Source: a virus
Lineage: Duplodnaviria > Heunggongvirae > Uroviricota > Caudoviricetes
DNA: 48,925 nt
Virus record (IMG/VR): IMGVR_UViG_3300045988_151382
Strand: one strand, 5' to 3'
Part shown: positions 1 through 48,925 of the stretch, one piece after another
Layout: the number at the start of each line of letters is the position of its first letter
Position numbering within the stretch: the first letter of the stretch is position 1
Position numbers and translations under genes: made by a program
Notes under the pieces: generated by a model
Database searches by the model: none
Told to the model about the DNA's origin: nothing
The model's input: the letters and a program-made list of their open reading frames with translations, nothing else

Positions 1-836
1 AAAGCTGATTTATCCTGGATATCTGCACCGTTCTGATTTTTCGCCAGACGTGAATTTGCGTTGTCATTTGCTGCCTTGACCGCTTTTGGCGTTGCCGCCT
101 GCGTTTCAGACGTACTGTTAGTGGCACTACTGAGCTGAACTATCCCTTTTTGTGCCGTGGTGGCATTCTGGGCGGTATATTTTCCGTCAGCCAGGTCATA
201 TGCAGCCTTAACAGCCTTAGGCGTCGCTGCGAGCTTTTCAGACGTGCTATTGGTGGCATTACTGAGTTGAACAATGCCTTTTGATGTTAAAGTTGCATCA
301 GGATGATTACGTGATTGCTCATGTTTTACAATAGCTTGCTTAAGCCGCTTTGCTGAAACAGCCAGGGAATCATCTGTACCTGCATCAATTTCTTGTTCAT
401 TAGCAAATCTTGCTACTCCAACAACAGTTTCGGTTGCGGGAGGGTTAATAAACTCAACATCACCAAATGTAATGTTTTTAGTATCAAGATTTTTAATTGC
501 TATATCACTTGATATTAAAGCAATTGTAGAAGATGCTTTATTTATTATTACTTGTTCTTGCGAGTATACAGCAAACAATGTTCCTTTATTTGTATACAAA
601 CCTATTGTATGGACAACATACTCATCTTTACTATCATCCTTCGCAGTTACATGAATGGTATCAGGAGAAACGACTTTGCCTCCTATTGTGGTAAGTCGCT
701 TTATTTCATCTGTTATTTTTGTTTGTGTGGTTGATGTGGCATAATATCTACTACCTAAACCAACAGAAACGATCTCAACTTTATTTGTTCCAGTCTTGTT
801 GGCATTAACCAGCGCCTTACGCCCGGCGTCAGTCAT
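1..836 (-). CDS. Tail fiber protein, N-terminal portion; ORF starts at ATG 836 and continues across the circular junction into 46847..48836
   Basis: Hand translation from ATG at 836 gives MTDAGRKALVNANKTG... with two diverged copies of the tail-fiber repeat GIVQLS-ATNSTSE-AATPKAVKAA; no stop before position 1; frame matches the ORF ending at 46847. Confidence 0.75.
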   Translation of the reverse strand, partial: MTDAGRKALVNANKTGTNKVEIVSVGLGSRYYATSTTQTKITDEIKRLTTIGGKVVSPDTIHVTAKDDSKDEYVVHTIGLYTNKGTLFAVYSQEQVIINKASSTIALISSDIAIKNLDTKNITFGDVEFINPPATETVVGVARFANEQEIDAGTDDSLAVSAKRLKQAIVKHEQSRNHPDATLTSKGIVQLSNATNSTSEKLAATPKAVKAAYDLADGKYTAQNATTAQKGIVQLSSATNSTSETQAATPKAVKAANDNANSRLAKNQNGADIQDKSA

Positions 837-887
837 CGTAAATAATAATTTACTCACGCTTAATTCCTTGGATTAACAAATCGCAAA

Positions 888-1469
888 TTAGCACTCACCA
901 ATTAATCGTACATAAGACACAGGCTGGAAAGCACCGACAATACCAACACCACCTGAAACATTGGTTGCTTGCGAAAATGTAAATAGTGTTCTTGCCGACT
1001 TTGCACTCTTGATACTTCTTAACGTATCCTCCAACATCTCTTTCGAAGGAACAGCACCATCAAAAGAGTTAATCGAAGCAACAATTGAGGCTGTATATGG
1101 TTCGCCAGGTGGTGATGTTTCAAACCATTCTGTTATGTTTACCTCTCCACCCAAGCTATTTACTACATCTTCAACCGCTGCCCTTGTACCCTTTATTCGC
1201 TTTGTTCGTATTATTGATTTAAAAACAGAACGCTTTAACAATACAGGCCAACTATCCCTCCATGTATCAGCATTCCATTGCCAAGCTAAATGATCGAGAA
1301 CAACTGAGTCCAGGTTATCAACAACGCTATATATTTCTGTCTTATATATTAAATTGTTAATTGCTTGTAGTTCATCATCAATAGCTTTCGACATAGCTAT
1401 CACGTTGGGATCGCTAGCTAAGTTAGGAGGTAAAACATCCAACAAGCTAACATTAAAGATATCAGCCAT
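888..1469 (-). CDS. Tail/baseplate protein, P2 gpI-like
   Basis: 193 aa ORF; position between baseplate J-like and tail fiber genes; N-terminal LLDVLPPN motif typical of gpI family. Confidence 0.6.
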   Translation of the reverse strand: MADIFNVSLLDVLPPNLASDPNVIAMSKAIDDELQAINNLIYKTEIYSVVDNLDSVVLDHLAWQWNADTWRDSWPVLLKRSVFKSIIRTKRIKGTRAAVEDVVNSLGGEVNITEWFETSPPGEPYTASIVASINSFDGAVPSKEMLEDTLRSIKSAKSARTLFTFSQATNVSGGVGIVGAFQPVSYVRLIGEC

Positions 1470-2586
1470 CCTCTAACCCCGCATACTGGCAATTTATATT
1501 TCTCTCTCTGGCGACCTGTGTCTCTCCAATCACAGTAAAAACAGGACTTGATATTTCTAATCTTTTAGCCCCAGCATTTTTTAAACGTTGAATAATTTCA
1601 TCTGGATTTATATCTCTTCCCATAACCGAACGTTGCCATTGTTTATACTCATCAATAGCTTTCTCAACCTCACTTTGAATTAAAGTTGTTCTGTTTTTGT
1701 CCGATGAGTTAATCCAGTATTTAATTATTATATCGTATTCAATGCTCTCTGGTTTCTTAACAAGAACTTTATCTGTGAATGGTCGAATATTAGTTGCAGA
1801 GAGAACGCTATTTATCTGCTCTAATAGTTCATTAGAAGGTATATCTCCGTTCTCTAACAAAGAACGGATTTCTACAATTCCGGGCGATGGTGTATATACA
1901 TTCACATCTTTTATATTCTGATTGGCTGTTCTTGTCCAATATTTATAAGAATCCTCCGGCCCTGCTGTAGACAGTTTTTCCGGCGACAGTTTTATTCTTT
2001 CAGCATAATTATCATCTGACTCCGTATCAGCACCAGAATTAGATGTTGTTACATTCCTTACGCTGGAAACATACGGCAACGGAGTCACCAACTCATTTAT
2101 TTGCCCTGGTAAAAAGCCATTCCCAGATAAACCAGGTATAACAGCATATCCTGAGACTGTACCAACTGTTTTCCCAGCAGGTATTTCCAACAAAATATCT
2201 GTTTGGAAAATAACACCATTTCCAGTTGAAACTTGAGTGCCAGCAGGTATTGTATATATCCCCGATAATTTTGTTGACAGATTAAACTCAAATGTAGTCA
2301 AGGCAGATTGAGCTTCCAGCCTAGGCGTATCCGTCAGATAGCCTATATGGTCGAGATATTCACCTTCACCATATGTAAGAAGGTTTTGTTTTGCAGAAAA
2401 ATCGATAGCTTTTCTTTGCTGTATAATAATCTCACACAATGATAAGATGAATAATCTACGTGGATCAGCAGGTGCTAATGTTTCACCTGTTATACTCTCA
2501 AAAGCCCTGATTGAACGAGTTGTTATATCAGTCGGGTTAGAATCTGCGAAAGTAATATCTGGCAAACCACCACGCGGCAACGTCAT
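1462..2586 (-). CDS. Baseplate protein J-like
   Basis: 374 aa ORF; size and gene order W-J-I-fiber as in P2/Mu baseplate modules. Confidence 0.65.
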   Translation of the reverse strand: MTLPRGGLPDITFADSNPTDITTRSIRAFESITGETLAPADPRRLFILSLCEIIIQQRKAIDFSAKQNLLTYGEGEYLDHIGYLTDTPRLEAQSALTTFEFNLSTKLSGIYTIPAGTQVSTGNGVIFQTDILLEIPAGKTVGTVSGYAVIPGLSGNGFLPGQINELVTPLPYVSSVRNVTTSNSGADTESDDNYAERIKLSPEKLSTAGPEDSYKYWTRTANQNIKDVNVYTPSPGIVEIRSLLENGDIPSNELLEQINSVLSATNIRPFTDKVLVKKPESIEYDIIIKYWINSSDKNRTTLIQSEVEKAIDEYKQWQRSVMGRDINPDEIIQRLKNAGAKRLEISSPVFTVIGETQVARERNINCQYAGLEDG

Positions 2587-2903
2587 TCTCTAACTCCTAT
2601 CACAAGTTTTGGCCTAATAAAACCATCAGAAACGTCCGTTCTTTCAAAAGTAACAGAATGGATAATCGCTCTAGGCTCAAACTCACTAATTTTTTGAATT
2701 ATTTCTCGTGTTGCTGTAGCAATAAAAATTGGACTAGGGCTATCAACAAGACTTGAATTAATTCCTAATTTTCTGGCATATGGTACAGTGCCAATTTGAG
2801 TATTAATAATAGTAGAGACATTTTGCAAAACTTCTTCTACAACTGTTTTGGGCGACCAATCAATCGAGTAAGAAGGTGATGATATGGTAAACGTATTATT
2901 CAT
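2583..2903 (-). CDS. Baseplate protein W (gp25-like)
   Basis: 106 aa ORF immediately upstream of J-like gene with 4-nt overlap; size and position typical. Confidence 0.6.
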   Translation of the reverse strand: MNNTFTISSPSYSIDWSPKTVVEEVLQNVSTIINTQIGTVPYARKLGINSSLVDSPSPIFIATATREIIQKISEFEPRAIIHSVTFERTDVSDGFIRPKLVIGVRE

Positions 2904-3367
2904 AATAATTTACCTAACGCACTTCTAGTTTTTGACTCTATATTGCCAGCAATATCAACTAATGCTTCTTTCAGAGAGGTCTGTCCGACTTCCTGTAATT
3001 TAATGCCGACGATAATCACTCGTGGATTCCCAGTTGGACCGAAATAAGTCCATGATTCCTCTATATCTGTAATTATAAAATTACCAAAATACTGAATACC
3101 AATTACAACAGGATTTACTTCCTGAATTGATTGCATTGTCCTAAGTAATGAAAGCGCAGCCAATGGAACAATGCCAAGTGTTGTATCCAACCGCATATTA
3201 AAACTAACTTCATCCAGATCTGGACCTATATCCTCCAGAACAGGTTTAAGCCCAATAACATCATGGCGCGCTACACGACGCTTTGACGTCCTTTTAAAAT
3301 TGTTGAACGTATTCACCACTATTGATGAGGCAACAAAAGGCATTGTACCAAGCATACCCACAATCAT
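2900..3367 (-). CDS. Baseplate-associated protein, unassigned
   Basis: 155 aa ORF translationally coupled between V-like and W-like genes. Confidence 0.4.
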   Translation of the reverse strand: MIVGMLGTMPFVASSIVVNTFNNFKRTSKRRVARHDVIGLKPVLEDIGPDLDEVSFNMRLDTTLGIVPLAALSLLRTMQSIQEVNPVVIGIQYFGNFIITDIEESWTYFGPTGNPRVIIVGIKLQEVGQTSLKEALVDIAGNIESKTRSALGKLL

Positions 3368-3984
3368 GCCTGAGCCTCCGTTGTCGGAGCGTATTCCCCC
3401 TGAGCTGTGTGATGGTGGCCTTTAGATTTAATCCCATCAACATCTATATCACCACCAACAACCTTAACATTCCCAGAAATTGTAGCTGCAACACCTCCAG
3501 CAGAAGATCCTTTCATTCCACCTTTGAAGGTTAGTAATCCTTCAACTGTAGCATTTCCGGTAATGATGGTTTCTGGAGCATCAATAGTTACGGTTCCTGT
3601 AGCCTTAATGGTTACATCTCCGACAGCATCAACAAGGAGTAAATTAGATTCTCTGTCTATCTCAATACGAGTTCCGTTATTAAATCTAATGACGCGTTTA
3701 TTAACAGTATTAGATGGCGGCTTCTGTGTTTCATCATAAAAACTACCAAGAATAAAACCTTGTTGCGGCCCCGCGGGATGAAAGATACACAAAACTTGCT
3801 CACCAATATCTGGCATCCAGTAATCAGCATTCTTATCTGTATTTTTCACAATAACTGATAACTTTGCCGAAGTGACGTTATCCTGATCATCGAAAGTAAC
3901 TCTTGCTGTAACATCACCATCATCAATATCAGAAACAACGCCAACTCTTATAGTCTGACGTAATAATGTTTCTAAATCATTCAT
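3364..3984 (-). CDS. Baseplate spike/hub protein V-like
   Basis: 206 aa ORF; OB-fold-like N-terminus and beta-rich C-terminus with GG-repeats; position typical of gpV. Confidence 0.55.
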   Translation of the reverse strand: MNDLETLLRQTIRVGVVSDIDDGDVTARVTFDDQDNVTSAKLSVIVKNTDKNADYWMPDIGEQVLCIFHPAGPQQGFILGSFYDETQKPPSNTVNKRVIRFNNGTRIEIDRESNLLLVDAVGDVTIKATGTVTIDAPETIITGNATVEGLLTFKGGMKGSSAGGVAATISGNVKVVGGDIDVDGIKSKGHHHTAQGEYAPTTEAQA

Positions 3985-3986
3985 AA

Positions 3987-4988
3987 TTAATACCCATTAA
4001 TTACTCTTCGGACATCAATCGAGGTGGTATAACCACTAGTCCCAATTGAATGCACAGCTTTCGATATAAGATATTTTCCAGAAAATGAACCGAATCCCTC
4101 CAGATTTATAGTTACACCAGCTACCAATCTGGTGTCTCCAACCAATACTAAAGATCCGGTATTTTGATATCTATTTTTAAGCCGCAAAGCAGCCTTTGCC
4201 TTACGTTTTGCTTCATCTAAATTAGCTACCAGTTTTCTTATCTTAAGATTCGACCCTTCTTCTACGGATGGATCTACCCAAGTATACGAAAGCGACTTTC
4301 TTTTTTTAGGTACGCGATATTTGCACGTGCAACTTTTATACAAATCTGTAGATTGTGTGCTAAAGCTATATCTGATTATCTCATCAATACCTAACGTAAG
4401 CGTAGCGATAGGATCTTTTTGCTCAAACATCTCTTGAGCAAATATTATTAATTGGCTATCAGTGACCTTTAACGACAACCCTTCATCCTGGCAAAGTCGA
4501 TGGAGAAATTTTAAATCGCTTTCCTCCATTTGATCTTCACGCGCATAATATGGATTACTATCACCATCAATAAGAAACAACAGTTCAAGGTTAGCTAATT
4601 TAGCTATAGAAGTTGCTATATCTTTAAGAGTTGTTTTTTCCCATGCATTACTTTTTAAATCACGTCTAATGCCTGATGAAACAGGAACAGAAACAGCAGT
4701 TACCTCAACCACAGAAGGTGGTCCAGAGCAAGTTATGCCATCTACCTGGAATTTCCCGCACTCAAGGACGATTTGATTTATAGGCTTAAAGCTCAAATCA
4801 ATAAAATCACCCTTTTTAGGTGTCCAGTCTCCAGACCATTTCCCATCATCATTTTTTAATATAATAGAAATATCATCGACCTGACCATCTTCATTATCTG
4901 TATAAGACATTGACAAAACATCAGGTGACATATGAGCGGTAATATTTACATTCTGATATATAACATCAAAAAGCGTTTTACGTAACAC
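3987..4988 (-). CDS. Tail protein D-like (late control D family)
   Basis: 333 aa ORF directly downstream of tape measure and X-like gene, as in P2 T-U/X-D order. Confidence 0.55.
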   Translation of the reverse strand: MLRKTLFDVIYQNVNITAHMSPDVLSMSYTDNEDGQVDDISIILKNDDGKWSGDWTPKKGDFIDLSFKPINQIVLECGKFQVDGITCSGPPSVVEVTAVSVPVSSGIRRDLKSNAWEKTTLKDIATSIAKLANLELLFLIDGDSNPYYAREDQMEESDLKFLHRLCQDEGLSLKVTDSQLIIFAQEMFEQKDPIATLTLGIDEIIRYSFSTQSTDLYKSCTCKYRVPKKRKSLSYTWVDPSVEEGSNLKIRKLVANLDEAKRKAKAALRLKNRYQNTGSLVLVGDTRLVAGVTINLEGFGSFSGKYLISKAVHSIGTSGYTTSIDVRRVINGY

Positions 4989-5196
4989 TATTGCGTCTCC
5001 ACGGAGGAAAATTGTTTACTGATATTGGCATAACCGGAGCATCAGGAACTTTAAGAATAATCCCCGCAGAAAAAAGCACCGTAAAGCGGTGCTCAGTATT
5101 AGCATCAATAAGAAGATAAGACAGGTACTCATTACCATACAACTTTAAAGCGATACTATCCCATGAGTCCCCTTGAACCGTTCTATAATCATCCAA
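4978..5196 (-). CDS. Tail protein X-like with LysM-like motif
   Basis: 72 aa ORF, motif DSWDSIALKLYG resembles LysM; located just after tape measure gene. Confidence 0.5.
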   Translation of the reverse strand: MDDYRTVQGDSWDSIALKLYGNEYLSYLLIDANTEHRFTVLFSAGIILKVPDAPVMPISVNNFPPWRRNSVT

Positions 5197-7981
5197 AACT
5201 TAATCTCCGTTGTTGGAACATATGAGCACTCAATTTCTTCTCAAAATCAGAATATCCCGCATCTAATGCTCTTTTAGCTGCCGCCTCAGTTTCCTTTGGT
5301 GAACCAGCCGGAAGATTGATTACAGGTGAATAGGTTATTCCACCAGTCACAGCGTTAACGTTCTGGCGAGGTCCAGAAGTCCCGGCGGCAGATATCCCGT
5401 GAGGTGATAAATTTGATTGCCCGAACTTGCTTGCTATTGCATTCTGTAAGCTGTTATTCCTGCTAACACCTGATGCCAGAGTAGTCATTATTGCACCACC
5501 TGACTTTGTTAGCTGTGAGAATGGACCTTTTTTCGCGTCAGAGAACGGTAAATACTCACGTACAGAAGAAAAAACGCCTTTCACTTCATTAATTAAAGCA
5601 TTTGCTTTTGATTTTATCCCAGTGATTAACGTCTCAATTATTTTTGCGCCTGACTCACTCCAGTTTATTCCAGATAAATAAGTCGTTACAGATTGGAATG
5701 CTCTTATAAAGAGTCCAACTGGTGAAAAACGCATAAAAACAGATACCAGTGTATCTATGATTTTCTTTCCTGTTTCGCTCCAGTTAATGCCAGAAAGGTA
5801 ATTTGTTGTAATTTTAAATGCTTTAATTAAGAACGGAAGCGGAGACATCCATTTAAAAGCACTAATTAATGTACTGTAAATTCTTACACCTGCCGAACTC
5901 CAGTTTATGTTGGAAAGATAATCCCATGCTTTACCAAACATAGATATAATCCATCCATTGAGGTCAAAGTTTAAGATAAAGTTTTTTATAGCCTCAAATG
6001 ATTTAACTGTATATTCCTTAACAGAAGGCCAAACTCTGACAGCATAATCTCTGATCTTATCCCAATTCTGATAGAGCAATATTCCTGCGGCAACCAGCGC
6101 AGATATAGCCATCTGAATCCACCCGAAGGGTGTTAGCTTTGTCGCTACAGATAAAGCCAGCATAGCTACCCTACACGCTATAACCACACTTTTCATGGTT
6201 AGAAACGCACCTGCCGCCATCACTATCTGAGACACAAAATTGGGGTTGTTAGCTACAAATTCACTAATTTTTGTAATCAGCGGAACCAAAACACTAAGCG
6301 CGGCATTCAAAGCAGGTTGCAAGGCCTGACCAAAACTTAATGATGCATTGCTAGCCTGAATACGTAATTGTTTCAATCGCTCCGCATTATCTTTCGTTAT
6401 GTTGGCAAAATCGCGGTCAATAACAGCACTTCCAGCTCCAAGAGATGTTGCTTTGATTCTCTGGTATTCCTTCCAGTTTTGAATCATCGGACGAACAAAG
6501 TTCTGAACCTGCATATCGCCAAATAGTTCACCAAGTAACTTCTGATCTCCGTTCTTAGTCATTTTCATGACAGAATGCATTGCAGCTTCGAATGGATTCT
6601 TCCCTTTTTTCTGCGCTGTTGTAACAATTTTATATAAATCTACACCGAAATTTTTCTTTGCTTTTTTTAGTGTTTCAGGGGAAAGTATTTTTGCCAAAAA
6701 GTTGTTCATATTATTAGCAGCCTCATCCGAAGTTGCAGCCCCCTTGCGAGCTATCTGCAAAGCTGCACCCATCGTCGCGGCTGCTTCTTTACCTCCCATT
6801 TTTAATGCCTGGAACTGAGCACCAAGCACAGGAAGATTTTTGGCCATATCTTTAAATTCAAAGTTCCCCTCTTTCCCTGCCTGAACCAGAATCCCCATTG
6901 CAGACTTCATTTGAGATGGATCAATCTTCAATGAGTCACTTAATGTAAATGATGCTTTCGAGACATCGAGGATATCAGAGCCAGTAGCTGTAGCTGTTCG
7001 CCCAATAGTTAGTAGATTCGCCTGAGCCTCTTTATAATCCTGCCCAGCAGCGACGAGAAAACCCTGAGCGGCCTGAATATCAGATGCAAACTGGTTGGTA
7101 GCCGTTCCGGTAACAAGCATCGCCTGCCCCATCGCCTGAACTTCTTCCGGCTTCATATCTGCCGTAAGACCAATCATTTTGTTTTCACGATTGAAATTTG
7201 CTGCATTGTTAGCAGCAGCAAATGCACCAGCCGCTACAGCACCAGTTTGTAATCCTGACCTTACAAGTTGACTCTTTGCCTCACCAAGATGCTCTCGCTT
7301 CAATTCACGCTGCCTTTCCAACGCGCGGTTTAACTCCTCCTGAGCACGTTTTACTGCAAGAACATTTTTCCGTGCTTCAGCCAACGCATTTTTATAGCTG
7401 TTAATTTTATCAATACGTTGTTTTTCTAATGCCCGGTTAAGTTCCTCCTGCTGTTTTTTCACTTGCTGAACATTTGCTCTGGCTAAAGCCAAAGCCGTTC
7501 TGTAGCGGTTAACCTGCTCAACGCTACGGGCCTGAGCCTCACGATTACGATCAATGCTGGCTTTAAGCTCTTTCTCTCTTGAGGCCAAAGCTCTGGCAGA
7601 TGTATCAGCTCCCTGATAGGCAGACTTTAAAGCGGCCAGTTCTTCACGCTGAGAACGTAGTGATGCTCGTAAATTCGATGAATGTGTTTTTGCCTTCTCA
7701 AAGTCACGAAGCATCGCTCTGGTTGGATTGGCCGTGTTTTTTATTTGCTTCTGTAACTCTTCAACGCGAGCGGCAGCTTTATGATATTCGAGGGCAGTCT
7801 GTCCAACCTTTACTTTTACAGATTGTAGCTTTTGAATTTCCCCATGTTCTTTCGTTAATCCAGCAAGCTCGGCATTTAATTTAGCAACAGCCTGATTAGC
7901 TGTAGTAAAACTTTTGGGGAGAGAGGCGGCAACTTTGCCGCCAATTTCAAAAGCCAGCTTAAAGTTCTTATTGCTGGCCAT
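5189..7981 (-). CDS. Tail tape measure protein
   Basis: 930 aa ORF, N-terminal coiled-coil rich in A/K/E/Q, multiple hydrophobic segments, C-terminal region; position after chaperone pair. Confidence 0.8.
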   Translation of the reverse strand: MASNKNFKLAFEIGGKVAASLPKSFTTANQAVAKLNAELAGLTKEHGEIQKLQSVKVKVGQTALEYHKAAARVEELQKQIKNTANPTRAMLRDFEKAKTHSSNLRASLRSQREELAALKSAYQGADTSARALASREKELKASIDRNREAQARSVEQVNRYRTALALARANVQQVKKQQEELNRALEKQRIDKINSYKNALAEARKNVLAVKRAQEELNRALERQRELKREHLGEAKSQLVRSGLQTGAVAAGAFAAANNAANFNRENKMIGLTADMKPEEVQAMGQAMLVTGTATNQFASDIQAAQGFLVAAGQDYKEAQANLLTIGRTATATGSDILDVSKASFTLSDSLKIDPSQMKSAMGILVQAGKEGNFEFKDMAKNLPVLGAQFQALKMGGKEAAATMGAALQIARKGAATSDEAANNMNNFLAKILSPETLKKAKKNFGVDLYKIVTTAQKKGKNPFEAAMHSVMKMTKNGDQKLLGELFGDMQVQNFVRPMIQNWKEYQRIKATSLGAGSAVIDRDFANITKDNAERLKQLRIQASNASLSFGQALQPALNAALSVLVPLITKISEFVANNPNFVSQIVMAAGAFLTMKSVVIACRVAMLALSVATKLTPFGWIQMAISALVAAGILLYQNWDKIRDYAVRVWPSVKEYTVKSFEAIKNFILNFDLNGWIISMFGKAWDYLSNINWSSAGVRIYSTLISAFKWMSPLPFLIKAFKITTNYLSGINWSETGKKIIDTLVSVFMRFSPVGLFIRAFQSVTTYLSGINWSESGAKIIETLITGIKSKANALINEVKGVFSSVREYLPFSDAKKGPFSQLTKSGGAIMTTLASGVSRNNSLQNAIASKFGQSNLSPHGISAAGTSGPRQNVNAVTGGITYSPVINLPAGSPKETEAAAKRALDAGYSDFEKKLSAHMFQQRRLSFG

Positions 7982-7986
7982 TAGTA

Positions 7987-8169
7987 TTAATCCTCATTAA
8001 ACACGTCAATCCATGCGACGATTCGCCTCAACCGAAGCGAAAGCCAGTAGGATATAGGTGTTGATTGAGATGATTGAGATAGAGAACTCGCGGCCCTCAT
8101 TATTTGCTTATCAATAGGTTTTTGCTCATCAAAACCTACGAGAGCAAAAAATTCTGTACCTTTTGACAA
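7987..8169 (-). CDS. Tail assembly chaperone frameshift extension (E-prime-like)
   Basis: 60 aa ORF overlapping the 3-prime end of 8136..8417 in the -1 frame; slippery heptamer present in the overlap. Confidence 0.5.
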   Translation of the reverse strand: MSKGTEFFALVGFDEQKPIDKQIMRAASSLSQSSQSTPISYWLSLRLRRIVAWIDVFNED

Positions 8170-8417
8170 ACTTTAACAAAGTCTTTCGCTGGTAATCCAT
8201 TCAGATACTCTATTGGACGACCAATACAGCGAGCAGCCAAGGCTGCATGGACTTTATTATCAAGTGATGTTTGAACTGAAACATGCCCTTGAGATTGCAG
8301 TAAGTCCGATACCTCTAAAATATCACTGCCTTTTAGGTTGTCTAAATCAAGGTTGAGTTCAGTCACTGGCTCAAAGTCTTCAAAACGATATTCTTTACTT
8401 AATTTAACGGTTTCCAT
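8136..8417 (-). CDS. Tail assembly chaperone (gpE-like)
   Basis: 93 aa acidic ORF between tube and tape measure genes; ends with codons AAT TTT TTG CTC TCG TAG. Confidence 0.6.
   Translation of the reverse strand: METVKLSKEYRFEDFEPVTELNLDLDNLKGSDILEVSDLLQSQGHVSVQTSLDNKVHAALAARCIGRPIEYLNGLPAKDFVKVCQKVQNFLLS
8143..8151 (-). other. Candidate programmed -1 ribosomal frameshift site (TTTTTTG slippery heptamer)
   Basis: Minus-strand sequence GAATTTTTTGCTC at the end of the chaperone ORF, same heptamer class as P2 E/E-prime. Confidence 0.5.
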
Positions 8418-8426
8418 TTTTTCACC

Positions 8427-8948
8427 TTATAAACCTAAATCATCACGAACAGTTTTTAATATATCTTCGCCATCAAAGATACAAATAAAGTTCAACTTAT
8501 CAATTTCTAAGACTTCTTTCCCATCAATAAATAATTTGATATAGAGAACTTCGAATTCATTTTCTGAATCAGTGGCCTTTGCTACCTGTAGCGAACCTAA
8601 ATCCAGTTTTTTAGGGTTTAGCTTCATTGAAGCCCGAATAGGAACCGTTTTATATTTTCCTGTTCCTGCATCATAAACCTGCTGGCTACCGCGAAAATCT
8701 ACCTGATGCGATGAGGATAGAAATAATTTTGTACCAGCAGAGGTCAGAGTTCGCCATTTAAGAGAGACAGTCATTGGTTTGAAATGCCCCAGCGTTCCGC
8801 TCTCAAGCTCTCCAGCGATACCTGCACCACTAACAGTTTCTGTCATCATCTCAATTGATGGCAGCTTTGCGTCAGCAACACCGATAATACGGTTTCCTTC
8901 ACCGTATACTGTAAAGTTAATAAGTCTCTCAGGAATTTGATTGCTCAA
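8427..8948 (-). CDS. Tail tube protein
   Basis: 173 aa ORF directly downstream of sheath gene; size matches contractile-tail tube proteins. Confidence 0.6.
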   Translation of the reverse strand: MSNQIPERLINFTVYGEGNRIIGVADAKLPSIEMMTETVSGAGIAGELESGTLGHFKPMTVSLKWRTLTSAGTKLFLSSSHQVDFRGSQQVYDAGTGKYKTVPIRASMKLNPKKLDLGSLQVAKATDSENEFEVLYIKLFIDGKEVLEIDKLNFICIFDGEDILKTVRDDLGL

Positions 8949-8964
8949 AGCAACCTCCTATTAT

Positions 8965-10428
8965 TTATTCAGAAAACAAGTTCAGCAGATAATCAGGATT
9001 ATATTCCATGACGAACTCTATATCTCTGGCAGGTGAGAATGGTGTCATTTTCACATGGAATTTAACAATCCCGTCCATCAATGACGTAATCGTGTTTTCA
9101 GACTGATCAAAGGTAACAACACCACCTGCAATATCCTGATTACCAGTGAGGCCGTTAAGCCAAATATTCGCACTAGTAACAATCGATTCAATTAATCGAC
9201 GGTTTGCAGGATTGTCTATTTTTGACCAATGCGAAAGAATTAACGTATTACCCACCCAGTTAAACATACGTCGGCAAACACGAAATGCGTCTTTGGGGTC
9301 TGTAGATGTTGGATAAATAGCATTACGGTTTCCCCATGATTTCCAACCATCAAAATTAAGGCTTGTTACAATCCCCTGTCCATTTAAGTAGTTTGCCTGG
9401 CTAATGTTAAGCCATACCTCACTGCCATCTTTACGTACAGCACCGTCCATCTGTAGTTTTATATTTGACGGAGAACGTGATGGAATATCACCATACTGAC
9501 TATCCAGCAAGCATGTTGCTGCCGCTAAATGGGTTGAGTGATGGTAAATATTGTCACCAAGTTTCACCATCGGCCAGCACACTGTCTGGTTAGCTGCCAT
9601 ATGATTATTGTTCTGCTTCCATTCAGGAACAGCAGAATAATCACTGATAGTAGATTTATCAGTCGGCGCATCGGTGATAGCTTCTGCTTTGAACAATTCA
9701 CTAATCAGCGCAGCTTTAGCCGCCATTAGCTGGCCAACTTCACTATCAGAACTAAATCCAGGCGCAATCACTTGTCCTGGAACTAGTTTGAAGCGGGGAT
9801 AAACATCCGACAGTAACTCAAGCCCCGTATTCGCTTTAGTGTTGGAATCCACGCCACCAATAATATCGTTTTTAGTTACAGCCCCGGGATCAAGATACGT
9901 ATAACTAACCTTAAGAGTGGCGTCTTTTTCAGTAACTTTTCCTCCGCTAATAGCGGTAATGACCGTATAGCCATTATCATCCAGCGCCAGTACATAATCT
10001 GTATCAACCGTTAACCCTGGAGAATCACCATCTGCTTTTTTCACAACAACAGATTTATATAAGACACCATCGTTAGAGAGCGTACCTTTCCCGCCAGAAA
10101 GTTTTACTACCTCATCAGTTACGTCTTTCTTATGCTTTGCTGGATCAAGCACATTGATAAATACAACTGGCGCAACACCATATATTCCAAATGCGACTTT
10201 AATTACTTCGCTTAAAGTATATTTCTCGAAGTTTGTGCTATATCCTATTTTAGATACGGCCTCTGCGTATGTATAAGCAATGATAGGTTTATTTACCGCT
10301 GAGGCTGGATCTTCTAACTGATTAACAGGAGCTGTACCAAATGCGACAATCAACCCAGCACTAACTTGTACTGGAGGAGTTATAGATGTAGCCAGCTCAG
10401 ATATATAAATACCGTGGCGATATCCCAT
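8965..10428 (-). CDS. Tail sheath protein
   Basis: 487 aa ORF upstream of tube; size and order typical of contractile tails. Confidence 0.65.
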   Translation of the reverse strand: MGYRHGIYISELATSITPPVQVSAGLIVAFGTAPVNQLEDPASAVNKPIIAYTYAEAVSKIGYSTNFEKYTLSEVIKVAFGIYGVAPVVFINVLDPAKHKKDVTDEVVKLSGGKGTLSNDGVLYKSVVVKKADGDSPGLTVDTDYVLALDDNGYTVITAISGGKVTEKDATLKVSYTYLDPGAVTKNDIIGGVDSNTKANTGLELLSDVYPRFKLVPGQVIAPGFSSDSEVGQLMAAKAALISELFKAEAITDAPTDKSTISDYSAVPEWKQNNNHMAANQTVCWPMVKLGDNIYHHSTHLAAATCLLDSQYGDIPSRSPSNIKLQMDGAVRKDGSEVWLNISQANYLNGQGIVTSLNFDGWKSWGNRNAIYPTSTDPKDAFRVCRRMFNWVGNTLILSHWSKIDNPANRRLIESIVTSANIWLNGLTGNQDIAGGVVTFDQSENTITSLMDGIVKFHVKMTPFSPARDIEFVMEYNPDYLLNLFSE

Positions 10429-10718
10429 TATTTAATCTCCATGATAGAAGAAGAAACTCTAGAGTACATTACATACTCGACACTGGTTTTATCAGAAAGT
10501 CTTTTTTCTGCATCTGAAAAATCACTGGTTGCCACAAACAAACACTTTGCACCAGGAATATGTGATATTAATTTTTCACACTCTGGAGATAAGCCATTCT
10601 TAAATAGTTTATGCTTCAAAATTGAGAGTTGAGGGATTGTTGGCCCTATATATACAAATGTTTGAGCAACATCTTCCTTCTTTTCTATATCTTCTTTACT
10701 ACTTTTCTTATTAGCCAT
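10428..10718 (-). CDS. Hypothetical protein (head-tail region)
   Basis: 96 aa ORF, AT-rich codon usage. Confidence 0.35.
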   Translation of the reverse strand: MANKKSSKEDIEKKEDVAQTFVYIGPTIPQLSILKHKLFKNGLSPECEKLISHIPGAKCLFVATSDFSDAEKRLSDKTSVEYVMYSRVSSSIMEIK

Positions 10719-11204
10719 TTAGATAAACTCCTGAGACTGAATATTCTGAGGCTTTAATACTAGCCACGTTCCAGTTGCTTCCGTTATCCAATATGGATAT
10801 GGTTGATCATCAAACATTCGCCATCTGATATCACCCTGAAAGAGAAATTTCTCTTCAAGTAAAGGCTTCTCCTGAAAATGAAACATCATCCTTTCAAGAA
10901 GAGCCATTACCCATTCATATCCAGTATGGTCCTCACAAAAACCACCTAGAAGAAACTTAACCTTAACTTCATCCGTTTCAGGCTGCATTCCTCCTTCCGT
11001 GGGCCTGATAATCACATGAGGAAATTCTGGCGGTTTATCTGGAGATGGTTGTGATTTAGGAGGCAAGTACCCTTTAAATATTGTTGGAACAAACAATTTA
11101 ATATCGCTGTCTGTTTCATCATAAGGAGGCCCCTGCACTAATAAATCATGGAAAACCTCATGTTCCAACCGATTTTTTATTGCATCTATCAAAAGATTAA
11201 TCAA
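10719..11204 (-). CDS. Putative head-tail joining/tail completion protein
   Basis: 161 aa ORF between head and sheath genes. Confidence 0.35.
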   Translation of the reverse strand: MINLLIDAIKNRLEHEVFHDLLVQGPPYDETDSDIKLFVPTIFKGYLPPKSQPSPDKPPEFPHVIIRPTEGGMQPETDEVKVKFLLGGFCEDHTGYEWVMALLERMMFHFQEKPLLEEKFLFQGDIRWRMFDDQPYPYWITEATGTWLVLKPQNIQSQEFI

Positions 11205-11545
11205 ATCGGCATTCCTCTGTTAGTATTAACAGTGAGAGTTATTTCCAATACACCAACATTATCTGATACTTCATCAACAATATAATTTTTACCGTTGATT
11301 TTCATTGACTGGTCTTTGACAGGGAGAACAGGAAAATCTTTTCTTGAAACAAATAATATTATTTGCCCCTGATTTATTCCCTCTGCAAACTCAGCATATG
11401 AGCGTTTATTCCGCTCATGAATAAGGTCTGTATCAATAACGGCAAGGATATCCTTGCCGTCTATGTTATATGTATCGGCAAACTCTTTTTCATTGAGGAA
11501 TATTGCAGAAATATCTTGCGCTATAACCTCTTTGAAGGAGTTCAT
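11201..11545 (-). CDS. Putative head completion protein
   Basis: 114 aa ORF translationally coupled in the head-to-tail connector block. Confidence 0.35.
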   Translation of the reverse strand: MNSFKEVIAQDISAIFLNEKEFADTYNIDGKDILAVIDTDLIHERNKRSYAEFAEGINQGQIILFVSRKDFPVLPVKDQSMKINGKNYIVDEVSDNVGVLEITLTVNTNRGMPI

Positions 11546-11937
11546 TACTTCTTATTACCTTTTTTTTGCGTTGATTTTTTCGAATTACTGGTATCAGAAG
11601 TAGCTACAGATTCAGATGAATCATCAGCAACCATTTCCTCATTGCCGCCATCATCCTCAAACTCAACCTCGAATACACAGCTACCCGCCTCCGTTCGCGT
11701 AATCAACCCCGCGTCCACAGCATCATTAACAGCAGATGCGTATCCATGCTCAAAAGCTAACTTAGCAGCATCATAGCCCCCAGCCGATGCCAAATCACCA
11801 TCCTCTTCGGTGGCAATAGCATGTCCTGACGCAATCAGTTCGGCAATTCTGGAGTTATCCATTAGCCCATTAAGCAAACGGCCCGCTTTTAGCGAGCCGT
11901 GGCTTATCGTATCAATGTTTTTAATCAGTCTGGCCAT
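11545..11937 (-). CDS. Putative head-associated protein with basic C-terminal tail
   Basis: 130 aa acidic ORF ending in KKSTQKKGNKK, immediately after major capsid gene. Confidence 0.35.
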   Translation of the reverse strand: MARLIKNIDTISHGSLKAGRLLNGLMDNSRIAELIASGHAIATEEDGDLASAGGYDAAKLAFEHGYASAVNDAVDAGLITRTEAGSCVFEVEFEDDGGNEEMVADDSSESVATSDTSNSKKSTQKKGNKK

Positions 11938-12981
11938 TTAAACCACCTTAGCCACCAGATAGGCATCAGCCACACCAGGATTAGGCAGTGGAGATGACTT
12001 CATGGCAACATAACGGCCAGCCGGCTTACGAGTTACCCAGGTGTCTGGAACTCGTGGTGACTCAACAATCGTTAGAGTCTTTTCGGCGTCATCTACAAGC
12101 TCTACAGCACCATACAGCATCGTTCCTCGACCAGGAGAGCCAAAGAGGATCTTATCTTCCGGTACTAATGATTCAGGTTTTCCTGTTTTATCATTGCGAA
12201 TAAGTTCGTCGTAACCATAAAAATCGACACCTTCAAGATTGCCATAATGAGTTACGCCTTCTTCTAACTCTTTAGGCTCAATATACCCAAGCTCTTTTCG
12301 GCGATTATCAAGATATTTAGTTACTGCTTCATTTTTAACGAAGGCATCAACAACTTTTGCGCCCATTACGGCAACACGAGGTGTAAAACCTGAAGTTAGT
12401 GATACCCGACGTTTCCAGTTGCGAACATTGACTAACGGATCTGATTTTGCTGCACTCCATAAATCATCACCTGTCAGTTCAAGATATGGTTTATCTCCTT
12501 CCTCTTCAGGCCAAAAATAAACTGTGTCATCCACTCCTTCACCAACAATATCAACCTGCCCCGTAAACAAGACTTGTGCACACATCCATTCTTCACGGCG
12601 GTTAACCATTTCATCAAGCTCAAGCAAATCTTTACCTAATTGCTCGGCGGCTCGTTCTGCTGGCGATTTTGCGTTGTAAATATTCTCACCCGGAAGCCTG
12701 TTTAAAAGCAGCTCGGCTGTTGTTACCAAATCAGGTGCAACAAGTGGTGGCTCCAGAGTTCTCGTTACAAAGCCGCGTCGCTCAACGGTTTTTGAGCCAA
12801 AACCTTTACCAACAAACGGAGCCATAGTACGGCCACCGCGAACAAAATCCAGATCAACTTTCTTTGTATTAAAGGTCTGAACACCAGGAAAAAAGGTACG
12901 AAGAAGAAAACGACGAGCCTTGAAATTCTGAATAACAGGCTCAAGCATCGTACGTCGTTCAAAAATATCAATATTCGGCAT
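11938..12981 (-). CDS. Major capsid protein, lambda gpE-like
   Basis: 347 aa; size and position after decoration protein gene; recalled resemblance to Phage_cap_E family. Confidence 0.7.
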   Translation of the reverse strand: MPNIDIFERRTMLEPVIQNFKARRFLLRTFFPGVQTFNTKKVDLDFVRGGRTMAPFVGKGFGSKTVERRGFVTRTLEPPLVAPDLVTTAELLLNRLPGENIYNAKSPAERAAEQLGKDLLELDEMVNRREEWMCAQVLFTGQVDIVGEGVDDTVYFWPEEEGDKPYLELTGDDLWSAAKSDPLVNVRNWKRRVSLTSGFTPRVAVMGAKVVDAFVKNEAVTKYLDNRRKELGYIEPKELEEGVTHYGNLEGVDFYGYDELIRNDKTGKPESLVPEDKILFGSPGRGTMLYGAVELVDDAEKTLTIVESPRVPDTWVTRKPAGRYVAMKSSPLPNPGVADAYLVAKVV

Positions 12982-13001
12982 AAAAATACGACCTCTTTAT
13001 A

Positions 13002-13385
13002 TTATGCAGATGGATTTTGTTGTGCGGTATTAAGGAATATTCCAACCTTCCGGCAAGCCAGATATACATCGGCAACTTTTGCTGATTCAGGAAGGATAAC
13101 CGCATGTGCATTGAACATTCCGGTCAGCCATGCTGTTCCGACTTGCGCTGAATCAGTCGCATCAATATTGTGTTGAGCGATACAATACGGTTCTTTTGCC
13201 TCCCCTTCACCAGAGAGATTTATTGGCGCCACAGTGACAACATTTGTTGTCTGATCAATACTGACAAAAGCAAGTAACTCACCCCGTTTTACTTTACCGC
13301 TGGCAAGTTTAATACTTGTTGGAATTGCTGGCATACCACCAGAAATAATCAGATTATCTGGTTCAAATGAAAAAGACTCTCGCAT
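13002..13385 (-). CDS. Head decoration protein, lambda gpD-like
   Basis: 127 aa ORF between protease/scaffold and capsid genes. Confidence 0.6.
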   Translation of the reverse strand: MRESFSFEPDNLIISGGMPAIPTSIKLASGKVKRGELLAFVSIDQTTNVVTVAPINLSGEGEAKEPYCIAQHNIDATDSAQVGTAWLTGMFNAHAVILPESAKVADVYLACRKVGIFLNTAQQNPSA

Positions 13386-13394
13386 AAACTCACC

Positions 13395-14483
13395 TTAATT
13401 TTTATCGCGGTTTTTAAATACTGACCCAATAACATTTTTTACTGCTTCAGCCTGTTTGTTGCCGTTGTTTTCTGGTTGATTAACATCAACTGAATCATTC
13501 ACCTCACTTGCGTCTTCTTGCCGTTGATTAAGAAAGTTTTTGTTACGCGCTCGCTCTGCATTCATAATTTCCAAAGCAAGTTCAGCCGCAGAAACTCCTG
13601 TTTTGAATTTTGCATTCTTAACCAGGTCGTCATGACCAGGAATCACGCTATTCTCGATTGTTTCAATGCGCTCGCGTTCTGATTTAACGCCCTCGTCTTT
13701 ACCAGCATTAAAAACCTGATTGTATAATTCTGGATATTTATTTTTTAATTCATCAAGAGTCACAATATCGTCCTCATTTTGTTCATTTGATTCAGTAGAT
13801 AACTCATTTTTATTTTGCGGCAACTTTGCGAGTGAATCAGGTAATTTTGAAAACCTTGATGCTTCAAAAGTTATTCCATTAAGCGAAAGCATCCCTTCCT
13901 TTATAGAAGCGGATAAGCGTATTGGTTTTTCAACTTCGTCAGCAAATCCAAGCTCTACAGCCTCTTCTGCATTTAGCCATGTTTCCTGATCCATTAGTTC
14001 AATTAATTTATCCTCAGAAAGCCCTGTTTTCTCCTTATATGCAGATAAAATACTATTGCGTATCTTATCCATCATCTCAGCAATATCACGCAATTCATCC
14101 GCATCGCCAGAAGCAAATGTCCACGGATTATGGATCATCATCATAGCATTAGATGGGATAATAATTTTATCACCCGCCATTGCAATAATAGTTGCAGCCG
14201 ATGCAGCAATCCCGTCGATATAAACCGTAATATTCGCTTTATGACGCTTTAATGATGAAAGAATAGCTTGAGCAGTAAAAACAGAACCACCATAACTATT
14301 AATTTTTACGTTGATAGTATTTGATGAAATATCCTTTAATTTATTAACTATGTCAGAAGAAGAAACCTCATCAAATTCACCAATATACCCGTAAATTAAA
14401 AGTTCAGCCGGAGAGTCATCTTCACCCGTGCTATTTTTTATTTCCCACCAATTAGGCATCATCAGTCTCCATATTTTGTTCAT
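13395..14483 (-). CDS. Prohead protease (ClpP/S49-like) fused to scaffold domain
   Basis: 362 aa; N-terminal half with SYGGSV...GIAASAATIIAMAGD serine-protease-like motifs, C-terminal half coiled-coil acidic region. Confidence 0.7.
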   Translation of the reverse strand: MNKIWRLMMPNWWEIKNSTGEDDSPAELLIYGYIGEFDEVSSSDIVNKLKDISSNTINVKINSYGGSVFTAQAILSSLKRHKANITVYIDGIAASAATIIAMAGDKIIIPSNAMMMIHNPWTFASGDADELRDIAEMMDKIRNSILSAYKEKTGLSEDKLIELMDQETWLNAEEAVELGFADEVEKPIRLSASIKEGMLSLNGITFEASRFSKLPDSLAKLPQNKNELSTESNEQNEDDIVTLDELKNKYPELYNQVFNAGKDEGVKSERERIETIENSVIPGHDDLVKNAKFKTGVSAAELALEIMNAERARNKNFLNQRQEDASEVNDSVDVNQPENNGNKQAEAVKNVIGSVFKNRDKN

Positions 14484-16026
14484 TTACCTCAGAAACAGGA
14501 GGTGTAATAAGCCCCAACTCACGGCGAGCATTCTCTTCTCTGCCACAGATTTGTGCGGTTTCTTCCCAGTTAAGACCTGACATTTCAGCCGCTTCTTTTT
14601 CACGGGTAGAGAATGTTTCCTCAACACGCAGTTTTGCAGCTTTGACTTCTTTAAGGGGATCTAATTGGCCTTGTGATGGGCCATACCATTGAGCGCCACT
14701 CCATGCAGCGCGATATTCAGGCCCATAAAAAAAACCAGGGGCAATAACACGACCTTTAGCAACGGCTTCGGCCAACCATTCCTCATAGATCGGTTGGCAA
14801 AATGACTGAACCATCCAGTCACGTCGCATACGGAACATTTTCCAGGCTTCAAGTAATGCGGCCCTGCTTGCGCTATAACTTGCTGTAAAATGCTTTACCA
14901 AGAGTTCGTAAGGGAGTTCTAAAGCAGCCCCAATTTGACGGCATATGGCGACAACAAAACCATCAAATGCCGTATTTGGTCGCCCGGGATTTGCTGTATC
15001 TATCGACTCACCTTCACCCAAACTTACTATGGAGCCATTCCCCATTTCTTGGGTGTTATCATCATGGTTATCGATCTGCTCGTACTGAGGGATACCCGAT
15101 TCACCGACTGGCCCATCAGGAGCGTCTGTTTTAATAAAGACAGTAAACATCCCTGACACAACCGCAGCAACCAATTCAGCATCGGTGTATCGTCCTAACT
15201 GCTTCAATGCTTCAATTACAGGAGCAAGGACAGGAACGCCACGGCGTTGCCCAGGCCTTTCAAAATCCTGCATGACATGCAGAATATTTCTTCTTCCTGT
15301 TTTACTCCCATATGCGGGAATACGTTCCCACTTGCGGGTTACAAAACCAGAAGTCCCGGCTGGGTGATGTTTTGCAACCCAGTACGCCACAGGCTCGCTA
15401 AATTCACCAACCTCTACGCCACCGTAAAGATTTGGTATAAAACGATCCTCTGGATTGCAAACACGATCACCTTCAATTAAATAGACGCACAAATCATATA
15501 TAACACCCTTACGCTTAATAACTGGTAGCGCAGCAAATATATCGCCAGATGTTAACGCAGATATTTGGACCAATGATTGCAATTGTCCAAAAGTACACAT
15601 TCTTGATGCATCACAATTTGGAGAATCAGCCCATAATCTAAACTCACGCTCAACATGCTTTTCCCATGCTCGCGCTTCTTCCTGCGTCATCCCCAAGAAA
15701 TCGGCATCAATGTTCGCATTTAGTTTTAAACCGGAACCAACAACGTTTGTCCTGATAGTTTTTATTGCGCCAACAGATAGCGGGTTTCCCATGAAGAGAT
15801 CACGAGAACGCTCACGCAATTTATCTATATTTTTAACAATATCATCATCAGGAGAACCAGCTTTACTAAACCAACCCCTTAATGATTTTTTATGAGTGCT
15901 TGCACCATGACGTGAATATCCAAGGTTATTAATACCTTCAAGTGCTTCTAACCGTTTTCTTGCCAAAGCTCGATTTAATGCCCTCTGAGGTGAAAACGGC
16001 GCAATAACTCGATCAAGAATATTCAT
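14452..16026 (-). CDS. Portal protein, lambda gpB-like
   Basis: 524 aa ORF between gpW-like and protease genes; size and order as lambda A-W-B-C. Confidence 0.7.
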   Translation of the reverse strand: MNILDRVIAPFSPQRALNRALARKRLEALEGINNLGYSRHGASTHKKSLRGWFSKAGSPDDDIVKNIDKLRERSRDLFMGNPLSVGAIKTIRTNVVGSGLKLNANIDADFLGMTQEEARAWEKHVEREFRLWADSPNCDASRMCTFGQLQSLVQISALTSGDIFAALPVIKRKGVIYDLCVYLIEGDRVCNPEDRFIPNLYGGVEVGEFSEPVAYWVAKHHPAGTSGFVTRKWERIPAYGSKTGRRNILHVMQDFERPGQRRGVPVLAPVIEALKQLGRYTDAELVAAVVSGMFTVFIKTDAPDGPVGESGIPQYEQIDNHDDNTQEMGNGSIVSLGEGESIDTANPGRPNTAFDGFVVAICRQIGAALELPYELLVKHFTASYSASRAALLEAWKMFRMRRDWMVQSFCQPIYEEWLAEAVAKGRVIAPGFFYGPEYRAAWSGAQWYGPSQGQLDPLKEVKAAKLRVEETFSTREKEAAEMSGLNWEETAQICGREENARRELGLITPPVSEVNEQNMETDDA

Positions 16027-16262
16027 AAATCTCTTATCACCACTCGTTTAATTCGTGGGCCTCGGCGTACACCTGCTGATAATCTTTCTACTTCATTACG
16101 CCAGTAATCCATCTCTTTTCTGACTTCTGATAAATCCGCACGAGTTAACTGCCGCGTACCAAATTTATATGACTGACCGCCAATAGCAATAGCGCGATAT
16201 GCTTCCCGCCAGACAGATAACATCTCTCTGGCTTCAGTCAGAGAAAATGCTTCATTGTTCAT
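16023..16262 (-). CDS. Head-tail joining protein gpW-like
   Basis: 79 aa ORF between terminase large subunit and portal, as in lambda. Confidence 0.55.
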   Translation of the reverse strand: MNNEAFSLTEAREMLSVWREAYRAIAIGGQSYKFGTRQLTRADLSEVRKEMDYWRNEVERLSAGVRRGPRIKRVVIRDL

Positions 16263-16273
16263 TTATATTTCCT

Positions 16274-18130
16274 CTATATGGTTACGCCTTTACTTATAAC
16301 TCTACGGCGTCTTCTACGTATACCTGACGAGTTCTGCACATACACATTACCTCGCATTTCCTGTTCGGCAAGCCAGTTAAAATTAGGGTTCAGAATTTCC
16401 ATCGCGGCAGTTGCATAGTTACGGCAATCAAGAGGCTCGTTACGCTCGTAGACTTTCACCCACTTTTCTTTTGTCTGCCCATTTTTATATTCAAATATTT
16501 TTTTCTCTGATAATAATCCTTTAAAGTATTCGGTATCATATCCTCTGTCAGAATCTAATGGGAAATGCATATAACCAGGACCAGGATCATGTAGTTTAAT
16601 TCTTGCCATGATGGTCCCTTTACCATCATCAACCCCCAAATTAAACAACATAGCACCCACACGGTTATTATTACTTGGCTTTCCTATAAATGGTAAACCT
16701 ACCCCACCACGCCCCCTGATAGAGTATATTCGCCTTGATTCTCTCAGCTTAGTGAAGCGATATACCTCTGTCGTAAAATGCCCACCAGAGTCAATACAAA
16801 CAGAAGAAATCTGTAATTTTCGACCGTCACGGAATGACCAGCTACGGAGTAAGTATTCATCAAGTTGTTTCCAGACAACATCTTGTGCGGGATCACCTGG
16901 GAATATTTTATATTCTATCCCCCATGACTCCTTACCTTTTCCCCAACCGACCAATTCACAAACTAAATACGTGTCCTGTACGTCAACACCAGCACTTAAC
17001 AATAAAACATCATCTGGTAAAAACTCTTCAAACCTTATTCTGCGTTGCAACAAGTATTCAGGATCGATATCGTCTTTAGCATCCTCTTTCCATGGCTCAC
17101 CCAGCTTAAGGTTAATAAACTCCATTAATCCATTTTTATCGCGGTTTCTGGTTGCTTCCGTAAATTCTTCAACCAGCTCTGACAATGCAACCCACGGGGA
17201 GTAAAGACTGTTAATATGAAAACCAACAATACCTTTAACTCCAGTATGTTCAGCTATCCATACCCCCTTTGCCAACCAATCAACGTCTGGTTTACCAGAT
17301 CCGCGCATAATCCCGCCGCACTCACAGCACTCATATCTGGCCGTTTCCGGTAACGCCTCACCTGAATCGCTCTTATCCCATCTGACTTGCGACCATTTCA
17401 TCACCTGCATGGTGCCACAACATGGGCAAGGAACATGGTAGTAACGCTGATCGGAGAGCTTAAACCACTTGTGGATTTTGCTCGTTTCCTCCAAAACAGG
17501 AGTAGAAACAAAAACTTTCTTACGATTATGAAAGTTGGTAGTACGCTGAATACCTAGTTTTAGTGGGTCGCCCTCCTGCGTCACACCGTAACGATCAATC
17601 TCATCACCTAACAGTATTCGAATTGGCCTGGATGCAAGACCTGCTGGGGAATTAGCACCAACAAGTGCTATATATCCACCAGCGTAATGCTTCATACGTA
17701 TAGTCGTGCTGGACTTTTTGGCTGCACCGCGCCCCTCTTTCCCTTCATGCAGCTTGTGTTTCAAACCAGGGGAATATTTGAACGTCGGATCAATACGCTC
17801 CTTTGAAAAAGCCTCAGCCGCCTCTACCGTTGGATAAATCATCAACTGAGGAGATGGCTCCTGATCTGCAAAGTAACCCATAACATTTAGCTGTAATTCG
17901 GATTTACCAATTTGCGAGCTACATTGCATCACTACTGTTTCTGTATCAGCGTCACCAATAACATCCATTGGTTCACGCAAATATGGCACTCGGCTTGTAC
18001 GCCACGGCCCTGGCTCTGGAGACGTTCCCGGCGCTACATGACGATACTTATCAGCCCATTCGGAAACAGTTAGCCGTGATTTAGGGCGAAGCGCACGGAA
18101 AAAAGCGGTGCTCCATACTGTTTCGCCCAT
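16274..18130 (-). CDS. Terminase large subunit, lambda gpA-like
   Basis: 618 aa; cysteine cluster CPCCG...CCECGG and ATPase-like N-terminus; followed by gpW and portal. Confidence 0.8.
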   Translation of the reverse strand: MGETVWSTAFFRALRPKSRLTVSEWADKYRHVAPGTSPEPGPWRTSRVPYLREPMDVIGDADTETVVMQCSSQIGKSELQLNVMGYFADQEPSPQLMIYPTVEAAEAFSKERIDPTFKYSPGLKHKLHEGKEGRGAAKKSSTTIRMKHYAGGYIALVGANSPAGLASRPIRILLGDEIDRYGVTQEGDPLKLGIQRTTNFHNRKKVFVSTPVLEETSKIHKWFKLSDQRYYHVPCPCCGTMQVMKWSQVRWDKSDSGEALPETARYECCECGGIMRGSGKPDVDWLAKGVWIAEHTGVKGIVGFHINSLYSPWVALSELVEEFTEATRNRDKNGLMEFINLKLGEPWKEDAKDDIDPEYLLQRRIRFEEFLPDDVLLLSAGVDVQDTYLVCELVGWGKGKESWGIEYKIFPGDPAQDVVWKQLDEYLLRSWSFRDGRKLQISSVCIDSGGHFTTEVYRFTKLRESRRIYSIRGRGGVGLPFIGKPSNNNRVGAMLFNLGVDDGKGTIMARIKLHDPGPGYMHFPLDSDRGYDTEYFKGLLSEKKIFEYKNGQTKEKWVKVYERNEPLDCRNYATAAMEILNPNFNWLAEQEMRGNVYVQNSSGIRRRRRRVISKGVTI

Positions 18131-18135
18131 GAGGT

Positions 18136-18696
18136 TTATTCTTCCTGCTTAATAAATCGGGATTCCTGGAGCGCCTGAAGCGCAAAATTAATTTCGTCTT
18201 CAATAATGCGTTCGATCTCCCTGGCTGTTTTGCCTTCACAACGGGGAGCTGCTCTTGGAGCAATACTAAATAAGCGGCTACGCAATTCATTAGCTGCCAG
18301 AAATGCATCATCCCTGACCGCATCTTTAGCGATGAGAGAGCCTTCCTTTTCTTCAAATTCAAGGCGTTTCAGCTTTGCCTGATAAATTTTTTCTGCGGTC
18401 TTAGCCTTGTTGAATTGCACCGCAACACCGGAAGTACCACCAGCTAATCCGGCATCATCAGCGGGTAACTCTGGTTGTTCCGAAGATATCCCATGCCCTC
18501 TTTTTCCATTTTCAGCAGATACCTCACGACCAACCTGTCGGCTCGCTTCATAAGCCGCACTGGCTTTATCAAAATCCAGCTTGCCGCTTTTCAGCACTGG
18601 AATGCGACCGGAACGACAGAGCTTCGTAACCATTGCCGGAGAAATACCTTTCCGGCGGGCAAACTCTGACTTACTGACGATGGCCATTACTTGCAA
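18136..18696 (-). CDS. Terminase small subunit, Nu1-like HTH
   Basis: 186 aa ORF directly upstream of the large subunit; N-terminal HTH-like segment KSEFARRKGISPAMVTKL. Confidence 0.55.
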   Translation of the reverse strand: MQVMAIVSKSEFARRKGISPAMVTKLCRSGRIPVLKSGKLDFDKASAAYEASRQVGREVSAENGKRGHGISSEQPELPADDAGLAGGTSGVAVQFNKAKTAEKIYQAKLKRLEFEEKEGSLIAKDAVRDDAFLAANELRSRLFSIAPRAAPRCEGKTAREIERIIEDEINFALQALQESRFIKQEE

Positions 18697-19277
18697 CCAT
18701 TAGCAAGATACTGAACAAATCCCTCATGCGTTTCATGCGCGTCGTGGTACTGACGATAAACATCCAGCAACAATGCAATTTCCATATCCGTCGCGGGAAT
18801 ACGTTCTTTATCAATAGCCAGGTACTTAATTTGAACAACAGGGGAAGAATTATCGTCTTCTTCCTGCGGCTGTTCATCGCTTAACATTTCGTCAAGCTCT
18901 GCATCATTAAACCCAAGCAGATCAATATCAAAATCATCATCCATTAACTCTTTGACTTCTTCGGCCAGAAGCTGCATATCCCAGCCAGCATTTAAGGCCA
19001 GCTTGTTATCTGCAATCCTGTACGCCTTCTTCTGTTTTTCAGAAAGGTTACTCAACCGAATCGCCGGAACTTTATCCATTTCCAGAATTTCGGCTGCTGC
19101 AAGCCGACCATGCCCCGCAATCAGTTCATTCTTTTCATCGATCAGCACAGGATTAGTGAAACCGAACTCACGGATACTGTTCACCAACTGTTCAACCTGC
19201 TCATCTGAATGAGTCCGTGAATTTTTGGCGTATCTGAGCAGCTTACCGACTGGTAAATATTCGATTTTTAGAGCCAT
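18687..19277 (-). CDS. ParB-like nuclease domain protein
   Basis: 196 aa; motif NPVLIDEKNELIAGHGRLAAA characteristic of ParB/Srx N-terminal domain; paralog of 21944..22567. Confidence 0.7.
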   Translation of the reverse strand: MALKIEYLPVGKLLRYAKNSRTHSDEQVEQLVNSIREFGFTNPVLIDEKNELIAGHGRLAAAEILEMDKVPAIRLSNLSEKQKKAYRIADNKLALNAGWDMQLLAEEVKELMDDDFDIDLLGFNDAELDEMLSDEQPQEEDDNSSPVVQIKYLAIDKERIPATDMEIALLLDVYRQYHDAHETHEGFVQYLANGCK

Positions 19278-19834
19278 TTTTTAACCGCCATAACACAACA
19301 GGTTAAAGAAAACTGTTTAACTTATTGATACTAAAAGAGAAAAATGACGATCTTTTTACTCATAAAAAATCACACAAACCAGCATAATTATCTGATTTTA
19401 TTAAGTTTTTATAAGTAAAAAGGATCTTGCGATGGTGTTTTGGTTAAAAGATTGGATGTATTTACATGATTTATAACGATTTTTATCAGAACAACATCAC
19501 ATTGGTTAAAGATCTGCACGTATCTTGATGATCTAAAAGAAAATTTTCTACTTTCTTTTTACCAGCACAAATACAGCAAAAAATCACGTTTTCCCGATAT
19601 TTTTCAATGAGATGAGTAAATTTCTTTTACCGCAACTTTTAACCTAACTTTTTTCACGTTTAGCTAGCCGAACATCGGGGTTCGAATGACCCGCATCCAA
19701 CGCTTTTGGCCAGAAGGACCCAATTCTGCCGGACGATGAAACGATGCTCGTGCTCCCCCACAGACAGCCAGCGAGCGACGCTACAGAACACAGTGAATAC
19801 CCCCTGCATAACAACACCATCAACCACACGATGA

Positions 19835-20554
19835 TTAACGAGAGAACGTCTTAGAAAGGATGTCATCAATAGCCTTTGTGACTTCATCAGCAAACGCATC
19901 CTCACCAGCACGCAGCGCCACGCCATGCCAATCAAGACGCTGCGAATAGTTAGGTTGCTGGATGAACGTAAGGATCAACGTAGGACGCCGCCCAACGCGC
20001 TGCCAGACGCCTGGTTGAAGCGGGTTACTTGTACCAGGTCGAACAACAAAAAACTCCGTAGGCTTGCCCTGACGGCGATTTTGATGCGCATCTCGCTGAA
20101 CTCTTAGGCCAGATAAGACCTGCTGTAATTGCCCCCGCGAAATATTCCCGTATTTGTCCAGCTTTGCGCCGGGACCAGGAGCAAGCTGCCAGCCGTTAGG
20201 CAAATATCCACCAGCCCTTAGCGCCCCTTCTGAGCGTTTGTACTGTCGTTGGCCGCCTTCGATTTGCGGAGTCAACGTTACAGGGGCTGGCGTTCCACCC
20301 CATTCACGAGCATACACAATGGCTGTAGGATCACTCTTCTTTGCGGCTAAAACGTAAGTAGAGTTCTGAATCCACGGCGTGGGCCTGTCAAATACCCGAT
20401 TAATTTCATCCTTAATCGCAGCCTGAGAAGCCTTTGCCGTTCTGGTTGCTGTAAGCGCCATTGCGAACGGCAATTCGCGTTCTTCAATGCGCTGGAGTTG
20501 CCGTTGAATATCCTGAGAAGAAAAATCCATCTTTATCTCAATTCTGTCAGCCAC
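19835..20554 (-). CDS. Hypothetical protein
   Basis: 239 aa ORF between ParB-MTase fusion and a 550-bp non-coding region; no motif recognised. Confidence 0.4.
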   Translation of the reverse strand: MADRIEIKMDFSSQDIQRQLQRIEERELPFAMALTATRTAKASQAAIKDEINRVFDRPTPWIQNSTYVLAAKKSDPTAIVYAREWGGTPAPVTLTPQIEGGQRQYKRSEGALRAGGYLPNGWQLAPGPGAKLDKYGNISRGQLQQVLSGLRVQRDAHQNRRQGKPTEFFVVRPGTSNPLQPGVWQRVGRRPTLILTFIQQPNYSQRLDWHGVALRAGEDAFADEVTKAIDDILSKTFSR

Positions 20555-20570
20555 CAGCGCCTCCTACACA

Positions 20571-21950
20571 CTACTTAATCAGCGGCCGGAAAGCCGCCAG
20601 CACATCATCAGATCGTCCGATTGTTGAACCACCAGGCAACGGCAACTCAAACTCAAAACGAACAGCTTTCTCCAGACTCGCCCAACTAAGGGAATCATCG
20701 TTAATGACGTGCAAATACCAGCTCTTACAGTTGAATATTGACCGCTTAATCCTGAAACCATGTACACGACACAACTGCTTCACTTCATCATCAGAGTGAA
20801 ACTTCTGGTAAAACCAGTGCCCCTTCCGGTACAACGCGGTAAAACCGTTATGATCAATAAAATAAAGCCGGCTTTTGGAACTCGCCGCTTGTGTTTGCTT
20901 CAGGACTGTTTCCAGCTCTCCACGGCTACGACCAGAAAAGAATATTGACCCACCAGCTTTACACAGGCCTTTCAGAACCGTCAGAACAGACCATTCAGCC
21001 TCGACACTATCGACCGAGTTCAAAACGCTATCGCAAATCACGTAGTCGTAACGCCCTCGCGTTTTTAAGTCGTCCACCAGCGTATCAATCATCCGGTTTG
21101 TTGCGGTCCTATCCAGAGTGTTTCCAGCGCCCTTACGGCGGAAAAGCTCGAGATCATGCAGGTTATATCCCTTTGCCCTGAGCATTCGCGCGTAGTCTCC
21201 CTGCCCCGAACCAAAATCAATTCCTCTTGGCGTCTTGGCAATGATCGGGAGGATCAACGACTCATACAGGTTTGATTTCAGGCTGCCACCATTACGCAAC
21301 CGCATAAGCTGCGCATACGTCTGGATGTATGTTGTTTTCTCCAGATGAGAATACTCAAATACACCATAAGTTTTATTCAGATAACTTTGGTATTTTTCCT
21401 TCTCAACATCAGGGATCACAAACACCGTTAGCGGTGTGCGCGTCATTTTCGCTGCTAATGCATACTGAGCACAGTGAATAACCTCACCAGACTGAGTAGC
21501 AACACAACCACCCCACGGACCATACTTGATAACCAGTTCCGCTATGTTCTTTCGAACATATGCCATTTTCGCGCGCATATTGCCTGAGATCTGGCTTGCC
21601 GATACCTGAACAAAACCATGCTTATCTTCCAGACCGGACACCCTGCAACGCTCATCTCCGCTATCAAAATCCGTTCCGTTATGCAGTTGGTTAAACCGTA
21701 CTTCGTCGTATACCGTCGTTTCACAGGGCAACACATACACCGCAGCACGCGTTATTCCCAACTTACGTAGCGCCTTCGTCCTTTGGTGTCCCGCCACCAG
21801 CAAATCGCCGCGCACTATCAATGGCTTCACAAGCCCCAGCTCCCTGACGCTTTCCGCCAGCCTCGCAAGATCATCCTCACCGATAAAACGCGGGTTATAT
21901 TCCGCGCCGCGTAGGTGCGTTATGTCGTAATTCAGGTGAAGCATCAGCAC
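20571..21950 (-). CDS. ParB-like N-terminal domain fused to class I SAM-dependent methyltransferase domain
   Basis: 459 aa; N-terminal KPLIVRGDLLVAGHQR (ParB-like); C-terminal IDFGSGQGDYARML (GxGxG SAM motif), later acidic and DSV motifs; no DPPY/NPPY motif seen. Confidence 0.6.
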   Translation of the reverse strand: MLMLHLNYDITHLRGAEYNPRFIGEDDLARLAESVRELGLVKPLIVRGDLLVAGHQRTKALRKLGITRAAVYVLPCETTVYDEVRFNQLHNGTDFDSGDERCRVSGLEDKHGFVQVSASQISGNMRAKMAYVRKNIAELVIKYGPWGGCVATQSGEVIHCAQYALAAKMTRTPLTVFVIPDVEKEKYQSYLNKTYGVFEYSHLEKTTYIQTYAQLMRLRNGGSLKSNLYESLILPIIAKTPRGIDFGSGQGDYARMLRAKGYNLHDLELFRRKGAGNTLDRTATNRMIDTLVDDLKTRGRYDYVICDSVLNSVDSVEAEWSVLTVLKGLCKAGGSIFFSGRSRGELETVLKQTQAASSKSRLYFIDHNGFTALYRKGHWFYQKFHSDDEVKQLCRVHGFRIKRSIFNCKSWYLHVINDDSLSWASLEKAVRFEFELPLPGGSTIGRSDDVLAAFRPLIK

Positions 21951-22567
21951 ACCTCCCCAGCCAGCAATGCGGATACAAATCCGATATAGCTGCCATTATC
22001 ATCAACATAACGAGACACCGCGCAGTCAAAACGATCCGCTTCCTCATCCGTTGCCGGGATTTTATGACCTCCAAATGACAGGTACTGAACTTTTACGCCT
22101 GATTTGGCCTCATCCTTCTCAAATGGGATATCCATACCCTCTGTGTCATCGTAGACCGCCGCACTCAATAAGTTATCCAGTTCGCGCTGAGTAAAACCAA
22201 TTGAGTCCAGAGCAAAATCATCGGCCGCAAGATCTGCAAGCTCCGCGCTTAACAACTCTTCATCCCAACCAGCATTCAGCGGAATACGGTTGTCGGCCAG
22301 ACGATATGCCTTCTTCTGATTCTCCGTTAGCCCAGCCAGAACAATGCAGGGAACATCATCCATCCCCAACTGAGTGGCCGCAGCAATTCGACCATGACCA
22401 GCAATTATAACGTTGTTCTCGTCTATCAGGATCGGATTAGTCCATCCGTACTCCTGTATGCTGGCAACAATCTGATCTACCTGCTCCACGGAGTGTGTGC
22501 GAGCGTTCTTTTCATAACCAATCAACACAGAAAGTGGTAAAGAAACCACATTAAGATGTTTTGTCAT
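21944..22567 (-). CDS. ParB-like nuclease domain protein
   Basis: 207 aa; motif NPILIDENNVIIAGHGRIAAA; clear paralog of 18687..19277. Confidence 0.7.
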   Translation of the reverse strand: MTKHLNVVSLPLSVLIGYEKNARTHSVEQVDQIVASIQEYGWTNPILIDENNVIIAGHGRIAAATQLGMDDVPCIVLAGLTENQKKAYRLADNRIPLNAGWDEELLSAELADLAADDFALDSIGFTQRELDNLLSAAVYDDTEGMDIPFEKDEAKSGVKVQYLSFGGHKIPATDEEADRFDCAVSRYVDDNGSYIGFVSALLAGEVC

Positions 22568-22689
22568 GCCGTTTATCCGCTAAAATCCCCTCGCTTGTGC
22601 AAGCAAGTGGGCCTCGGTTTGTATCCACGGCACCCTGTGGGTATGAATGACTGTCGTCAGGTCGCAACTGACGGCGGTCGCCCACCTTC

Positions 22690-22745
22690 CAGTAATAAAA
22701 AAGCCACCAGCATTAACTCCACAGCGAGCTGGAGTTAATGAGGCA
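22690..22745 (-). terminator. Stem-loop with downstream T-run on the minus strand (weak intrinsic terminator candidate)
   Basis: 11-bp perfect stem CATTAACTCCA/TGGAGTTAATG with 8-nt loop, then an 8-nt spacer before TTTTTTATT on the minus strand. Confidence 0.3.
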
Positions 22746-22801
22746 GCTTTGGTTTGCGCATTATCGCAGCCCCTGATTAGCACAAGAGCTGCTGTAATGC
22801 G

Positions 22802-23212
22802 TTACGCAGGGATCAAACAGATGTGGCCGTTATTTACCTCAATACGGGAATATTCCGGCTTACCATCCACGATTCCGGTAATGACAAGTTCGCCATCAGG
22901 CGACCATTCTTCTTTGTCGTCTTCAAGTACCGCGCCTTCTGGCAAATCAATACAGGCAAAAACAGGGCAGCCAGGATGACGTTTATCCTCCATCGCAATC
23001 AGCATCGACTCACCGAACCACTCTGTGGTAGCACGGCCATCAGCCGCCTGATAGTGAATCAGATACTGGTTTTCGCCATTTGCATACTGAGCACGGGCTT
23101 GAACTTCTCCCCACTCTTCACTGATACGCATTGTTACCAGTTGGGATAATTCAAACTTAAACGGAACAGACTCTGCACCAATGGCAATCGGTTTATCTTC
23201 TTTCTTTTCCAT
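22802..23212 (-). CDS. Hypothetical protein (start taken at internal Met with SD)
   Basis: ORF track 22802..23281; internal ATG at about 23212 preceded by AGGTGA; upstream part overlaps a terminator. Confidence 0.4.
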   Translation of the reverse strand: MEKKEDKPIAIGAESVPFKFELSQLVTMRISEEWGEVQARAQYANGENQYLIHYQAADGRATTEWFGESMLIAMEDKRHPGCPVFACIDLPEGAVLEDDKEEWSPDGELVITGIVDGKPEYSRIEVNNGHICLIPA

Positions 23213-23222
23213 AACATCACCT

Positions 23223-23253
23223 GAAAATAAAAAGCCCCGCGACACCGCGAGGC
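23223..23253 (-). terminator. Rho-independent terminator (minus strand)
   Basis: GC-rich stem GCCTCGCG/CGCGGGGC with 4-nt loop followed by TTTTTATTTT on the minus strand. Confidence 0.5.
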
Positions 23254-23261
23254 TGTAAGAG

Positions 23262-23414
23262 TTACTTTCGATATAAATCAAGGCGCATTTGCTCCCGCTT
23301 AAGCCGAAAAGCCCTCTGCGCCACTAAGATGCGCCACAGGACACCAGCGATAACCACCAGCGAGATACAAAAACACACGGCCACAACCATCAGAAAAATG
23401 CCAACACCATTCAT
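23262..23414 (-). CDS. Small membrane protein (about 50 aa), not in ORF track
   Basis: Hand translation MNGVGIFLMVVAVCFCISLVVIAGVLWRILVAQRAFRLKREQMRLDLYRK; ATG overlaps stop of upstream gene (ATGA). Confidence 0.35.
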   Translation of the reverse strand: MNGVGIFLMVVAVCFCISLVVIAGVLWRILVAQRAFRLKREQMRLDLYRK

Positions 23415-23623
23415 GAAACTATCCATTCTTCAATGAATATCTCCAGTAATGTCAAGAGATACGCCGTCCCCAGCGCGGTTCCTACCGATATAGCTAAGAC
23501 AAACCTCAAAGATAACGAGGTGTCTTTCGCTTTTCTCCAGACGTAAGCGCCAGCTAGAAATACCAACAAATCTCTTATTGGAAGCGGAAACCAGAACAAA
23601 TCACTCGGCATAAGCACGATCAT
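23411..23623 (-). CDS. Small membrane protein
   Basis: 70 aa ORF with two hydrophobic segments. Confidence 0.4.
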   Translation of the reverse strand: MIVLMPSDLFWFPLPIRDLLVFLAGAYVWRKAKDTSLSLRFVLAISVGTALGTAYLLTLLEIFIEEWIVS

Positions 23624-23900
23624 CTTCCGCTGCTGATTTACATGCCGCAGTTACTGATATATTGATAACCGGTGCGCTAATCGTGATGGACGACGCTGTC
23701 GGTTGACGCGATATAACTGAACGATGGCTATCAATGAAGTCCACAATCTCATTCAGGCACTCTTTAGCTGCCTCATCGTGACTTTTTCCGTATGCTTCAT
23801 GGAGGACTTTCATCCTCATCATTGCTCCGTCACATATAGTCGAAAGCGCGTAAAGCACATCACTAACCGCCATTTCTTTTTTGGTGCTTGTCGAAGGCAT
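23601..23900 (-). CDS. Hypothetical protein
   Basis: 99 aa ORF preceded by terminator and SD. Confidence 0.4.
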   Translation of the reverse strand: MPSTSTKKEMAVSDVLYALSTICDGAMMRMKVLHEAYGKSHDEAAKECLNEIVDFIDSHRSVISRQPTASSITISAPVINISVTAACKSAAEDDRAYAE

Positions 23901-23925
23901 CCCATGTTCTCCTTTGTCTGGATGT

Positions 23926-23951
23926 AAAAAAGCCCCGGCAATTGCCGAGGC
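23926..23951 (-). terminator. Rho-independent terminator (minus strand)
   Basis: Stem GCCTCGGC/GCCGGGGC with AATT loop followed by TTTTTT on the minus strand. Confidence 0.55.
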
Positions 23952-23974
23952 TCGTTGTTCGTTATCGTTACGGT

Positions 23975-24175
23975 TTAATGCTCGCGTCGTCCGGCGACAA
24001 CTTCGGATTTGTATTTCAGGTCGCCCAGCAAGAATTGCAGTTTAAGCATCTTTGCCGCCGTGTAGTTTCCTGATTCCACAACCTCTTTCATGAGGTCATA
24101 AACGGCCGCAACATCATCAGCCAGGAACTCTTTGCGTTGCTGCTCAGTCGCACGTTTGAAGGAAATACGCATCAC
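23975..24175 (-). CDS. Hypothetical protein
   Basis: 66 aa ORF overlapping upstream gene by 4 nt. Confidence 0.35.
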   Translation of the reverse strand: MMRISFKRATEQQRKEFLADDVAAVYDLMKEVVESGNYTAAKMLKLQFLLGDLKYKSEVVAGRREH

Positions 24176-24441
24176 TCATCATCTCCTGCCGCACATACAA
24201 CCTCACAAAAAACATCAGCGGAATGTTTCTTTTTGAATGAATGGCGCTCAAAACCGCACTCAATATCAGGCGCAAAAACATCCACCACATACGGTCTTTC
24301 AGAATGTTTGTTTTCCCAACGATAAACCGTAGTGACGTTGAAATGTTTTAACGCTTCACGGTACTCAACGCTGCCCGTCAGGTTTTTTGAGGTCAGGTAT
24401 TGCAGGAGGTTTTTTACTACTTCACGGTCTTGTACTTTCAT
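24172..24441 (-). CDS. Hypothetical protein, first gene after promoter cassette copy 1
   Basis: 89 aa ORF; ATG preceded by GGAG within conserved leader. Confidence 0.45.
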   Translation of the reverse strand: MKVQDREVVKNLLQYLTSKNLTGSVEYREALKHFNVTTVYRWENKHSERPYVVDVFAPDIECGFERHSFKKKHSADVFCEVVCAAGDDE

Positions 24442-24553
24442 CGGGTTATCTCCGGTTTAACCAGGGCGGGTATCGCTCGGTTTCGGGTATAACCATAGGA
24501 AATTTTTTCCCACCTGTAAAGCACTTTTTATATAAATATATAATTATATAATT
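24442..24553 (-). promoter_or_regulatory. Conserved promoter-plus-leader cassette, copy 1
   Basis: In gene orientation: AT-rich motif, TTTACA, 17-nt spacer, TATGGT, then a conserved ~50-nt leader ending GGAGATAACCCGATG; near-identical copies at 32944..33060 and 41984..42096. Confidence 0.55.
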
Positions 24554-25141
24554 CTATGCCACTTGCCAGAGAGCATCATGCAACTGGATACCTCCATTGC
24601 ACTGGTTGCCCCAGCCATGCCAACCATCAGGTAAATCACCGCGAGCAAACAGCTCAATACGAGGAACATCACCTAACAGCCTTACCAGCTTGTCACGAAC
24701 CACATCAGGCTTCCGAGAATGCTCCAGACGAGGCGATGTAAACGACTGAATGATCCCCGCATCAAGGCGGGTCGGCAATTTGCCTTTTACCGCAAACAAG
24801 CAATCTTCACTGTTTGCACGAGTCATATGCCCCATCCCCATCACCAGCTTATCTGGTTGTCGGCTACCACATTTGTTCCATGTGAAGCCCTTCATGGTCA
24901 TAAGCCTGAATCCCCATGCTTTCACCACCAGCAACGCTTCTTCTGGCTGAGTCGGAACCCACCACATGGCCAACAAACACGATTCAGGATTAGCAAGCTG
25001 CCAGACAGGAATACGAGCAATATCCTCAGCTTTCATCGTTGGATACTTAAAACCAGCTCCACGATTCCCATCCTTACACTTATCTTTGTATTCCCAGGGG
25101 GGATCTGCATAAATCAGATTAAACAATGCAATTGCCTCCAT
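24554..25141 (-). CDS. MT-A70 family DNA N6-adenine methyltransferase
   Basis: 195 aa; N-terminal YADPPWEY motif (DPPW catalytic motif of the MT-A70 family). Confidence 0.7.
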   Translation of the reverse strand: MEAIALFNLIYADPPWEYKDKCKDGNRGAGFKYPTMKAEDIARIPVWQLANPESCLLAMWWVPTQPEEALLVVKAWGFRLMTMKGFTWNKCGSRQPDKLVMGMGHMTRANSEDCLFAVKGKLPTRLDAGIIQSFTSPRLEHSRKPDVVRDKLVRLLGDVPRIELFARGDLPDGWHGWGNQCNGGIQLHDALWQVA

Positions 25142-25449
25142 GTTAGTTGTGCCTCCGGCGCTGATCTCCGGCAGTCATAACGCTGGCCAGCTCTACAGCA
25201 GACACAACGAAAAGGGCACTAACCAGACTGATTAATGCCCTTGCCTGTTGTGTGCCGGATATCGCCCGACAACGCTGTTTTGGTAACACGGCTACAGTTC
25301 CGTGCCGCTCCAGCTTTTACCCCTTTGCGGATAACAGGCCCTGCCTGTAACTTAGCCCCACGTTCGCCCGAAATGCGCACCAGGCACGCATAAAGATGAG
25401 CACGAAGGAAGTAACTCCACCGCGCTTATCTTTATGTGTGAGAGTGAAT

Positions 25450-25525
25450 TGGTGGCCCCTACCGGATTTGAACCGATGACCGTGCGATTATGAGTCGCCT
25501 GCTCTAACCACTGAGCTAAGGGGCC
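25450..25525 (-). tRNA. tRNA with CAU anticodon (Met or Ile2/lysidine type), CCA encoded
   Basis: Minus-strand sequence GGCCCCTTAGCTCAGTGGTTAGAGCAGGCGACTCATAATCGC...GGTTCAAATCC...AGGGGCCACCA; 7-bp acceptor stem, D-loop AGCTCAGTGGTTAGAGC, T-loop TTCAAAT. Confidence 0.8.
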
Positions 25526-25663
25526 ATATTTGATCTGTTTGTCTGGTGTGGCGCCGCGCACGAAAATCCCAGCCAATAAATTCAGGATTTTTGGGCGCGG
25601 CGGCATATCAGACAAACATGGTTGATGCGTGCGCCCATGAGAAAAGCGCATAGAATGTTGTAA

Positions 25664-25698
25664 CTATATATTTATATAATTATAGAAATATATATTAC
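25664..25698 (-). promoter_or_regulatory. AT-rich 17-bp-class motif upstream of the tRNA
   Basis: TATATATTTATATAATTATAGAAATATATAT; member of the dispersed ATTATAGATTTATATAA-like motif family. Confidence 0.4.
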
Positions 25699-25904
25699 TT
25701 TGGGCAGTTGATTTCCCATGCCCTGTTATGAGCCAGAATATCTTTCTTTGTCTGGCGGTCCATAACATTGATGTCGTGATCAGTCAGGTAGATGGGCTTT
25801 ACCCAATCACAGGCGGTATCAACCACCACCGGGACGCTTCCACGACTCCCGCAGCTCGCGATCAACATCGTCATCAGCCATATGGTTAACACTCTGCTGT
25901 ACAT
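25695..25904 (-). CDS. Outer-membrane spanin lipoprotein (Rz1-like)
   Basis: 69 aa; signal peptide ending in lipobox LIASC; overlaps the 3-prime end of the Rz-like gene. Confidence 0.6.
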   Translation of the reverse strand: MYSRVLTIWLMTMLIASCGSRGSVPVVVDTACDWVKPIYLTDHDINVMDRQTKKDILAHNRAWEINCPK

Positions 25905-26097
25905 TCCCCACCTCTTTTGTCACTTCTATACGCCGCTCCGCAGTGGCTTTTACAGCGGCTGCATTCTCATTAATGCGCTGCTTTTCAGCTTCATCTTCGG
26001 CCTTTTCTCGCCCCTTCATACGACCAAAACCAAACGCACCGAATGCAACCAATATAACGGTGCCGATAAATGACAAAACGGCTTTCAAACCAGTCAT
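25819..26097 (-). CDS. Inner-membrane spanin (Rz-like)
   Basis: 92 aa; N-terminal TM helix then charged coiled-coil region; directly downstream of endolysin. Confidence 0.6.
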   Translation of the reverse strand: MTGLKAVLSFIGTVILVAFGAFGFGRMKGREKAEDEAEKQRINENAAAVKATAERRIEVTKEVGNVQQSVNHMADDDVDRELRESWKRPGGG

Positions 26098-26636
26098 ACC
26101 ACCACTCGCTCTTTCATCCAGCCGTAGACAAACGACTCATTAGCCTCGCGCTTCTCCGCCAGCTCCAGATAGCGTTCGCCCTGCGTACAGTTCAGCGACG
26201 TCAGCATCACCCGTTCGCCGTCTTTTCCCCGATTCCCAAGATAAGCACGTAGCGCATTAATGGTACGTGGACCGATTCGTCCGTCTGCATCCAAATCGGG
26301 ATACAGCTTCCCGCGCAGGTTGAACACATTCAGCCAGCGTTGAAGCATTTTTGACGCCACTGTTGGCCCCATGTTCACCCCCGTGTCACACAGCTCTGCG
26401 GCAATATCAGAGGATAATGCGGCCACCTGATCAAAGCGTGGTCCGTACCAGTAATCAGCCTCAAGGATTTCCAGTGCCTGTTCGCGGGTTAAATCGCGCA
26501 TATCGCCACGGTATCCATGAGCACGGGCAGTGTTCTGAGTAATGCCCCACTTTGTTGGGCCTCCCTTGTCGTCAGGGTGATCCACATAGCCGCCCTCTTT
26601 TCCAAGAACGCTGTTAAAAATCTCATCTTTGGTCAT
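26094..26636 (-). CDS. Endolysin, GH108-like lysozyme with peptidoglycan-binding domain
   Basis: 180 aa; N-terminal LGKEGGYVDHPDDKGGPTKWGIT motif; lies between holin-like and spanin genes. Confidence 0.65.
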   Translation of the reverse strand: MTKDEIFNSVLGKEGGYVDHPDDKGGPTKWGITQNTARAHGYRGDMRDLTREQALEILEADYWYGPRFDQVAALSSDIAAELCDTGVNMGPTVASKMLQRWLNVFNLRGKLYPDLDADGRIGPRTINALRAYLGNRGKDGERVMLTSLNCTQGERYLELAEKREANESFVYGWMKERVVV

Positions 26637-26919
26637 GATTAAACCCTAATGCGTCAACTATCCGCGCCAGATTGCCCCTGAAATACAGAACAACGATGCA
26701 GATAATCAGATTTCCAATAACCACCAGCCAGTGGGATTCTTGATAAAGACCGAACACATAACGGAAGGGAACATTGGCGTATACAATGACGTAGATATAA
26801 GCCAGAAAGGAAACAAATGGACGATGCCTGGAGTCTTTCCGTCGATAAAGCATCAGCGCCATTACTATTACTGTGCAAAGCACCGCATTAATCAGTGCTG
26901 ACGGGTCACTGCTTACCAT
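26623..26919 (-). CDS. Small membrane protein of the lysis cassette (holin/antiholin candidate)
   Basis: ORF track 26623..26955; internal Met start; three hydrophobic segments. Confidence 0.4.
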   Translation of the reverse strand: MVSSDPSALINAVLCTVIVMALMLYRRKDSRHRPFVSFLAYIYVIVYANVPFRYVFGLYQESHWLVVIGNLIICIVVLYFRGNLARIVDALGFNHDQR

Positions 26920-27301
26920 TTGAACCCCCTCCACGTAAGCGGGAAAGCATTCCAAAGATGCTACCGAGATCCTGGCTGTTTACGAACGTGAGGATTTTAA
27001 TTGTCAATGCAGCCACAATAACCGCACCAAGTGCATCAAGAGGACGATCGTTGTAGCTGGTCCATTTGGCAAGAAATGAGCCAACTAACGGCGCTCCAAT
27101 CACTCCAACAATGAACGATGTAAAGAAATAGCCAATCAGCTTGAGACGGCTAATATTCACCGCTGTAGCAACATAGAAAACAGCGCCAGCAAATGCCCCG
27201 AATACAACGCCGTAATCAATACCAGTTGCAATACCAAAAACGCTGGCCCCCATCAGGCCACCAGCAGCAACGGCCGTACCGGAAATTGGTTCTGCTGACA
27301 T
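26906..27301 (-). CDS. Holin-like membrane protein
   Basis: 131 aa, glycine-rich multi-TM protein at head of lysis cassette, preceded by SD and terminator. Confidence 0.5.
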   Translation of the reverse strand: MSAEPISGTAVAAGGLMGASVFGIATGIDYGVVFGAFAGAVFYVATAVNISRLKLIGYFFTSFIVGVIGAPLVGSFLAKWTSYNDRPLDALGAVIVAALTIKILTFVNSQDLGSIFGMLSRLRGGGSNGKQ

Positions 27302-27314
27302 TGAAATCCTCGTT

Positions 27315-27345
27315 AAAAAAAAAGCCCCGCCGAAAAAGGCAGGGC
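27315..27345 (-). terminator. Rho-independent terminator immediately upstream of the lysis cassette (minus strand)
   Basis: 8-bp stem GCCCTGCC/GGCGGGGC followed by nine T on the minus strand, then SD GAGGA and holin ATG. Confidence 0.6.
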
Positions 27346-27491
27346 TTCATAAAGCAACAAATTACGCGGTAATCGCTTAACGCAGTTTTACTACGTTAAA
27401 TGAAACACTACACCCAGTTACCACCTAAAACAAGGTTTCTTCATAAAAAAACCTTCAAAATGTGGTTGATCGATCAATAAAAAAACAATAC

Positions 27492-27767
27492 TCACAGTAG
27501 TGCAGAAAAGAATAGCGGCTTAACTGCTTTCCTCACCTCACTAGCGTACATCCCCGCAGCTATCTCAGTTGTGAACAAACGCCCTCCAACTAGCCATGCA
27601 ACAGGTGCAGATGCCAGGGATGCCAGTGCAATTTCATCTGTAGCAAGCTCTCTTTCAAGATATTCACGAAATCCGGGGTTAATAGTTACCGTATCCAACA
27701 TTCTCTGGCGCGCTTCCTTACGTTCACGAATATGGGCAATCAATTGCTCTTTGGTAAAAGTAGCCAT
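27492..27767 (-). CDS. Small protein, member of 3-paralog family
   Basis: Starts MATFTKEQLIAHIRERKE at internal Met; paralogs at 27769..28182 and 28193..28456 share N-terminal motif and upstream leader. Confidence 0.45.
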   Translation of the reverse strand: MATFTKEQLIAHIRERKEARQRMLDTVTINPGFREYLERELATDEIALASLASAPVAWLVGGRLFTTEIAAGMYASEVRKAVKPLFFSALL

Positions 27768-27768
27768 A

Positions 27769-28182
27769 TCACTTCCCTTTCCCCTGAAGCATAGCGGCGC
27801 GGCAGGCGTTCCAGCCTGTAGCGTATGCAGCCGCTTTGCTGCTGCCTTCAACTGGCGCATCCTGCCAATACATTTCATCCGGCACTACCGGCGCTGGCAA
27901 GGCAGCGTGATAGTAGAGTGGCATAGTTTTGTACAGTGGTTCGCCAGGACTTCCGTCAACCTGATTCCATTCTTCAACCCAGGCATCAACAACCGCTTTG
28001 CTGGTTGATACATGTTCTTCTGAATCTACATTTTGTCCTGATATACAGAACATAACTGCCTCTGCTTCCAGCGATGCCAGAGCAATTTCATAAGCCCGAC
28101 GCTCAATATTGTCTCGGACGTCCAGGCTGCCTATGCGCTCTTTGATTTCTTTAATCAGTTCTTTGTCGGTAAAAGTAGTCAT
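27769..28182 (-). CDS. Small protein, member of 3-paralog family
   Basis: Starts MTTFTDKELIKEIKERIG. Confidence 0.45.
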   Translation of the reverse strand: MTTFTDKELIKEIKERIGSLDVRDNIERRAYEIALASLEAEAVMFCISGQNVDSEEHVSTSKAVVDAWVEEWNQVDGSPGEPLYKTMPLYYHAALPAPVVPDEMYWQDAPVEGSSKAAAYATGWNACRAAMLQGKGK

Positions 28183-28192
28183 GTGTTAGTCC

Positions 28193-28456
28193 TTATCCTG
28201 CTGTGCTTTCAACTGATGAGGGGAACAAAATCTTTTCATCAAACCCTGCATTCATATCATGGACAGCAACACACCAATCCATTGACGAACGATTATCAAG
28301 AGCCTCCATGATTTCATCCATGCGGCGCAGGTCATACAGGTAAATGCTTTTATCGCCAATGGTGTAAAAACCAATTTTTTTCGGTGATGGGCAGCGATCA
28401 AGAACGTCCTGTAATTCGTTCAACCATGCCCGTTCTTTTTTTGTTAAAGTTGCCAT
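28193..28456 (-). CDS. Small protein, member of 3-paralog family
   Basis: Starts MATLTKKERAWLNELQD at internal Met. Confidence 0.4.
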   Translation of the reverse strand: MATLTKKERAWLNELQDVLDRCPSPKKIGFYTIGDKSIYLYDLRRMDEIMEALDNRSSMDWCVAVHDMNAGFDEKILFPSSVESTAG

Positions 28457-28457
28457 A

Positions 28458-28952
28458 TCACTCTCCTTTGATGCGAATGCCAGCGGCGCGTGGCACATTA
28501 ACTTCCACGATGCGCACTGTTGGTTTGTACATCTCAATCTCTGTCAGCCAGTCAGCTCCTGTCATGCGCTTTTCCGCATCGCCATTAGTCCACTGAACCG
28601 GTACACCAATAGCCTTCATCGCGATTTCTATTTCCCCGGCAATGGCGCTTTTTCCGCAACCAGTAAAACCAGAAACAACGACAAGAACTTCACCTTTGGC
28701 TGGTTTTATTTCCCGTGCTTCCAGTTCTGCAATGCGCTTTTTGTCTGCTTCCCGTTCATCCAGTAGTGCCAGCACGGTTTCTGGTCCGGCCAGAAATTTG
28801 AAGGCGTTGAGCGCATCAATATCCACACCGTAATCTTTAAGTTCCTGTTCACTTAACAAATCATCATCAGCTGGCAACATTAACAGGCGTTCCATTGCTG
28901 GAATTGCACGTTCCGCCGCCTCACGCAGTGCCTGGTAATTAATTTCGCTCAT
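28458..28952 (-). CDS. Ea22-like lambdoid accessory protein
   Basis: N-terminal MSEINYQALREAAE motif recalled from lambdoid Ea22-like family; shares terminal blocks with the next two genes. Confidence 0.45.
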   Translation of the reverse strand: MSEINYQALREAAERAIPAMERLLMLPADDDLLSEQELKDYGVDIDALNAFKFLAGPETVLALLDEREADKKRIAELEAREIKPAKGEVLVVVSGFTGCGKSAIAGEIEIAMKAIGVPVQWTNGDAEKRMTGADWLTEIEMYKPTVRIVEVNVPRAAGIRIKGE

Positions 28953-29590
28953 TGGTTGCCTCCTTTGCGAAGCTGGGCAGCGAACCTATCAGCTGCATCC
29001 GCGCAAGCAGAAGCAACGGAATCAAAAAATGGATCATCTCCTGTATCGCGCATCGTCAAAGCGAATGCCTCCACCCCTTGTGCCTGTATTTCTACAAGGG
29101 ATGCCTTAGATGTACTGCTTTTCGCCTCGCCTAATTCGTTATGAGCGATGTTCGCTATACATGCGATGTCTATATCTGGATGATTAATTGGGCAATGGCT
29201 AAGAATTGCCTCAAGTGCTGCTTTTTTGCTTTGGCATTCCGCCACCAGCGCCCCGCAATTGCTTTCATATTCGGCAATACGCTGTTTAGCAGCCTCCAGC
29301 TCAACACGCAGCTTCTCAAGCGTTAGAGCCATCTCCATGTTCTCGTCCAGCAGTTCAATCACATCAGGATCGCTATCATCAACTACTGTTATGCGCGATT
29401 TTTTGTAATGCTCGTCAGCATAAGTTCGTCCAGTTTTGAAGCATCCGTCGTCCTCCATGCCGGAACAGGCATAAACGACATGTGATCCAGATATGCGCTG
29501 CATTGACATTTCCTCGCCACAAACAGAGCATTTAGGCGCTGGTTTCGGTGAAAAACGTTCACGTAACGTATGATAGTAAAGCTCGCTCAC
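28949..29590 (-). CDS. Ea22-like protein with Cys-rich zinc-ribbon-like segment
   Basis: 213 aa; CSVCGEE...YACSG..GC cysteines; C-terminal AAQLRKGGNQ shared with 29587..30396. Confidence 0.4.
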   Translation of the reverse strand: MSELYYHTLRERFSPKPAPKCSVCGEEMSMQRISGSHVVYACSGMEDDGCFKTGRTYADEHYKKSRITVVDDSDPDVIELLDENMEMALTLEKLRVELEAAKQRIAEYESNCGALVAECQSKKAALEAILSHCPINHPDIDIACIANIAHNELGEAKSSTSKASLVEIQAQGVEAFALTMRDTGDDPFFDSVASACADAADRFAAQLRKGGNQ

Positions 29591-30396
29591 TGGCTGCCTC
29601 CTTTGCGAAGCTGTTCAGCGATATCTTCGAGAACGCCATCAGAGAATGAGCGGTCAAAATCGCCTTCCGGCGCATTAGCCATAAACTCAGTAGAGGTAAG
29701 AATCATCCGGGCAATATCCGCGGCGTTCTTCGCAGTATCATCAATAAAACCAGCTTCCCAGGCAGCCAGCATTCTGTTCGCCACAAAGTAAGCTCCCTCC
29801 TTGCGTGCTTCAGTCTTCACTTCATCCAGGAAAGCATCGGTGGCTGGGGTTTCGACATTAGGTCGAAGCTCATAATCACAAACTCTTTCAATCCATGGTG
29901 ATACTCTGTCGCATTTCCTCTTCTTGCGTTCACCGACCTTGGTTGCCTGCTGAATAATTACCCCCCAGCAAATGCTTTCGACCTCTTCGCTCCATCCATC
30001 GCAAGCATCGCCTCTATAGTCGTCAATTGCAGCCTCAGCAGCAGCGATAGCCTCCTCAGCAGTTTTGTGACACTCGAAACTAAATTCAGAGCCATATGAG
30101 AAATACATAGCCCCGGCCTTAAGCCCCGCATTCTCCGCCACCAGCGCCGCGAGATTAGTCTCAAGCTCTGCAATTCGACACATAGCATCAATATTTGTGT
30201 CCTCCAGCCGCTTAATTTCATCCAGAAGCGCCAGCACAATATGTGGCGTTATCAAGGACTCAAATTCGGCAACAGCTTGCTCGCCTCGCTTGTAATTCTT
30301 AATCCCACCTAAATTTTTCGCGTTCTGTGCCGCCTCACGCAGTGCCTGGTAATTAATTTCGCTCACTGGTTGCCTCCTGAATACGCTTAAACTCAA
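29587..30396 (-). CDS. Ea22-like protein
   Basis: 269 aa; contains SEINYQALREAAQ and C-terminal EQLRKGGSQ. Confidence 0.45.
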   Translation of the reverse strand: MSLSVFRRQPVSEINYQALREAAQNAKNLGGIKNYKRGEQAVAEFESLITPHIVLALLDEIKRLEDTNIDAMCRIAELETNLAALVAENAGLKAGAMYFSYGSEFSFECHKTAEEAIAAAEAAIDDYRGDACDGWSEEVESICWGVIIQQATKVGERKKRKCDRVSPWIERVCDYELRPNVETPATDAFLDEVKTEARKEGAYFVANRMLAAWEAGFIDDTAKNAADIARMILTSTEFMANAPEGDFDRSFSDGVLEDIAEQLRKGGSQ

Positions 30397-30979
30397 TTAC
30401 CCATACCCACGGGTTAGATAGCCAGTTCTCTTGCCCGTAAATACCGCGCCAGATATCACCAAAGCCAACGCGATAAACCGCTTCCGGCGGTGTAATCTTG
30501 TACGTCGCCGGAGATGCACCTTCCGCTTTAGCATCTGCCTCGCTCATGTCATGTAGCCGTTCCACACGCACGTCGGTTATTTCCAACAGAATACGGCTGG
30601 CCCAACGTGGCATGTGAATTGATGGGGTCCAACCCTCAGCTGGCTTGCTACTATCTGAGTAATCAGCCTTGTAATCACACAGTTCAGAAGCCAGAGAGAC
30701 ACCATCTTTGATTTCCTGAATGACATCGTTATCCAGCCAAAAAGCGTTGAATGTTTCACGTACCCATATGCGATCACCAACGTTACCGAACGGGCATAAA
30801 CCATGTTCAGGTGCATCCATAACGTGGGTATAGACACCATTGCGTTTCTTTGTCGGTTTACGGATAACCAGGCAGTTATCGGCCCTGACATTTTTTACAG
30901 GTCGGCGAGTCTGCGTCTTCCTTCCTTCGAGGATGGCCCTAACCATATCGTCATTAAAAACAACACCACGTTCTTTCAT
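30353..30979 (-). CDS. Conserved prophage protein (possible ASCH/PUA-like fold)
   Basis: 208 aa; N-terminal DDMVRAILEGRKTQTRR motif recalled from prophage hypothetical proteins; assignment uncertain. Confidence 0.3.
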   Translation of the reverse strand: MKERGVVFNDDMVRAILEGRKTQTRRPVKNVRADNCLVIRKPTKKRNGVYTHVMDAPEHGLCPFGNVGDRIWVRETFNAFWLDNDVIQEIKDGVSLASELCDYKADYSDSSKPAEGWTPSIHMPRWASRILLEITDVRVERLHDMSEADAKAEGASPATYKITPPEAVYRVGFGDIWRGIYGQENWLSNPWVWVIEFKRIQEATSERN

Positions 30980-31230
30980 TTAGAAGCCACCTTGTTCAAT
31001 TTCCGGCGACAAGACACGCAATCATCAGGACTCTCAAAAGTGTCTGGCTCACGGTAATCACCAAAATACATCCAACGGCCGCAAATGCTGGTTACTTCAC
31101 CTTCATTAAAATAATGATGTTTATTCGCCTTCATTGGCCTGACCCATCCGGCATTTTTCTTGCTCACTTCAACTCCTCCCGACGACGTTCCTGAAGCTCT
31201 AGCATTGCGGCTCGGAAATCCTGCCACCAT
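30976..31230 (-). CDS. Small cysteine-containing protein
   Basis: 84 aa ORF, probable internal start MKANKHH; cysteines in CGRW and CVSCRR. Confidence 0.3.
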   Translation of the reverse strand: MVAGFPSRNARASGTSSGGVEVSKKNAGWVRPMKANKHHYFNEGEVTSICGRWMYFGDYREPDTFESPDDCVSCRRKLNKVASK

Positions 31231-31529
31231 TCCTCATCTGCAACGGGGGTGTTCCGCTCCAGCACCTTGTCCGCATCGGCGATCAGGTTTGACAGACTCT
31301 TGTCTGAAATCTTCGTTACCGGAGTCGTTGGTTGCTCAACCTGCCCGATAGGTTTTATCGTGCTCAAAAGGAGGCGACGGCGGGAAAGTGGTGCCCCACA
31401 ACGACGGCCATCTTCCTTGCGATATGTTTCTTTCGGACCAACACACCAGGTTGTCGGCGTTTCGCGCAACTTCACTCTTTTCTCACCATCATTGGTAATG
31501 ATTATTCCGGTATGGGTTTTGATGCTCAT
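31164..31529 (-). CDS. Hypothetical protein
   Basis: 121 aa ORF overlapping neighbours by 4 nt. Confidence 0.35.
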   Translation of the reverse strand: MSIKTHTGIIITNDGEKRVKLRETPTTWCVGPKETYRKEDGRRCGAPLSRRRLLLSTIKPIGQVEQPTTPVTKISDKSLSNLIADADKVLERNTPVADEEWWQDFRAAMLELQERRREELK

Positions 31530-31828
31530 GCCACAGCCCCTCTCAACGGCTTAACTTTGGCTAATAAGGTGTTAAACAACATGGAGTTAGGATTCATGCC
31601 AAATGGCAATTCCGGTTTAGCGGAGTAGTACAGGCAACCATTTATTTTCCTGGTTGTTATCTGTCCTTCGGCAACCATGCTTCTCAGTCTGCAACGCATA
31701 GAGTTCTGCGACACACCAATGTGTTCCGCGATTACGTCCACTTTTGAACATGGGTGATCGGTCAGGAAATTAATCACATCTTGGGGGTTAATAATTTTGC
31801 GTTTCATTGTCGAGGCCTCCTTATACAT
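31526..31828 (-). CDS. Putative DNA-binding protein (winged-helix-like)
   Basis: 100 aa; segment VIAEHIGVSQNSMRCRLRSMVAEGQI resembles an HTH; preceded by AT-rich motif and AAGGAGG SD. Confidence 0.4.
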   Translation of the reverse strand: MYKEASTMKRKIINPQDVINFLTDHPCSKVDVIAEHIGVSQNSMRCRLRSMVAEGQITTRKINGCLYYSAKPELPFGMNPNSMLFNTLLAKVKPLRGAVA

Positions 31829-31884
31829 TTATATAAATATATAATTCTATATACAGCGGGAGACATCCCGCCGTAGACTTACTG

Positions 31885-32943
31885 TCAGGCTTTCAATAGC
31901 GATTCTTTCAGATATCGGGCATCAGCCAGGGCGTTTGGAGTAATCTTGCGAACCCATGCATTACGGGTTGGACTCCACTTAAAGGCGCGTGATTTAAGCA
32001 GCGAACGAATGTTTGCCTCTGGTTTGCCAGGGAAATAAAACAGGATACGGTTATCCTCTGGATCTATCTCCATAGAAAAGCCGTCGTATTCTTCGCGCTG
32101 TGCTCCTGTTACAGACTTGACCGATTCAAGCTCCTTAATACGGCTCTGTAGTCGTTTGATTTCGGCATTATTGTTACTCAGTGAGTATGAAGGGAAGCCA
32201 ATGTGCCCACAGAAATCTCCGGCGAGTAACCCTTTGGCTTCGCTTTCAGTAAACTCAAGGTCAATTAATGCGGAAAGCTGCTGTAATTGGTCTTTTTTGT
32301 ATTTGCGAATAGCCTTATTTGCGGCCTTCATTTTGATGTGTGACTTCATGCAGCCTTGCAGCTTACGAAGCAACTTAAATAGCGCATCAGGATCATCAGA
32401 CGAAACTCCATTACGGCCGACACCTGCGGCTTTGCTTTCGTAGTACGATGCTCTGCTTTCACACTCAACAAACGATTTTCTGAATAACGCATCAGCTTTA
32501 GACAAACGGCGGCGATGGCCTTTCGCGCTATAATGGTCAACTAAAATCGGCTGGCCTAACGGGATCACATCCAACAGTTCATGCGCTCGCTTATGCGCCA
32601 CCGCACCTTCTTTTCTGGCTTTTTCTGCACGAGCAATATATCGGGCAAGACGCGCGTTCTGGCGTTCCTGATAGGTATTTACGTAATCATCTCCGCGCTG
32701 CTGCTGTTCAAGCCATGCTTTGCGCAGCTTTTCTGTTACGTCTACCAACTCTGCAGGGATACAACCTGTTTGGGATTCATAAGAGTGACCATCCTCATAA
32801 AGACGTCCATCGTCTTCAACAACGAAAAAGGTTTCGTGCTCATCGCTTTTGACCATACGGCCATTAACATGACGTAATCTATAGCCAGTATCAGTGCTCA
32901 ACAGGCTGTTAGGGTTGTTGATCCAGTCAGAAATAATTACTTG
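31885..32943 (-). CDS. DUF3560-like protein
   Basis: Start at internal ATG 32943 (MNKQVIISD) directly after leader cassette; motifs PLGQPILVDH, SSDDPDAL, MKAANKAIRK, GFPSYSLSN recalled from DUF3560. Confidence 0.5.
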   Translation of the reverse strand, partial: QVIISDWINNPNSLLSTDTGYRLRHVNGRMVKSDEHETFFVVEDDGRLYEDGHSYESQTGCIPAELVDVTEKLRKAWLEQQQRGDDYVNTYQERQNARLARYIARAEKARKEGAVAHKRAHELLDVIPLGQPILVDHYSAKGHRRRLSKADALFRKSFVECESRASYYESKAAGVGRNGVSSDDPDALFKLLRKLQGCMKSHIKMKAANKAIRKYKKDQLQQLSALIDLEFTESEAKGLLAGDFCGHIGFPSYSLSNNNAEIKRLQSRIKELESVKSVTGAQREEYDGFSMEIDPEDNRILFYFPGKPEANIRSLLKSRAFKWSPTRNAWVRKITPNALADARYLKESLLKA

Positions 32944-33060
32944 TTTATTCATCAGATTTCTCCGGTTTAACCAGGGCGGGTATCGCTCGGTTTTGGGTAT
33001 AACCTTAGGAAATTTTTTCCCACCTGTAAAGCACTTTTTATATAAATCTATAATTATATA
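32944..33060 (-). promoter_or_regulatory. Conserved promoter-plus-leader cassette, copy 2 (immediately downstream of Q-like gene)
   Basis: Same architecture and about 90 percent identity to copies at 24442..24553 and 41984..42096. Confidence 0.55.
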
Positions 33061-33122
33061 TTTATAGATTTTCCGATATTCCCGGTGCCTACAAATCACC
33101 AAAACAGCTCAAAATGACACTT

Positions 33123-33500
33123 TCATTCTCTTCTCTTTTTCAAGTAGTCGACAACATACGCCCTGGCTTTTGCCAGCTTCCGGCGATACTGTCTGAGACT
33201 AAGAGAAAGGGCGTGGGCTTTATCAATATGCGGTGCATTTATGTCGAGGCCCCGAATCTCCCACGCCCCGTATTCAATTCGGACAACCAGCGCCGCAGTC
33301 TCATCAACTACCGTGAGGGCCGTCACCGCTCCCTCGATACTGGTTTCCAGTGAGTCATTTGGTGCGCCGCCCCCTCCGGTAAACTGGCAACGCGTAACCA
33401 TCATCATTTCTAACATCGACGCGAAACCGCTACGGGCGTTGCAGCCATTGCGCACCCACAGCGCCCATAGCTCAAACAAGCTATCCAGATCGCGTCTCAC
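33123..33500 (-). CDS. Putative antitermination protein Q (82/QuuD-like family)
   Basis: 125 aa; N-terminal RRDLDSLFELWALW resembles the RD..LE.WGAW start recalled for 82-type Q; lies directly upstream of a promoter cassette. Confidence 0.4.
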   Translation of the reverse strand: MRRDLDSLFELWALWVRNGCNARSGFASMLEMMMVTRCQFTGGGGAPNDSLETSIEGAVTALTVVDETAALVVRIEYGAWEIRGLDINAPHIDKAHALSLSLRQYRRKLAKARAYVVDYLKKRRE

Positions 33501-33503
33501 TGT

Positions 33504-33836
33504 TCAGATCTCCCGTATCGTGACGGGATAAAGCGCCTCTACCTGCTTTTTCTTCATGATGTAGACGTCTGTTCGCACACCTTTAGTGTCGACACAACCA
33601 ATAGTCCCATCGTCATAAAACACCATGAAATCAAGTTTATAAACGACACCACCTGGCAGATGAAAAGGCACCTGCATAAGAAACGTCACAACGCGGCCAG
33701 CTTTTCTCAGTAGCTTCAGTTCGCAGTAGTAATCAGCCTCTTTTTTGCTATCAAAAGCGATATCATCGACAACCGTTTTTTTATTGCCATATTTGCTTTT
33801 TCTGGTCGCTGGTTTGCGAAAGCCGGTATATCTCAT
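33504..33836 (-). CDS. DUF1064-like phage protein
   Basis: 110 aa; KYGNKKT...FDS..EA motif recalled from DUF1064. Confidence 0.35.
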   Translation of the reverse strand: MRYTGFRKPATRKSKYGNKKTVVDDIAFDSKKEADYYCELKLLRKAGRVVTFLMQVPFHLPGGVVYKLDFMVFYDDGTIGCVDTKGVRTDVYIMKKKQVEALYPVTIREI

Positions 33837-34237
33837 TTGGTATCCCCTGGTACTTCACCAAGACTAAGATCAAACCCAATTTCGTCTTTAACTGACTGCG
33901 GCAACAGCTCCCACGTCTGCGCACACAAAAATTCATCGGAGCCATAACGCTCAACAAAGCGAGCACAATTACTCAGGGGAGGGTGACGAACGGCAATATG
34001 CGGAGGCACACGCCCACCACTAGGCACAACACCGCGATGATGTGGTGCGCACAACCCAAAGCTATGGAAGTGGCAATTCTCATCAACGCTGCCGTAATCA
34101 GGATCGTGATGCAGCTCCGTCCACAGCTCTGGATTATCAATTTCACGGCCATCAATAATGCAAGCTATGCAACCCACGTGAGTGAGCACCGCTTGTATAT
34201 AAAGTTTCTCTTTCTTCGTTGGTGTACGTCCGTTCAT
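33833..34237 (-). CDS. HNH-type protein resembling P1 Ref
   Basis: 134 aa; GCIACIIDG...HH...CHFHSFGLCAPHH pattern matches the Cys/His arrangement recalled for P1 Ref. Confidence 0.5.
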   Translation of the reverse strand: MNGRTPTKKEKLYIQAVLTHVGCIACIIDGREIDNPELWTELHHDPDYGSVDENCHFHSFGLCAPHHRGVVPSGGRVPPHIAVRHPPLSNCARFVERYGSDEFLCAQTWELLPQSVKDEIGFDLSLGEVPGDTK

Positions 34238-34470
34238 CAGCGCCCCTTACCATTGATAAAGAGGTTGAACTCGTTAATTAACTGGACATACATGCTTCTG
34301 GCCGCGTAGTTCTTTGCCAGCTCTTTACGGGATGAGATCCCGCAAAACTCACGCAGAATCACAGAGGCCTCAGAACTGTTTGAAATGTTCTTCCCTGTTT
34401 TACTGGTCAGAAAGCGCCAGAATTGGGGATTCTGGCAATGCATCGCAGCACCGCGAACATAACCACTCAT
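34237..34470 (-). CDS. Hypothetical protein
   Basis: 77 aa ORF in the early operon. Confidence 0.3.
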   Translation of the reverse strand: MSGYVRGAAMHCQNPQFWRFLTSKTGKNISNSSEASVILREFCGISSRKELAKNYAARSMYVQLINEFNLFINGKGR

Positions 34471-34982
34471 TGATGCCCCCCGTCATTCCTGGTGCTTTTC
34501 ACCGTGCGGCTGCTTAAAAACCTGCCATCACGAGAAACAGACACATCTCGTTTACCCAACCTCATTTCACGGCGGTAACATTCAGAAAATGCCTCGTCCG
34601 GCAGCATATAAATGCGACGCTTCGCCTCCGAATCCAGAAGGGAACGGCTTGGAGTTACATATAAAAACGACTCATCAATAGGGACAAAACCACGAGCAAG
34701 AATTGCTGGCAGAATGCCAGGAAGAACGCAGAAAACAGCTCCACGATGCAGCAACATCTGGTACTCCATGACCTCCGTTATCCCCGTGACGACTGTTACG
34801 GTGTCACGTCTGTTACGGCTGGCAACCAGTCGCTGCACACGTCCAATTTTCTGCTCTACAGATAGACGTTTACTATCGTTATCAATATGATCGATAACAA
34901 ATCCTTTAATCGTTTGATCAAGGTAGTGCACCACCTGCGATTGAATCTGGTGATTATCACCAAAGAAGGCCAGAATCATCAT
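34467..34982 (-). CDS. Hypothetical protein
   Basis: 171 aa ORF in the early operon. Confidence 0.35.
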   Translation of the reverse strand: MMILAFFGDNHQIQSQVVHYLDQTIKGFVIDHIDNDSKRLSVEQKIGRVQRLVASRNRRDTVTVVTGITEVMEYQMLLHRGAVFCVLPGILPAILARGFVPIDESFLYVTPSRSLLDSEAKRRIYMLPDEAFSECYRREMRLGKRDVSVSRDGRFLSSRTVKSTRNDGGHQ

Positions 34983-35473
34983 TCCTCAAGCCTCCCAAGT
35001 GCTGAACGCCGGGCGTTGCTAATCTCCTTATGAATCAGCTCGATATCGCTGGAATCTTTATTCTTAAACTCCAGCACGGCAATCGCATCACGAACCTCTG
35101 AAACGGTTACGTGTGAGTGTTTCCAGCGAGCAATGAATCGCGGACCGCGTAGATTGCAACGCTCCGCAGGTATCCCCAGCTCAGAGAAAACCGCTTTCAG
35201 CCTTGATAAGCAGTTAACAGGGAGATTCCCTTTGATCTTGTTCTGCCGAACCGATGTGCCATCGCTACGCTGGCGCTGACGTTCGGCAAAATCTGCCGCC
35301 CATTGCTGGACATTAATCCGGCCTTCCGAATACGCCACCAGCAGCGTCAGGTTATCCGCACGAGGGAATCTCTCGAAGCGATACCAGGCACCAATCAGTG
35401 ATGACGTAAAGCCAAACTTTCTGGCAACACCAATTTGGCCTCCATTTTCATCAACCCACTCCTGAAAGGTCAT
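34979..35473 (-). CDS. Early regulator, Cro/YdaS-like HTH N-terminal domain
   Basis: 164 aa; divergent from the CI-like repressor across an operator-containing intergenic region. Confidence 0.45.
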   Translation of the reverse strand: MTFQEWVDENGGQIGVARKFGFTSSLIGAWYRFERFPRADNLTLLVAYSEGRINVQQWAADFAERQRQRSDGTSVRQNKIKGNLPVNCLSRLKAVFSELGIPAERCNLRGPRFIARWKHSHVTVSEVRDAIAVLEFKNKDSSDIELIHKEISNARRSALGRLEE

Positions 35474-35489
35474 TTAACTAACTCCAGTT

Positions 35490-35612
35490 AAACCACGATT
35501 TGTGGTATTAAAACCACAAATCGTGAGTTTTTCAATGGAAAAACAAAAAATAACCTTCTATTTGTGGTCTACCTCTCGTCTTGCCGTGTGAAAACCACTA
35601 AATGTGGTAATG
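35490..35612. promoter_or_regulatory. Immunity operator/promoter region with three ACCAC-N5-GTGGT operators plus a half-site
   Basis: ACCACGATTTGTGGT, ACCACAAATCGTGAG and ACCACTAAATGTGGT between divergent repressor and cro-like genes; TATAAAT -10-like element near 35612. Confidence 0.65.
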
Positions 35613-35645
35613 TATAAATAACCCCCCATTCACGATTGATGAGAA

Positions 35646-36308
35646 ATGAAAAGCAACGACGAGAACATCAAGAAAGAAATAGGTCTGCGCATTCAGACTC
35701 TACGGAAACAATCCGGCATGACTGCCGGAGATCTCCAGCAAGTCACTGGAATAGGCTTAAGCACCTTGCAGAACTATGAGGCCGGATTAAGACAACCATC
35801 TATACCTGCCATCAAGAAAATCGCGCACGCCCTGAAAGCATCAGCGCCTTATATCGCGTGCTTAACAGATAACCCGTTCCCACCCCAGAATACTAACGCT
35901 CCTGTTATTCCTGGGCTTGTAGCTATAAAAAATGACATAGCATCGCACGCCGGAGAAAAGCCAGTGCTGGCGATAGAACAGGAGATTCTACGAAGCAAGA
36001 ACATCAACCCATCGTCTCTGTCTGTTCTCCAGAGCAACGATGAGCTAAAGCTAATGTCACCAACAATATCCCCTGGCTCCCAAGTCCTGATTAATACAGA
36101 CGATACAGAGGTTCATGAGGGGATCTATGCCCTTGAAGACAGAAATGGCCTGGTTGTTTTGAGGCACTGTAGAGTCATACCGGGTGACAATGCTGTTATG
36201 CTGTCAACCGAAAGGGATGCTGAAATAAACACTAAGCATCTGAATAACGAGGAATTTAAGCGTTATAAAGTTCTTGGCCGCGTAGTTAGTGTTGTCAACT
36301 GGTTATGA
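35646..36308 (+). CDS. CI-like repressor (HTH_XRE N-terminus, LexA/S24-like C-terminal domain)
   Basis: 220 aa; N-terminal IGLRIQTLRKQSGMTAGDLQQVTGIGLSTLQNYEAG HTH; C-terminal beta-rich domain. Confidence 0.7.
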   Translation: MKSNDENIKKEIGLRIQTLRKQSGMTAGDLQQVTGIGLSTLQNYEAGLRQPSIPAIKKIAHALKASAPYIACLTDNPFPPQNTNAPVIPGLVAIKNDIASHAGEKPVLAIEQEILRSKNINPSSLSVLQSNDELKLMSPTISPGSQVLINTDDTEVHEGIYALEDRNGLVVLRHCRVIPGDNAVMLSTERDAEINTKHLNNEEFKRYKVLGRVVSVVNWL

Positions 36309-36400
36309 TACACAGCACGGCGAAAGCCGTGCATTTCTACGCTCAAAAAAACCACGCTTTGTGGTTTTGACAACATGAAAAAGTATAAAAGAGGCTACGC

Positions 36401-36775
36401 ATGGAATTACATACAGCCAATAAAAACGAAACTCTGATCACTGCTGGAATCGAAATCCAAGCGTTGAACATAGCGATTGAGTGTATGTTATGCCAACTCA
36501 TTGATAATGAGAAAGATATCGACTGGATAGAATCTATCCTTCATCTGGCATCAGAACAAAAAGTCTGCCTCAAAACGGCCTTACAATACGATGTGCCAGC
36601 GATATCGAAGCTGTGCCAGCCATTGATGGCATATAACAGGGCTATTATTTCTGTATGCCTCATGATTCTCGATGAAAACACCCCTCTTAGCGACCGCTCA
36701 GAAGCTGCTCTAACCCTCTCACGTAAACAGCGACAGCTAGCAAATCAACTGATATCAACGATAGCTGACCTCTGA
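36401..36775 (+). CDS. Hypothetical protein co-transcribed with repressor
   Basis: 124 aa ORF downstream of the CI-like gene. Confidence 0.4.
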   Translation: MELHTANKNETLITAGIEIQALNIAIECMLCQLIDNEKDIDWIESILHLASEQKVCLKTALQYDVPAISKLCQPLMAYNRAIISVCLMILDENTPLSDRSEAALTLSRKQRQLANQLISTIADL

Positions 36776-36784
36776 CTGCAAGCG

Positions 36785-36905
36785 GGCTAACGCCCGCTTA
36801 TATGATTATAGATTTATATAATTATATAAAACACTTTTCATCCGCCAAAAAGTTGGTTATGCTTACCTCATTCTATAAATATAGATTTATAGAATTATAT
36901 AATCA
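36785..36905 (+). promoter_or_regulatory. AT-rich repeat block upstream of the partition genes
   Basis: Two copies of the TATAGATTTATA(T/G)AATTATATAA-class motif. Confidence 0.5.
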
Positions 36906-36925
36906 AACACATGGAGTCTCGACAA

Positions 36926-37579
36926 ATGACTATATCTGTAGGTATTTTCAACGGAAAAGGCGGCGTAACCAAATCAACCATTGCTCGTGCTTTAGCAGTT
37001 GCTTATGCAAAGGCTGGCTGGAATGTATGCCTGATCGATATGGATGTGCTTAACGGAACGGTAACGCGTTGGGTACAACGCAGAATGGCCAACAATATCG
37101 AACCTGCAATCGCGGCGCAGCCGTGCGGCACGCCATCACAAGTCCAGAAAATCATCGAATCAGAAGTATACGACCTGGTTATCGTTGATGGCGGTGCCTA
37201 CGCATCTGAATCAGTACCGAAGCTCTCTGAATTTCTGGATATGGTTATTTTGCCAACCAGATTCTCTACCGATGACCTGGAAACCACCGTTAACACAGCT
37301 CACGGCATCGTTAAAAAGGGTGTACCAATCAAGAAAATTTGCATGGTGTTTTCCGGCGCGGCTGAAAACGAAGCTGACTATATTGAAGCCCAAGAGTACC
37401 TGGCTAATACGCCATACTTTGTTGTCGATAAGTACATTCCCCACAAGCCAGCTCTGAGCAAAGCTCAGGATAAAGGCTTAAGCCTCATTGAGTGCTCATA
37501 CGTTGCGCCACGCAAAAAAGCAGACGACGTTATTCAGGGGATTATCAACCAGCTTGAGGCTCTGACTACTGCCGCGTAA
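36926..37579 (+). CDS. ParA-like partition ATPase (short type)
   Basis: Deviant Walker A GKGGVTKST near the N-terminus when started at 36926 (ORF track starts 36911). Confidence 0.7.
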   Translation: MTISVGIFNGKGGVTKSTIARALAVAYAKAGWNVCLIDMDVLNGTVTRWVQRRMANNIEPAIAAQPCGTPSQVQKIIESEVYDLVIVDGGAYASESVPKLSEFLDMVILPTRFSTDDLETTVNTAHGIVKKGVPIKKICMVFSGAAENEADYIEAQEYLANTPYFVVDKYIPHKPALSKAQDKGLSLIECSYVAPRKKADDVIQGIINQLEALTTAA

Positions 37580-37622
37580 TATATAATTATAGTTTTATAG
37601 ATTTATATAAGAGAGGATACAC

Positions 37623-37871
37623 ATGGCCGCACCATCAAAACCACCAAAGAAGAACAGCAAAGGCGTACCGCCATCGATCGAACAACCGCAGGTTTTCGAC
37701 CCGACTGAAACGCCAGCCAGAACCAAATCAGGTGGGGCACAAATGGCGTTTAACGTCGACCCTGAATTTAAACGCGAGTACAAAACGTTCGCCAGCTCAA
37801 TGGATATGTCATTGAAAGAAGTGCTAACAAAATCTTTTGAGTTACTCAAGGCTCAATACAACCAGAAGTAA
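37623..37871 (+). CDS. ParG-like ribbon-helix-helix partition protein
   Basis: 82 aa; disordered basic N-terminus and C-terminal RHH-like segment; follows the ParA-like gene. Confidence 0.55.
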   Translation: MAAPSKPPKKNSKGVPPSIEQPQVFDPTETPARTKSGGAQMAFNVDPEFKREYKTFASSMDMSLKEVLTKSFELLKAQYNQK

Positions 37872-37900
37872 GAGAAGGTGACGGCCTCCAGCGCCAACTG

Positions 37901-38083
37901 TTGGCCGTAGCGACACAACAAGGGGAATTTGTTATGTCCGAGCAACAATATACACGGTTACTGAAAACTCGTCTAACCGACCTCAAACGGCTGCAAGCTG
38001 GTCGCTTATTTGCCCTGCTATCCACCAGGCCAGCATGGGTACGTGAAGCAGTTCTGAAAGGCTTAATGCGCTCCAGCGTTTAA
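37901..38083 (+). CDS. Hypothetical small protein
   Basis: 60 aa ORF after the par genes. Confidence 0.3.
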   Translation: MAVATQQGEFVMSEQQYTRLLKTRLTDLKRLQAGRLFALLSTRPAWVREAVLKGLMRSSV

Positions 38084-38093
38084 ATTCAACCAT

Positions 38094-38115
38094 AAAAAAG
38101 GCCCCCGAAGGGGCC
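38094..38115 (-). terminator. Rho-independent terminator (minus strand)
   Basis: Stem GGCCCC/GGGGCC with 4-nt loop followed by TTTTTT on the minus strand, just downstream of small ORF 38122..38244. Confidence 0.55.
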
Positions 38116-38121
38116 TAATCG

Positions 38122-38244
38122 CTACTTGCTGCTAATGTTTATCGTCACATTCAGAGCGTTATCAGTAATCTTCCAACCCTCTCCATGTGGCGTAAACAAA
38201 GCTCCAGTAACAACGATAAAAATACACATACAGTATTTTTTCAT
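38122..38244 (-). CDS. Small hydrophobic peptide (about 40 aa)
   Basis: MKKYCMCIFIVVTGALFTPHGEGWKITDNALNVTINISSK from internal Met of ORF 38122..38304; own terminator. Confidence 0.3.
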   Translation of the reverse strand: MKKYCMCIFIVVTGALFTPHGEGWKITDNALNVTINISSK

Positions 38245-38559
38245 TGTATGGCCCTTACAGGCCGTTTCACGGCATCCCCACCGACGAAAACAACGCGAGA
38301 GCAAGCACGGCTGCTTGTGCTTGCATGTACGGCAACGGAGAATCCTCCCCTAAAGTCGGTGCCCGGGTGCGAATCGGCGGGAAGGTCCACAGGTATTTTA
38401 CGATTATTTTAAGATTAGTAATAGGAAAGAAATTAAACGAAAAAACTCGTTTATTTTCACAAAATCAGTAACCTACCCACAATCTGTGAGTTTGCAGGCA
38501 CAACAAGAACCACAATTTTTTGAAGCATAATAGTGGACTATTATTACCTTTTGGGTAAA

Positions 38560-38840
38560 ATTAACTTGCTGCTTGTGCTTGCGTGGTTGTTTATACAACA
38601 ACGTAATGCTGAAAGGACCGCGAATCCGATCAGCACGAAAGAACCGTCCTCAATAGGGCGGTTTTTTTGTTTCTGCCTACCAATAAACCCACGCTATGTG
38701 GTTGTCTCTGTTAAAATCCCGCCGTATTGACATGAATGCGCCATTGGTGGACACTTTCCGAGCCGTAGCAAAATCTACGGTCGGGATTGGAACCCCGTAG
38801 ACACAATGGCGCATACCGCGTTAGCGGTTTTTTTATGCGT
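38560..38840 (+). ncRNA. Candidate regulatory RNA region upstream of the antirepressor operon; two intrinsic terminators
   Basis: Terminators at about 38644..38668 (ACCGTCCT/AGGGCGGT stem then T7) and 38815..38834 (ACCGC/GCGGT stem then T7); no ORF; repeated GATTGGAACC element. Confidence 0.45.
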
Positions 38841-39000
38841 AAAGCACTGCTACACCCAAATTATGGTGGGGCGTGCGGGGGAGTCGTAAGACTCGCCGGT
38901 TCGTCATTGTGTCCGGTAGTTCCAACCCTGCACGTCTCACCACCCAATGATTGGAACCTGACGGTGGTGAGTATCCTTAACCTTTAAGGGAATCATCACA

Positions 39001-39192
39001 ATGACAAACCTACCCCATGACTATTACGTCAACCTCGTAAAGATCCTTCTCAAGAAAGCCTCATACGCCGATAAATTCCGCCTGGCTGAAATCATCGAGC
39101 GCGAAGCTATGCGCATCGCCAGCAACGATAACGCTGTTTCTGTCGCAAAAATCTCCCTCGTAACCAAAGTAGTTATGGGAGGTGCAAAATGA
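39001..39192 (+). CDS. Small protein translationally coupled to antirepressor
   Basis: 63 aa ORF whose stop overlaps the ant ATG (ATGA). Confidence 0.4.
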   Translation: MTNLPHDYYVNLVKILLKKASYADKFRLAEIIEREAMRIASNDNAVSVAKISLVTKVVMGGAK

Positions 39193-40457
39193 AAACGCTT
39201 CCGACCGTTAACACCCTACAGCCTATCCTGCATAACCAAATCCCTGTCATTACTACCGAGTTACTGGCACAGCTTTACGGCGTATCTCCTGTACGCATTC
39301 GACAAAATCATCATGAGAATAAGGAACGCTTCATTGAAGGTAAGCACTACTTCAAAATTGAAGGTAACGAACTTCGAGAGTTAAAGCACAAAGTGACTCA
39401 AGATAATGATGTGAAGAACAAAAACTCTTTAAGAGATTCAGTTAATGACGCCCCCTCTAAAAGAGAGAGCGACGAGCACAGAGTAGTTTTAAACTACTCT
39501 GTTAACCACAAGGTAACTAAAAGTCACTCTGTGAAAATCGCCCGTAACGTTCGCTCCCTCATTCTCTGGACAGAACGCGGGGCTGCACGTCACGCTAAAA
39601 TGCTCGAAACCGATCAGGCATGGGATGTATTCGAACGGCTGGAAGACTGCTACTTCAACCAGAACGCGCAAACGGCCGCGACCGTAACCGTCTCACCAAA
39701 CAATGCTCGTGAGGTTGTCGATACGCTCAACGCTAAACCAATGTATTACGTTAAGGTGTGCAACAACGAGCCACTCACAACCTCAGCCGATGTTGCCCAA
39801 GCATTCAGCACCACAAACAATTCCATCGTTATGGCCATCGATGCGTTACGCATTCCTCGCACGGCTGCGGCGCGTCACTTCTTTAAAGAACAACGACCGC
39901 TGGAAGGAAGCGACCGCGAAATAACAATCTATCGCATGACAAAAGACGGATTTACCTTGCTCATGGAAAGTATCGACGGTCCAGGCGTGAAGGATATCAA
40001 GCTGGCCTACATTGAAGCCTTTAACGCTATCAGCAGCGTGTTAAAGGCAGAATACGAGCGAATGCTATACAACCGACTGTATCAGGAAACAAAGATTATC
40101 CGAACGGCAACAGAACATCATCGGCTATTAACGGAACCAAACTACCGCAAGACACTAATCAAAGAGTTTGACAAGGCGACGGAGAAAACTAAAGCGGCAC
40201 TAAATCTACCAACAATGACTAAAGATGATGTGATATCAGCCTTACTTCTTGATCTGCTCAGAAACGCCAGAGCACTTATCAGTTTTGACGAAAACCTGAA
40301 TCCTCAGCTCAAGCTACTACCACCGACAGGCAAAGTAGTCGACCAAGCAGATCACAACAGCATACTCAGCGTACTGGATGCAAACCTGCCAGCCAGGACA
40401 CTACAGGATCTGATAAAAACATGTGCTGATAAGCTGGCACAGAAAAGCAGACCATAA
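39189..40457 (+). CDS. Antirepressor (ORF6N/KilA-N-type N-terminal domain plus Ant-like C-terminal domain)
   Basis: 422 aa; N-terminal IPVITTELLAQLYGVSPVRIRQNHHENKERFIEGKHYFKIEG resembles ORF6N/Bro-N-type domains. Confidence 0.6.
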   Translation: MKTLPTVNTLQPILHNQIPVITTELLAQLYGVSPVRIRQNHHENKERFIEGKHYFKIEGNELRELKHKVTQDNDVKNKNSLRDSVNDAPSKRESDEHRVVLNYSVNHKVTKSHSVKIARNVRSLILWTERGAARHAKMLETDQAWDVFERLEDCYFNQNAQTAATVTVSPNNAREVVDTLNAKPMYYVKVCNNEPLTTSADVAQAFSTTNNSIVMAIDALRIPRTAAARHFFKEQRPLEGSDREITIYRMTKDGFTLLMESIDGPGVKDIKLAYIEAFNAISSVLKAEYERMLYNRLYQETKIIRTATEHHRLLTEPNYRKTLIKEFDKATEKTKAALNLPTMTKDDVISALLLDLLRNARALISFDENLNPQLKLLPPTGKVVDQADHNSILSVLDANLPARTLQDLIKTCADKLAQKSRP

Positions 40458-40465
40458 CTACAAGG

Positions 40466-40495
40466 GGCTACGGCCCCTTACTCTTTTCTCTCTTA
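40466..40495 (+). terminator. Rho-independent terminator after the antirepressor gene
   Basis: Stem AAGGGGC/GCCCCTT with 4-nt loop followed by a T-rich tract. Confidence 0.5.
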
Positions 40496-41197
40496 TCAAC
40501 ACCAGAGACTTTCTGAAAATCCTTTCGAATAGCGTCAGCATCACGCGCCAAGCCCATACTGGAACGTGTCGCCATATGACGAAAATGATCAACTGCCGGA
40601 AACAAAGAAATAATGGACCCAATAGCTTGCAGCAAACTTGCTTTTCTACGCATCATAATTCCACCATAACCGATAGCCACCCTTCAGACACAACCCCCCC
40701 CTCCCCCCATACAGGGTGCCCTTTACCGGAGTTCCGGCCCCTTCTCAAAAGCATCAAAAAAGCTCGAGATCGAGTACCGGAACTCATGCCACCAGATAGC
40801 TCCACATCGTTTCCAATGCTTCGCCGCCGTGTGCGCCCTGTGGCCCACAATCATGCCATTGGTCGTCTGATATACCTTCTTCTGCTCATTGAGCACAGGC
40901 GAGTTGTCGCACTCCTGCCTTTCTCAGACTCGACTTAGTTTAGATCGCTGTTCCTGGCTTGCGTCAGCACACTTTCCCCTTGTACGCATACCCGCGCGCC
41001 ACTCCGTCCAAAAACACCGAACCCAACGAAGTGGCAAAGACAACGACGCGAGCGTGAGTCTGAAACAGGCACCAGTAAAAAAGGGGTTGCAGGCGCAAAA
41101 AGATTTGATTATCTTTAGACGCAAGAAAGCCGCCCCAATCAAGAGGTGTCTTTTTAAATCCAGCCTACCAAGCAAGATTTAAATTTCAGACTGAAAA

Positions 41198-41222
41198 CCG
41201 CCCGGCAAGGCGGTTTTTGTCT
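41198..41222 (+). terminator. Rho-independent terminator (plus strand)
   Basis: Stem AACCGCC/GGCGGTT with loop CGGCAA followed by TTTTTG. Confidence 0.5.
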
Positions 41223-41266
41223 TTCTGGCGCTTACATTACACCACCATAAAACGATCCGTAAAGGA

Positions 41267-41539
41267 TCATTTGATCTCTTGTTCCAATTCTGACGACACT
41301 TTAACCTTTTCCCATACAAGGGTTTGCAGCCTTAACAGAATCGCATCTTTATCAAGGTGTGAAAGATCCTTAACCATATCGTCAAATGACAGAACGCGAA
41401 TGGCCATCTCAATGACCCTCGGCGGCTCCCCCTTCTCATATCGCTTATATGTAGCCAACGATATCCCAAATTCTTCGGCGGCTCGCTCCTGCGTCCAGTT
41501 CATCCCACGACGCCATAATTTCAATTCATAACCCGTCAT
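41267..41539 (-). CDS. XRE-family HTH regulator
   Basis: Start at internal ATG 41539 preceded by GAGGAGGA; sequence LKLWRRGMNWTQERAAEEFGISLATYKRYE is a typical HTH. Confidence 0.6.
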   Translation of the reverse strand: MTGYELKLWRRGMNWTQERAAEEFGISLATYKRYEKGEPPRVIEMAIRVLSFDDMVKDLSHLDKDAILLRLQTLVWEKVKVSSELEQEIK

Positions 41540-41567
41540 AGCATCCTCCTCGCACAATATTAACACT

Positions 41568-41594
41568 CGCAAAGTGTCAAAATGACACTTTGCG
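41568..41594. promoter_or_regulatory. 27-bp perfect palindrome, probable operator
   Basis: CGCAAAGTGTCA-AAA-TGACACTTTGCG, about 30 nt upstream of the HTH gene start. Confidence 0.55.
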
Positions 41595-41602
41595 TATTGT
41601 GT

Positions 41603-41983
41603 TTACTTAACGAGGAATAAAAATGGTTTATTGTTCGGCGGTGTAATCGGAGCTGGCTCGCTTTTGCTCATGCGATCAGTGTACCAGGCCAGCTCCTTGT
41701 CAAAGTAAGCCTGATTAAAATAGGCAATGAATGTAGTTTCAAATCCATAACGACCGCTAATACGCAGCATCTGATTGCCGTTCTCTGTTTCCAGGTATAC
41801 CTGGGCACGTTCCTGATTCTCCTTCAGCCAGGTTAAAGCCTCATCGCACGAGGACACACGATACTCATCATCGTAGCCGTCATCGATGCGGCTTGAAGAA
41901 GAACGGCAAATCACGCCAACAGAACCAGCCAGGATAGTTTGAATTTTAAGGAAAGCGTTTTTGCGGATTTTAATCATGCTCAT
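41603..41983 (-). CDS. Hypothetical protein, first gene after promoter cassette copy 3
   Basis: 126 aa ORF. Confidence 0.4.
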   Translation of the reverse strand: MSMIKIRKNAFLKIQTILAGSVGVICRSSSSRIDDGYDDEYRVSSCDEALTWLKENQERAQVYLETENGNQMLRISGRYGFETTFIAYFNQAYFDKELAWYTDRMSKSEPAPITPPNNKPFLFLVK

Positions 41984-42096
41984 CGGGTTATCTCCGGTTT
42001 AACCAGGGCGGGTATCGCTCGGTTTCGGGCATAACACTAGGAAATATTTTCCCACCTGTAAAGCGCTTTTTATATAAATCTATAATTATATAATTC
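41984..42096 (-). promoter_or_regulatory. Conserved promoter-plus-leader cassette, copy 3
   Basis: Same architecture as the copies at 24442..24553 and 32944..33060. Confidence 0.55.
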
Positions 42097-42104
42097 CATG
42101 AGCA

Positions 42105-42130
42105 CAAAAAAGCCCCTTTGCAACAGGGGC
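42105..42130 (-). terminator. Rho-independent terminator after the toxin-antitoxin pair (minus strand)
   Basis: Stem GCCCCT/AGGGGC followed by TTTTTTGT on the minus strand, 17 nt after the antitoxin stop. Confidence 0.55.
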
Positions 42131-42146
42131 TTATCATTCGTTCTGA

Positions 42147-42446
42147 TCAGATGTTAAACGCTATTCGTTTTCCTGTGGGAAGCTCAACATCCAGGCTTAA
42201 TTTGCCTCCCATAGCTTCAACGTAACGCTTTAATGTCGCCAGCTTTAAATCATTTCCGCGCTGCTCCAGCTTTGTTACTGCTGGCTGGCTTATACCCATC
42301 GCCTCAGCAACCTGCTTTTGTGATAACTGGAGTTCTTCACGCATCATCTGCAAGCCGACCTCAAGAATCATCTCATCTGCCATTTCTTTAATTCGCGCCT
42401 GGCTTTCCGGTGAACGGCTGGCAATCACCTCATCTAATGTTCTCAT
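42147..42446 (-). CDS. HigA-like XRE-family antitoxin
   Basis: 99 aa; HTH LSQKQVAEAMGISQPAVTKLE; directly downstream of toxin-like gene with ATG/stop overlap. Confidence 0.6.
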   Translation of the reverse strand: MRTLDEVIASRSPESQARIKEMADEMILEVGLQMMREELQLSQKQVAEAMGISQPAVTKLEQRGNDLKLATLKRYVEAMGGKLSLDVELPTGKRIAFNI

Positions 42447-42799
42447 TACTTGCTCTCCAGTGTGTTCAGATGTGCTGCAAACTCATCCTCAGCTATACGC
42501 ACCAGTTTTTTATAAAACCGCTTATCGTTACTTTTGTCTCCTGCACAAAGAACGATAGCCCGGCGAATCGGATCGAACGCATAAAAGGCTCTTATCGGAC
42601 GGCCAGAAAACTGAACGCGAAGCTCTTTCATATTTTTGTACCGAGAACCTTTTACGGTATCGGCATATGGCCTGGGTAACTCAGGTCCGTAAACCTGTAG
42701 CTTTTTCAAATCAGCCAAAACCTTTTCCTGAAGAGCGTCTTCTTGCTCATTTAGCCAGTCGTCAAATCGCTGGCTAAAAAGTACCGTCCACATGCTCAA
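42446..42799 (-). CDS. HigB-like (RelE-fold) toxin
   Basis: 117 aa; toxin-first arrangement characteristic of HigBA modules. Confidence 0.5.
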   Translation of the reverse strand: MSMWTVLFSQRFDDWLNEQEDALQEKVLADLKKLQVYGPELPRPYADTVKGSRYKNMKELRVQFSGRPIRAFYAFDPIRRAIVLCAGDKSNDKRFYKKLVRIAEDEFAAHLNTLESK

Positions 42800-43037
42800 T
42801 CCTATAACCTGTAGTTTATATCACTAACTATATAACCTGTGGGTTATAATTTCAAGAAAAACGGGGCCATTTAACATAATGGACGTTATCGGCACCACCG
42901 GATCACCGTTCATTGTCGGATCTAAAAAATCCGCTCAAAAGATCATGTTTTCCTGGGCGTTTTCCACCGTTTTTTATGTTGCTTATTTGTTAATGAAATC
43001 TCGTTTTCAGTTTCGCCTCATTTTCGACACGAAAGCC

Positions 43038-43328
43038 CTATTTTTGTGACTTTACTCCTGGCATATGGACTTCCCAGCGACGAATCCCCATAGCTGCGCA
43101 AAAATCAGCCACATAATTCAATCCCGCCCATTCGCGGATACCACCACGGGCTTTTTCAATGAAAACGGCAATCCCTTTTTTATTGAGAGCAAAAAGCCGC
43201 CAGCTTTTTGTCACTTCGTCCTGGGTAGCCACAACACAAGTGAAAGCTCCCATGCGATACAGGTCCAAGAACTCTTTGCGTGTTTTGCGTACAAGTTCCA
43301 TAACAAGCCTCATATTTGCATGTTTCAA
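43038..43328 (-). CDS. Hypothetical protein
   Basis: 96 aa ORF, coupled to upstream gene. Confidence 0.35.
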   Translation of the reverse strand: MKHANMRLVMELVRKTRKEFLDLYRMGAFTCVVATQDEVTKSWRLFALNKKGIAVFIEKARGGIREWAGLNYVADFCAAMGIRRWEVHMPGVKSQK

Positions 43329-43624
43329 ACATCTGTTTTGTTATCAATGAAGATTAACCCTAACCCAGCGAAGTAACACAGCAGCGCCCAGGCTGCATAC
43401 GGAATGCTGGATCTGGATGTGGACTCCTTTAACATCTGCCAGTTGCGAACATTGCGACTATCTTTTAAGCCTAGTTTTTTGGCCAACTGCGAGCCGCTCA
43501 TTCCGGTCAGGCCAATGACTGCCCGAACTTCTCCACATGTAGGAGATTCCCATTCATCCGCTTTTTTTAAACAAGCCGGATTCAACATTTTTAAAACAGT
43601 ATCTTTATCCATAACCATCTCCAT
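43325..43624 (-). CDS. Putative HTH protein with C-terminal transmembrane helix
   Basis: 99 aa; HTH-like GMSGSQLAKKLG and hydrophobic AAWALLCYFAGLGLIF. Confidence 0.4.
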   Translation of the reverse strand: MEMVMDKDTVLKMLNPACLKKADEWESPTCGEVRAVIGLTGMSGSQLAKKLGLKDSRNVRNWQMLKESTSRSSIPYAAWALLCYFAGLGLIFIDNKTDV

Positions 43625-43979
43625 TTATTATATCTACGATGGTAGGAAATCTTTTCCTATGTGGCAATAGAAATTTACTACATTGCGTATAAGACAAGTT
43701 TTCTATGTCTAATAGAAAATGATGTTTCTTACGTTTTGTCGCGTTCTGATTGCTACTGTGTGCGTATTTATCGACGTTTATTGATAAGGTCCGTCCCTTC
43801 CTCCTGCAAAGCCCGGCCGTAGGCCTTATTTCGGCCTTATATAAATTGATTTTGTATAGTTCGAAACGTGCCGTTTCGAAAAGGATGATCAGGCTGCTCC
43901 ATGCCTCCGGCAAGTGCCGGAGGAGGTATATTTGAGCGTAGCGACTCGAACCGGCGCGAGCTTTAGCTCGCTGCAAGGG

Positions 43980-44255
43980 CGAACATATTCACAGGCAAAG
44001 CCTGCGTAAGTTAAATAAAGAAAGTCTTAATAAAAGAAAGTGATTTTGCATTTATTTGTTTAGTGCATCTATTATAAAAAACCATTTGCATATACATATC
44101 AAAACTGTGGATAACTTTATTAGCCGATGCCTGTAAAGGCGATATTTTTGCTGTGTCCAGGTTTAGAGAAAATTAATTTAGACTATTTTTTGAACAGATA
44201 TTTTATTGCGACGTAGATAATCCTCCGGTAAAACCGGATTCATCATTCAGGTGGG
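43980..44255. other. Candidate plasmid replication origin region with consensus DnaA box
   Basis: AT-rich region immediately downstream of repA; TGTGGATAA (reverse complement TTATCCACA) at about 44106..44114. Confidence 0.5.
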
Positions 44256-45104
44256 TTAATGTTGGAGTGATTTCCAGGTCTTTCTTAGCCTGTTATAACG
44301 CTGCTCAACGAGGGATCGTAAATATGCAAGGTCAGCACCTGGATACATGCCATCAGCAAATTCCTGGCTAACCTCTCTAGTGATTTGATGACGAAGTTCG
44401 GCCTCTCCCTTTTCCCGGACAAGACGCGCAGCTCTCTCCGCTGCTTTCTGTTTTGCCTTTATCTCTCTGGCCGTCTTCCTCTGGCGCCATACATTCTCCA
44501 TCTGCTCCTGAATAACAATACGCTTATAATCAGCCTCCGTTATCGCTTTTTTAAGCCGTTCGCTATTCTTCGCATTGAAGTAATTAAGTTTCTGGCTAAC
44601 CGCACGTCTCCATGCTTGTTCAGTAATACCAACGGTTTCCAGCAGTTGATCACGAATCTCTATTTTCGCTGGCCAATACTGTTTATTCACCCGATCCCAG
44701 CGACGTTCATAATCAATAAAACCTAACGCTTTCAGTTGCGACAACGCCCTTGTACAGCGCGTTATAGACTTGTTCCCAGCTTCGGATACGGTAGACAGGC
44801 CGCAAAAATCAGCCAACGCCTCAGCACTAGCCAGAACCCGCTTAGAAATGATGTTTACATGGTGCAAAATCGCAGCGATCACAGCATTAATCGCCCGACG
44901 ACGATGCTCGTTTATCCGGCGCTTCCGCCCTGACGGTTGATTAACGTAGAACGCAACCTCACACGTAAGATCACGACCATTAATGCGCTGTAAAGCATCA
45001 GATAACACCAGCGGCAGCTTGTGCGTATGGTGCTTTGGAGGCTGGAACTCCGGCGACAAATTACAAACGTAAGCGGAACGTAGAGACGGCATTGGTCTAT
45101 CCAT
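44256..45104 (-). CDS. repA: Replication initiator RepA, IncFII RepA1-like
   Basis: Segment CGLSTVSEAGNKSITRCTRALSQLKALGFIDYE resembles recalled IncFII RepA1 block; start uncertain (ORF open to 45236, internal ATG at 45104). Confidence 0.65.
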   Translation of the reverse strand: MDRPMPSLRSAYVCNLSPEFQPPKHHTHKLPLVLSDALQRINGRDLTCEVAFYVNQPSGRKRRINEHRRRAINAVIAAILHHVNIISKRVLASAEALADFCGLSTVSEAGNKSITRCTRALSQLKALGFIDYERRWDRVNKQYWPAKIEIRDQLLETVGITEQAWRRAVSQKLNYFNAKNSERLKKAITEADYKRIVIQEQMENVWRQRKTAREIKAKQKAAERAARLVREKGEAELRHQITREVSQEFADGMYPGADLAYLRSLVEQRYNRLRKTWKSLQH

Positions 45105-45136
45105 ATGTTCGCTCTTGCGTCCACGGAAAACCAACG

Positions 45137-45229
45137 TATAATGGGAGTTGTCGAGGCGCCCATGGATTGTTGTTGTTGGTTTTCCGTGGATGTCGCAAGA
45201 AGCCCGCAGATTTATCTGCGGGCTTTTTG
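45137..45229 (+). ncRNA. CopA-like antisense RNA candidate opposite the repA leader
   Basis: TTGCGT-N16-TATAAT promoter, 15-bp inverted repeat CCACGGAAAACCAAC/GTTGGTTTTCCGTGG, then terminator GCCCGCAGA-TTTA-TCTGCGGGC-TTTTT. Confidence 0.5.
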
Positions 45230-45702
45230 TTTCCATATCTGGTCAGTTTCCAACCAGACACCCACAATCATAACCACGTTACGTGGTTTTAAGAGAACTC
45301 TACCACAACACTTTCGGTCATGCACGAAGTCTCTCACTGATCGAACGATAATCCACCAGTAAAAGGATCTAAATTGGATCTCGTTTTGCGAGCATCATAC
45401 TACTGGCCTAACTCCAGTCAATGATTCCCAGCCAGAAACCTGCGGTAAACTCATCGTTCAGCAATATGCTGTCCGGCTTCAAAGATAAGGTGACATCATC
45501 CCTTAACAGCGCGGCCAGTTCAGTTAAAGGGCTGTTCTGATTTAATGCTGGCCACTCATACCTGGTAATAAGTGGTCAGTCTTAACACTCACCATTTGAT
45601 TGCACCCGTGTTGACGATTTGTTACTGGATATCAGACACGCTGGATAGCCAGTAGAAACATACCATTAAAATTATTACAATAATTGGTCACATGATTATC
45701 TT

Positions 45703-46266
45703 ATGCTGAATAATAAAGATATGAATATTAATGAACTTAAAGACTGTATTCACTATGAAGTAATCGGTAGCGAGCGTCCTTTCTCCTGGCGAAAGGCAAT
45801 TGTTCGCGCAATAAAACATAGAAGGGTTCGTTATTTATTTTGGTGGCGCATAGCCAAATACCTTTTTGATAAAGGCGGATACTGTCGGAAGATTGCGGGA
45901 AAAATAGAACGTTTCATTCTTGATAAATATAATGTAACAGTCCCTTTAACTGTAAATATAGGGAAAGGCTTTGATATTTCTTATCTCAACAGTGTTGTTA
46001 TCGGTCACAAAGTAACAATCGGTGAAAATTGTTCAATTAAGCCCGGAGTAACTATTGGACTTCGCGGGGAATTTAATGATATGGATATTGTTATAGGGCA
46101 TAATGTGACCATTGGTTGTAATGCCACCATTCTTGGTGGCAAAGTGCGTATAGGAAACAATGTCACAATAGGTGCTCATGCATTGGTATTGCATGATATT
46201 CCTGATGATTCAACATTCATCACTAAATTTCAGTCTGAAGTTATCTGCTCGTCCTCCCGAACATAA
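45703..46266 (+). CDS. Hexapeptide-repeat (left-handed beta-helix) acyltransferase
   Basis: 187 aa; tandem hexapeptide repeats [21 protein letters not shown]...[34 protein letters not shown]; AT-rich codon usage. Confidence 0.7.
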
Positions 46267-46847
46267 CCCTGATTCATCAGCTCTGGCCATACGATATCCG
46301 GAGCTGTACTGGTGTCAATTCTACTCACTAATACTCTGTATTTTCTCCAGGAATCCAGTTGTGAATTTTCCTCGTTTGTTGCTATTTCAAGATTAACTGC
46401 ATCCTGCAGAATTGCGATGTTATCTGTTGCTTCCTGGATCAACCTTGCCTTTTTCTCTTCCGCTTCCCGTATCCGAAACAGTTTTTCTGCTTCCTCATCA
46501 TTCACCCAGGATACGCCGTCCCACTTCTGATACTCCCCTGCTGGCGACAACCAGGTGACATTCTCTGGTAGCGGTCCGAGTTCAGAAATAAACAATGCGT
46601 CCCCCGACGCCACGTCATAGACCGTTTTACCACGATGGTCTTCAACAATATTCCACGATTCATTTTCACTGTTAAAAACTGCCACAAAGCCAGCAGGAAT
46701 TTCCGGTGGGGCGATATCTGTAGAATTAGCTGGCAGCCCTGTATGAGGTGGAATATATGCGTCACCTTCACCAATAAACTCATTAGTTCCGGCCAGCAGG
46801 TTATAAATTTTTACGGTACGTGATTGTTCACTCATTCTGAATGCCAT
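46230..46847 (-). CDS. Tail fiber assembly protein (Tfa)
   Basis: 205 aa; C-terminal [15 protein letters not shown]...WPE motif matches recalled Tfa consensus; immediately downstream of tail fiber gene. Confidence 0.8.
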
Positions 46848-48836
46848 TATGCAAGCCTCACAATATAATTAAATGCGATGTTTTTAACGGTGTTTTCCGC
46901 GTTACCAGCAGCGTTAACGGTGATGGTGTGTCCATGTGAACCAATCTTAACAGAGTGCGTATGAGCGCCAATACCAACAGTGTGTGCATGTGCCCCAGCA
47001 CTTGTAGCGGTACCTGATACTGAGTGGGTATGTGCGCCAGAAGAAGGCACAGTTCCATTCCCCACCACCGTGCCACTTGATGAACCATCCAGCCAGTCGA
47101 AATTCATACCGCCACTGTTTGGTCTCCTTAATGGAACGGTATGAGTATGTGCGCCAGCACTATTTGCAGTACCAGATACATTGTGGGTATGTGCACCTGT
47201 GTTATTCGTTGATTTAGTACCGTAATCAAACGACGATGTGGTTTTCGTACCCAAATCCGTACTGGATGCGCTGGCACTGTGGGTGTGCGATTTAATGCCA
47301 TCCTGTTCCTGAGACAATACGGCCCGACCACTGGCGGGTTTGCCCTTGATTGTCCAGCCGCGCATATCTGGAATAACACCAGAAGGATAGGCAATAGCCA
47401 GTTTCGGATATGCTGCCTTATCAAACGTCTGCCCCTGCATGATTGCATAACCTGCAGGTGGCGTATCTGATGGCCACGGCAGCGGAACACCTGGCGGAAA
47501 CGCTTCAATATTTGCCGAGCCGTCAAATTTTACGCCGTTAATTGTCCTTGCCGTTTTCAGCTTTGTTGCTGTAGCAGCATTGCCGGATAGTTCGCCTGAA
47601 AGACCACCGCTGAATGTCTGTTTCGCCATCCATGTCTGAGCTTCGTCGATAATTGGCACACGTCTTGTCGTGATCGTGCGGCTTCCCGGATTTCCTGAAA
47701 TGCGAACCATAAAAAAGCGGTAGTTGGCTTTACTTACAGTGCTGCGCCATACATGCATTGAGCGTCCCGAACCAGAATCATCACTCGGACCGACTGAGAT
47801 GTTTATCAGGTTGCCATCAATGACGCCCCAGTCCATACCGTCGGGAATATTGGTCATGTTATCAAGCCGAACGGTTATCAGACTGCCCGGCACAAAATCG
47901 TAGGTCTGCCAGTCCAGGCTGGTGAGCTTTGCCACAGCACCGCCGATACCCAGATTCAGGGGAAGTGAATACGAGGTGTAGACTTCCCGCCATTCGCTCC
48001 ATGAGCTGCCGGTAAAGACGCGCTCAAAGGTGCGGCCTTTAAGGGTTGTACCTGTTCCGGCAGTTGTATAACGCTGCCATACATTAACACCATCAAACCG
48101 CCTCAACACTTCCAGAATGCCGAGTACAGTCACGCCGTTTCCGTCCAGTACTGGACCGTTGGTCGCTTTACCTGTAACGCTGTAAATACCTGGTGAGGTT
48201 ACATCATTCAAATCACCTTCGTAATAACGACTCTCTGACTGATGACCGACTCTTAACCACGGTTCCCACTGCGGATTTGATGCATCCCAGCTTGCCGCAA
48301 GACAGCGGACATACATATTTCCACGGCGAGTGGTATAACGTTGCGTTCTTCCATAATTTCCGCCTTCGAGGATCTCAAGCATCCCCTGAGCAAAGCCGCC
48401 TTCCTCTGGATAATTGCGTTCATATGAAGCTATAGCTGAGCTACTGTTACGCCATAAACCAAGATGCTCAGCGGCTCCAAGCGTATTCAGGTCTATAGTC
48501 GTACTCAAAGGGCGGGTAGCAGATTGAGTGTGACGCCATACGCCCCACGGACCATCAGTGCCATTCCACTTATTGGCGAGTTTACGCATGTATACATTGC
48601 CGTCTCTCGTGGTAAAGCGTTGCGTACCTGCAAAATGGCCGGCAGCAAAAACCTCAAGCACACCGACAGCATTATCTTCCGGGAAATTTTTCTCCAGTGT
48701 TGCGTTGGTGGATGTTGCTTTAGACCAGATACCTGAATAAGCCTTAACAGGACCAAACGTATTCAGATCAGCATCAAGCGGCATTTCGCCATTGTTTTTC
48801 ATAAACGTCAGGCTGGTAACGCCAACATTGTCCAGA
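46847..48836 (-). CDS. Tail fiber protein, C-terminal portion (continuation of 1..836 across the circular junction)
   Basis: ORF track 46847..48802 is the internal-Met part; frame stays open upstream through 48836 and joins position 1; C-terminus has repeated GAHTH(N/S/T)V His-rich motifs. Confidence 0.75.
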
Positions 48837-48925
48837 AAAGCTGATTTATCCTGGATATCTGCACCGTTCTGATTTTTCGCCAGACGTGAATTTGCGTTGT
48901 CATTTGCTGCCTTGACCGCTTTTGG
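48837..48925. repeat. Terminal overlap: exact copy of window positions 1..89
   Basis: 89 identical bases at both window ends, coding frame preserved across the join. Confidence 0.85.

Follow-up and report, generated by a model that had tools for sequence, protein, structure and literature searches.

A repeated promoter-leader cassette of a phage-plasmid is probably a KorC-controlled module of plasmid type

Introduction

The window, by which we mean the whole 48.8-kb stretch of DNA analyzed here, is a complete phage-plasmid, a myovirus with RepA and ParA, and its minus strand carries three segments of about 115 bp that are 90-95% identical and each close in a Shine-Dalgarno (SD) sequence and an ATG. 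The locus raises the question of whether these segments belong to the late programme of a phage or to the regulatory equipment of a plasmid. An initial annotation had placed the second copy, which follows a gene for a Q-like protein, at the position of pR′ and qut in lambdoid phages, and had suggested that the conserved leader might be either a Q-utilization or pause element or a structured 5′ untranslated region. Our comparison argues that each cassette is probably a plasmid-type, KorC-controlled kil-kor promoter module carried on a phage-plasmid, and so moves it away from a tempting misannotation as a lambda-like pR′/qut.

Results

The repeat search of the window returned a 121-nt family at 24438-24558, 32948-33068 and 41980-42100 with 88-94% identity. 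A 33-nt leader core was identical in all three cassettes (the chance expectation is 0 matches), a 26-nt promoter core occurred three times at one mismatch or fewer, and the covariance model of the leader had these three sites as its only matches in the window (E values from 6.5 × 10-12 to 3.7 × 10-11). The three near-identical copies of the initial annotation are therefore real, and all of them are promoter-plus-leader cassettes ahead of unrelated genes. By repeat search and covariance model the copies, all on the minus strand, span 24442-24558 (copy 1), 32953-33068 (copy 2) and 41984-42100 (copy 3), followed by ATG codons at 24439-24441, 32950-32952 and 41981-41983. The limits first given were accurate within ~10 nt, but the AT-rich part reaches ~5 nt further upstream, and a start of copy 2 at 32944 runs 9 nt into coding sequence because its ATG occupies 32950-32952.

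Each cassette consists, in gene orientation, of an AT-rich array of 8-bp direct repeats, an A-tract, a promoter, a 17-bp palindrome and a leader of ~50 nt with a hairpin. The promoter is of the sigma-70 type, with a -35 TTTACA, a 17-bp spacer and a -10 TAnnGT, a geometry that had been described correctly, and the A-tract with three to four of the repeats adjoins the upstream edge of the -35. In copy 1 the array lies at 24526-24556, the -35 at 24515-24520 and the -10 at 24492-24497. The -10 reported for all copies, TATGGT, holds for this copy but is TAAGGT in copy 2 and TAGTGT in copy 3, and all three hexamers are poorer than their counterparts in IncP plasmids and Serratia. The initial transcribed region is the least conserved stretch of the cassette and varies between lineages.

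The genes driven by the three copies, likewise on the minus strand, differ. Copy 1 drives genes for an 89-aa (24172-24441) and a 66-aa protein (23975-24175), and its unit is closed by a strong intrinsic terminator (23930-23953, minus strand) ~540 nt downstream of the promoter. It adjoins the SD of the following gene (23601-23900), beyond which lie the packaging and structural genes. Copy 2, separated by 55 nt from the Q-like gene upstream of it, drives a 355-aa DUF3560 protein (31885-32952). Copy 3, which the higBA terminator (42132-42110) immediately precedes, drives genes for a 126-aa protein (41603-41983) and a 101-aa XRE-type HTH protein (41267-41572). No homology to KlcA, KlcB, KleA, KleB, KleE or KleF was found among these cargo genes.

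In all three cassettes the spacer and the first base of the -10 are filled by the palindrome T(A/G)GGAAA-N3-TTTCCTA, a feature missed by the initial annotation. We compared this arrangement directly with pAKD34 and other IncP-type plasmids. The klcA and kleA promoters of pAKD34, TTGACA-GC-TAGGGCAATTTGCCCTA-ATATT...GAAGGCCGGGCA....GC..AGGTCAAAACCGGAGAA..TCCGATG, match the cassette in order, in spacing and in much of the leader, and the cassette palindrome stands in the same register as their TAGGGCAATTTGCCCTA. The Serratia cassette reads TCGGCCGGGCATACCGCCAGGGCCAAACCGGAGATAACCCGATG. The arms of the operator change with lineage (AGGAAA, AGGAAT, AGGACT, AGGGCA, AGGACA), and it is palindromic throughout. 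Homology to the KorC-regulated klcA/kleA promoters of IncP-type conjugative plasmids thus extends over promoter, operator and leader, and the identification with pR′/qut of lambdoid phages is not supported.

A fourth copy of the palindrome, at 43660-43640, lies in the promoter of a gene for a 99-aa HTH protein (43325-43624, minus strand). This promoter (43640-43665, minus strand), TTGCCA-CAT-AGGAAAAGATTTCCT-ACCAT, lacks both the AT array and the hairpin leader, and presumably serves for autoregulation of the korC-like gene that it drives. The 99-aa protein was 48-52% identical to annotated KorC proteins of IncP-type plasmids in tblastn, and BLASTP against KorC of pAKD34 gave 48% identity (E = 1.5 × 10-15); identity to the syntenic Serratia gene product was 34%. 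The same layout of three cassettes and one operator-only promoter was found in a Salmonella (L004) and a Serratia (L030) relative. We propose, on the basis of homology and co-occurrence, that this KorC homologue is the repressor acting at the spacer palindrome. Homologues of KorA and KorB were absent among the proteins compared, as were the OA and OB operators from the window, indicating that the circuit is unlike that of IncP. Control of the cassettes by cI was also considered and was rejected, the cI operators ACCAC-N5-6-GTGGT being absent from them.

The AT-rich motif is present in each cassette, as had been noted, but is not specific to it: the window holds eight AT arrays in total, five of them elsewhere, each co-oriented with the local genes. 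Two (36798-36838 and 36874-36903, plus strand) bracket the parA promoter, TTTTCA-17-TATGCT, and are built from the same 8-bp repeats as the cassette arrays. A third (37576-37610, plus strand) is located between parA and the gene for an 82-aa protein (37623-37871, plus strand) and adjoins the SD of the latter. The remaining two, on the minus strand, have no cassette promoter: one (31820-31855) comes after a hairpin that follows the DUF3560 gene and adjoins the SD of a wHTH gene (31526-31807), and the other (25658-25701) lies between the lysis genes and tRNA-Met. The sequence type of the arrays varies by lineage, yet the par and cassette arrays match within each genome. A 27-kb conjugative plasmid also carries parA, the ParG-like gene and AT arrays, together with a cassette copy truncated by IS26. 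Promoters of the T4 late type, TATAAATA, were sought in the AT array and rejected, since they are on the wrong strand and are not conserved between the copies.

The 82-aa protein downstream of parA is a candidate ParG-like ribbon-helix-helix (RHH) centromere-binding protein. Its structural model (pLDDT 64) is disordered over residues 1-40, followed by two helices; the sole match in a PDB profile search was the RHH protein SvtR, a weak one (E = 0.34), and Foldseek was uninformative, so that the RHH assignment is weak. From its position, the model and the co-variation of arrays and par locus, we propose that it would be the protein that binds the 8-bp AT arrays.

The attraction of a late-promoter reading lies in the 125-aa Q-like protein (33123-33500, minus strand), which has a sigma-region-4-like HTH and whose predicted fold resembles Q21 and AlpA. 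If the cassettes were Q-dependent, pR′-like late promoters, this protein would load at a binding element plus a pause site in the cassette or leader and let RNA polymerase read through downstream terminators into the lysis, packaging and structural genes. Several observations are in line with this. The strongly conserved N-terminal segment of the protein is modelled at low confidence, as expected for a fold induced by a partner, and strong terminators at 23953-23930 and, ahead of the holin gene, at 27348-27321 adjoin the SD of the next gene; late genes preceded by terminators would therefore require read-through. In addition, the E. coli, Salmonella, Serratia and Yersinia MAG relatives have a cassette no more than about 1 kb downstream of the Q-like gene. 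The position just after the Q-like gene, noted in the initial annotation, holds here but not generally: in three other relatives (L026, L028 and L043) no cassette follows the Q-like gene.

Other observations speak against a Q-dependent promoter. Comparison of the protein with Q families gave no significant sequence match. Its tblastn matches were solely non-mobilizable plasmids and did not include the 27-kb conjugative plasmid, whereas homologous cassettes are common on conjugative plasmids, and no Q-like gene was present in those cassette-bearing plasmids of IncP type that were examined. According to the criteria for Q-binding and pause elements, the binding element of Q21 is a direct repeat (10.1101/651190); nothing in the cassette matched a Q-binding or sigma-dependent pause element. 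The spacer element is instead palindromic, is shared with the korC-like promoter and is best seen as the operator of the KorC homologue, and the initial transcribed region, being the most variable part, has no conserved TAnnnT or other -10-like pause element, which speaks against the Q-utilization or pause element considered for the leader. Furthermore, the operon of copy 3 is short and converges on the ant region, not on late genes. Taken together, these results make Q-dependent late promoters quite improbable. The AT arrays were also rejected as Q21-type direct-repeat binding elements, because they sit upstream of the -35 and because they accompany parA and the ParG-like gene on the 27-kb plasmid, which is outside the matches of the Q-like search. 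Homology of the 125-aa protein to Q of VP882 (gp62) was likewise rejected: that protein has 256 aa and is annotated only as 'anti-termination protein Q-like', and VP882 was absent among the tblastn matches listed for the Q-like protein.

The claim of a structured leader, on the other hand, was upheld. The 5′-proximal hairpin, a stem of seven pairs with a 5-nt loop, ends 5 nt ahead of the GGAG SD sequence. Across 24 sequences its pairing was kept in 96.4% of cells, compared with 13-46% in slid controls, and three pairs showed compensatory changes. The covariation score was 0.392 versus 0.270 for shuffles, and none of 500 shuffles reached 0.392. A G.U pair in 13 of the sequences fits an RNA transcribed from the sense strand. 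The loop is often AUACC, with the variants AUAGU, ACAUC, AUGUU and AAGUC.

These features allow the view that the hairpin is the functional heart of the cassette, a cis RNA site for a trans factor that would control translation or elongation, and more than a passive stabilizer of the 5′ end; the factor could be an RNA-binding protein of host or plasmid, or a modifier of RNA polymerase like those acting at nut or put. IncP plasmids and phage-plasmids alike retain loop length, hairpin geometry and the fixed distance to the SD, with compensatory changes, the leader is better conserved than its flanks, and against Rfam 15 it gave no gathering-level match or meaningful E value. The stem is short, however, its folding z-scores are modest (-1.8 to -2.5), the loop sequence is variable, and one cassette, that of the Yersinia MAG (L040), has promoter and operator but no hairpin. 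Complementarity of the leader to the resident C4, isrK and ryfA RNAs did not exceed background; an antisense or sRNA target was rejected on duplex energies of -28.5 for C4 and -30.5 for isrK against a genome background of -19.6 ± 6.3, i.e. within about two standard deviations. No boxA-like sequence was present in the leader, no described function of the hairpin was found, and the best non-self match of the leader, near 41035, showed no real similarity when aligned. We regard an RNA site as the core of the cassette as unlikely, though less so than the Q-dependent promoter.

How the copies are distributed bears on a further alternative. A search with the IncP klcA promoter gave 648 places in 367 plasmids, 335 of which are conjugative. 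KorC-type cassettes occur in 1-4 copies per plasmid, and in 2-4 copies in IncP-like plasmids, with three in an E. coli IncP-like plasmid and four each in Marinobacter pHP-42 and a Methylomonas plasmid. A scan of contigs with the SD-region pattern gave only chance matches, in Microcystis and similar genomes, and Yersinia phage HQ103 proved to be an unrelated 32-kb phage. Between the window and the Salmonella L004 relative the cassettes were 82-88% identical and the flanks 51-72%. Orthologous copies were no closer than paralogous ones, identity within a genome being 90-95%, and the variants of the -10 and of the SD-ATG spacer swap between copies among plasmids. This pattern shows that the copies are evidently kept alike by gene conversion plus selection.

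It could be argued from this that the cassette is primarily a portable recombination module, in which exchange between copies shuffles or deletes gene blocks and regulation is secondary; the AT arrays might then double as dispersed centromere sites, as in N15. The three cassettes lie in direct orientation at distances of 8.5 and 9.0 kb from one another, sequence variants move between them, the cargo genes are unrelated to one another and change between lineages, and two metagenomic contigs break inside a cassette. Rearrangements at CUP repeats of IncN plasmids (PMC5371602) and shuffling at PeSL elements of T4-type phages (PMC2839356) provide precedents. On the other side, most of the 74 E. coli plasmids keep three places, which is also the median, and operator symmetry, promoter spacing and hairpin pairing are conserved across very divergent replicons, indicating selection on regulation and not on homology alone. 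Recombination as the main role is accordingly doubtful, and to our judgment slightly more so than the RNA site.

Discussion

The best reading of the cassettes is that of repressor-controlled "establishment" promoters of the kil-kor type. The KorC homologue would bind the palindrome and occlude RNA polymerase, and the ParG-like protein would bind the arrays adjoining the -35 and act as co-repressor, a role for the array slot that parallels the KorB and KorA operators at the same position in IncP plasmids. With both repressors present, we propose, the three cassette units would be kept low in the established plasmid-prophage. On infection of a cell that lacks the repressors, or on titration of the repressors, the promoters would fire in a burst and express three establishment or accessory gene sets: the 89-aa and 66-aa proteins, the DUF3560 protein, and the 126-aa protein with the HTH protein. 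Such a burst would parallel the 'zygotic induction' known for klcA and kle of RP4, operons under repression by KorA and KorC whose expression rises 120-220-fold once they enter a recipient (PMC7314908). Unrepressed kil genes are harmful; the Kor proteins act globally as repressors and are themselves under autogenous control (PMC10871194). In this circuit the 5′-proximal hairpin would most likely stabilize the mRNA or set translation efficiency.

The KorC model does not explain why a cassette stands next to the Q-like gene, nor why copy 1 stands at the start of the route to the structural genes. One way to join both sides is that KorC-type promoters were recruited to give the phage late programme its entry points, an idea to which we give as little credence as to the purely Q-dependent promoter. 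The 125-aa protein, or a factor recognizing the hairpin, would then modify RNA polymerase starting at the cassettes; a new lysogen would make a short, terminator-limited transcript, and lytic growth long antiterminated transcripts of the lysis and structural genes. If this were true, zygotic induction, partition-protein control and phage antitermination would be fused in one 115-bp module, and the hairpin, found also on hundreds of conjugative plasmids, would represent a cis-regulatory RNA of a new class.

Under the KorC model, which we prefer, a temperate myovirus-plasmid would run part of its expression on the logic of broad-host-range conjugative plasmids, with a KorC operator and partition sites as co-operator. 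This gives a handle on phage-plasmid expression in the first minutes of entry and points to candidate anti-defence or establishment genes, e.g. that of the DUF3560 protein. The comparison also newly exposes a covarying leader hairpin, lacking an Rfam entry, that is common to IncP-type plasmids and phage-plasmids.

Among known systems, lambdoid pR′/qut (Q21, Q-lambda, Q82) and P. aeruginosa AlpA resemble the locus in that a small sigma-R4-like protein is encoded upstream of the promoter and terminators precede the lysis and structural genes; they differ in that the cassette has neither a Q-binding direct repeat nor a sigma-dependent pause element. PeSL elements of T4-type phages are also short promoter and stem-loop copies that flank variable genes and undergo modular shuffling (PMC2839356, PMC4122927), but they are early promoters of lytic phages, have neither a repressor operator nor a sequence relationship to the cassette, and occur in far greater numbers. 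The CUP repeats of IncN plasmids (R46/pKM101, the ArdK regulon) are closer in organization, being co-oriented copies of promoter, repressor site, leader and SD that head unrelated operons; these operons serve establishment and antirestriction, and the copies recombine homologously (PMC5371602, PMC6289460). As a sequence homologue, however, CUP was rejected: ArdK and the KorC-like protein are unrelated, promoter and operator show no sequence homology, the covariance model of the leader had no match in R46, and the resemblance of GGC-AAUACC-GCC is only superficial.

The model of the 82-aa protein, with its disordered N-terminal tail and helix-helix C-terminus, is similar to the centromere-binding proteins of type Ib partition systems (PMC5016525). 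Repeat arrays of the par-promoter type lie beside other promoters here, which recalls the centromere-binding proteins that double as global repressors: KorB of RK2, omega of pSM19035, ParG at the OF operator of TP228 and, with its dispersed sites, SopB of the phage-plasmid N15. The repeat unit TTATAnAn (8 bp) and the protein sequence in the present case match none of KorB, omega, ParG and SopB, and binding here is a prediction.

The kil-kor system of IncP-1 plasmids (RK2/RP4) is the nearest relative. It differs in its host, a conjugative plasmid instead of a temperate myovirus-plasmid, in its klc and kle cargo, to which the cargo of the window is unrelated, and in the place of korC, which belongs to the klcA operon, whereas the korC-like gene of the window is under its own operator-bearing promoter. 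Stem pairs that are G-C in the IncP-1 leader are A-U in that of the E. coli type, which also contains a 2-nt insertion. IncP-1 promoters are further co-regulated by KorA (OA, GTTTAGCTAAAC) and KorB (OB), with sites in pAKD34 and in L045 and none in the window. The two systems agree in the homologous parts of klcAp, kleAp and kleCp, namely the -35, a TAGG-N9-CCTA spacer operator overlapping the -10, the hairpin and the SD-ATG, in the presence of several near-identical promoter copies per replicon before unrelated small genes, in a KorC homologue on the same replicon, and in a partition-protein site, here predicted, that adjoins the -35 (PMC7314908). The slot held by OA and OB in IncP-1 is taken in the window by the 8-bp AT arrays of a putative type Ib partition system (ParA and a small protein), so that the upstream operator appears to have been swapped to fit another partition system, as would be expected if plasmids and phages trade their regulatory parts as modules.

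The phage-plasmid and its three cassettes

The window is a phage-plasmid. Its ends are identical over 89 bp (1-89 and 48837-48925), showing that the assembly closes into a circular replicon of 48,836 bp. Identity is about 97% to Yersinia phages vB_YpM_39, 41 and 44 as well as to E. coli plasmids of roughly 48 kb, including the 48,488-bp plasmid of ATCC 25922. In RefSeq annotation, a related plasmid combines the head, tail and lysis genes of a myovirus with genes for RepA, ParA, an XRE/S24 repressor and an ORF6N antirepressor, and the C4 and isrK RNAs found in the window with Rfam correspond to the P1-type immI module.

Three segments at 24438-24558, 32948-33068 and 41980-42100 (copies 1, 2 and 3), all on the minus strand (the orientation of the genes), are 88-94% identical and share a 33-nt leader core that is the same in all three, where 0 matches were expected by chance; the three-copy cassette proposed in the initial annotation was thus borne out. 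From the 5′ end, each consists of three to four 8-bp direct repeats (TTATAnAn), AAAAAG(T/C)GC, the -35 hexamer TTTACA, a 17-bp spacer with the palindrome (A/G)GGAAA-N3-TTTCCT, which shares its final T with the start of the -10, about 10 variable nucleotides, the hairpin AACCG-a-GCG-AUACC-CGC-cc-UGGUU, and AAACC followed by GGAG, 7-8 nt and ATG. The -10 sequence given previously, TATGGT, is correct for copy 1; copies 2 and 3 have TAAGGT and TAGTGT. The cassette was present in 74 of 5,426 complete E. coli genomes (median of 3 places in each), and plasmids accounted for 213 of the 216 places.

The multi-copy promoter-leader module is real and under selection. Cassettes were 90-95% identical within each genome (the window and the Salmonella plasmid L004) and 82-88% identical between the two, whichever copies were paired, compared with just 51-72% for the flanking 300 nt. 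In addition, the variants TATGGT/TAAGGT and GGAGATAACCCGATG/GGAGAAATCTGATG occupy different copies in different plasmids. These results indicate that the copies are both selected and homogenised by gene conversion.

Among other features, an immI-like module (38094-38947 and 39001-40457) has three RNA elements upstream of a small icd-like ORF and the ORF6N antirepressor: one like ryfA (38094-38390, minus strand), one like isrK (38762-38834) and a C4 antisense RNA (38859-38947). An ead/Ea22-like accessory block (27769-30979, minus strand), with internal repeats at 28915, 29553 and 30329, is 93-98% identical to lambdoid, Stx-converting and P1/D6-like phages.

AT arrays and the partition module

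AT repeats also occur outside the cassettes, in five further arrays. The parA promoter is flanked by two of them (36798-36838 and 36874-36903), and a third separates parA from the next small gene (37576-37610); the remaining two are found next to the SD of a wHTH gene (31820-31855) and after the lysis genes (25658-25701). All 8 arrays of the window run in the direction of the local genes. The initiation context GGAG-n-CTCGACAA(A)ATG was seen directly 3′ of the arrays at parA (36900-36930) and the wHTH gene (31795-31825), and also in a distant relative (L028, 6360-6388 and 2990-3010); array and RBS may form a second kind of conserved module.

Diverged phage-plasmids were reached by using the 125-aa Q-like protein encoded upstream of copy 2 as query. 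Salmonella plasmids have three cassettes of a second sequence type, whose differences from the E. coli type are common to all three copies of a genome. In Serratia marcescens p2, where the Q-like protein shows 51% identity to that of the window, there are three 115-nt cassettes and a fourth, operator-only promoter beside the syntenic HTH gene, and two relatives (L028 and L043) are contigs that begin inside a third-type cassette. The AT-repeat sequence varies by lineage (TTATATAA; TTAAATAA/TTAAAGAA; AAGATATA/AATATATC; TAAATAAA/TATTTAAT), and within one genome the par locus and the cassettes have the same type.

The 27-kb conjugative cfr plasmid NZ_CP140467.1 has parA, AT arrays and a 77-aa homologue of the ParG-like small protein discussed below, each of the type found in the window; at 3304-3428, higBA is followed by a cassette of which the first half remains, IS26 having interrupted it within the operator. 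This plasmid was not among the tblastn matches of the Q-like protein, and all the matched plasmids were non-mobilizable. Therefore, the arrays travel with the partition module. The content of this plasmid is evidence of module exchange between the phage-plasmid and conjugative plasmids.

The window's small protein (82 aa, 37623-37871) is modelled with a disordered N-terminal stretch of 40 residues and two helices, an arrangement known from ParG and other type Ib centromere-binding proteins (PMC5016525), and its only match among PDB profiles was the RHH protein SvtR (E 0.34). We infer that it is a candidate ParG-like centromere-binding protein of type Ib.

A conserved hairpin in the leader

When 24 distinct leaders from seven kinds of replicon were aligned, RNAalifold gave a hairpin of six predicted pairs, all kept in 24/24 leaders, with compensatory double changes in three of them (G-C to A-U twice, and C-G to U-A). 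For a 7-pair version, 96.4% of the cells were paired, compared with 13-46% in slid controls, and the covariation score was 0.392, compared with 0.270 after shuffling (0 of 500 shuffles reached the observed value). One pair is G.U in 13 sequences, which fits a sense-strand RNA rather than a DNA palindrome. Folding of single leaders was modestly better than that of shuffles (z-scores -1.8 to -2.5). The suggestion of a structured 5′ leader therefore stands. The hairpin would begin a few nt at most from the predicted 5′ end, and 5 nt separate its end from the SD; we infer that this 5′ stem-loop stabilises the mRNA or sets translation, and it may bind a protein.

The hairpin had no match in Rfam. 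A covariance model built from it found exactly the three cassette copies in the window, and gave no match in IncN R46, VP882 or the relatives without the hairpin. The cassette of a Yersinia MAG has the arrays, promoter and operator with a different, unstructured leader, and the hairpin is therefore not obligatory. In the IncN CUP leaders of R46, for example upstream of ardA (24551-24640), a hairpin GGGAGGC-AAUACC-GCCACCC is similar in its inner stem and loop to the GGC-AUACC-GCC of KorC-type leaders, but the covariance model of the latter does not score it, indicating convergence or very old homology.

Terminator read-through and the Q-like protein

The position of copy 2 after the Q-like gene had suggested lambda-like, Q-dependent pR′/qut elements. 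Read-through is indeed necessary for the late genes. Behind the cassette-1 unit, a strong intrinsic terminator on the minus strand (23953-23930) adjoins the SD of the next gene (at 23900), and another (27348-27321) adjoins that of the holin gene (at 27301), leaving no room for a promoter between. Lysis and structural genes therefore need read-through, and the protein can fairly be called "Q-like". No antiterminator loading site was found in the window. The cassette, however, has neither a Q21-type direct-repeat binding element nor a conserved -10-like pause element. Members of the cassette family are frequent on conjugative plasmids, and the Q-like protein search matched none of these plasmids; three relatives (L026, L028 and L043) have a Q-like gene without a cassette after it. 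The pR′/qut reading is thus not supported, and the cassette may have a secondary role as the start point of antiterminated late transcription.

A third strong terminator (25212-25242, minus strand) follows a tRNA (25450-25525, minus strand; anticodon CAT), assigned to tRNA-Met by ARAGORN and Rfam; its homologue in plasmid JE86-ST05_p3 is tRNA-Ile according to PGAP, possibly of the lysidine-modified type. At 41085-41219 (plus strand), a promoter-like TTGCAG-17-TATCTT has a good terminator (41192-41219) about 80 nt further on. This marks a candidate small RNA, situated between the antirepressor and cassette-3 operons.

The operator and a probable link to KorC-controlled promoters

The palindrome of the spacer occurs a fourth time in the window, in a promoter at 43660-43640 (TTGCCA-CAT-AGGAAAAGATTTCCT-ACCAT) that lacks AT array and hairpin and drives a 99-aa HTH gene. 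The HTH protein matched 3,926 plasmid records by tblastn, and its best non-self matches were annotated KorC proteins of IncP-type plasmids (48-52% identity; E 1.5e-15 by BLASTP against KorC of pAKD34). Overlapping the end of this korC-like gene is a 96-aa gene (43038-43328, minus strand) whose conservation extends to L026 and Serratia p2, with the motif VFVEKARGG.REW..L...A.FC; its product may be a partner of the repressor. Three palindromes of another kind, ACCAC-N5-6-GTGGT, lie at 35490-35612, where the cI-like repressor gene (35646-36308) and the early operon diverge. They are probably immunity operators, and they are unrelated to the operator of the cassette. In the distant relative L026, the promoter at the cassette-3 position after a TA module (3520-3545) has a LexA-box-like TACTGTTTAAAAACACAGTA instead, which suggests SOS control rather than KorC control.

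By direct reading, the klcA and kleA promoters of the IncP-1 plasmid pAKD34 are TTGACA-GC-TAGGGCAATTTGCCCTA-ATATT-(10 nt)-GAAGGCCGGGCAtgttGCtcAGGTCAAAACCGGAGAAnnTCCGATG. They share with the window cassettes a homologous -35, the 17-bp spacer and the operator register TAGG-N9-CCTA overlapping the -10, and their leader shows clear homology to that of Serratia (TCGGCCGGGCATACCGCCAGGGCCAAACCGGAGATAACCCGATG) and a more distant one to that of E. coli. The 90-nt pAKD34 promoter matched 648 places on 367 plasmids, 335 of them conjugative. Such promoters number three in an E. coli IncP-like plasmid (before DUF905, a klcA-like antirestriction gene and a kleA-like gene), four each in Marinobacter pHP-42 and a Methylomonas plasmid, and one in pFSEC-01. 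In RP4, the klcA and kle operons are strongly repressed by KorA and KorC and transiently induced 120-220-fold in transconjugants (PMC7314908), and Klc/Kle products are harmful if unrepressed (PMC10871194); no homology was found between the cargo genes of the window and Klc or Kle proteins. The slot adjoining the -35 holds a KorA operator (GTTTAGCTAAAC) and a KorB (ParB) operator (TTTAGCCGCTAAA) in the IncP versions, whereas in the phage-plasmids it holds the AT arrays of their own partition system. From these comparisons, the cassette is best classed as a probable variant of the KorC-controlled kil-kor promoters that has moved into a phage-plasmid and acquired the operator arrays of another partition system.

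Follow-up and report, generated by a model that had tools for sequence, protein, structure and literature searches.

A predicted tRNA-Ile2(CAU) gene beside an MT-A70 methyltransferase gene in the cargo region of an Escherichia coli phage-plasmid

Phage-borne genes for tRNA-Ile2, the tRNA that reads AUA, are well known. In Stx2-converting phages the CAU tRNA gene ileZ, presumably accompanied by argN and argO in the late operon just upstream of stx, is conventionally explained as a supply of tRNA for rare codons. The CAU tRNA of P1-like IncY plasmids is one that we take to be the tRNA-Ile of P1 (trnI). The identity set recognized by IleRS, reportedly defined by Nureki et al. in 1994, consists of A73, C4-G69, U12-A23, C29-G41 and the anticodon loop. 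Mutagenesis indicates that E. coli TilS requires C4-G69 and C5-G68, where tRNA-Met has U4-A69 and A5-U68 (PMC2500205, PMC11947777); the tRNA-Met acetylase TmcA (ac4C) requires C27-G43, C30-G40 and G44 (PMC2500205). Met and Ile2 are misclassified by tRNAscan-SE 2.0 in about 1.2% of genomes (PMC8450103).

Among MT-A70 methyltransferases of phages, M.EcoPA8orf6770P by itself has no GATC-specific DNA activity and acts weakly and non-specifically on DNA or RNA; in complex with PNB-2, which is encoded upstream and co-transcribed, it prefers 16S rRNA in 30S subunits, and its C-terminal tail may matter for formation of the PNB-2 holoenzyme (PMC10810198). The highly similar M.EcoGV methylates GATC when over-produced, and variants that lack PNB-2 exist (PMC10810198).

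The locus described here lies in a window of 48,925 nucleotides, the whole stretch of viral DNA that was analysed. The window is an almost complete genome of a myovirus-type E. coli phage-plasmid of about 49 kb that encodes a contractile tail with P2-like baseplate genes: most of its length aligns at 97-99.7% identity with the 49.9-kb circular E. coli plasmid NZ_CP032259.1, in which PGAP annotates myovirus genes (terminase, portal, capsid, sheath, tube, tape measure and P2-like baseplate), plasmid-backbone genes (RepA, ParA and a RelE/ParE toxin-antitoxin pair) and an XRE-family transcriptional regulator that may be the phage repressor. Yersinia phages vB_YpM_39, 41 and 44 are about 98% identical to the window in the vicinity of the two genes, and this module also occurs in at least 60 plasmids of 47-50 kb in PLSDB, one of them the 48.5-kb plasmid of E. 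coli ATCC 25922; the paper on vB_YpM_HQ103 mentions neither a tRNA nor a methyltransferase. No integrase is annotated in NZ_CP032259.1, a 99%-identical plasmid with a RepA/ParA replicator, and a role of the tRNA as attachment site was rejected on that ground.

On the minus strand, early genes are followed by two holins, a GH108 endolysin, two Rz-like spanins, the tRNA, a non-coding spacer of 308 nt, the MT-A70 gene, small genes, three ParB/Srx-like genes, and the terminase, head and tail genes. The tRNA and the methyltransferase are two independent genes in a cargo region that has the lysis cassette on one side and the packaging and structural genes on the other. A first-pass annotation made from the sequence was right that they are adjacent but had the methyltransferase followed by the tRNA; both are on the minus strand, so that in the sense of transcription the methyltransferase lies downstream of the tRNA, at a distance of 308 nt. 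The features of the locus, with the evidence for each, are:

888-18130, minus strand: AT-rich late structural genes (terminase, portal, head, sheath, tube, tape measure, baseplate); map transferred from NZ_CP032259.1, codon counts, GC profile.
24437-24558, minus strand: repeat of about 120 nt, one of three copies (AT-rich stretch, TTTACA-N17-TATGGT, 5'UTR); self-matches, promoter scan, alignment.
24554-25141, minus strand: MT-A70 family N6-adenine methyltransferase of 195 aa with DPPW at residues 13-16; Pfam, phrog_359, match to M.EcoPA8orf6770P.
25142-25380, minus strand: conserved non-coding leader in the interval between tRNA and methyltransferase; fold, conservation, terminator scan.
25385-25440, minus strand: 25-bp hairpin just 3' of the tRNA; inverted repeat, MFE fold.
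25450-25525, minus strand: predicted tRNA-Ile2 gene with genomic anticodon CAU and an encoded CCA end; ARAGORN, Rfam, identical sequence annotated as tRNA-Ile, table of identity elements.
25536-25618, minus strand: 34-bp imperfect hairpin just 5' of the tRNA; inverted repeat (-49.1 kcal/mol, z = -4.9).
25648-25698, no strand assigned: AT-rich palindromic stretch, inverted partner of 24528-24559; inverted repeat of 32 nt, 88% complementary.
25695-27301, minus strand: lysis cassette of two holins, GH108 endolysin and two Rz-like spanins; Pfam, PHROGs, PGAP annotation of NZ_CP032259.1.

ARAGORN finds exactly one tRNA in the window, the 76-nt gene with anticodon CAT at 25450-25525 that had already been recognized from the sequence, and the Rfam tRNA model scores the same interval at 67 bits (gathering score 29). 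According to ARAGORN, the Rfam alignment and a table of positions, the cloverleaf is intact and canonical, with a CAU anticodon and A37 A38 in the loop. The initial description of a molecule with Ile2-like 5' two-thirds and a different T-arm is borne out by comparison with E. coli ileX: 68 of 76 positions are identical, including positions 1-42 and the 3' acceptor strand, and the eight differences (positions 43, 44, 49, 50, 51, 59, 63 and 65) fall at the last anticodon-stem position, in the variable region and in the T-arm. Pairing of the T-stem is preserved by compensatory changes, G49-C65 being replaced by A-U, U51-A63 by C-G, and C50-G64 by U-G. Within the family to which the gene belongs, only the unpaired positions 26 and 59 vary. 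The phage tRNA has G27.A43 where E. coli tRNA-Ile2 has G27.U43.

The identity elements point to isoleucine. Both TilS determinants (identity elements for which the first-pass annotation had suggested a check) are present, namely C4-G69 and C5-G68; the TmcA determinants are missing, with G27.A43, G30-C40 and C44 in place of C27-G43, C30-G40 and G44; and A73, C4-G69, U12-A23, C29-G41, A37, A38 and the anticodon loop are all as in ileX. PGAP labels the identical 76-nt sequence in NZ_CP032259.1 as tRNA-Ile, as are all of the E. coli matches listed, chromosomal ileX included. Judged by these elements, the tRNA(CAU) at 25450-25525 is almost certainly of the Ile2 isotype, as first supposed. An elongator (or initiator) tRNA-Met that adds AUG-decoding capacity would share the genomic anticodon CAT, and tRNA-Met is the label given by ARAGORN and by the GenBank records of Yersinia phages vB_YpM_39, 41 and 44; the label arises because the anticodon alone is read, and from the isotype check by ARAGORN we retain the anticodon but not the name. 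Such an identity is hardly credible for a molecule that matches E. coli elongator tRNA-Met (metT) at merely 57 of 77 positions, that has the two C-G pairs of the TilS site instead of U4-A69 and A5-U68, that lacks every element required by TmcA, that is tRNA-Ile according to PGAP, and that shows none of the initiator features: the C1xA72 mismatch, the three G-C pairs at 29-31/39-41 and A11-U24 are replaced by G1-C72, A31-U39 and C11-G24.

Its nearest relative, identical at 73 of 76 positions, comes from a P1-like IncY plasmid and is likewise a tRNA(CAU) gene. When 185,579 species-representative genomes were scanned for the exact pattern of the 3' half of the tRNA, the single match was an Escherichia contig; the allele therefore belongs to mobile elements, and in no sampled species is it the chromosomal Ile2. 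Related CAU tRNAs are present in more than 1,000 phage records, ileZ of Stx2 phages among them.

Codon usage was counted in 64 genes mapped from the annotated plasmid NZ_CP032259.1, with the tail-fibre gene excluded (an attempt to restore its ORF by joining the ends of the window was rejected, since the product has 38 stop codons), and compared with 39 annotated genes in a 49-kb segment of the E. coli chromosome. AUA occurs in the element at 16.1 per 1000 codons (25% of Ile codons), versus 3.6 per 1000 (6.3% of Ile codons) in the E. coli sample (odds ratio 4.6, p = 7e-27). The chief consumers of AUA are the late structural genes, which are the AT-rich part of the element (GC 0.37-0.45) and use it at 21.1 per 1000 codons (30% of Ile codons), compared with 10.9 per 1000 in the remaining genes (odds ratio 1.96, p = 6e-6); the claim that AUA is frequent in the AT-rich late genes holds. 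Relative to the E. coli sample, usage is 4.5 times as high in the element and six times as high in the late structural genes, and individual baseplate and tail genes reach 36-62 AUA per 1000 codons. AUA is absent from the major capsid gene and occurs once in the tail tube gene; the codon is avoided in the most abundant virion protein. AGA deviates further from the host than AUA does (12.1 per 1000 in the element versus 1.1 in the E. coli sample), and no phage tRNA matching AGA is found in the window, where ARAGORN detects the CAU tRNA only.

We consider it likely that the locus combines a functional tRNA-Ile2 that adds to the supply for AUA with an independent MT-A70 enzyme, the two being neighbours through a shared cargo slot, with nothing to indicate a joint function. 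A scan of 24100-26200 yields no consensus sigma-70 promoter for the tRNA on the minus strand between the spanin stop codon and the tRNA (a candidate read by hand, TTACAA-N17-TCATGG, fails the -10 rules), and because no consensus promoter precedes it, the tRNA is presumably transcribed by read-through from the lysis operon, the lysis cassette being the likely source of transcription that reaches it. The tRNA would then be released from the longer transcript by RNase P and 3' trimming, possibly with the help of cuts at the long hairpins on either side of it; C34 would be converted to lysidine by host TilS; and host IleRS would charge the tRNA with isoleucine, enabling it to read AUA and providing an extra supply for the codon that the element, and above all its late structural genes, use so much more often than E. 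coli. Help from the phage tRNA in AUA decoding, as originally suggested, is thus a role that we infer, and that is supported, from the enrichment of AUA.

The sequences that surround the tRNA are conserved and highly structured. The 34-bp hairpin on its 5' side has no variable site among 83 in 11 family sequences, and it is present in relatives L004, L015 and L016, being common to relatives that do not have the tRNA. On the 3' side, the 308-nt spacer has a folding energy of -132.9 kcal/mol (z = -6.2), and the leader within it is 88-94% identical to those of relatives while the methyltransferase block is about 75% identical, with compensatory changes in five stem pairs. Within the leader, the terminator scan picks out what looks like a terminator, a long hairpin (25212-25242) with UUUUCGUUGUGU after it. 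Searches with the leader returned only the same phage-plasmid family, and Rfam gave no known RNA family above threshold in the spacer; a rydB-like match at 25144-25199 (22.5 bits versus a gathering score of 50) was rejected as chance, as were meaningless miRNA matches on the hairpin. Two short ORFs of 53 aa and 48 aa within the spacer, inspected by hand, have no third-position substitution bias relative to relatives; they were rejected as genes, and the spacer is therefore treated as non-coding. The entire tRNA-methyltransferase block is bracketed by the inverted repeats 25648-25698 and 24528-24559, of which the former is 78-88% conserved in relatives, and its downstream edge is marked by the copy of the repeat of about 120 nt at 24437-24558, whose end coincides with the ATG of the following gene.

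Three divergent relatives (L004/L088, L015 and L016) retain the hairpin, the leader and the methyltransferase, and the site of the tRNA is filled in them by different inserts. In L015 the same slot contains a second, different Ile2-type tRNA, 86% identical, with C4-G69 and C5-G68 and a non-Watson-Crick A27.C43; this putative tRNA is the best comparative hint of selection for an AUA decoder in this phage type. In the Salmonella relative pAR-0407-1, which has no tRNA in the slot, AUA accounts for 14.8 per 1000 codons of the late genes, about four times the host level. Compared with the 21.1 per 1000 of the element that has the tRNA, this is an odds ratio of 1.44 (p = 0.011) in a single comparison of two elements, and the link between presence of the tRNA and AUA use among relatives is weak. 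As pAR-0407-1 is AUA-rich without the tRNA, the tRNA is evidently dispensable for this phage type.

These comparisons bear on the alternative that the tRNA is an intact Ile2 gene of P1-like origin carried as a passenger in a recombination hot spot, kept by linkage and with little effect on translation. Consistent with a passenger are the diversity of inserts in the slot (a 137-nt RNA, other sequence, a different tRNA or no tRNA at all), the persistence of high AUA use in the tRNA-less relative, the uncompensated AGA codons, and the inverted AT-rich repeats that bracket the block. This is nevertheless unlikely for a gene whose slot holds two different Ile2-type tRNAs, and no other isotype, in two divergent lineages, whose stems are conserved with polymorphism at unpaired sites only, whose isotype recurs in P1-like plasmids and Stx phages, and whose cognate codon, AUA, is the class enriched in the late genes.

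The 137-nt RNA occupies the same slot in relatives and occurs in about 70 other enterobacterial prophage contigs, outside the present window, in which no copy is found at E <= 1. An alignment of 48 distinct sequences has 96.7% of its cells paired, with compensatory changes in 15 of the 36 pairs, a covariation far above that of shuffle and slide controls. The RNA has no match in Rfam, even at E <= 10.

A broader proposal, that the interval from the lysis genes to the methyltransferase is a slot dedicated to small structured RNAs, and that the RNAs in the slot form with the MT-A70 enzyme a swappable module that retunes host translation, strikes us as quite improbable. Under this proposal the slot may be framed by the conserved 34-bp hairpin and the leader with its terminator-like hairpin, and its contents may differ by lineage: the P1-type tRNA-Ile2, the second, unrelated tRNA-Ile2, or the multi-branched 137-nt RNA with its strong covariation.

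The second gene of the pair encodes an MT-A70 family protein, as its DPPW motif (residues 13-16) had indicated: it matches Pfam PF05063 with 82.9 bits (cut-off 23.9, E 3.4e-23) and phrog_359 at 1e-102, its PDB matches are MTA1/MTA9 and METTL3, and RefSeq labels the gene in NZ_CP032259.1 as an MT-A70 family methyltransferase. Over residues 5-177 the protein shares 73% identity with M.EcoPA8orf6770P of phage PA8 (E = 2e-85). By tblastn the window has no homologue of PNB-2 (best E = 0.22), and a PNB-1-like ORF6N domain is found only at 39189-39662, in the immunity region; a PNB-2 or PNB-1 adjoining the methyltransferase was rejected accordingly. By similarity, the enzyme would be of the M.EcoPA8orf6770P/M.EcoGV type without PNB-2, acting on DNA, perhaps at GATC, or on RNA. 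GATC is depleted in the window (observed/expected 0.62), which does not settle the substrate.

With a relative that acts on 16S rRNA in the presence of PNB-2 (PMC10810198), the two genes could be imagined as one translation-retuning cassette in which the tRNA decodes AUA and the methyltransferase modifies 16S rRNA, or the tRNA itself, in favour of phage mRNAs; their position in one block between inverted repeats and the high conservation of the non-coding leader that links them are compatible with such a cassette. Nonetheless, it is highly improbable. The enzyme has no PNB-2 with which to form a holoenzyme and differs in the C-terminal tail that may be needed to form it, and a terminator-like hairpin stands between the two genes. 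Every locus whose methyltransferase is at least 98% identical has the tRNA, but all of these represent one and the same element. At 75-79% protein identity, the tRNA is missing from the covered sequence of 27 of 28 loci, on which evidence a general linkage of methyltransferase and tRNA was rejected; relatives exist that retain the methyltransferase without the tRNA. The adjacency is probably incidental and a meaningful link improbable, the two genes plausibly being neighbours because both occupy a recombination-prone cargo slot.

As an annotation the locus is ordinary and already known, RefSeq having labelled these exact sequences tRNA-Ile and MT-A70 family methyltransferase. The analysis corrects the tRNA-Met label on the gene in the Yersinia phage records, a mis-annotation that also affects many related CAU tRNAs elsewhere among phage records, and it suggests that phage-plasmids of a common E. 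coli family have an AUA decoder of their own, suited to their AUA-rich tail genes. The PNB-2-less methyltransferase is related to an enzyme for which methylation of 16S rRNA and modulation of Stx prophage induction have been reported, and it would be a useful natural comparison for telling DNA from RNA as the substrate of that enzyme family. Practical value is modest, and the 137-nt RNA of the relatives is the most promising lead.

In comparison with the known systems, the methyltransferase resembles M.EcoPA8orf6770P and M.EcoGV of Stx phages in its DPPW active site, its small single-domain size and its origin in a temperate phage, whereas its last 14-30 residues or so are unrelated to those of M.EcoPA8orf6770P and a conserved non-coding leader takes the place upstream that PNB-2 has in Stx phages. 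Like ileZ of the Stx2-converting phages, annotated 'ileZ: tRNA-Ile' (AP012533.1), the tRNA is a phage-borne CAU tRNA; the two are only 84% identical, and unlike the Stx2 phages with argN and argO, the present element has no Arg tRNA. With E. coli tRNA-Ile2 (ileX/ileY), which has lysidine at position 34 and reads AUA, the phage tRNA shares a length of 76 nt, positions 1-42 (the 5' strand of the acceptor stem, the D-arm, and the 5' strand and loop of the anticodon arm), A73, the CCA end and the tested identity positions for TilS and IleRS, but it differs by eight substitutions (A43, C44, A59 and three compensatorily changed T-stem pairs) and is located on a phage-plasmid, whereas ileX and ileY are chromosomal. 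The closest resemblance is to the tRNA(CAU) of P1-like IncY plasmids, which is likewise carried on an E. coli phage-plasmid and likewise has A43, C44 and the T-stem pairs A49-U65 and C51-G63. The two differ at positions 26, 50 and 59, and in setting: the gene of the P1-like plasmid lies upstream of dnaB (ban), near tRNA-Asn and tRNA-Thr genes, whereas the gene described here lies between the lysis genes and the methyltransferase.

The slot occupied by the tRNA-Ile2 (CAU) gene of the window, between the lysis cassette and the MT-A70 methyltransferase gene, is bounded by two conserved elements:

window 25536-25618: imperfect hairpin of 34 bp, upstream of the tRNA
window 25142-25380: non-coding leader, upstream of the methyltransferase

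The hairpin does not vary across 11 family sequences, and relatives without the tRNA also retain it, some of the changes there being compensatory; no U-run follows it, and an RNase III site and a protein-binding palindrome are both possibilities. At 88-94%, conservation of the leader exceeds that of the methyltransferase block (~75%); the leader also shows strong structure (z = -6.2), with a U-rich tract at the end of its long hairpin. In Stx phages, the position taken by this leader encodes PNB-2, the partner subunit of the MT-A70 methyltransferase M.EcoPA8orf6770P.

Relatives carry in the tRNA slot a multi-branched RNA of 137 nt, which is absent from the window. The RNA is also found within long unannotated gaps in several plasmids and in a further ~70 enterobacterial prophage contigs. 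Its occurrences are:

L088 (divergent relative) 33803-33939
L016 (divergent relative) 2244-2380
L015 (divergent relative) 2344-2480
L100 2499-2635
L101 2497-2632
L102 (Serratia plasmid p2) 2486-2622
L103 2478-2613
L107-L174: 68 additional IMG/VR loci

Alignment of 48 distinct sequences gives 96.7% paired cells, with compensatory changes at 15 of the 36 pairs; double-change cells number 149, compared with 45 in shuffles, and slide controls collapse. The RNA has no Rfam match down to E <= 10 and is a candidate for a new RNA family. A short distance upstream of it in the Serratia plasmid, a 127-nt stretch (L102 2234-2360) matches the Rfam tRNA model end to end with 46 bits; ARAGORN calls no tRNA there, and the stretch may represent a tRNA-like gene that is interrupted or unusual in some other way.

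The GenBank records of the Yersinia phages vB_YpM_39, 41 and 44 (OR545053.1, OR545054.1 and OR545055.1) annotate the tRNA (5151-5226 in the Yersinia phage locus L002) as tRNA-Met, a label that is probably wrong; records of other phages apply it to many CAU tRNA genes related to this one. With respect to codon usage, the mismatch of the late genes (window 888-18130) with E. coli is greater for AGA than for AUA, AGA amounting to 12.1 per 1000 codons versus 1.1 in the E. coli sample; despite this, the element has no tRNA-Arg(UCU). GATC is depleted across the window as a whole, with 133 sites where 214 are expected, and among 4-mer palindromes only CTAG ranks lower; GAATTC (1) and CTGCAG (3) are likewise scarce against 9-14 expected for each; this scarcity of palindromes suggests restriction avoidance.

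A repeat of ~120 nt occurs three times in the window, and every copy terminates at the start codon (ATG) of a gene on the minus strand:

24437-24558: phrog_6143 gene (minus strand)
32948-33065: DUF3560/primase-like gene (minus strand)
41980-42100: phrog_8090 gene (minus strand)

The copies contain an AT-rich palindromic stretch and a sigma-70-like TTTACA-N17-TATGGT, and are near-identical in the 5'UTR and Shine-Dalgarno region; the repeat looks like a single regulatory unit reused by three transcription units. The tRNA-methyltransferase block is flanked by AT-rich inverted repeats of 32 nt (24528-24559 and 25648-25679; complementarity 88%), the right-hand copy being a partial version of the AT-rich portion of the 120-nt repeat.

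Between the methyltransferase and the terminase lie three genes with ParB/Srx N-terminal domains:

window 18687-19277
window 20571-21944
window 21944-22567

Fusion to a phage DNA methyltransferase, or a position next to one, is common for ParB-like domains (phrog_498, for example). The two ends of the window (1-857 and 46847-48925) divide the tail-fibre gene, and joining them does not restore its reading frame; therefore, the window either falls slightly short of a complete circle or departs there from plasmid NZ_CP032259.1.

Three RNAs exceed Rfam gathering thresholds and are followed by antirepressor-like genes:

window 38094-38390 (minus strand): ryfA
window 38762-38834 (plus strand): isrK
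window 38859-38947 (plus strand): C4 antisense RNA
window 39189-40373 (plus strand): ORF6N-type and Rha-type antirepressor-like ORFs

Together, these RNAs and ORFs resemble the immI-type antisense-RNA immunity region of P1.

Follow-up and report, generated by a model that had tools for sequence, protein, structure and literature searches.

Lambda Ea22 and P22 EaD are among the closest described relatives of three of the genes considered here, and the Ea22 proteins of lambda and Stx phages have been shown by experiment to form tetrameric assemblies and to confer a pro-lysogenic phenotype (PMC7093339, PMC10834534). [quoted passage not shown] Mosaicism in lambdoid phages is described by the boundary-sequence model (Susskind & Botstein 1978, Clark et al. 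2001, both as cited in PMC3029335), and the locus described here agrees with it in having conserved sequences of 25-60 nt exactly at the boundaries of unrelated modules, with homology breakpoints located at them. For recombination by Redβ, a length of about 30 bp is required and divergence is tolerated (PMC3945230); a survey of 2014 reported that recent exchange between the lambdoid group and the P1-P2-Mu group was not found (PMC3945230).

The window, i.e. the whole stretch of 48,925 nucleotides that was analysed, is the E. coli plasmid pMS21199B, a 49-kb phage-plasmid, of which six small genes (A to F), all on the minus strand, constitute a swap-prone accessory region. Ref-like and Holliday-junction-resolvase-like genes are located upstream of A-F in the same co-oriented gene string, and beyond the distal end a terminator is followed by the lysis genes. 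This intrinsic terminator-like hairpin (27321..27348, minus strand; an 11-bp stem with 7 GC pairs, and a T-run) closes the array operon, the holin start (27301) being about 20 nt further downstream. The first semi-conserved flanking gene, G (30353..30979, minus strand; 208 aa, phrog_874), has last codons that vary with the cassette placed after it. While the location between the early operon and the lysis genes differs from that of ea22 in the exo-xis region of lambda, the position of A-F may by analogy correspond to the lambdoid 'ea' or exo-xis region (compare P22). No exo, xis or int genes are present on the phage-plasmid, nor was a single-strand-annealing recombinase recognised on it. A sigma-70 scan identified no minus-strand promoter within the array, an Rfam search of the whole window placed no RNA families there, base composition displayed no GC anomaly across it and NCBIfam yielded no meaningful matches. 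A literature search for 'phage-plasmid' together with 'Ea22' retrieved nothing relevant.

The first-pass annotation had interpreted this region as a cassette array changing by recombination, and comparison with 16 phage-plasmids of the same backbone bears this out: how many genes are located between the flanks, which genes these are and how they are ordered all differ among them, and the fixed number and order that had been named as contrary evidence is thus not what these relatives display. Their flanks are 97-99% identical, while homology stops at 27489-27494 (the gene A stop codon) and resumes at 30350-30371 (the G/F junction), so that A-F represents exactly the hypervariable segment. The variable region measures 1873-3648 bp in the relatives compared to 3862 bp here, and harbours between zero and two Ea22-like genes as opposed to the three found here in tandem (lambda has one). 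A search of genome contigs anchored on the holin identified chromosomal prophages of other genera and no backbone relatives. Of 5426 complete E. coli genomes, 3069 contain matches to pieces of the array, with at least 80% coverage in one of these, and the same coverage was reached by one of 72,556 plasmids. The D-E-F combination was found exact and unchanged on about 10-13 contigs, and the array is thus stable on short time scales. Such mosaicism is real and already familiar in phages; judging from sequence comparison, the array probably arose by modular exchange, with conserved boundary sequences as the sites of homologous recombination, as the known model would have it.

Gene A (27492-27767, minus strand; 91 aa, MATFTKEQL, phrog_5117) is the last cassette of the array, its stop codon being the exact point at which backbone homology in the relatives resumes, and the exact protein occurs on 280 contigs. 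Its N-terminal region of approximately 60 aa is homologous to gene B, while its C-terminus has diverged. Gene B (27769-28182, minus strand; 137 aa, MTTFTDKEL) is a full-length member of phrog_5117, and BLASTP aligns the two proteins with 35% identity over 68 aa (E 6e-5). By its sequence matches, gene B is a chimera, as the first 43 or so codons match backbone relatives at 92-96% and the remainder matches Stx phages at about 96%, the apparent joint being located at a conserved EIALASLEAE motif (28054-28091). RefSeq annotates only the first 41 codons of gene B, as a pseudogene; 19 contigs carry an annotation of the exact 137-aa protein. Gene C (28193-28456, minus strand; 87 aa, MATLTKKER) belongs to phrog_1714 and is unrelated to A and B, matching gene A over the first eight, junction-encoded, residues only; the proposal of three small paralogs thus holds for the A/B pair and fails for C. 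Similarly, the near-identical leaders ascribed to all three genes are found upstream of A and C, while that of B differs. Gene C is a very common portable cassette, the exact protein being represented in 17,705 index blocks from lambdoid and P2-like prophage contexts.

Genes D (28458-28952; 164 aa), E (28949-29590; 213 aa, GTG start) and F (29587-30366; 259 aa, GTG start), all on the minus strand, were correctly assigned as Ea22-like, since all three pass the gathering score of 27 bits for PF13935 (Ead_Ea22), of which lambda Ea22 and P22 EaD are members, with D scoring 75.1 bits (E 1e-20), E 47.5 bits (3.5e-12) and F 30.9 bits (4.7e-7). All three display the published Ea22 architecture and mosaicism (PMC7093339, PMC10834534), with a short N-terminal segment, a coil (read from alignments, in which the RIAELE..AENAGLK segments align) and a variable C-terminal domain. 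The block SEINYQALREAA, reported for all three genes, is present in D and F but not in E, which has SELYYHTLRERF; the N-terminal block of lambda Ea22, VSEINSQALREAAEQA with a GTG start, is common to D and F. Likewise, a C-terminal QLRKGG(N/S)Q was confirmed for E and F, but not for D, which ends in GIRIKGE and shares the exact 3' tail AGIRIKGE plus stop with lambda Ea22. The C-terminal domains of D, E and F are mutually unrelated and have no sequence similarity to the solved C-terminal domain of lambda Ea22 or to any other PDB entry, the comparison of D, E, F and G sequences with PDB chains having returned nothing below E 0.1. By analogy with lambda Ea22 and EaE/Oad2, the D-F proteins are likely to be host- or defence-interacting oligomeric scaffolds.

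The D protein consists of an N-terminal MSEINYQALREAA block, a coil and a C-terminal domain of approximately 72 aa with a Walker-A-like SGFTGxGKS sequence, of which SG(F/Y/L)TGxGKSA is invariant in 21 diverse homologs. As the AlphaFold2 model of this domain (pLDDT 79) has no sheet or strands assigned and a Foldseek search against the PDB gave only noise (best E 4.6), the idea of a P-loop stays at the level of the motif. The last ten or so residues belong to the junction rather than to the domain: homologs of the domain differ in their ending after ..VRIVE.N.P, and the tail has a pLDDT below 50. Pfam recognised no partner domains in long proteins carrying the D-type domain. Gene E has a Cys-rich (CxxC...C...C) insertion near its N-terminus and its DNA matches genes of D6/P1-like phage-plasmids at 93-98% identity. 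The F protein is itself a mosaic: its Ea22 N-terminus and coil are followed by a middle domain that is conserved (aa ~85-170), and the C-terminal module after it (aa ~172-256) is nearly identical to the C-terminus of P22 EaE; over aa 128-256, i.e. 129 aa, the identity to EaE is approximately 64%. The GTG at 30366 is preferred over the RefSeq start of gene F, and position 30396, at which the first-pass annotation ended the region, corresponds to an upstream TTG of the same ORF. The exact F protein was found on only about ten contigs of 48-55 kb. Its AlphaFold2 model, built on a 20-sequence alignment, has a pLDDT of 42 and is unusable, helices at 41-79 being of low confidence. The coiled-coil segment of F (30116..30234, minus strand) is a putative intragenic recombination hot spot, with an equivalent in D (28717-28784).

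The ORFs, motifs and DNA repeats of the earlier description are present, including the repeat noted near 28960 and 29595, an 18-mer (GCCTCCTTTGCGAAGCTG) with exactly two occurrences in the window (28958 and 29596), against 0 expected by chance. These repeats form part of two classes of junction, each of which spans the end of one ORF and the beginning of the next: the final upstream codons, their stop, the following start and, optimally spaced from it, a perfect Shine-Dalgarno sequence. J1, of the general form ..GGCATTCGCATCAAAGGAGAGTGA-N-ATG, is found at B/A (27750..27801, minus strand), with the tail of B (..RAAMLQGKGK), the Shine-Dalgarno-like GGGAAAGGGAAG, TGA as the stop, a 1-nt spacer and the ATG of A, and at D/C (28439..28490, minus strand; ..GGCATTCGCATCAAAGGAGAGTGAT followed by ATGGC), where AAGGAG is embedded in the K-G-E codons of the tail AAGIRIKGE, followed by the stop, a 1-nt spacer and the start. 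The two copies constitute a 52-nt block of 73% identity. J2, of the general form ..CGCAAAGGAGGCAACCA(A/G)TGAGC, is found at E/D (28915..28983, minus strand), where the E tail AAQLRKGGNQ and AAGGAGG precede the Ea22 N-terminal block of D, stop and start overlapping in ATGA, and at F/E (29553..29621, minus strand), where the F tail AEQLRKGGSQ and AAGGAGG precede the diverged N-terminus of E, with GTGA as the overlap. Additionally, a half-copy at G/F (30329..30378, minus strand; AGGAGGCAACCA followed by GTGAGCGAAATT...) is 98% identical to the E/D copy (28915-28964) over a 50-nt block. The J1 and J2 cores occur nowhere else in the 48.9-kb window. Lambda ea22, with its start GTGAGCGAAATTAAC and its end ggcattcgcatcaaaggagagtga, carries both half-junctions.

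The first-pass annotation had regarded A/B/C and D/E/F as two families of tandem paralogs, which would imply local duplication in place followed by divergence. The shared PHROG of A and B, the shared Pfam family of D, E and F and the 98% identical block at the starts of D and F are in keeping with such an origin, which is nevertheless very improbable. High identity between array genes is limited to the junctions of roughly 20-60 nt, directly past which it falls to 35-41% at the protein level; C is not homologous to A or B; and the relatives of the same backbone carry other gene combinations. The closest relatives of the array members are not each other but copies with 93-100% identity in other phages, prophages and plasmids, where they have different neighbours.

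Reuse of the junctions was evident when IMG/VR contigs were searched. The exact J1 24-mer, on at least 120 contigs, joined 13 upstream to 20 downstream classes in 45 combinations among the matches listed, and the exact J2 25-mer, also on at least 120 contigs, joined 21 to 20 classes in 58 combinations among the matches listed. The scans require an exact match and so inflate the conservation of the core, a partial control being provided by loci selected for the other junction, at which the identical 24 nt were present in 28 of 33 GIRIKGE tails, the two codons before the tail being variable. Around the J1 core, conservation extends over no more than about -12..+5. The relatives, too, have module boundaries at which the sequence is conserved while that on either side is unrelated. 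J1 precedes gene C in P2-like prophages, and the junctions are common to lambdoid, P1/D6-like and P2-like elements and the present phage-plasmid group. In contrast to the lambdoid model, these linkers are readable as units of Shine-Dalgarno plus stop/start and leave a peptide signature on the upstream protein. The '+GE' (K/R-G-E) and QLRKGGNQ tails most likely represent the ribosome-binding site showing through in the coding sequence rather than functional parts of the protein, which would give the '+GE' of Ea22 a simple explanation as the Shine-Dalgarno sequence of the next gene, read as codons.

These features also bear on an alternative that we regard as unlikely, namely that the junctions are retained only as good translation-coupling signals or as functional tail peptides, with cassettes moving by illegitimate recombination and selection keeping the in-frame, well-expressed joints. 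Each junction does contain a perfect Shine-Dalgarno sequence 6 nt before the start and a stop/start overlap, and the AAAGGAG core is invariant while the spacer, and hence the tail, varies in J2 (GGNQ, GADK, GVQS). Furthermore, boundary homology is in general absent from most phage mosaic joints (PMC3029335), and traces of homologous recombination were found in only about 30% of mosaics (PMC3945230). However, a Shine-Dalgarno sequence needs about 6 nt, whereas 24-25 nt, seven synonymous sites included, are identical across unrelated gene pairs; the identity reaches into the first 13 codons of Ea22-type genes, and homology breakpoints coincide with the junctions. Among 69 unique HSP endpoints, 21 have a junction no more than 30 nt away, where 11% would be expected (p about 1e-5), the sequences being related and thus non-independent, while approximately 70% are found away from gene junctions, many at intragenic conserved motifs. 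The identity of the junctions could nonetheless be a consequence of exchange and of selection for strong translation signals rather than the cause of exchange.

The arrangement of short cassettes separated by repeats also resembles an integron, in that small, co-oriented, promoterless ORFs of variable number alternate with repeated elements, and a site-specific cassette system (integron, shufflon or invertase-driven) would account for it. This is scarcely credible, as the array has no integrase, attC hairpins or attI/Pc, and no integrase or invertase adjoins it. The junction repeats are direct, reside within coding and ribosome-binding sequence and do not form hairpins, only weak and distant inverted repeats, none local to the array, having been detected; moreover, the same junctions are found in lambda, P22 and P2-like prophages, which have no such system. 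An integron- or shufflon-type system, which would need a recombinase and hairpin sites, was consequently rejected, and exchange here is presumably homologous as opposed to site-specific.

Under the preferred reading of exchange at boundary sequences, A-F is the hypervariable accessory segment at the distal end of an early operon, and each of its ORFs would represent a module from a pool to which lambdoid, P1/D6-like and P2-like temperate elements of enterobacteria have common access. J1 and J2 link the modules; they may mediate translational coupling and, because their DNA is identical between otherwise unrelated genes, may also provide short tracts of homology. With these, RecA or phage recombinases could exchange, insert or remove cassettes among co-resident phages, prophages and plasmids, and conserved coiled-coil stretches would allow the same shuffling of N- and C-terminal domains within Ea22-like proteins.

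A further proposal, which concerns function and is compatible with modular exchange, is that the array is a dedicated anti-defence island, in which the C-terminal domain of each Ea22-like protein neutralises a host immune system (e.g. OLD-family nucleases) and diversifies in an arms race. This is possible, though doubtful. The relatedness of the F C-terminal module to EaE points in this direction, as Oad2 of HK446, an EaE relative ending in QLRKGGNQ, inhibits P2 OLD and is reported fused to EaD/Ea22 proteins, and the array, like the hotspot described in the same study, adjoins recombination genes (bioRxiv 10.64898/2026.07.10.737580). Conversely, PADLOC gave no hits, the documented Ea22 phenotype is pro-lysogenic rather than anti-defence (PMC7093339), and activity against OLD is highly allele-specific, an Oad2 homolog of 54% identity being without OLD inhibition (bioRxiv 10.64898/2026.07.10.737580). 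Apart from the coil, all that F and Oad2 have in common is the motif ETPATDAFLAEV and the junction tail QLRKGGNQ, and their local alignment (F against HK446 gp27; 96 columns, 32% identity, 32% gaps, E 4e-6) is anchored on that one motif and the tail and does not amount to full-length homology. F differs from EaE and Oad2 in its additional Ea22 N-terminus and middle domain, and F and Oad2 are unrelated in their C-terminal parts. A counter-defence role of the array is therefore only a lead, by analogy with the literature on Oad2/EaE; given this recent link to OLD, D, E and F are candidates for defence-system screens.

A broader and rather speculative extension is that J1 and J2 constitute a widespread, selectable 'linker code', i.e. 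standard ribosome-binding and stop/start connectors through which prophages, phage-plasmids and temperate phages of the lambdoid, P1/D6-like and P2-like lineages might plug accessory or anti-defence modules into expressed operons by short-homology recombination, the triple Ea22 array then being a stack of modules against different host defences. What the comparisons display is that two connectors of ~25-50 nt link dozens of unrelated modules across several temperate-phage lineages. Current understanding is thereby refined rather than changed: the locus represents an unusually clean and quantifiable case of the old boundary-sequence model, and makes that model directly testable.

The window is identical (100%) to the reverse complement of pMS21199B (NZ_CP082049.1), a circular plasmid of 49,445 bp carried by Escherichia coli MS21199, a CSF isolate. 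It is a phage-plasmid, which in addition to RepA and ParA encodes terminase, portal, capsid, contractile tail and baseplate proteins; no single-strand-annealing protein was recognised among its genes. The genes discussed here all lie on the minus strand in a single co-oriented and tightly packed string, which starts at a divergently transcribed XRE repressor and several unknown ORFs, and proceeds through a Ref-like nuclease, a DUF1064 Holliday-junction-resolvase-like protein, a DUF3560 protein, a MarR-like protein and three genes designated I, H and G. The array itself follows, i.e. six small genes in the order F, E, D, C, B and A, and beyond a strong terminator-like hairpin after gene A (27348-27321, minus strand) the string ends with two holins and a GH108 endolysin. 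In this early operon the recombination functions thus precede the array, which is analogous in position to the lambdoid 'ea' or exo-xis region (exo-orf60a-orf63-orf61-ea22-ea8.5-xis in lambda; erf-abc1-abc2-orf56-EaE-orf45-eaF-eaD-EaI-eaA-eaG in P22).

The array consists of genes A (27492-27767, 91 aa), B (27769-28182, 137 aa), C (28193-28456, 87 aa), D (28458-28952, 164 aa), E (28949-29590, 213 aa, GTG start) and F (29587-30366, 259 aa, GTG start). The first-pass annotation had described these as two families of tandem paralogs, namely three small and three Ea22-like proteins. All six ORFs are present with the N-terminal peptides quoted for them, and the quoted 18-mer repeat, GCCTCCTTTGCGAAGCTG, has exact copies at 28958 and 29596 (0 expected by chance). 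The small-protein family holds for A and B, which match positions 1-86 and 1-124, respectively, of the 125-position phrog_5117 profile and are 35% identical over 68 aa, while C is a full-length member of another family (phrog_1714) whose likeness to A is confined to the first eight residues. The grouping of D, E and F is sound, as all three exceed the Pfam Ead_Ea22 threshold; of the features said to unite them, the SEINYQALREAA block is found in D and F and is absent from E, and the C-terminal QLRKGG(N/S)Q is found in E and F, D ending in GIRIKGE. Two RefSeq gene models differ from those used here. Just the first 41 codons of B are annotated, as a pseudogene; the ORF is intact, its 137 aa match phrog_5117 end to end, and 19 other contigs have the identical protein annotated. 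For F, RefSeq places the start at an internal ATG (window ~30183), thereby dropping both the N-terminal Ea22 block and the 'ead/Ea22-like' designation; the GTG start is supported by an AGGAGG 6 nt upstream, by a 50-nt block that matches the start of D at 98% identity, and by the identical GTGAGCGAAATTAAC start of lambda ea22.

The C-terminal domain of D (~72 aa, 28461-28700) recurs in 448 clusters at 50% identity, mostly at the C-terminus of proteins of 110-620 aa, and corresponds to no Pfam family. A Walker-A-like motif, SG(F/Y/L)TGxGKSA, is invariant in this domain, and EIEI, THADW and VRIVE are also conserved; its moderately confident AF2 model (pLDDT 79) has no detectable likeness to solved structures. 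The homologs carry differing tails after the domain, which stops at ..VRIVE.N.P, and in the model the RAAGIRIKGE tail of D is disordered, both of which support the view that this tail would be part of the junction rather than of the domain. The N-terminal part of E contains a Cys-rich insertion, KCSVCGEE...YACSGMEDDGC (29440-29540, aa ~18-50). NCBI gives truncated relatives of 107 aa the name 'ClpX C4-type zinc finger protein'; Pfam reported no such domain in E at E<=0.1. Over the last ~85 residues of F, its sequence is nearly identical to that of the P22 EaE C-terminus. An EaE relative, HK446 gp27 (Oad2), is reported to bind the P2 OLD defence nuclease and to inhibit it (July 2026 preprint, 10.64898/2026.07.10.737580). 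According to the same preprint, Oad2-type proteins are also fused to EaD/Ea22 proteins, and a 54%-identical Oad2 homolog is inactive. What F has in common with Oad2 is just the coil, the ETPATDAFLAEV motif and the junction tail, and the possible link to OLD may be taken as a lead rather than an assignment. In lambda and Stx phages, Ea22 is documented to promote lysogeny (PMC7093339).

A 7.3-kb query around the array matched dozens of plasmids of 47-50 kb, from E. coli, E. fergusonii, E. albertii and Klebsiella aerogenes, plus related Yersinia phages; among these flank-sharing records the query was covered to more than 65% in the source plasmid only. Sixteen phage-plasmids with the same backbone were retrieved and compared with the window. 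Their flanks are 97-99% identical to it in all 16 cases, and homology ends at 27489-27494, the stop codon of A (or at 27829 in one relative that also has A), and restarts at 30350-30371, the junction between the stop of G and the start of F. The part that varies within this phage-plasmid family thus coincides exactly with genes A-F. The stretch from holin to gene I measures 3862 bp in the window versus 1873-3648 bp in the relatives, where it holds differing sets of 4-8 ORFs, with zero to two Ea22-like genes versus three in the window. As the ORF sets and the Ea22-like counts differ, gene number and order are not fixed across the 16 relatives, in line with the recombining cassette array that the first-pass annotation had proposed.

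Several features were observed around this segment. Just outside it, gene G exists in two allelic forms among the relatives (203-208 aa and 227-230 aa), an internal segment at 30625-30755 being replaced between flanking sequences of 90-99% identity, which makes a further intragenic mosaic joint. On the other side, the intergenic leader at 27302-27491 (~190 nt) is 98-99% conserved in all 16 relatives and terminates in a strong terminator hairpin, the T-run of which adjoins the holin ribosome-binding site (..GGGGCTTTTTTTTTAACGAGGATTTCA-ATG). This layout is similar to that of lambda pR'-tR' upstream of S, an analogy which suggests that the lysis genes may be reached via antitermination or read-through; a simple scan found no sigma-70 promoter in the leader. 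Elsewhere in the window, Rfam matches above the gathering score were obtained for ryfA (38094-38390, minus strand), isrK (38762-38834) and C4 antisense RNA (38859-38947). These RNAs adjoin Rha/ORF6N (ant-like) genes, and together they point to an immunity module of the P1/P7 c4-ant type. A single tRNA with anticodon CAT (25450-25525) is called tRNA-Ile by RefSeq and tRNA-Met by ARAGORN and in a Yersinia phage record.

The array genes are joined by two classes of short conserved junction sequence. The first, J1 (at B/A and D/C), reads ..GGCATTCGCATCAAAGGAGAGTGA-T-ATGGCnACT..., so that the upstream protein ends in (A)AGIRIKGE* (QGKGK* in B), the K-G-E codons spell the Shine-Dalgarno sequence AAGGAG, and the TGA stop lies one base ahead of the next ATG. 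The second, J2 (at E/D and F/E, with its 3' half at G/F), reads ..CAG(C/A)TTCGCAAAGGAGGCA(A/G)CCA(A/G)TGAGCGA...; here the upstream protein ends in Q(L/I)RKGG(N/S)Q*, the K-G-G codons spell AAGGAGG, and stop and start overlap as ATGA or GTGA. In the relatives, J1 and J2 join quite different genes, and the tail of G varies with the gene that follows it (..RIQEATSERN, ..RIQEA, ..RIQGATSE or ..RIQGGNQ). The same elements are found in well-studied phages: lambda Ea22 starts with the 3' half of J2 and ends with the exact 5' half of J1 (gctggcattcgcatcaaaggagagtga), with no gene directly after it, P22 EaD and EaE end in KGE and QLRKGVQS, respectively, and the anti-OLD protein Oad2 of HK446 ends in QLRKGGNQ.

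The exact J1 24-mer was present on at least 120 IMG/VR contigs, and the 77 instances with full flanks comprised 13 unrelated upstream C-terminal regions and 20 unrelated downstream sequences in 45 combinations. In nearly all of these the start codon lay one base past the stop, and conservation extended no further than ~12 nt ahead of the core and ~5 nt beyond it. Likewise, the exact J2 25-mer was found on at least 120 contigs, with 113 instances representing 21 upstream and 20 downstream classes in 58 combinations. Both censuses were selected by exact match, and J1-type tails in loci chosen for J2 only served as a partial control: 28 of 33 GIRIKGE tails in such loci were encoded by the identical 24 nt, all synonymous positions included, and the two codons directly before the tail were freely variable. 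In the reverse comparison, CGCAAAGGAG was what stayed invariant in J2, and the spacer varied along with the tail (GGNQ, GADK, GVQS, GSSQ), as expected if the ribosome-binding site dictates the peptide and not the reverse.

Breakpoints were taken as the ends of 53 distinct BLASTN segments that the window shares with backbone relatives, with holin-selected prophages and with contexts of gene C. Twenty-one of the 69 unique endpoints lay no more than 30 nt from one of the seven gene junctions (11% expected; binomial p ~1e-5, which is descriptive only, as the sequences are related). The remaining endpoint clusters are intragenic, at short conserved motifs, i.e. at 28054-28091 in B (the EIALASLEAE motif shared with A), at 28717-28784 in the coil of D and at 30116-30234 in the coil of F. 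Homologs of F carry the same conserved middle and C-terminal domains on at least four unrelated N-terminal regions, joined in the AALAAENAGLKAG coil, in keeping with earlier accounts in which Ea22 genes are mosaics that share the N-terminus and coil and differ in their C-terminal domains (PMC10834534; PMC7093339).

Pieces of the array matched 3069 of 5426 complete E. coli genomes, mainly in chromosomal prophages, while coverage of at least 80% was reached in the source genome alone, in one record among 72,556 plasmids and in none of 50,697 phage records; the parts are very common, this combination is not. The exact C protein occurs in 17,705 index blocks and on at least 1,000 contigs, in lambdoid nin-like regions and P2-like prophages, and E shares 93-98% DNA identity with a gene found in D6/P1-like phage-plasmids. 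The exact F protein is confined to ~10 contigs of 48-55 kb, which belong to this plasmid lineage; the D-E-F combination is unchanged across about ten assemblies. An origin of the 'tandem paralogs' by local duplication was rejected, since D, E and F, and likewise A and B, are just 35-41% identical (protein) beyond the junction blocks, and near-identical copies of parts exist elsewhere. Judged by these comparisons, the array is assembled from imported modules. In P2-like prophages, J1 also precedes gene C (28193-28456), the pair standing after the gpA replication gene and ParM, beside portal and terminase; it is found in lambdoid prophages too. With E in D6/P1-like plasmids, the cassette pool therefore spans the lambdoid and P1-P2-Mu groups, between which a 2014 survey had found no recent exchange (PMC3945230).

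The anatomy of the array, its variability, the reuse of its junctions and their coincidence with breakpoints are directly observed, and we infer a recombination mechanism by comparing sequences rather than from observed events. J1 and J2 would provide translational coupling along a promoterless row of small genes and, being DNA-identical between otherwise unrelated genes, may also act as short homology tracts for exchange mediated by RecA or a phage recombinase, with co-resident prophages, phages and plasmids as partners. Illegitimate joining followed by selection for expression could also account for the identity of the junctions. Exchange at J1/J2 would follow the 'short conserved boundary sequence' model, which PMC3029335 credits to Susskind and Botstein and to Clark et al., and the ~30-bp minimum and tolerance of divergence of Redβ-type recombinases (PMC3945230) fit it. 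Furthermore, direct repeats within the array may allow cassette loss or gain by unequal exchange, which between the 50-nt repeats at 28915-28964 and 30329-30378, 1,414 bp apart, would remove E and F; between the 18-mer copies at 28958-28975 and 29596-29613 it would remove 638 bp.

All the elements met here are already known, namely the Ea22 family and its mosaic genes, boundary sequences, and hotspots of accessory genes next to recombination genes. New at this locus are an array of three Ea22-like genes carried by a phage-plasmid, and two connectors that are precisely defined and counted across lambdoid, P1/D6-like and P2-like lineages. It also adds a reading of conserved protein tails as Shine-Dalgarno shadows: the '+GE' motif at the C-terminus of Ea22 proteins, of unknown significance according to Dydecka et al. 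(PMC7093339), is most likely the Shine-Dalgarno sequence of the next cassette read as Lys/Arg-Gly-Glu.

Follow-up and report, generated by a model that had tools for sequence, protein, structure and literature searches.

A core-only Ref-family nuclease and a Q21-like protein in the early operon of a phage-plasmid with no recognisable phage replication genes

How does a temperate phage amplify its DNA when its early operon carries predicted nucleases and a candidate antiterminator, and no recognisable replication gene? The question is raised by positions 33123-34237 of the window, the whole 48,925-nucleotide stretch analysed here, which represents the complete, circularly permuted genome (48.8 kb) of a myovirus-type phage-plasmid with an IncFII-family RepA, ParA and a toxin-antitoxin pair. 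The first-pass annotation described three open reading frames in this interval, and all three are present on the minus strand, encoding a Ref-family HNH protein (33833..34237), a DUF1064 protein (33504..33836) and a 125-residue Q-like protein (33123..33500).

The element and its early operon

The element is a common E. coli/Yersinia phage-plasmid of ~49 kb. Its early operon was found at ≥95% identity in 71 of 5,426 complete E. coli genomes, nearly always on plasmids of ~48 kb, and the element is easy to study because the quality-control strain ATCC 25922 is among its carriers (48.5-kb plasmid NZ_CP009073). The names Ref and DUF1064 are already assigned in RefSeq in these 71 genomes, the exact 33833..34237 gene being labelled 'Ref family recombination enhancement nuclease' by PGAP. 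A total of 1,221 plasmid matches mostly reflects common tail-fibre and RepA segments and is no measure of family size. Assignment to the pSLy3 phage-plasmid group was rejected because that group is ~110 kb and SSU5-like, and literature searches with the Yersinia phage names and plasmid accessions returned no study of the element.

The interval is the promoter-distal half of a repressor-controlled early operon. A CI-like repressor gene on the plus strand (35646..36308; HTH_3, PF01381, E 4.6e-11, plus a C-terminal CI-like domain; phrog_4 and phrog_6201) is separated from the operon by a divergent control region (35474..35645), in which ACCAC...GTGGT inverted repeats (35494-35525) are candidate operators. 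The first early gene, p164 (34979..35473, minus strand; phrog_7452), is transcribed divergently from the CI-like gene and encodes a weakly Cro/repressor-like N-terminal helix-turn-helix (HTH; phrog_35, E 0.0022, residues 1-53). It is followed on the same strand by p171 (34467..34982), p77 (34237..34470; phrog_5358), a conserved small early protein, and the three genes of the interval. Packing is tight, with base 34237 common to p77 and the Ref-family gene, a 4-nt overlap between the latter and the DUF1064 gene, and a 3-nt gap from there to the Q-like gene.

The order p164-p171-p77-Ref-(DUF1064)-Q-like is kept fully or nearly in 13 divergent related loci, and no replication gene is inserted into the early module of any of them. 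p77 was found in 13/13 loci, p171 in all or nearly all and p164 in 11; relative L024 has no p164 match, and matches in L029 are limited to p77, DUF1064 and the Q-like gene. The DUF1064 gene is missing from half of the relatives and would hence appear dispensable. Beside the module, ParA (in the window at 36911..37579, plus strand; PF01656, phrog_164) occurs in 12 of the 13 loci and RepA was detected in five.

The Ref-family and DUF1064 nucleases

The 134-residue HNH protein scored 45.6 bits against PF16786 (RecA_dep_nuc; gathering score 26.9; E 8.4e-12), with residues 6-112 covering model positions 1-102 of 103, and it also matched phrog_2321, 'Ref-like RecA filament endonuclease'. Comparison with the P1 Ref structure 3PLW gave an E-value of 0.0016, and hhalign placed the similarity to P1 Ref at a probability of 95.8%. 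The Ref-like identity suggested by the first-pass annotation from a Cys/His pattern, which is indeed present, is thus borne out. Identity to P1 Ref is ~40% over 68 aligned residues.

Residues C23, C26, H43, H44, H56, C63, H66, H67 and H85 do not vary among 13 homologs and correspond to P1 C96, C99, H112, H113, H123, C130, H133, H134 and H153, respectively, while C55 (P1 C122) is replaced by alanine in three of the 13. All of these except H85 were placed on P1 Ref by phmmer and hhalign; H85 belongs to an invariant V-R-H motif beyond the computed alignments, which end at P1 R143, and was paired with P1 V152-H153 by visual inspection. On this alignment, all P1 Ref zinc ligands and the catalytic histidine appear to be present. 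The likeness to P1 Ref hence takes in the whole HNH/zinc core (CxxC, HH, CH, C, HH and the catalytic histidine) as well as the setting, a phage-plasmid gene under a lysogeny repressor. However, P1 Ref has 186 residues, and P1 ref has its own promoter and adjoins cre, whereas here the gene lies inside a polycistronic early operon.

The size difference has a clear location. The protein begins at the place of P1 residue 76 and so lacks the 76-residue basic, disordered DNA-binding tail of P1 Ref; it bears instead a distinct, conserved acidic C-terminal extension. In P1 Ref the tail is needed for DNA binding and its removal lowers activity ~100-fold, yet the protein without its first 76 residues still cuts RecA-bound DNA at high concentration (PMC4330346). 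The short form recurs, since the PF16786 model itself spans 103 positions and other phage members that were scanned have 102-145 residues (102-104 in Pseudomonas phage MPK9 and Klebsiella phage ZX1, vB_KpnP_ZX1). These lengths mark the N-terminal tail as a feature of the P1 subgroup (P1/phiW39) and not of the Pfam family.

The first-pass annotation had also held that Ref would be unusual in a lambdoid early region. This expectation did not survive comparison, as other temperate phages also carry short Ref genes in their early/nin operons: the order is repressor, O, P, NinB ... Ref in MPK9 and repressor/cro-like, Ref, endonuclease I-like protein in ZX1, and an integrative prophage also carries such a gene. 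The MPK9 and ZX1 proteins are likewise core-only (~100-135 residues across the group) and encoded downstream of the repressor/cro switch in an early rightward operon. They differ from the phage-plasmid protein in sequence (identity ~30%), and MPK9 has O and P upstream of Ref, which the phage-plasmid does not.

By analogy with the P1 protein, the activity of the core-only nuclease would probably be RecA-dependent. P1 Ref, the product of a lytic gene under C1 repression, amplifies SOS-triggered lysis (PMC4713147), and in the staphylococcal phage PhiNM1 a different RecA-dependent HNH nuclease, also the product of an early gene, is required for phage DNA replication (PMC12817073). Since RecA dependence has been demonstrated for the P1 and phiW39 proteins only, the missing tail and the acidic extension might instead mark a protein that has the HNH core alone in common with P1 Ref and acts independently of RecA, for instance by nicking host DNA for takeover, by countering host defences or by helping packaging. 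We consider this improbable. The Ref-family score lies above the Pfam gathering threshold, the family model and three other phage members are equally tailless, tailless P1 Ref retains cutting of RecA-bound DNA, and the gene lies far from the terminase, within the repressor-controlled early operon.

The gene that follows encodes a 110-residue protein for which the earlier DUF1064-like designation holds: PF06356 was matched at 68.2 bits (threshold 24.7; E 1.1e-18) and phrog_190, 'Holliday junction resolvase', at E 2.6e-37. The PDB sequence search gave chance-level matches only. The DUF1064 family is predicted to be of PD-(D/E)XK type and kin to T7 endonuclease I-like families (PMC1189080), and a corresponding motif, E33 ... 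D69 ... D83-T84-K85, can be read from the sequence, consistent with a predicted PD-(D/E)XK nuclease. In ZX1, too, the very next gene after Ref encodes the endonuclease I-like protein, which has weak DUF1064 similarity. The occurrence of Ref and an adjoining PD-(D/E)XK gene in the early operons of two unrelated temperate phages suggests that RecA-directed nicking plays a general part in the lytic cycle.

The Q-like protein and the repeated promoter cassettes

The 125-residue protein has no Pfam match of its own (E≤0.1) and none in a direct PDB sequence search, and a profile of its close homologs matched the HTH of Tc3 transposase alone (E 0.24), which was set aside. The link to Q21 appeared after the family had been widened to 70 sequences. 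The best match of the widened profile among solved structures was the Q21 antiterminator (6p18/6jnx; E 5.9e-5), with the N-terminal 80 residues aligned to Q21 residues 14-93; nine of the 70 members match PF06530 (E≤0.01) and 34 match the NCBIfam model PA0613_fam. The AF2 model has a mean pLDDT of 76, with residues 24-47 disordered. Its top Foldseek matches in the PDB were again Q21 (probability 0.8-0.94), at a weak E of ~0.3 and a TM of ~0.5, followed by sigma region 4, on which the C-terminal HTH superposes with a target-normalised TM of 0.65-0.76. We therefore retain the Q-like designation of the first-pass annotation in the sense of remote homology; the relationship to PF06530 (Q21/Q933W) appears to be one of superfamily-level homology and not of membership. 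Antitermination is the function that this homology would suggest.

The protein aligns over its full length with the PA0613 family (NF051483; residues 1-123 to 1-117 of 119), at a score of 21 bits that is far under the 100-bit cut-off of the model. PA0613 is presumably the hypothetical protein whose gene directly precedes the holin gene in the R/F-pyocin cluster of P. aeruginosa; if this placement is right, it would likewise stand ahead of late/lysis genes. No function is assigned to PA0613 in the literature that we found. Among GTDB species genomes, the search for relatives of the Q-like gene yielded a single locus. The unannotated protein ties a family of ~130 clusters, the PA0613 family included, to Q21-type antiterminators.

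A cassette of repeat family D2, defined by alignment, occurs in three minus-strand copies. Copy 1 (32948..33068) starts 55 nt downstream of the Q-like gene and consists of an AT-rich box, TTTACA, a 17-nt spacer containing the palindrome GGAAA-AAA-TTTCC, and TAAGGT, after which come a conserved leader of ~45 nt, a Shine-Dalgarno sequence and the ATG of a DUF3560 gene. Copy 2 (24438..24558) lies upstream of the head and packaging genes and was also found by an independent consensus scan (TTTACA-17-TATGGT), and copy 3 is at 41980..42100. Several strong terminators fall within the late transcription units. One, an intrinsic terminator on the minus strand immediately before the holin gene (27321..27348), has an 11-bp stem with seven GC pairs and a T9 tail and lies ~5.7 kb downstream of the first cassette; a terminator scan found another strong intrinsic one separating cassette 2 from the morphogenesis genes (23930..23953, minus strand), and a second at 23233-23254. 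Relatives L018 and L019, whose Q-like proteins are ~90% identical, have the same cassette, and in a Salmonella relative (Q-like protein 57% identical) a promoter of its own is repeated, with another palindrome in the spacer. Furthermore, phage-specific AT-rich boxes recur in relatives beside the Q-like gene and at several other promoters.

The canonical Q cassette runs from the Q gene through a promoter and a terminator to the late genes (bioRxiv 10.1101/651190), an order into which copy 1, as a promoter-like element, and the terminators would fit. At the cassettes we recognised neither a sigma-dependent pause element nor a direct-repeat Q-binding element. An 'ATACCC' direct repeat in the leader was dropped as a Q21-style binding element because it is not conserved in L018 and L019, and the leader was rejected as a terminator since its hairpin is weak (~-10 kcal/mol) and has no U tract. 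Since Q21 recognises direct repeats, a repressor operator is an equally good reading of the palindrome in the spacer.

A sigma-region-4-type late activator, or a mini sigma-like factor, which recognises the AT-rich box or the spacer palindrome and turns the repeated promoters on, would draw on several of the same data. These are the superposition of the C-terminal HTH on sigma region 4, the recurrence of AT-rich boxes at promoters in relatives, and the matches of family members to Sigma70_ECF (5/70), Sigma70_r4_2 (4/70) and an NCBIfam ECF-type sigma model (4/70). We nevertheless find this alternative doubtful: among all solved structures the best profile and fold matches are to Q21 and not to sigma factors, a chain of 125 residues is too short to include both sigma region 2 and sigma region 4, TTTACA at 17-bp spacing already supplies the cassette with a good -35, and strong terminators inside the late units would call for antitermination.

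With Q21, the preferred comparison, the protein would have in common a predicted sigma-region-4-like DNA-binding motif and a gene placed ahead of a promoter-like cassette, beyond which terminators precede lysis and structural genes. It differs in being 37 residues shorter than Q21 (162 residues) and in having no direct Pfam match, and the cassette differs in that the promoter is present in three copies and the first genes after it are not lysis genes.

Replication of the phage-plasmid and comparison with known systems

According to the first-pass annotation, no O/P-, helicase- or primase-like gene is present anywhere. Searches with Pfam, PHROGs and NCBIfam found none, and the profile scan of ~50 early, middle and plasmid-side ORFs, the unassigned early ones included, yielded no helicase, O/P, DnaB/DnaC, primase or RepL and no initiator other than the IncFII RepA. 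The PGAP annotation of the 48.5-kb ATCC 25922 plasmid relative likewise contains no O/P, helicase, primase or RepL gene, and a genome-wide scan for Walker A motifs found two, neither in a helicase-sized protein. As regards recognisable genes, the claim stands.

To judge from profile matches, RepA appears to be the sole recognisable replication initiator of the genome (44256..45236, minus strand, with a likely true start near 45104; PF02387, 149.2 bits, match from residue 53). Opposite repA, in its leader, is a plus-strand terminator hairpin (45196..45229), likely the 3' end of a CopA-like antisense RNA; the repA region gave no Rfam match for CopA, the hairpin being the terminator-like element found. 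The earlier proposal that lytic replication relies on RepA or host functions is plausible and is supported by the conservation of the early module, and RepA would accordingly be used in the lytic cycle as well.

One might object that an initiator, loader or primase is present and has escaped recognition as p164, p171, p77 or the DUF3560 protein, with RepA reserved for plasmid maintenance, as in the division between P1 RepA and RepL. The first three are encoded where lambda has O and P and are kept in most or all of the 13 relatives, and the C-terminal half of the DUF3560 protein matches phrog_19458, labelled 'primase' (E 1.1e-35). However, no other initiator, helicase, loader or primase match was obtained for the candidates in Pfam, PHROGs, NCBIfam or PDB sequences. 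Matches backing a primase fold for the DUF3560 protein were absent from Pfam, NCBIfam and PDB sequences, and PDB sequence searches with this protein, p164 and p171 gave chance-level matches only. The model of p171 (AF2, mean pLDDT 83.5) has a kinase-like P-loop-NTPase fold with Foldseek matches to gluconokinase and shikimate kinase, and the Walker A motif GxxxxGK[ST] is absent; as far as the predicted fold can tell, p171 is not a helicase, primase or initiator. The candidates are small (77-171 residues), and no direct repeat of at least 30 nt was found in or beside the p164, p171, p77 and DUF3560 genes. Hence we assign a low probability to a hidden replicon.

We regard as moderately probable a joint reading that combines the core-only Ref, the DUF1064 nuclease, the Q21-like antiterminator and RepA-initiated replication. 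Inactivation of the CI-like repressor would lead to transcription of the early operon. The Ref-family nuclease would cut RecA-coated or D-loop DNA, like P1 Ref, and the cutting would reinforce SOS and induction. RepA would start replication with host DnaA, DnaB, DnaC and DnaG; Ref-made nicks and recombination intermediates could then convert RepA-initiated circles into packageable concatemers, with the DUF1064 nuclease trimming or resolving branched DNA. The Q21-like protein would load onto RNA polymerase at the three cassettes, the first just downstream of its own gene, and the terminator-resistant polymerase would read past the strong terminators ahead of the lysis and morphogenesis genes.

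A bolder version, which we think rather unlikely, holds that the replication module has been replaced and that lytic amplification is carried out by an IncFII-type RepA freed from copy-number control. By one route, terminator-resistant late transcription from the Q-dependent cassettes would run through the tail-fibre genes into repA, which, if true, would give the engineered runaway-replication plasmids a natural counterpart; by another, RecA/Ref-dependent recombination would turn theta circles into concatemers. Here p164, p171 and p77 might serve as couplers. A phage apparently equipped with a plasmid initiator only would offer a simple system for the switch from copy-controlled to lytic replication, but short of an experimental demonstration of the RepA-only model nothing here is surprising enough to alter prevailing views.

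The replicon resembles IncFII (R1/R100-type) replicons in its RepA family and in the antisense-strand hairpin of the repA leader, as in CopA-type control. It differs in its setting inside a phage genome, where it directly follows the tail-fibre genes and points in the same direction. The early operon, in turn, resembles the lambda PR operon (cro-cII-O-P-ren-nin-Q) minus its O/P replication module: a divergent CI/Cro-type switch, small early genes and nin-type nucleases are followed by Q as the last gene in both. Analogues of cII or N were not detected in the phage-plasmid. Unlike lambda, the genome is that of a plasmid prophage, with RepA and ParA in place of an integrase.

Proteins of the early operon

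The three open reading frames in 33123-34237 on the minus strand are tightly packed, with neighbours sharing one base, overlapping by 4 nt or lying 3 nt apart. The 134-aa product of 33833-34237 matched Pfam RecA_dep_nuc (PF16786; 45.6 bits, gathering score 26.9), phrog_2321 ('Ref-like RecA filament endonuclease') in PHROGs and, in a PDB sequence search, the solved structure (3PLW) of Ref, the RecA-dependent HNH endonuclease of phage P1. A profile of 13 homologs aligned to P1 Ref with an hhalign probability of 95.8%. The aligned pairs (window/P1) are C23/C26 with C96/C99, H43/H44 with H112/H113, C55/H56 with C122/H123, C63 with C130 and H66/H67 with H133/H134, while H85, downstream of the computed alignments, was paired by eye with the P1 catalytic H153. 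Apart from C55, every one of these residues, H85 included, is invariant across the 13 homologs. The protein starts at the equivalent of residue 76 of P1 Ref, exactly where the P1 globular domain begins, and thus lacks the basic, disordered N-terminal tail through which P1 Ref binds DNA and whose removal lowers activity about 100-fold (PMC4330346).

The 110-aa product of 33504-33836 matched PF06356 (DUF1064) in Pfam at 68 bits and carries the motif E33...D69...D83-T-K85. The DUF1064 family is predicted to comprise PD-(D/E)XK nucleases akin to T7 endonuclease I-like enzymes (Kosinski et al., PMC1189080), and the PHROGs label of this protein is Holliday-junction resolvase. Public records already carry annotations for both this gene and the Ref-like gene.

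The 125-aa product of 33123-33500, searched with its own sequence, gave no match in Pfam or the PDB, and a weak full-length match to the NCBIfam 'PA0613 family' (E 2.5e-4). When 20 close homologs were made into a profile and run against a library of 1.8 billion proteins, 130 representative clusters were recovered, nearly all of them small proteins, mostly of 110-150 aa and matched over most of their length. The resulting 70-sequence family alignment reached the phage 21 antiterminator Q21 (6P18, 6JNX) in a PDB profile search (E 5.9e-5), profile positions 4-85 corresponding to Q21 residues 14-93, with all remaining PDB matches at least 1,000-fold weaker. Nine of the 70 members match PF06530, the Q21/Q933W family (Yin et al., bioRxiv 10.1101/651190), five match ECF sigma and 34 match PA0613_fam. 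The AlphaFold model (mean pLDDT 76, residues 24-47 disordered) likewise found Q21 as its best solved-structure match (probability 0.8-0.94, TM ~0.5), followed by many sigma region 4 domains with a good fit to the C-terminal HTH. We therefore read the protein as a real yet distant Q21 homolog, at the level of superfamily and not of Pfam membership. The literature found on PA0613 gives no function. We take PA0613 to lie just ahead of the holin gene in the P. aeruginosa R/F-pyocin cluster, a placement that, if right, would by analogy suggest a Q-type late regulator.

The compact gene order is kept in 13 related loci (Salmonella and Pantoea genomes, metagenome-derived and viral contigs; Q-like identity 34-93%), with ParA and the CI-like repressor on one strand and p164, p171, p77, Ref, the optional DUF1064 and Q-like on the other, and with no extra gene between p164 and Q-like in any of the 13. 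The full set is present in 11; of the others, one (L024) has no p164 match and one (L029) matched only p77, DUF1064 and Q-like, and is the single locus from which Ref is missing while DUF1064 remains. DUF1064 is missing from seven loci and ParA is found in 12. The early module p164-p171-p77-Ref-(DUF1064)-Q-like, beside CI and ParA, is kept across phage-plasmids with differing virion modules (L004, L005, L009, L018-L025, L027-L029).

Promoter cassettes and terminators

A 121-nt promoter/leader block begins 55 nt past the stop codon of the 125-aa gene (32948-33068) and recurs at 24438-24558, where a consensus promoter scan picked it up independently, and at 41980-42100, all on the minus strand and with 88-94% identity across the genome. 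Each cassette comprises an AT-rich box, TTTACA, a 17-nt spacer containing the palindrome GGAAA-AAA-TTTCC, TAAGGT, TATGGT or TAGTGT, a conserved leader of ~45 nt, a Shine-Dalgarno sequence and the ATG of a gene. Downstream lie strong intrinsic terminators, one directly before the holin gene (27348-27321, minus strand) and two between the second cassette and the packaging/head genes (23953-23930 and 23254-23233, minus strand). These sit inside otherwise unbroken co-directional gene arrays, a layout that a processive antiterminator would explain.

The cassette is conserved in the relatives with a ~90%-identical Q-like protein (L018, L019), where it occurs two or three times and its spacer palindrome is AGGAAA-ATA-TTTCCT. 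The Salmonella relative L005 has a siphovirus-type tail, and its Q-like protein shares just 57% identity. L005 repeats a promoter of its own (at 12577, 18813 and 19933), built alike but with a different palindrome, GTAACC-AAA-GGTTAC, between -35 and -10. No sigma-dependent pause element was identified, and the spacer palindrome could instead be a repressor operator; a Q-type function of the 125-aa protein is thus something that we infer. As findings, the Q-like assignment and the repeated cassette add to the annotation and do not amount to a new mechanism.

The AT-rich box (~TTATATAAATCTATAATTATATAA) occurs at eight sites, including 25651-25701, 31808-31850, 36785-36827, 36858-36900 and the three cassettes; two of the eight precede parA. 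In related phages the box takes other forms, found directly behind the Q-like gene and, in the related locus L020 at least, also close to parA. Its candidate binders include the Q-like protein, the small partner of ParA and a nucleoid protein.

Genome organization and replication genes

Bases 1-89 of the window are identical to 48837-48925, indicating that the genome is complete at 48,836 bp and either circularly permuted or terminally redundant, and the late tail operon spans the window ends. Nearly all genes are on the minus strand, running along transcription from the early operon through an Ead/Ea22-like and unknown block, lysis, ParB-like/methylase, terminase, head and tail, and tail fibre to repA; the plus strand carries the CI-like repressor, ParA with a small partner protein, and an Ant/Rha antirepressor. 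The early region is 97.6% identical to Yersinia phages vB_YpM_39, 41 and 44, and E. coli plasmids of ~48 kb, the unnamed one of ATCC 25922 among them, show ~98% identity over long stretches. The element is a phage-plasmid, ordinary but little studied, and falls outside all eight well-defined groups of a 2024 review (PMC11652158).

The ORF6N/Rha antirepressor gene (39189-40457, plus strand) is directly preceded by isrK and C4 antisense RNA matches in Rfam (38762-38834 and 38859-38947, plus strand). The arrangement resembles a P1/P7-type immI module placed next to a CI switch of the lambda type, and the element thus appears to have two immunity systems. Other features include a full-length ryfA-family sRNA match (38094-38390, minus strand; 143 bits, gathering score 80) that separates the partition genes from the C4/ant region, a tRNA-Met (CAT) gene (25450-25525, minus strand) between the lysis and MT-A70 methyltransferase genes, and a hexapeptide-repeat acetyltransferase gene (45703-46266, plus strand) that is flanked by the tail-fibre assembly gene and repA and runs opposite to them, at a position where the ATCC 25922 plasmid has an invertible tail-fibre segment and a recombinase.

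The early, middle and plasmid-side ORFs (~50) were scanned with Pfam plus PHROGs and/or NCBIfam, and the sole recognisable replication initiator among them was an IncFII-family RepA (149 bits); a profile search of the early ORFs found neither initiator nor helicase. Likewise, the PGAP annotation of the ATCC 25922 plasmid contains no replication gene besides RepA, and only two classical Walker A motifs occur genome-wide, neither in a helicase-sized protein. One of three tandem Ead/Ea22-like proteins (28458-28952, minus strand) has a classical Walker A motif, GFTGCGKS, at ~28670 within its short C-terminal part. The best replication candidate by position, p171 (171 aa; 34467-34982, minus strand), gave a confident model (mean pLDDT 83.5 overall, >90 for structured residues 1-140) with a nucleoside-kinase-like P-loop fold but without the P-loop motif. 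For the DUF3560 protein, only the C-terminal half matches a PHROG labelled 'primase', a label with no other support in Pfam, PHROGs, NCBIfam or PDB sequence searches.

IncFII-family RepA was matched in five of the 13 related loci and appears in the gene table of one more, L005. In the repA leader, a strong terminator hairpin on the strand opposite repA (45196-45229, plus) probably terminates a CopA-like antisense RNA, CopA giving no Rfam match there, and a good promoter match, TTGACT-16-TATGAT, lies upstream (45394-45421, minus). repA (44256-45236) lies directly 3' of the last tail/tail-fibre genes (46230-48802) and is co-directional with them, so that terminator-resistant late transcription could enter it; this arrangement is shared by L005 (1-4659) and another related locus, L001 (7739-14049), across myovirus- and siphovirus-type elements.

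Proposed mechanism and comparison with other phages

With identifications and architecture obtained computationally, we infer, as the most likely mechanism, activities and a replication model in which the derepressed early operon would supply three functions. A Ref-type nickase acting on RecA-bound DNA would reinforce induction and supply nicks and recombination intermediates; the PD-(D/E)XK nuclease, optional since half of the relatives lack DUF1064, would process branched DNA; and the Q21-like factor would render RNA polymerase from the three cassette promoters terminator-resistant. Replication would start with RepA and host proteins, and copy number may rise, with concatemers formed for packaging, through recombination or through late transcripts that read on into repA.

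The first-pass annotation had assigned the Ref-like, DUF1064-like and Q-like genes and reported no recognisable phage replication gene; these points hold, the Q-like one as distant homology. Its further suggestion, that Ref is unusual in a lambdoid early region, does not. Against the 103 positions of the Pfam model, the other phage Ref-family members scanned measure 102-145 aa, and P1 Ref, at 186 aa, is the sole form encountered with the N-terminal tail. In Pseudomonas phage MPK9, Ref (104 aa, 109 bits) lies downstream of repressor, O, P and NinB, in that order, and upstream of the holin, and in the early operon of an integrative prophage a 47%-identical Ref precedes a VRR-NUC nuclease by ~1.6 kb. 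In Klebsiella phage ZX1, a repressor/cro-like gene is followed by Ref (102 aa) and an endonuclease I-like protein with weak DUF1064 similarity (BLASTP E 6e-6 against the window DUF1064). PGAP labels the window-type gene 'Ref family recombination enhancement nuclease'. Moreover, P1 itself keeps ref, a lytic gene, under C1 repression, and the Ref product amplifies SOS-triggered lysis (PMC4713147). In staphylococcal phage PhiNM1, replication of the phage DNA needs an early gene that encodes an unrelated RecA-dependent HNH nuclease (PMC12817073). An early operon under repressor control is thus an expected place for Ref.

What the first reader, a model, noticed from the sequence alone, without database searches (positions are those of the whole stretch)
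36401..36775. Unknown gene co-transcribed with the CI-like repressor (candidate exclusion function)
The 124-aa ORF follows the repressor with a short gap and ends at a stem-loop, in the position where prophages commonly place superinfection-exclusion or abortive-infection genes expressed in the lysogen (rex and sieB analogs). No motif recognised.
Basis: inference. Interest (0 to 1): 0.35.

Follow-up and report, generated by a model that had tools for sequence, protein, structure and literature searches.

The report
Repressor-gated orphan gene beside phage-plasmid cI
The 124-codon ORF is a real, conserved gene for a small acidic helical protein. It sits behind the repressor gene in every member of a family of E. 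coli-type phage-plasmids, but a terminator and a repressor-binding site separate the two genes, so it looks more like a repressor-controlled part of the lysis/lysogeny switch than a freely co-expressed exclusion gene.

Summary
The ORF (36401-36775, +, 124 aa) is real. It has a conserved Shine-Dalgarno sequence, dN/dS of about 0.3, and a confident four-helix-bundle model (pLDDT 90.9). A conserved hairpin follows it at 36780-36799.

The window is a ~49-kb myovirus phage-plasmid of the E. coli ATCC 25922 plasmid / Yersinia phage vB_YpM_41 type. The protein family is tiny: about 35 clusters among 5.8 billion proteins, all Enterobacterales, with no Pfam, PADLOC or PDB relatives.

In 15 of 15 independent lineages, down to 18% identity, the gene sits between the CI-like repressor gene and parA. 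The 92-bp "short gap" is not empty. In every lineage it holds an intrinsic-terminator hairpin and then a palindrome identical to the repressor operators (ACCAC-N5-GTGGT). The same palindrome also precedes repA and the c4-ant immunity module.

Simple co-transcription is therefore doubtful. Expression is probably attenuated and gated by the repressor.

The protein is soluble and acidic (pI 4.2-5.0). It is a core gene, not cargo, and it diverges in step with the repressor's C-terminal domain while parA stays 89-96% identical.

My best guess, at low confidence, is a repressor-linked modulator of the genetic switch. An exclusion or abortive-infection function is not excluded, but nothing here supports it.

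The parts
36401..36775 (+). ORF124: 124-aa soluble acidic protein (pI 4.8, net charge -6), predicted up-down four-helix bundle. Member of phrog_7632 (unknown function).
   Evidence: ORF. phrog_7632 E=1.8e-83. Homologue alignments. dN/dS 0.27-0.34. AF2 pLDDT 90.9, helices 2-36, 40-61, 66-90, 96-123. pI and hydropathy.
36390..36394 (+). Shine-Dalgarno sequence AGAGG, 6 nt before the ATG. The block GAGAGGC-N5-ATG is conserved in the Enterobacteriaceae clade.
36315..36338 (+). T1: hairpin GCACGGC-GAAA-GCCGTGC plus tail AUUUCU, directly after the repressor stop codon. It is an intrinsic terminator with a U-tract of 5-8 in 14 of 15 related lineages; the tract is degenerate in this E. coli lineage.
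   Evidence: -15.0 kcal/mol, z=-4.65. Searches show the hairpin in 15/15 lineages, variable loops, and an A-U to G-C compensatory change in L014.
36350..36366 (.). Operator-type palindrome AACCAC-GCTTT-GTGGTT (perfect 17-mer), 36-50 bp upstream of the ORF124 ATG. It has the same half-sites as the operators between the divergent cI and early-lytic promoters.
   Evidence: 8 matches against 0.84 expected, 0/100 shuffles; one of only two zero-mismatch 17-mers. Half-sites are invariant and the central 5 bp are free in 9 Enterobacteriaceae-clade lineages. One or two operator-like sites occupy the same place in the Serratia clade.
36780..36799 (+). T2: hairpin AAGCGGGC-TAAC-GCCCGCTT after the ORF124 stop codon. 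It separates ORF124 from the par promoter region.
   Evidence: -14.9 kcal/mol. Conserved with variable loops in 13/15 lineages.
35646..36308 (+). CI-like repressor, 220 aa: N-terminal HTH_3 domain plus a diverged C-terminal domain with no recognisable S24 peptidase signature.
   Evidence: Sequences read. Domain identities.
35491..35609 (.). Main operator cluster between the leftward early promoter and the cI promoter. Sites at 35492-35506, 35513-35527 (degenerate) and 35594-35608.
   Evidence: The leftward promoter TTGAAA-17-TTTAAT scores at the 100th percentile.
36926..37871 (+). Downstream neighbour (context): type Ib partition operon. ParA is at 36926-37579 and an 82-aa ParG-like protein at 37623-37871. 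AT-rich repeats at about 36800-36910 precede the operon.
   Evidence: A par promoter candidate scores at the 93rd percentile. ParA stays 89-96% identical where ORF124 is 36-60% identical.
45272..45288 (.). Second perfect operator 17-mer, AACCAC-GTTAC-GTGGTT. It lies 37-51 bp upstream of the repA start (repA is 44256-45236, minus strand) and abuts a TATGAT -10 hexamer.
   Evidence: repA annotation.
38688..38702 (.). Operator-like site (1 mismatch) upstream of the c4/isrK-icd-ant immunity module, followed by an extended -10 element TGTTAAAAT. The site is conserved in relatives.

Best explanation
ORF124 encodes a soluble, acidic four-helix-bundle protein. It is a fixed, lineage-specific component of the immunity (cI) module of a family of ~45-50-kb Enterobacterales myovirus phage-plasmids.

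Shown: it is an insulated single-gene unit, ordered terminator T1, repressor operator, Shine-Dalgarno sequence, ORF, terminator T2.

Inferred: transcripts reach it either as the fraction of cI-promoter transcripts that read through T1, or from a weak non-consensus promoter overlapped by the operator. Either way, repressor bound at the operator limits its expression. The protein would then be scarce in a stable lysogen and rise when repressor occupancy falls.

Most likely function (inferred, low confidence): it acts by protein-protein contact on the switch itself. It would be a non-DNA-binding modulator (inactivator or co-factor) of the CI-like repressor. That repressor appears non-autocleavable, and it also seems to control repA and the c4-ant module. 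On this reading ORF124 is not a cargo exclusion gene.
For: Anatomy (shown):
- The same order, 164-aa gene <- operators -> cI -> T1 -> operator(s) -> ORF124 homologue -> T2 -> parA -> parG-like, holds in 15/15 independent lineages. Protein identities run from 97% to 18%.
- The operator half-sites are invariant while the 5-bp centre varies.
- Identical sites precede repA and the c4-ant module, each next to a plausible -10 element.
- No promoter above background lies in the gap (4th-86th percentile in 15 lineages, positions not conserved). PR scores at the 100th, immI at the 96th and par at the 93rd percentile.

Module membership:
- Against relatives, ParA is 89-96% and the ParG-like protein 80-94% identical.
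- cI is only 60-65% identical: N-terminal HTH 78-83%, C-terminal domain 50-61%. ORF124 is 36-60% identical.
- The mosaic boundary therefore falls at T2.
- dN/dS is 0.27-0.34 for ORF124, against 0.09-0.11 for cI and 0.01-0.02 for ParA in the pairs where dS is not saturated.

Protein properties:
- pI is 4.2-5.0 and net charge -6 to -12 in all clades. There is no conserved hydrophobic segment.
- The fold is a four-helix bundle with no DNA-binding motif.

Repressor:
- No Peptidase_S24 hit in Pfam or in a PDB profile search.
- The motif positions read (E/N)LM instead of DSM.
- A P1-type c4 RNA plus an ORF6N/Rha antirepressor is present, so induction by protein antagonists is the expected mode.

Precedent: plasmid-like phages carry small orphan proteins, some next to par, that inactivate their own cI without proteolysis (PMC10432266).
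Against: - There is no direct evidence of any interaction with the repressor. Parallel divergence of ORF124 and the cI C-terminal domain can be explained by shared ancestry or recombination of one module.
- The element already has a candidate antirepressor (ORF6N/Rha, 39189-40457) under c4 RNA control, so a second repressor antagonist is not needed.
- There is no similarity to known repressor modulators. hhalign against P1 Coi gives probability 0.3%.
- The operator could be a distal looping site for the repressor that has nothing to do with ORF124 expression.
- The PWM scan cannot exclude a weak or activator-dependent promoter. The presumed cI and repA promoters also score at background (51st and 63rd percentile).
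- In this particular lineage the T1 U-tract is degenerate (AUUUCU), so read-through, and hence expression in lysogens, may be substantial.
Confidence: 0.4

Rival explanations
1. ORF124 is a lysogen-expressed superinfection-exclusion or abortive-infection gene. It is transcribed with cI, like lambda rexAB or HK022 nun, and protects the lysogen from other phages.
For: It sits on the same strand directly downstream of the repressor gene. No autonomous promoter is detectable, so cI-promoter read-through is the only evident transcript source. The T1 U-tract is weakened in this lineage. It is the fastest-evolving gene of the module, with dN/dS about 0.3, as is often seen for conflict genes. Orphan status is common for defence genes.
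Against: A terminator and an operator lie between cI and the gene in 15/15 lineages. It is a universal, position-locked core gene across about 80% sequence divergence, whereas exclusion morons are typically sporadic. It has no transmembrane segment or signal peptide, unlike RexB, SieA/B, Imm or Cor-type exclusion proteins. It has no enzymatic or sensor domain. PADLOC hits are single-member and non-significant (E=0.0084-0.021).
Confidence: 0.2
2. ORF124 is a repressor-controlled early gene aimed at the host. It could be an acidic, possibly DNA-mimicking, inhibitor of a host DNA-binding protein or defence system, or another host-takeover factor. It would be made on infection or induction, when the operator is free.
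For: An operator lies directly upstream, as for repA and the immI module. The protein is consistently very acidic and forms a compact helical bundle. It evolves fast under purifying selection. It is insulated as its own unit by T1 and T2.
Against: No promoter is recognisable next to the operator. No structural match to known DNA mimics or anti-restriction proteins appears among the top Foldseek hits; all are generic four-helix bundles with E>=0.027. The position inside the immunity module, on the cI strand, is unusual for host-takeover genes, which here would be expected in the leftward early operon.
Confidence: 0.2
3. ORF124 is a plasmid-maintenance accessory. It would be a third component or regulator of the adjacent type Ib ParA/ParG-like partition system, or a factor in RepA copy-number control.
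For: It is always immediately upstream of parA. The element depends on plasmid maintenance: RepA, ParA and a RelE toxin-antitoxin pair are present.
Against: T2 and a separate par promoter with AT-rich repeat arrays lie between ORF124 and parA. Divergence is uncoupled: ParA and the ParG-like protein are 80-96% identical where ORF124 is 36-60%. From established knowledge, type Ib systems (ParF/ParG type) work with two proteins plus a centromere.
Confidence: 0.1

Closest known systems
Lambda rexA/rexB (and HK022 nun): exclusion genes downstream of cI
   Same: The gene sits on the repressor strand immediately promoter-distal to the repressor gene, inside the immunity region.
   Different: From established knowledge, rexAB is part of the PRM transcript with no intervening terminator or operator, RexB is a membrane protein, and rex is not conserved among lambdoid phages. 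Here a conserved terminator and operator intervene, the protein is soluble, and the gene is universal in the lineage. There is no sequence or fold similarity.
Phage P1 immC accessory gene coi (C1 inactivator)
   Same: Both are small non-DNA-binding proteins encoded next to the primary repressor gene of a phage-plasmid, with a repressor operator governing expression (P1 annotation). Both elements also carry a c4 antisense RNA-ant secondary immunity module.
   Different: coi lies upstream of c1 and is 69 aa. ORF124 lies downstream of cI and is 124 aa. There is no detectable homology (hhalign probability 0.3%). The repressors are unrelated in type: P1 C1 against an Xre-HTH CI-like protein. Repressor binding by ORF124 is untested.
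TF-smORF antirepressor modules of plasmid-like phages (Silpe et al. 2023, PMC10432266), including VP882 Qtip
   Same: These are orphan proteins without predictable domains, specific to their own phage, sometimes located next to the par locus. They inactivate the cognate cI non-proteolytically.
   Different: Those proteins are about 52-60 aa and are paired with a divergently transcribed activator. ORF124 is 124 aa, has no partner transcription factor, and is instead preceded by the repressor's own operator. Its function is untested.
phrog_7632 (PHROGs v4, unknown function)
   Same: Full-length match, E=1.8e-83, 124/124 profile positions. This is the same protein family.
   Different: The family carries no functional annotation, so membership explains nothing.

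Membership tests
phrog_7632 (unknown function) | Significant full-length match to the family profile | tested here: met
   E=1.8e-83, residues 1-124 on profile positions 1-124 of 124.
rex/sieB-type lysogen-expressed exclusion genes | Part of the repressor maintenance transcript, with no terminator between cI and the gene | tested here: not met
   A hairpin plus U-tract terminator follows cI in 15/15 lineages, and an operator follows it. Read-through remains possible.
rex/sieB-type lysogen-expressed exclusion genes | Membrane-associated component (RexB, SieB and SieA are membrane proteins) | tested here: not met
   The maximum 19-residue Kyte-Doolittle mean is 0.8-1.8 at non-conserved positions. 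The protein is acidic and soluble, and the AF2 model is a compact four-helix bundle.
rex/sieB-type lysogen-expressed exclusion genes | Sequence or profile similarity to known exclusion or defence proteins | tested here: not met
   PADLOC gives only NucC at E=0.021 and PDC-S57 at E=0.0084, each in 1 of 12 members. There are no Pfam or NCBIfam hits.
rex/sieB-type lysogen-expressed exclusion genes | Protection of the lysogen against heterologous phages | not testable with these tools
   Needs phage challenge of strains with and without ORF124.
Phage morons (autonomous accessory transcription units) | Own promoter upstream and terminator downstream | tested here: inconclusive
   The terminator T2 is present. 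No promoter above background lies upstream.
Phage morons (autonomous accessory transcription units) | Sporadic presence among otherwise related genomes | tested here: not met
   The gene is present at the same position in 15/15 lineages. It is in 61 of the 63 plasmid records of this lineage by tblastn, and the 2 Serratia records carry a distant homologue.
P1 Coi-like repressor inactivators | Homology to Coi | tested here: not met
   hhalign probability 0.3%, E=0.23.
P1 Coi-like repressor inactivators | Expression governed by the primary repressor's operator | tested here: inconclusive
   A perfect operator-type palindrome lies 36-50 bp upstream of the ATG and is conserved. Binding and regulation were not measured.
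P1 Coi-like repressor inactivators | Direct binding and inactivation of the repressor | not testable with these tools
Needs two-hybrid, pull-down or reporter assays.
TF-smORF antirepressor modules (PMC10432266) | Small ORF paired with a divergently transcribed activator gene | tested here: not met
   The neighbours are cI (same strand, upstream) and parA (same strand, downstream). There is no divergent transcription factor.
Type Ib partition systems (ParA plus small ParG-like CBP plus centromere) | Co-transcription and co-evolution with parA/parG | tested here: not met
   The T2 hairpin and a separate promoter region intervene. ParA is 89-96% identical where ORF124 is 36-60%.

The most novel reading that the evidence does not exclude
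ORF124 founds a new family of repressor-gated switch proteins. An acidic four-helix bundle, possibly a DNA mimic for the HTH domain or a ligand of the C-terminal domain, binds the non-cleavable CI-like repressor. Because its own synthesis is blocked by repressor at the upstream operator, it forms a feedback loop. That loop would sharpen commitment to lysis, or alternatively stabilise lysogeny. It would also co-ordinate immunity with RepA-dependent plasmid replication across this phage-plasmid family.
Probability: 0.25. Interest if true: 0.55.

Novelty: new variant of a known kind. Interest (0 to 1): 0.3.

Why it matters
Phage-plasmids of this ~48-kb type occur in about 1.3% of complete E. coli genomes (71 of 5426). 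One of these is the universal quality-control strain ATCC 25922. Related virions were isolated on Yersinia pestis. Their lysis/lysogeny switch has not, to my knowledge, been dissected.

A strictly conserved orphan gene sits inside that switch, with a conserved terminator-operator gate. This is a concrete and cheap experimental handle: one deletion, one reporter fusion and one EMSA in a strain every laboratory owns.

If the protein modulates the repressor, it adds a new protein family and a new circuit layout to the known antirepressor and co-repressor repertoire. If it turns out to be a single-protein defence, it would be an unusually small and conserved one. If neither, it remains an ordinary conserved hypothetical phage protein.

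Tried and rejected
- Sequence homology. Pfam, NCBIfam, PHROGs and PADLOC on the protein and on 12 family members gave only phrog_7632 'unknown function'. Three rounds of search in 5.8 billion proteins and one exhaustive profile search of 1.84 billion representatives converged on about 35 clusters, none annotated. A PDB profile search gave only a designed helical repeat at E=0.0027.\n- Fold. Foldseek against PDB and BFVD gave only generic or designed four-helix bundles, chemoreceptor 4HB and HPt/FAT-like bundles, with E>=0.027. Nothing rose above background and nothing was positionally conserved. By-eye candidates, such as TTGACA at 36367 with an 11-nt spacer to TATAAA, or TAnnnn hexamers 6-19 nt after the operator, lack proper spacing or the -7 T.\n- Rfam found nothing in the cI-ORF124 or ORF124-parA gaps.\n- Literature. 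The pSLy3 group turned out to be SSU5-related (~100 kb), not this lineage. The vB_YpM_HQ103 paper concerns a 32-kb P2-like phage. Papers citing CP009073 use it only as a reference genome. I found no paper on this gene.\n- A spurious ORF was rejected on dN/dS, conservation of the frame and the AF2 confidence.

Full report
WHAT THE WINDOW IS

The window is a nearly complete ~49-kb temperate myovirus that lives as a plasmid. The region 35400-37000 is 98% identical to the Yersinia phages vB_YpM_39/41/44, which are 49-kb circular genomes isolated on Y. pestis EV76.

The ORF's protein is 96-100% identical in 56 plasmid records of about 46-52 kb, and 90-95% identical in two more. Nearly all come from Escherichia, including the 48.5-kb plasmid of E. 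coli ATCC 25922.

The RefSeq annotation of that plasmid shows tail, baseplate, capsid, terminase and holin/lysis genes, together with RepA, ParA and a RelE-type toxin-antitoxin pair.

The locus is found in 71 of 5426 complete E. coli genomes, and 72 of the 73 places are on plasmids.

THE OBSERVATION

The ORF at 36401-36775 (+) exists. It starts with ATG and encodes 124 aa. AGAGG lies 6 nt upstream of the ATG.

Upstream on the same strand lies a 220-aa repressor-like gene at 35646-36308. It matches HTH_3 at E=4.6e-11 and phrog_4 'transcriptional repressor' over residues 4-219.

After the ORF's stop codon comes the hairpin AAGCGGGC-TAAC-GCCCGCTT at 36780-36799. Its predicted energy is -14.9 kcal/mol, and none of 200 shuffles fold as well.

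The ORF codes for protein:
- Homologues from 97% down to 18% identity align over their full length.
- Pairwise dN/dS is 0.27-0.34.
- AlphaFold2 with only eight sequences gives a confident up-down four-helix bundle. Mean pLDDT is 90.9, pTM is 0.84, and the helices span 2-36, 40-61, 66-90 and 96-123.

The gap (36309-36400) holds two conserved elements.

The first is a terminator, T1. Directly after the repressor stop codon lies the hairpin GCACGGC-GAAA-GCCGTGC at 36315-36332 (-15.0 kcal/mol, z=-4.65).
- I collected 15 lineages from Escherichia, Salmonella, Citrobacter, Yokenella, Serratia and metagenomes. The hairpin is present in all 15, with energies of -10.7 to -16.8 kcal/mol.
- The loops vary, and there is a compensatory A-U to G-C change in L014.
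- In 14 of the 15 lineages a run of 5-8 U follows, which makes this a canonical intrinsic terminator.
- Only the window's own E. coli lineage has a weakened tail, AUUUCU.

The second is an operator. Thirteen bases after the T1 tail lies AACCAC-GCTTT-GTGGTT (36350-36366).
- The core ACCAC-N5-GTGGT occurs 8 times in the window at one mismatch or fewer, against 0.84 expected.
- Two of those eight matches (35492, 35594), plus a degenerate third copy at 35513, form the cluster between the divergent early-lytic and cI promoters.
- The only other zero-mismatch 17-mer lies 37-51 bp upstream of the repA start codon, abutting a TATGAT hexamer.
- A one-mismatch copy precedes the c4-ant module and is followed by an extended -10 element, TGTTAAAAT.
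- In nine Enterobacteriaceae-clade relatives the site upstream of the ORF keeps invariant half-sites while the central 5 bp change freely.
- In the Serratia clade the operator consensus has drifted along with the repressor's HTH domain (47% identity). There, one or two copies of the local operator motif occupy the same position.

I infer that these palindromes are the binding sites of the CI-like repressor. Binding itself was not tested.

The gene is therefore an insulated cistron: T1, operator, Shine-Dalgarno sequence, ORF, T2.

WHERE ITS TRANSCRIPTS COME FROM

I could not find a promoter in the gap. The consensus scan found none on the + strand there.

A PWM scan of the gap in 15 lineages gave best scores between the 4th and 86th percentile of random 95-nt windows, at positions that are not conserved. 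For comparison, the leftward early promoter scored at the 100th percentile, the immI promoter at the 96th and the par promoter at the 93rd.

The presumed cI and repA promoters also score at background (51st and 63rd percentile). A weak or activator-dependent promoter next to the operator therefore cannot be excluded.

Two routes remain: read-through of T1 from the cI promoter, or a weak promoter that the operator overlaps. In both, repressor bound at 36350-36366 stands in the way. This is the reverse of the simple 'co-expressed in the lysogen' picture, but it is an inference from anatomy.

HOW CONSERVED AND HOW RESTRICTED THE GENE IS

The family is tiny and converges quickly:
- 7 representatives in an exhaustive profile search of 1.84 billion.
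- All come from Enterobacterales, and none is annotated.

Every contig long enough to judge shows the same order: a 161-179-aa gene leftward, then operators, cI, the ORF124 homologue, a 214-218-aa ParA and a 77-89-aa ParG-like protein.

The repressor is found by tblastn in 65 plasmid records.
- 61 also carry ORF124 by tblastn.
- Two Serratia records carry a homologue that only profile methods detect.
- Two Vibrio records belong to a different phage type. A Vibrio phage of that type, PhiPS02, has unrelated genes downstream of cI.

The gene is thus a core gene of the lineage, not cargo.

WHICH MODULE IT BELONGS TO

Identities against the Enterobacteriaceae-clade relatives:
- ParA: 89-96%
- ParG-like protein: 80-94%
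- Leftward 164-aa protein: 73-76%
- cI: 60-65%
- ORF124: 36-60%

Within cI, the HTH domain is 78-83% identical and the C-terminal domain only 50-61%.

dN/dS values are 0.27-0.34 for ORF124, 0.09-0.11 for cI, 0.02-0.04 for the 164-aa protein and 0.01-0.02 for ParA.

The mosaic boundary therefore lies at T2. ORF124 travels and diverges with the repressor, above all with its C-terminal domain, and not with the partition genes.

WHAT THE PROTEIN LOOKS LIKE

In all clades the protein is acidic (pI 4.2-5.0, net charge -6 to -12). It has no conserved hydrophobic stretch long enough for a membrane span.

Foldseek against PDB and BFVD returns only generic or designed four-helix bundles. The best E-values are 0.036 and 0.027. 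Profile-against-PDB sequence search gives nothing meaningful.

No Pfam or PADLOC family is hit by more than one of 12 members, and none significantly.

It is therefore unlikely to bind DNA itself, to be an enzyme or to sit in the membrane. Protein-protein binding is the most economical reading, and this is an inference.

THE REGULATORY SETTING

The repressor has no Peptidase_S24 match in Pfam. In a profile search of PDB sequences, only its HTH domain matches.

Read by eye, the position of the S24 'DSM' nucleophile motif is (E/N)LM, and the usual catalytic Lys position is Leu or Arg. The repressor is therefore probably not autocleavable. I rate this inference as moderately secure.

The element carries a P1/P7-type secondary immunity module:
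- C4 antisense RNA at 38859-38947 (77.8 bits against a gathering score of 45).
- isrK at 38762-38834, and the a1/b1 target at 38749-38801.
- A 63-aa ORF at 39001-39192.
- An ORF6N+Rha antirepressor at 39189-40457.

Induction through protein antagonists of the repressor is thus the expected mode in this phage.

Plasmid-like phages are known to encode small orphan proteins, some beside par, that inactivate their own cI without proteolysis (PMC10432266).

INTERPRETATION

The shown anatomy is solid, and I put about 0.85 confidence on it. ORF124 is a conserved, repressor-linked, terminator-bracketed, operator-preceded gene for a soluble acidic helical bundle.

Its function is inferred. I put about 0.4 on a switch component that acts on the repressor or its regulon by protein contact, with its own synthesis limited by the repressor.

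The rivals are:
- A repressor-controlled early factor aimed at the host, such as a DNA-mimic-like inhibitor (0.2).
- A plasmid-maintenance accessory (0.1).

Against the exclusion idea stand the terminator and operator, the core-gene distribution, the lack of a membrane segment and the absence of any defence-model hit. In its favour are the position, the lack of an autonomous promoter, the weakened T1 tail in this lineage and the fast evolution. None of these decides the matter.

COMPARISON WITH KNOWN SYSTEMS

The gene occupies the rex/nun position but fails the testable features of that class.

It resembles P1 coi in logic: a small protein next to the primary repressor gene, with an operator governing it, in a phage-plasmid that also has c4-ant. 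It is not homologous to coi and lies on the other side of the repressor gene.

It resembles the TF-smORF antirepressors in being an orphan, phage-specific gene near par. It is twice their size and lacks the partner activator.

It is a member of phrog_7632, which has no annotated function.

VERDICT

This is a real gene with an ordinary annotation status (conserved hypothetical). Its regulatory architecture is unusually well conserved and easily testable. Interest is modest at 0.3. It would rise to about 0.55 if the protein proves to be a new type of repressor modulator.

Noticed in passing
window 38749-38947 (+), 39001-40457 (+): A P1/P7/N15-type secondary immunity module. It comprises C4 antisense RNA (38859-38947, 77.8 bits), isrK (38762-38834, 67.7 bits) and the c4 a1/b1 target (38749-38801, below gathering score). 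A 63-aa ORF (icd-like position) and a 422-aa ORF6N+Rha antirepressor follow. An operator-like site at 38688-38702 and an extended -10 element TGTTAAAAT lie just upstream.
   Followed up: partly
window 45272-45288, repA 44256-45236 (-): A perfect repressor-operator 17-mer sits 37-51 bp upstream of the plasmid replication initiator repA and abuts a TATGAT hexamer. This suggests the prophage repressor also controls plasmid replication, as CB does in N15. The distance to the start codon is the same as for ORF124.
   Followed up: partly
window 38094-38390 (-): A strong match to the ryfA sRNA family (143 bits against a gathering score of 80) lies between the par operon and the c4 module.
   Followed up: no
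window 35646-36308 (+): The C-terminal domain of the CI-like repressor has no Peptidase_S24 signature in Pfam or in a PDB profile search. It reads (E/N)LM where S24 proteins have DSM, so it is probably non-autocleavable. Its HTH domain is 78-83% conserved among relatives, but its C-terminal domain only 50-61%.
   Followed up: partly
window 36800-36910: AT-rich repeats (TATAGATTTATATAATTATATAA and variants) flank the par promoter. They are conserved in relatives, with a different repeat unit in the Serratia clade. They are probably the centromere/operator of the type Ib ParA/ParG-like system.
   Followed up: no
window 36333-36338 versus L003, L010, L013, L017 etc.: The U-tract of the terminator after cI is degenerate (AUUUCU) only in the E. 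coli/Yersinia-phage lineage. All 14 other lineages have 5-8 U. Read-through into ORF124 may therefore be lineage-specifically higher here.
   Followed up: partly
window 34979-35473 (-): The first gene of the leftward early operon (164 aa, phrog_7452, unknown function) has only a weak N-terminal match to a repressor PHROG (E=0.0022). It occupies the Cro/CII position. Ref-family nuclease, DUF1064 and DUF3560 genes follow it.
   Followed up: no
NZ_CP035831.1 (31,203 bp), NZ_CP032086.1 (94,204 bp), one chromosomal place: The locus also occurs on an unusually short 31-kb plasmid (100% identity) and twice on a 94-kb plasmid. One of its 73 places in complete E. coli genomes is chromosomal. These are possibly deletion, co-integrate or integrated derivatives.
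   Followed up: no
P0017, P0009, CP042622.1: A few natural alleles of ORF124 are truncated or frameshifted. P0017 is a 60-aa frameshift product. P0009 is a 78-aa product on a 49.6-kb contig. CP042622.1 matches in two pieces. The gene can therefore be lost without immediate loss of the plasmid state.
   Followed up: no
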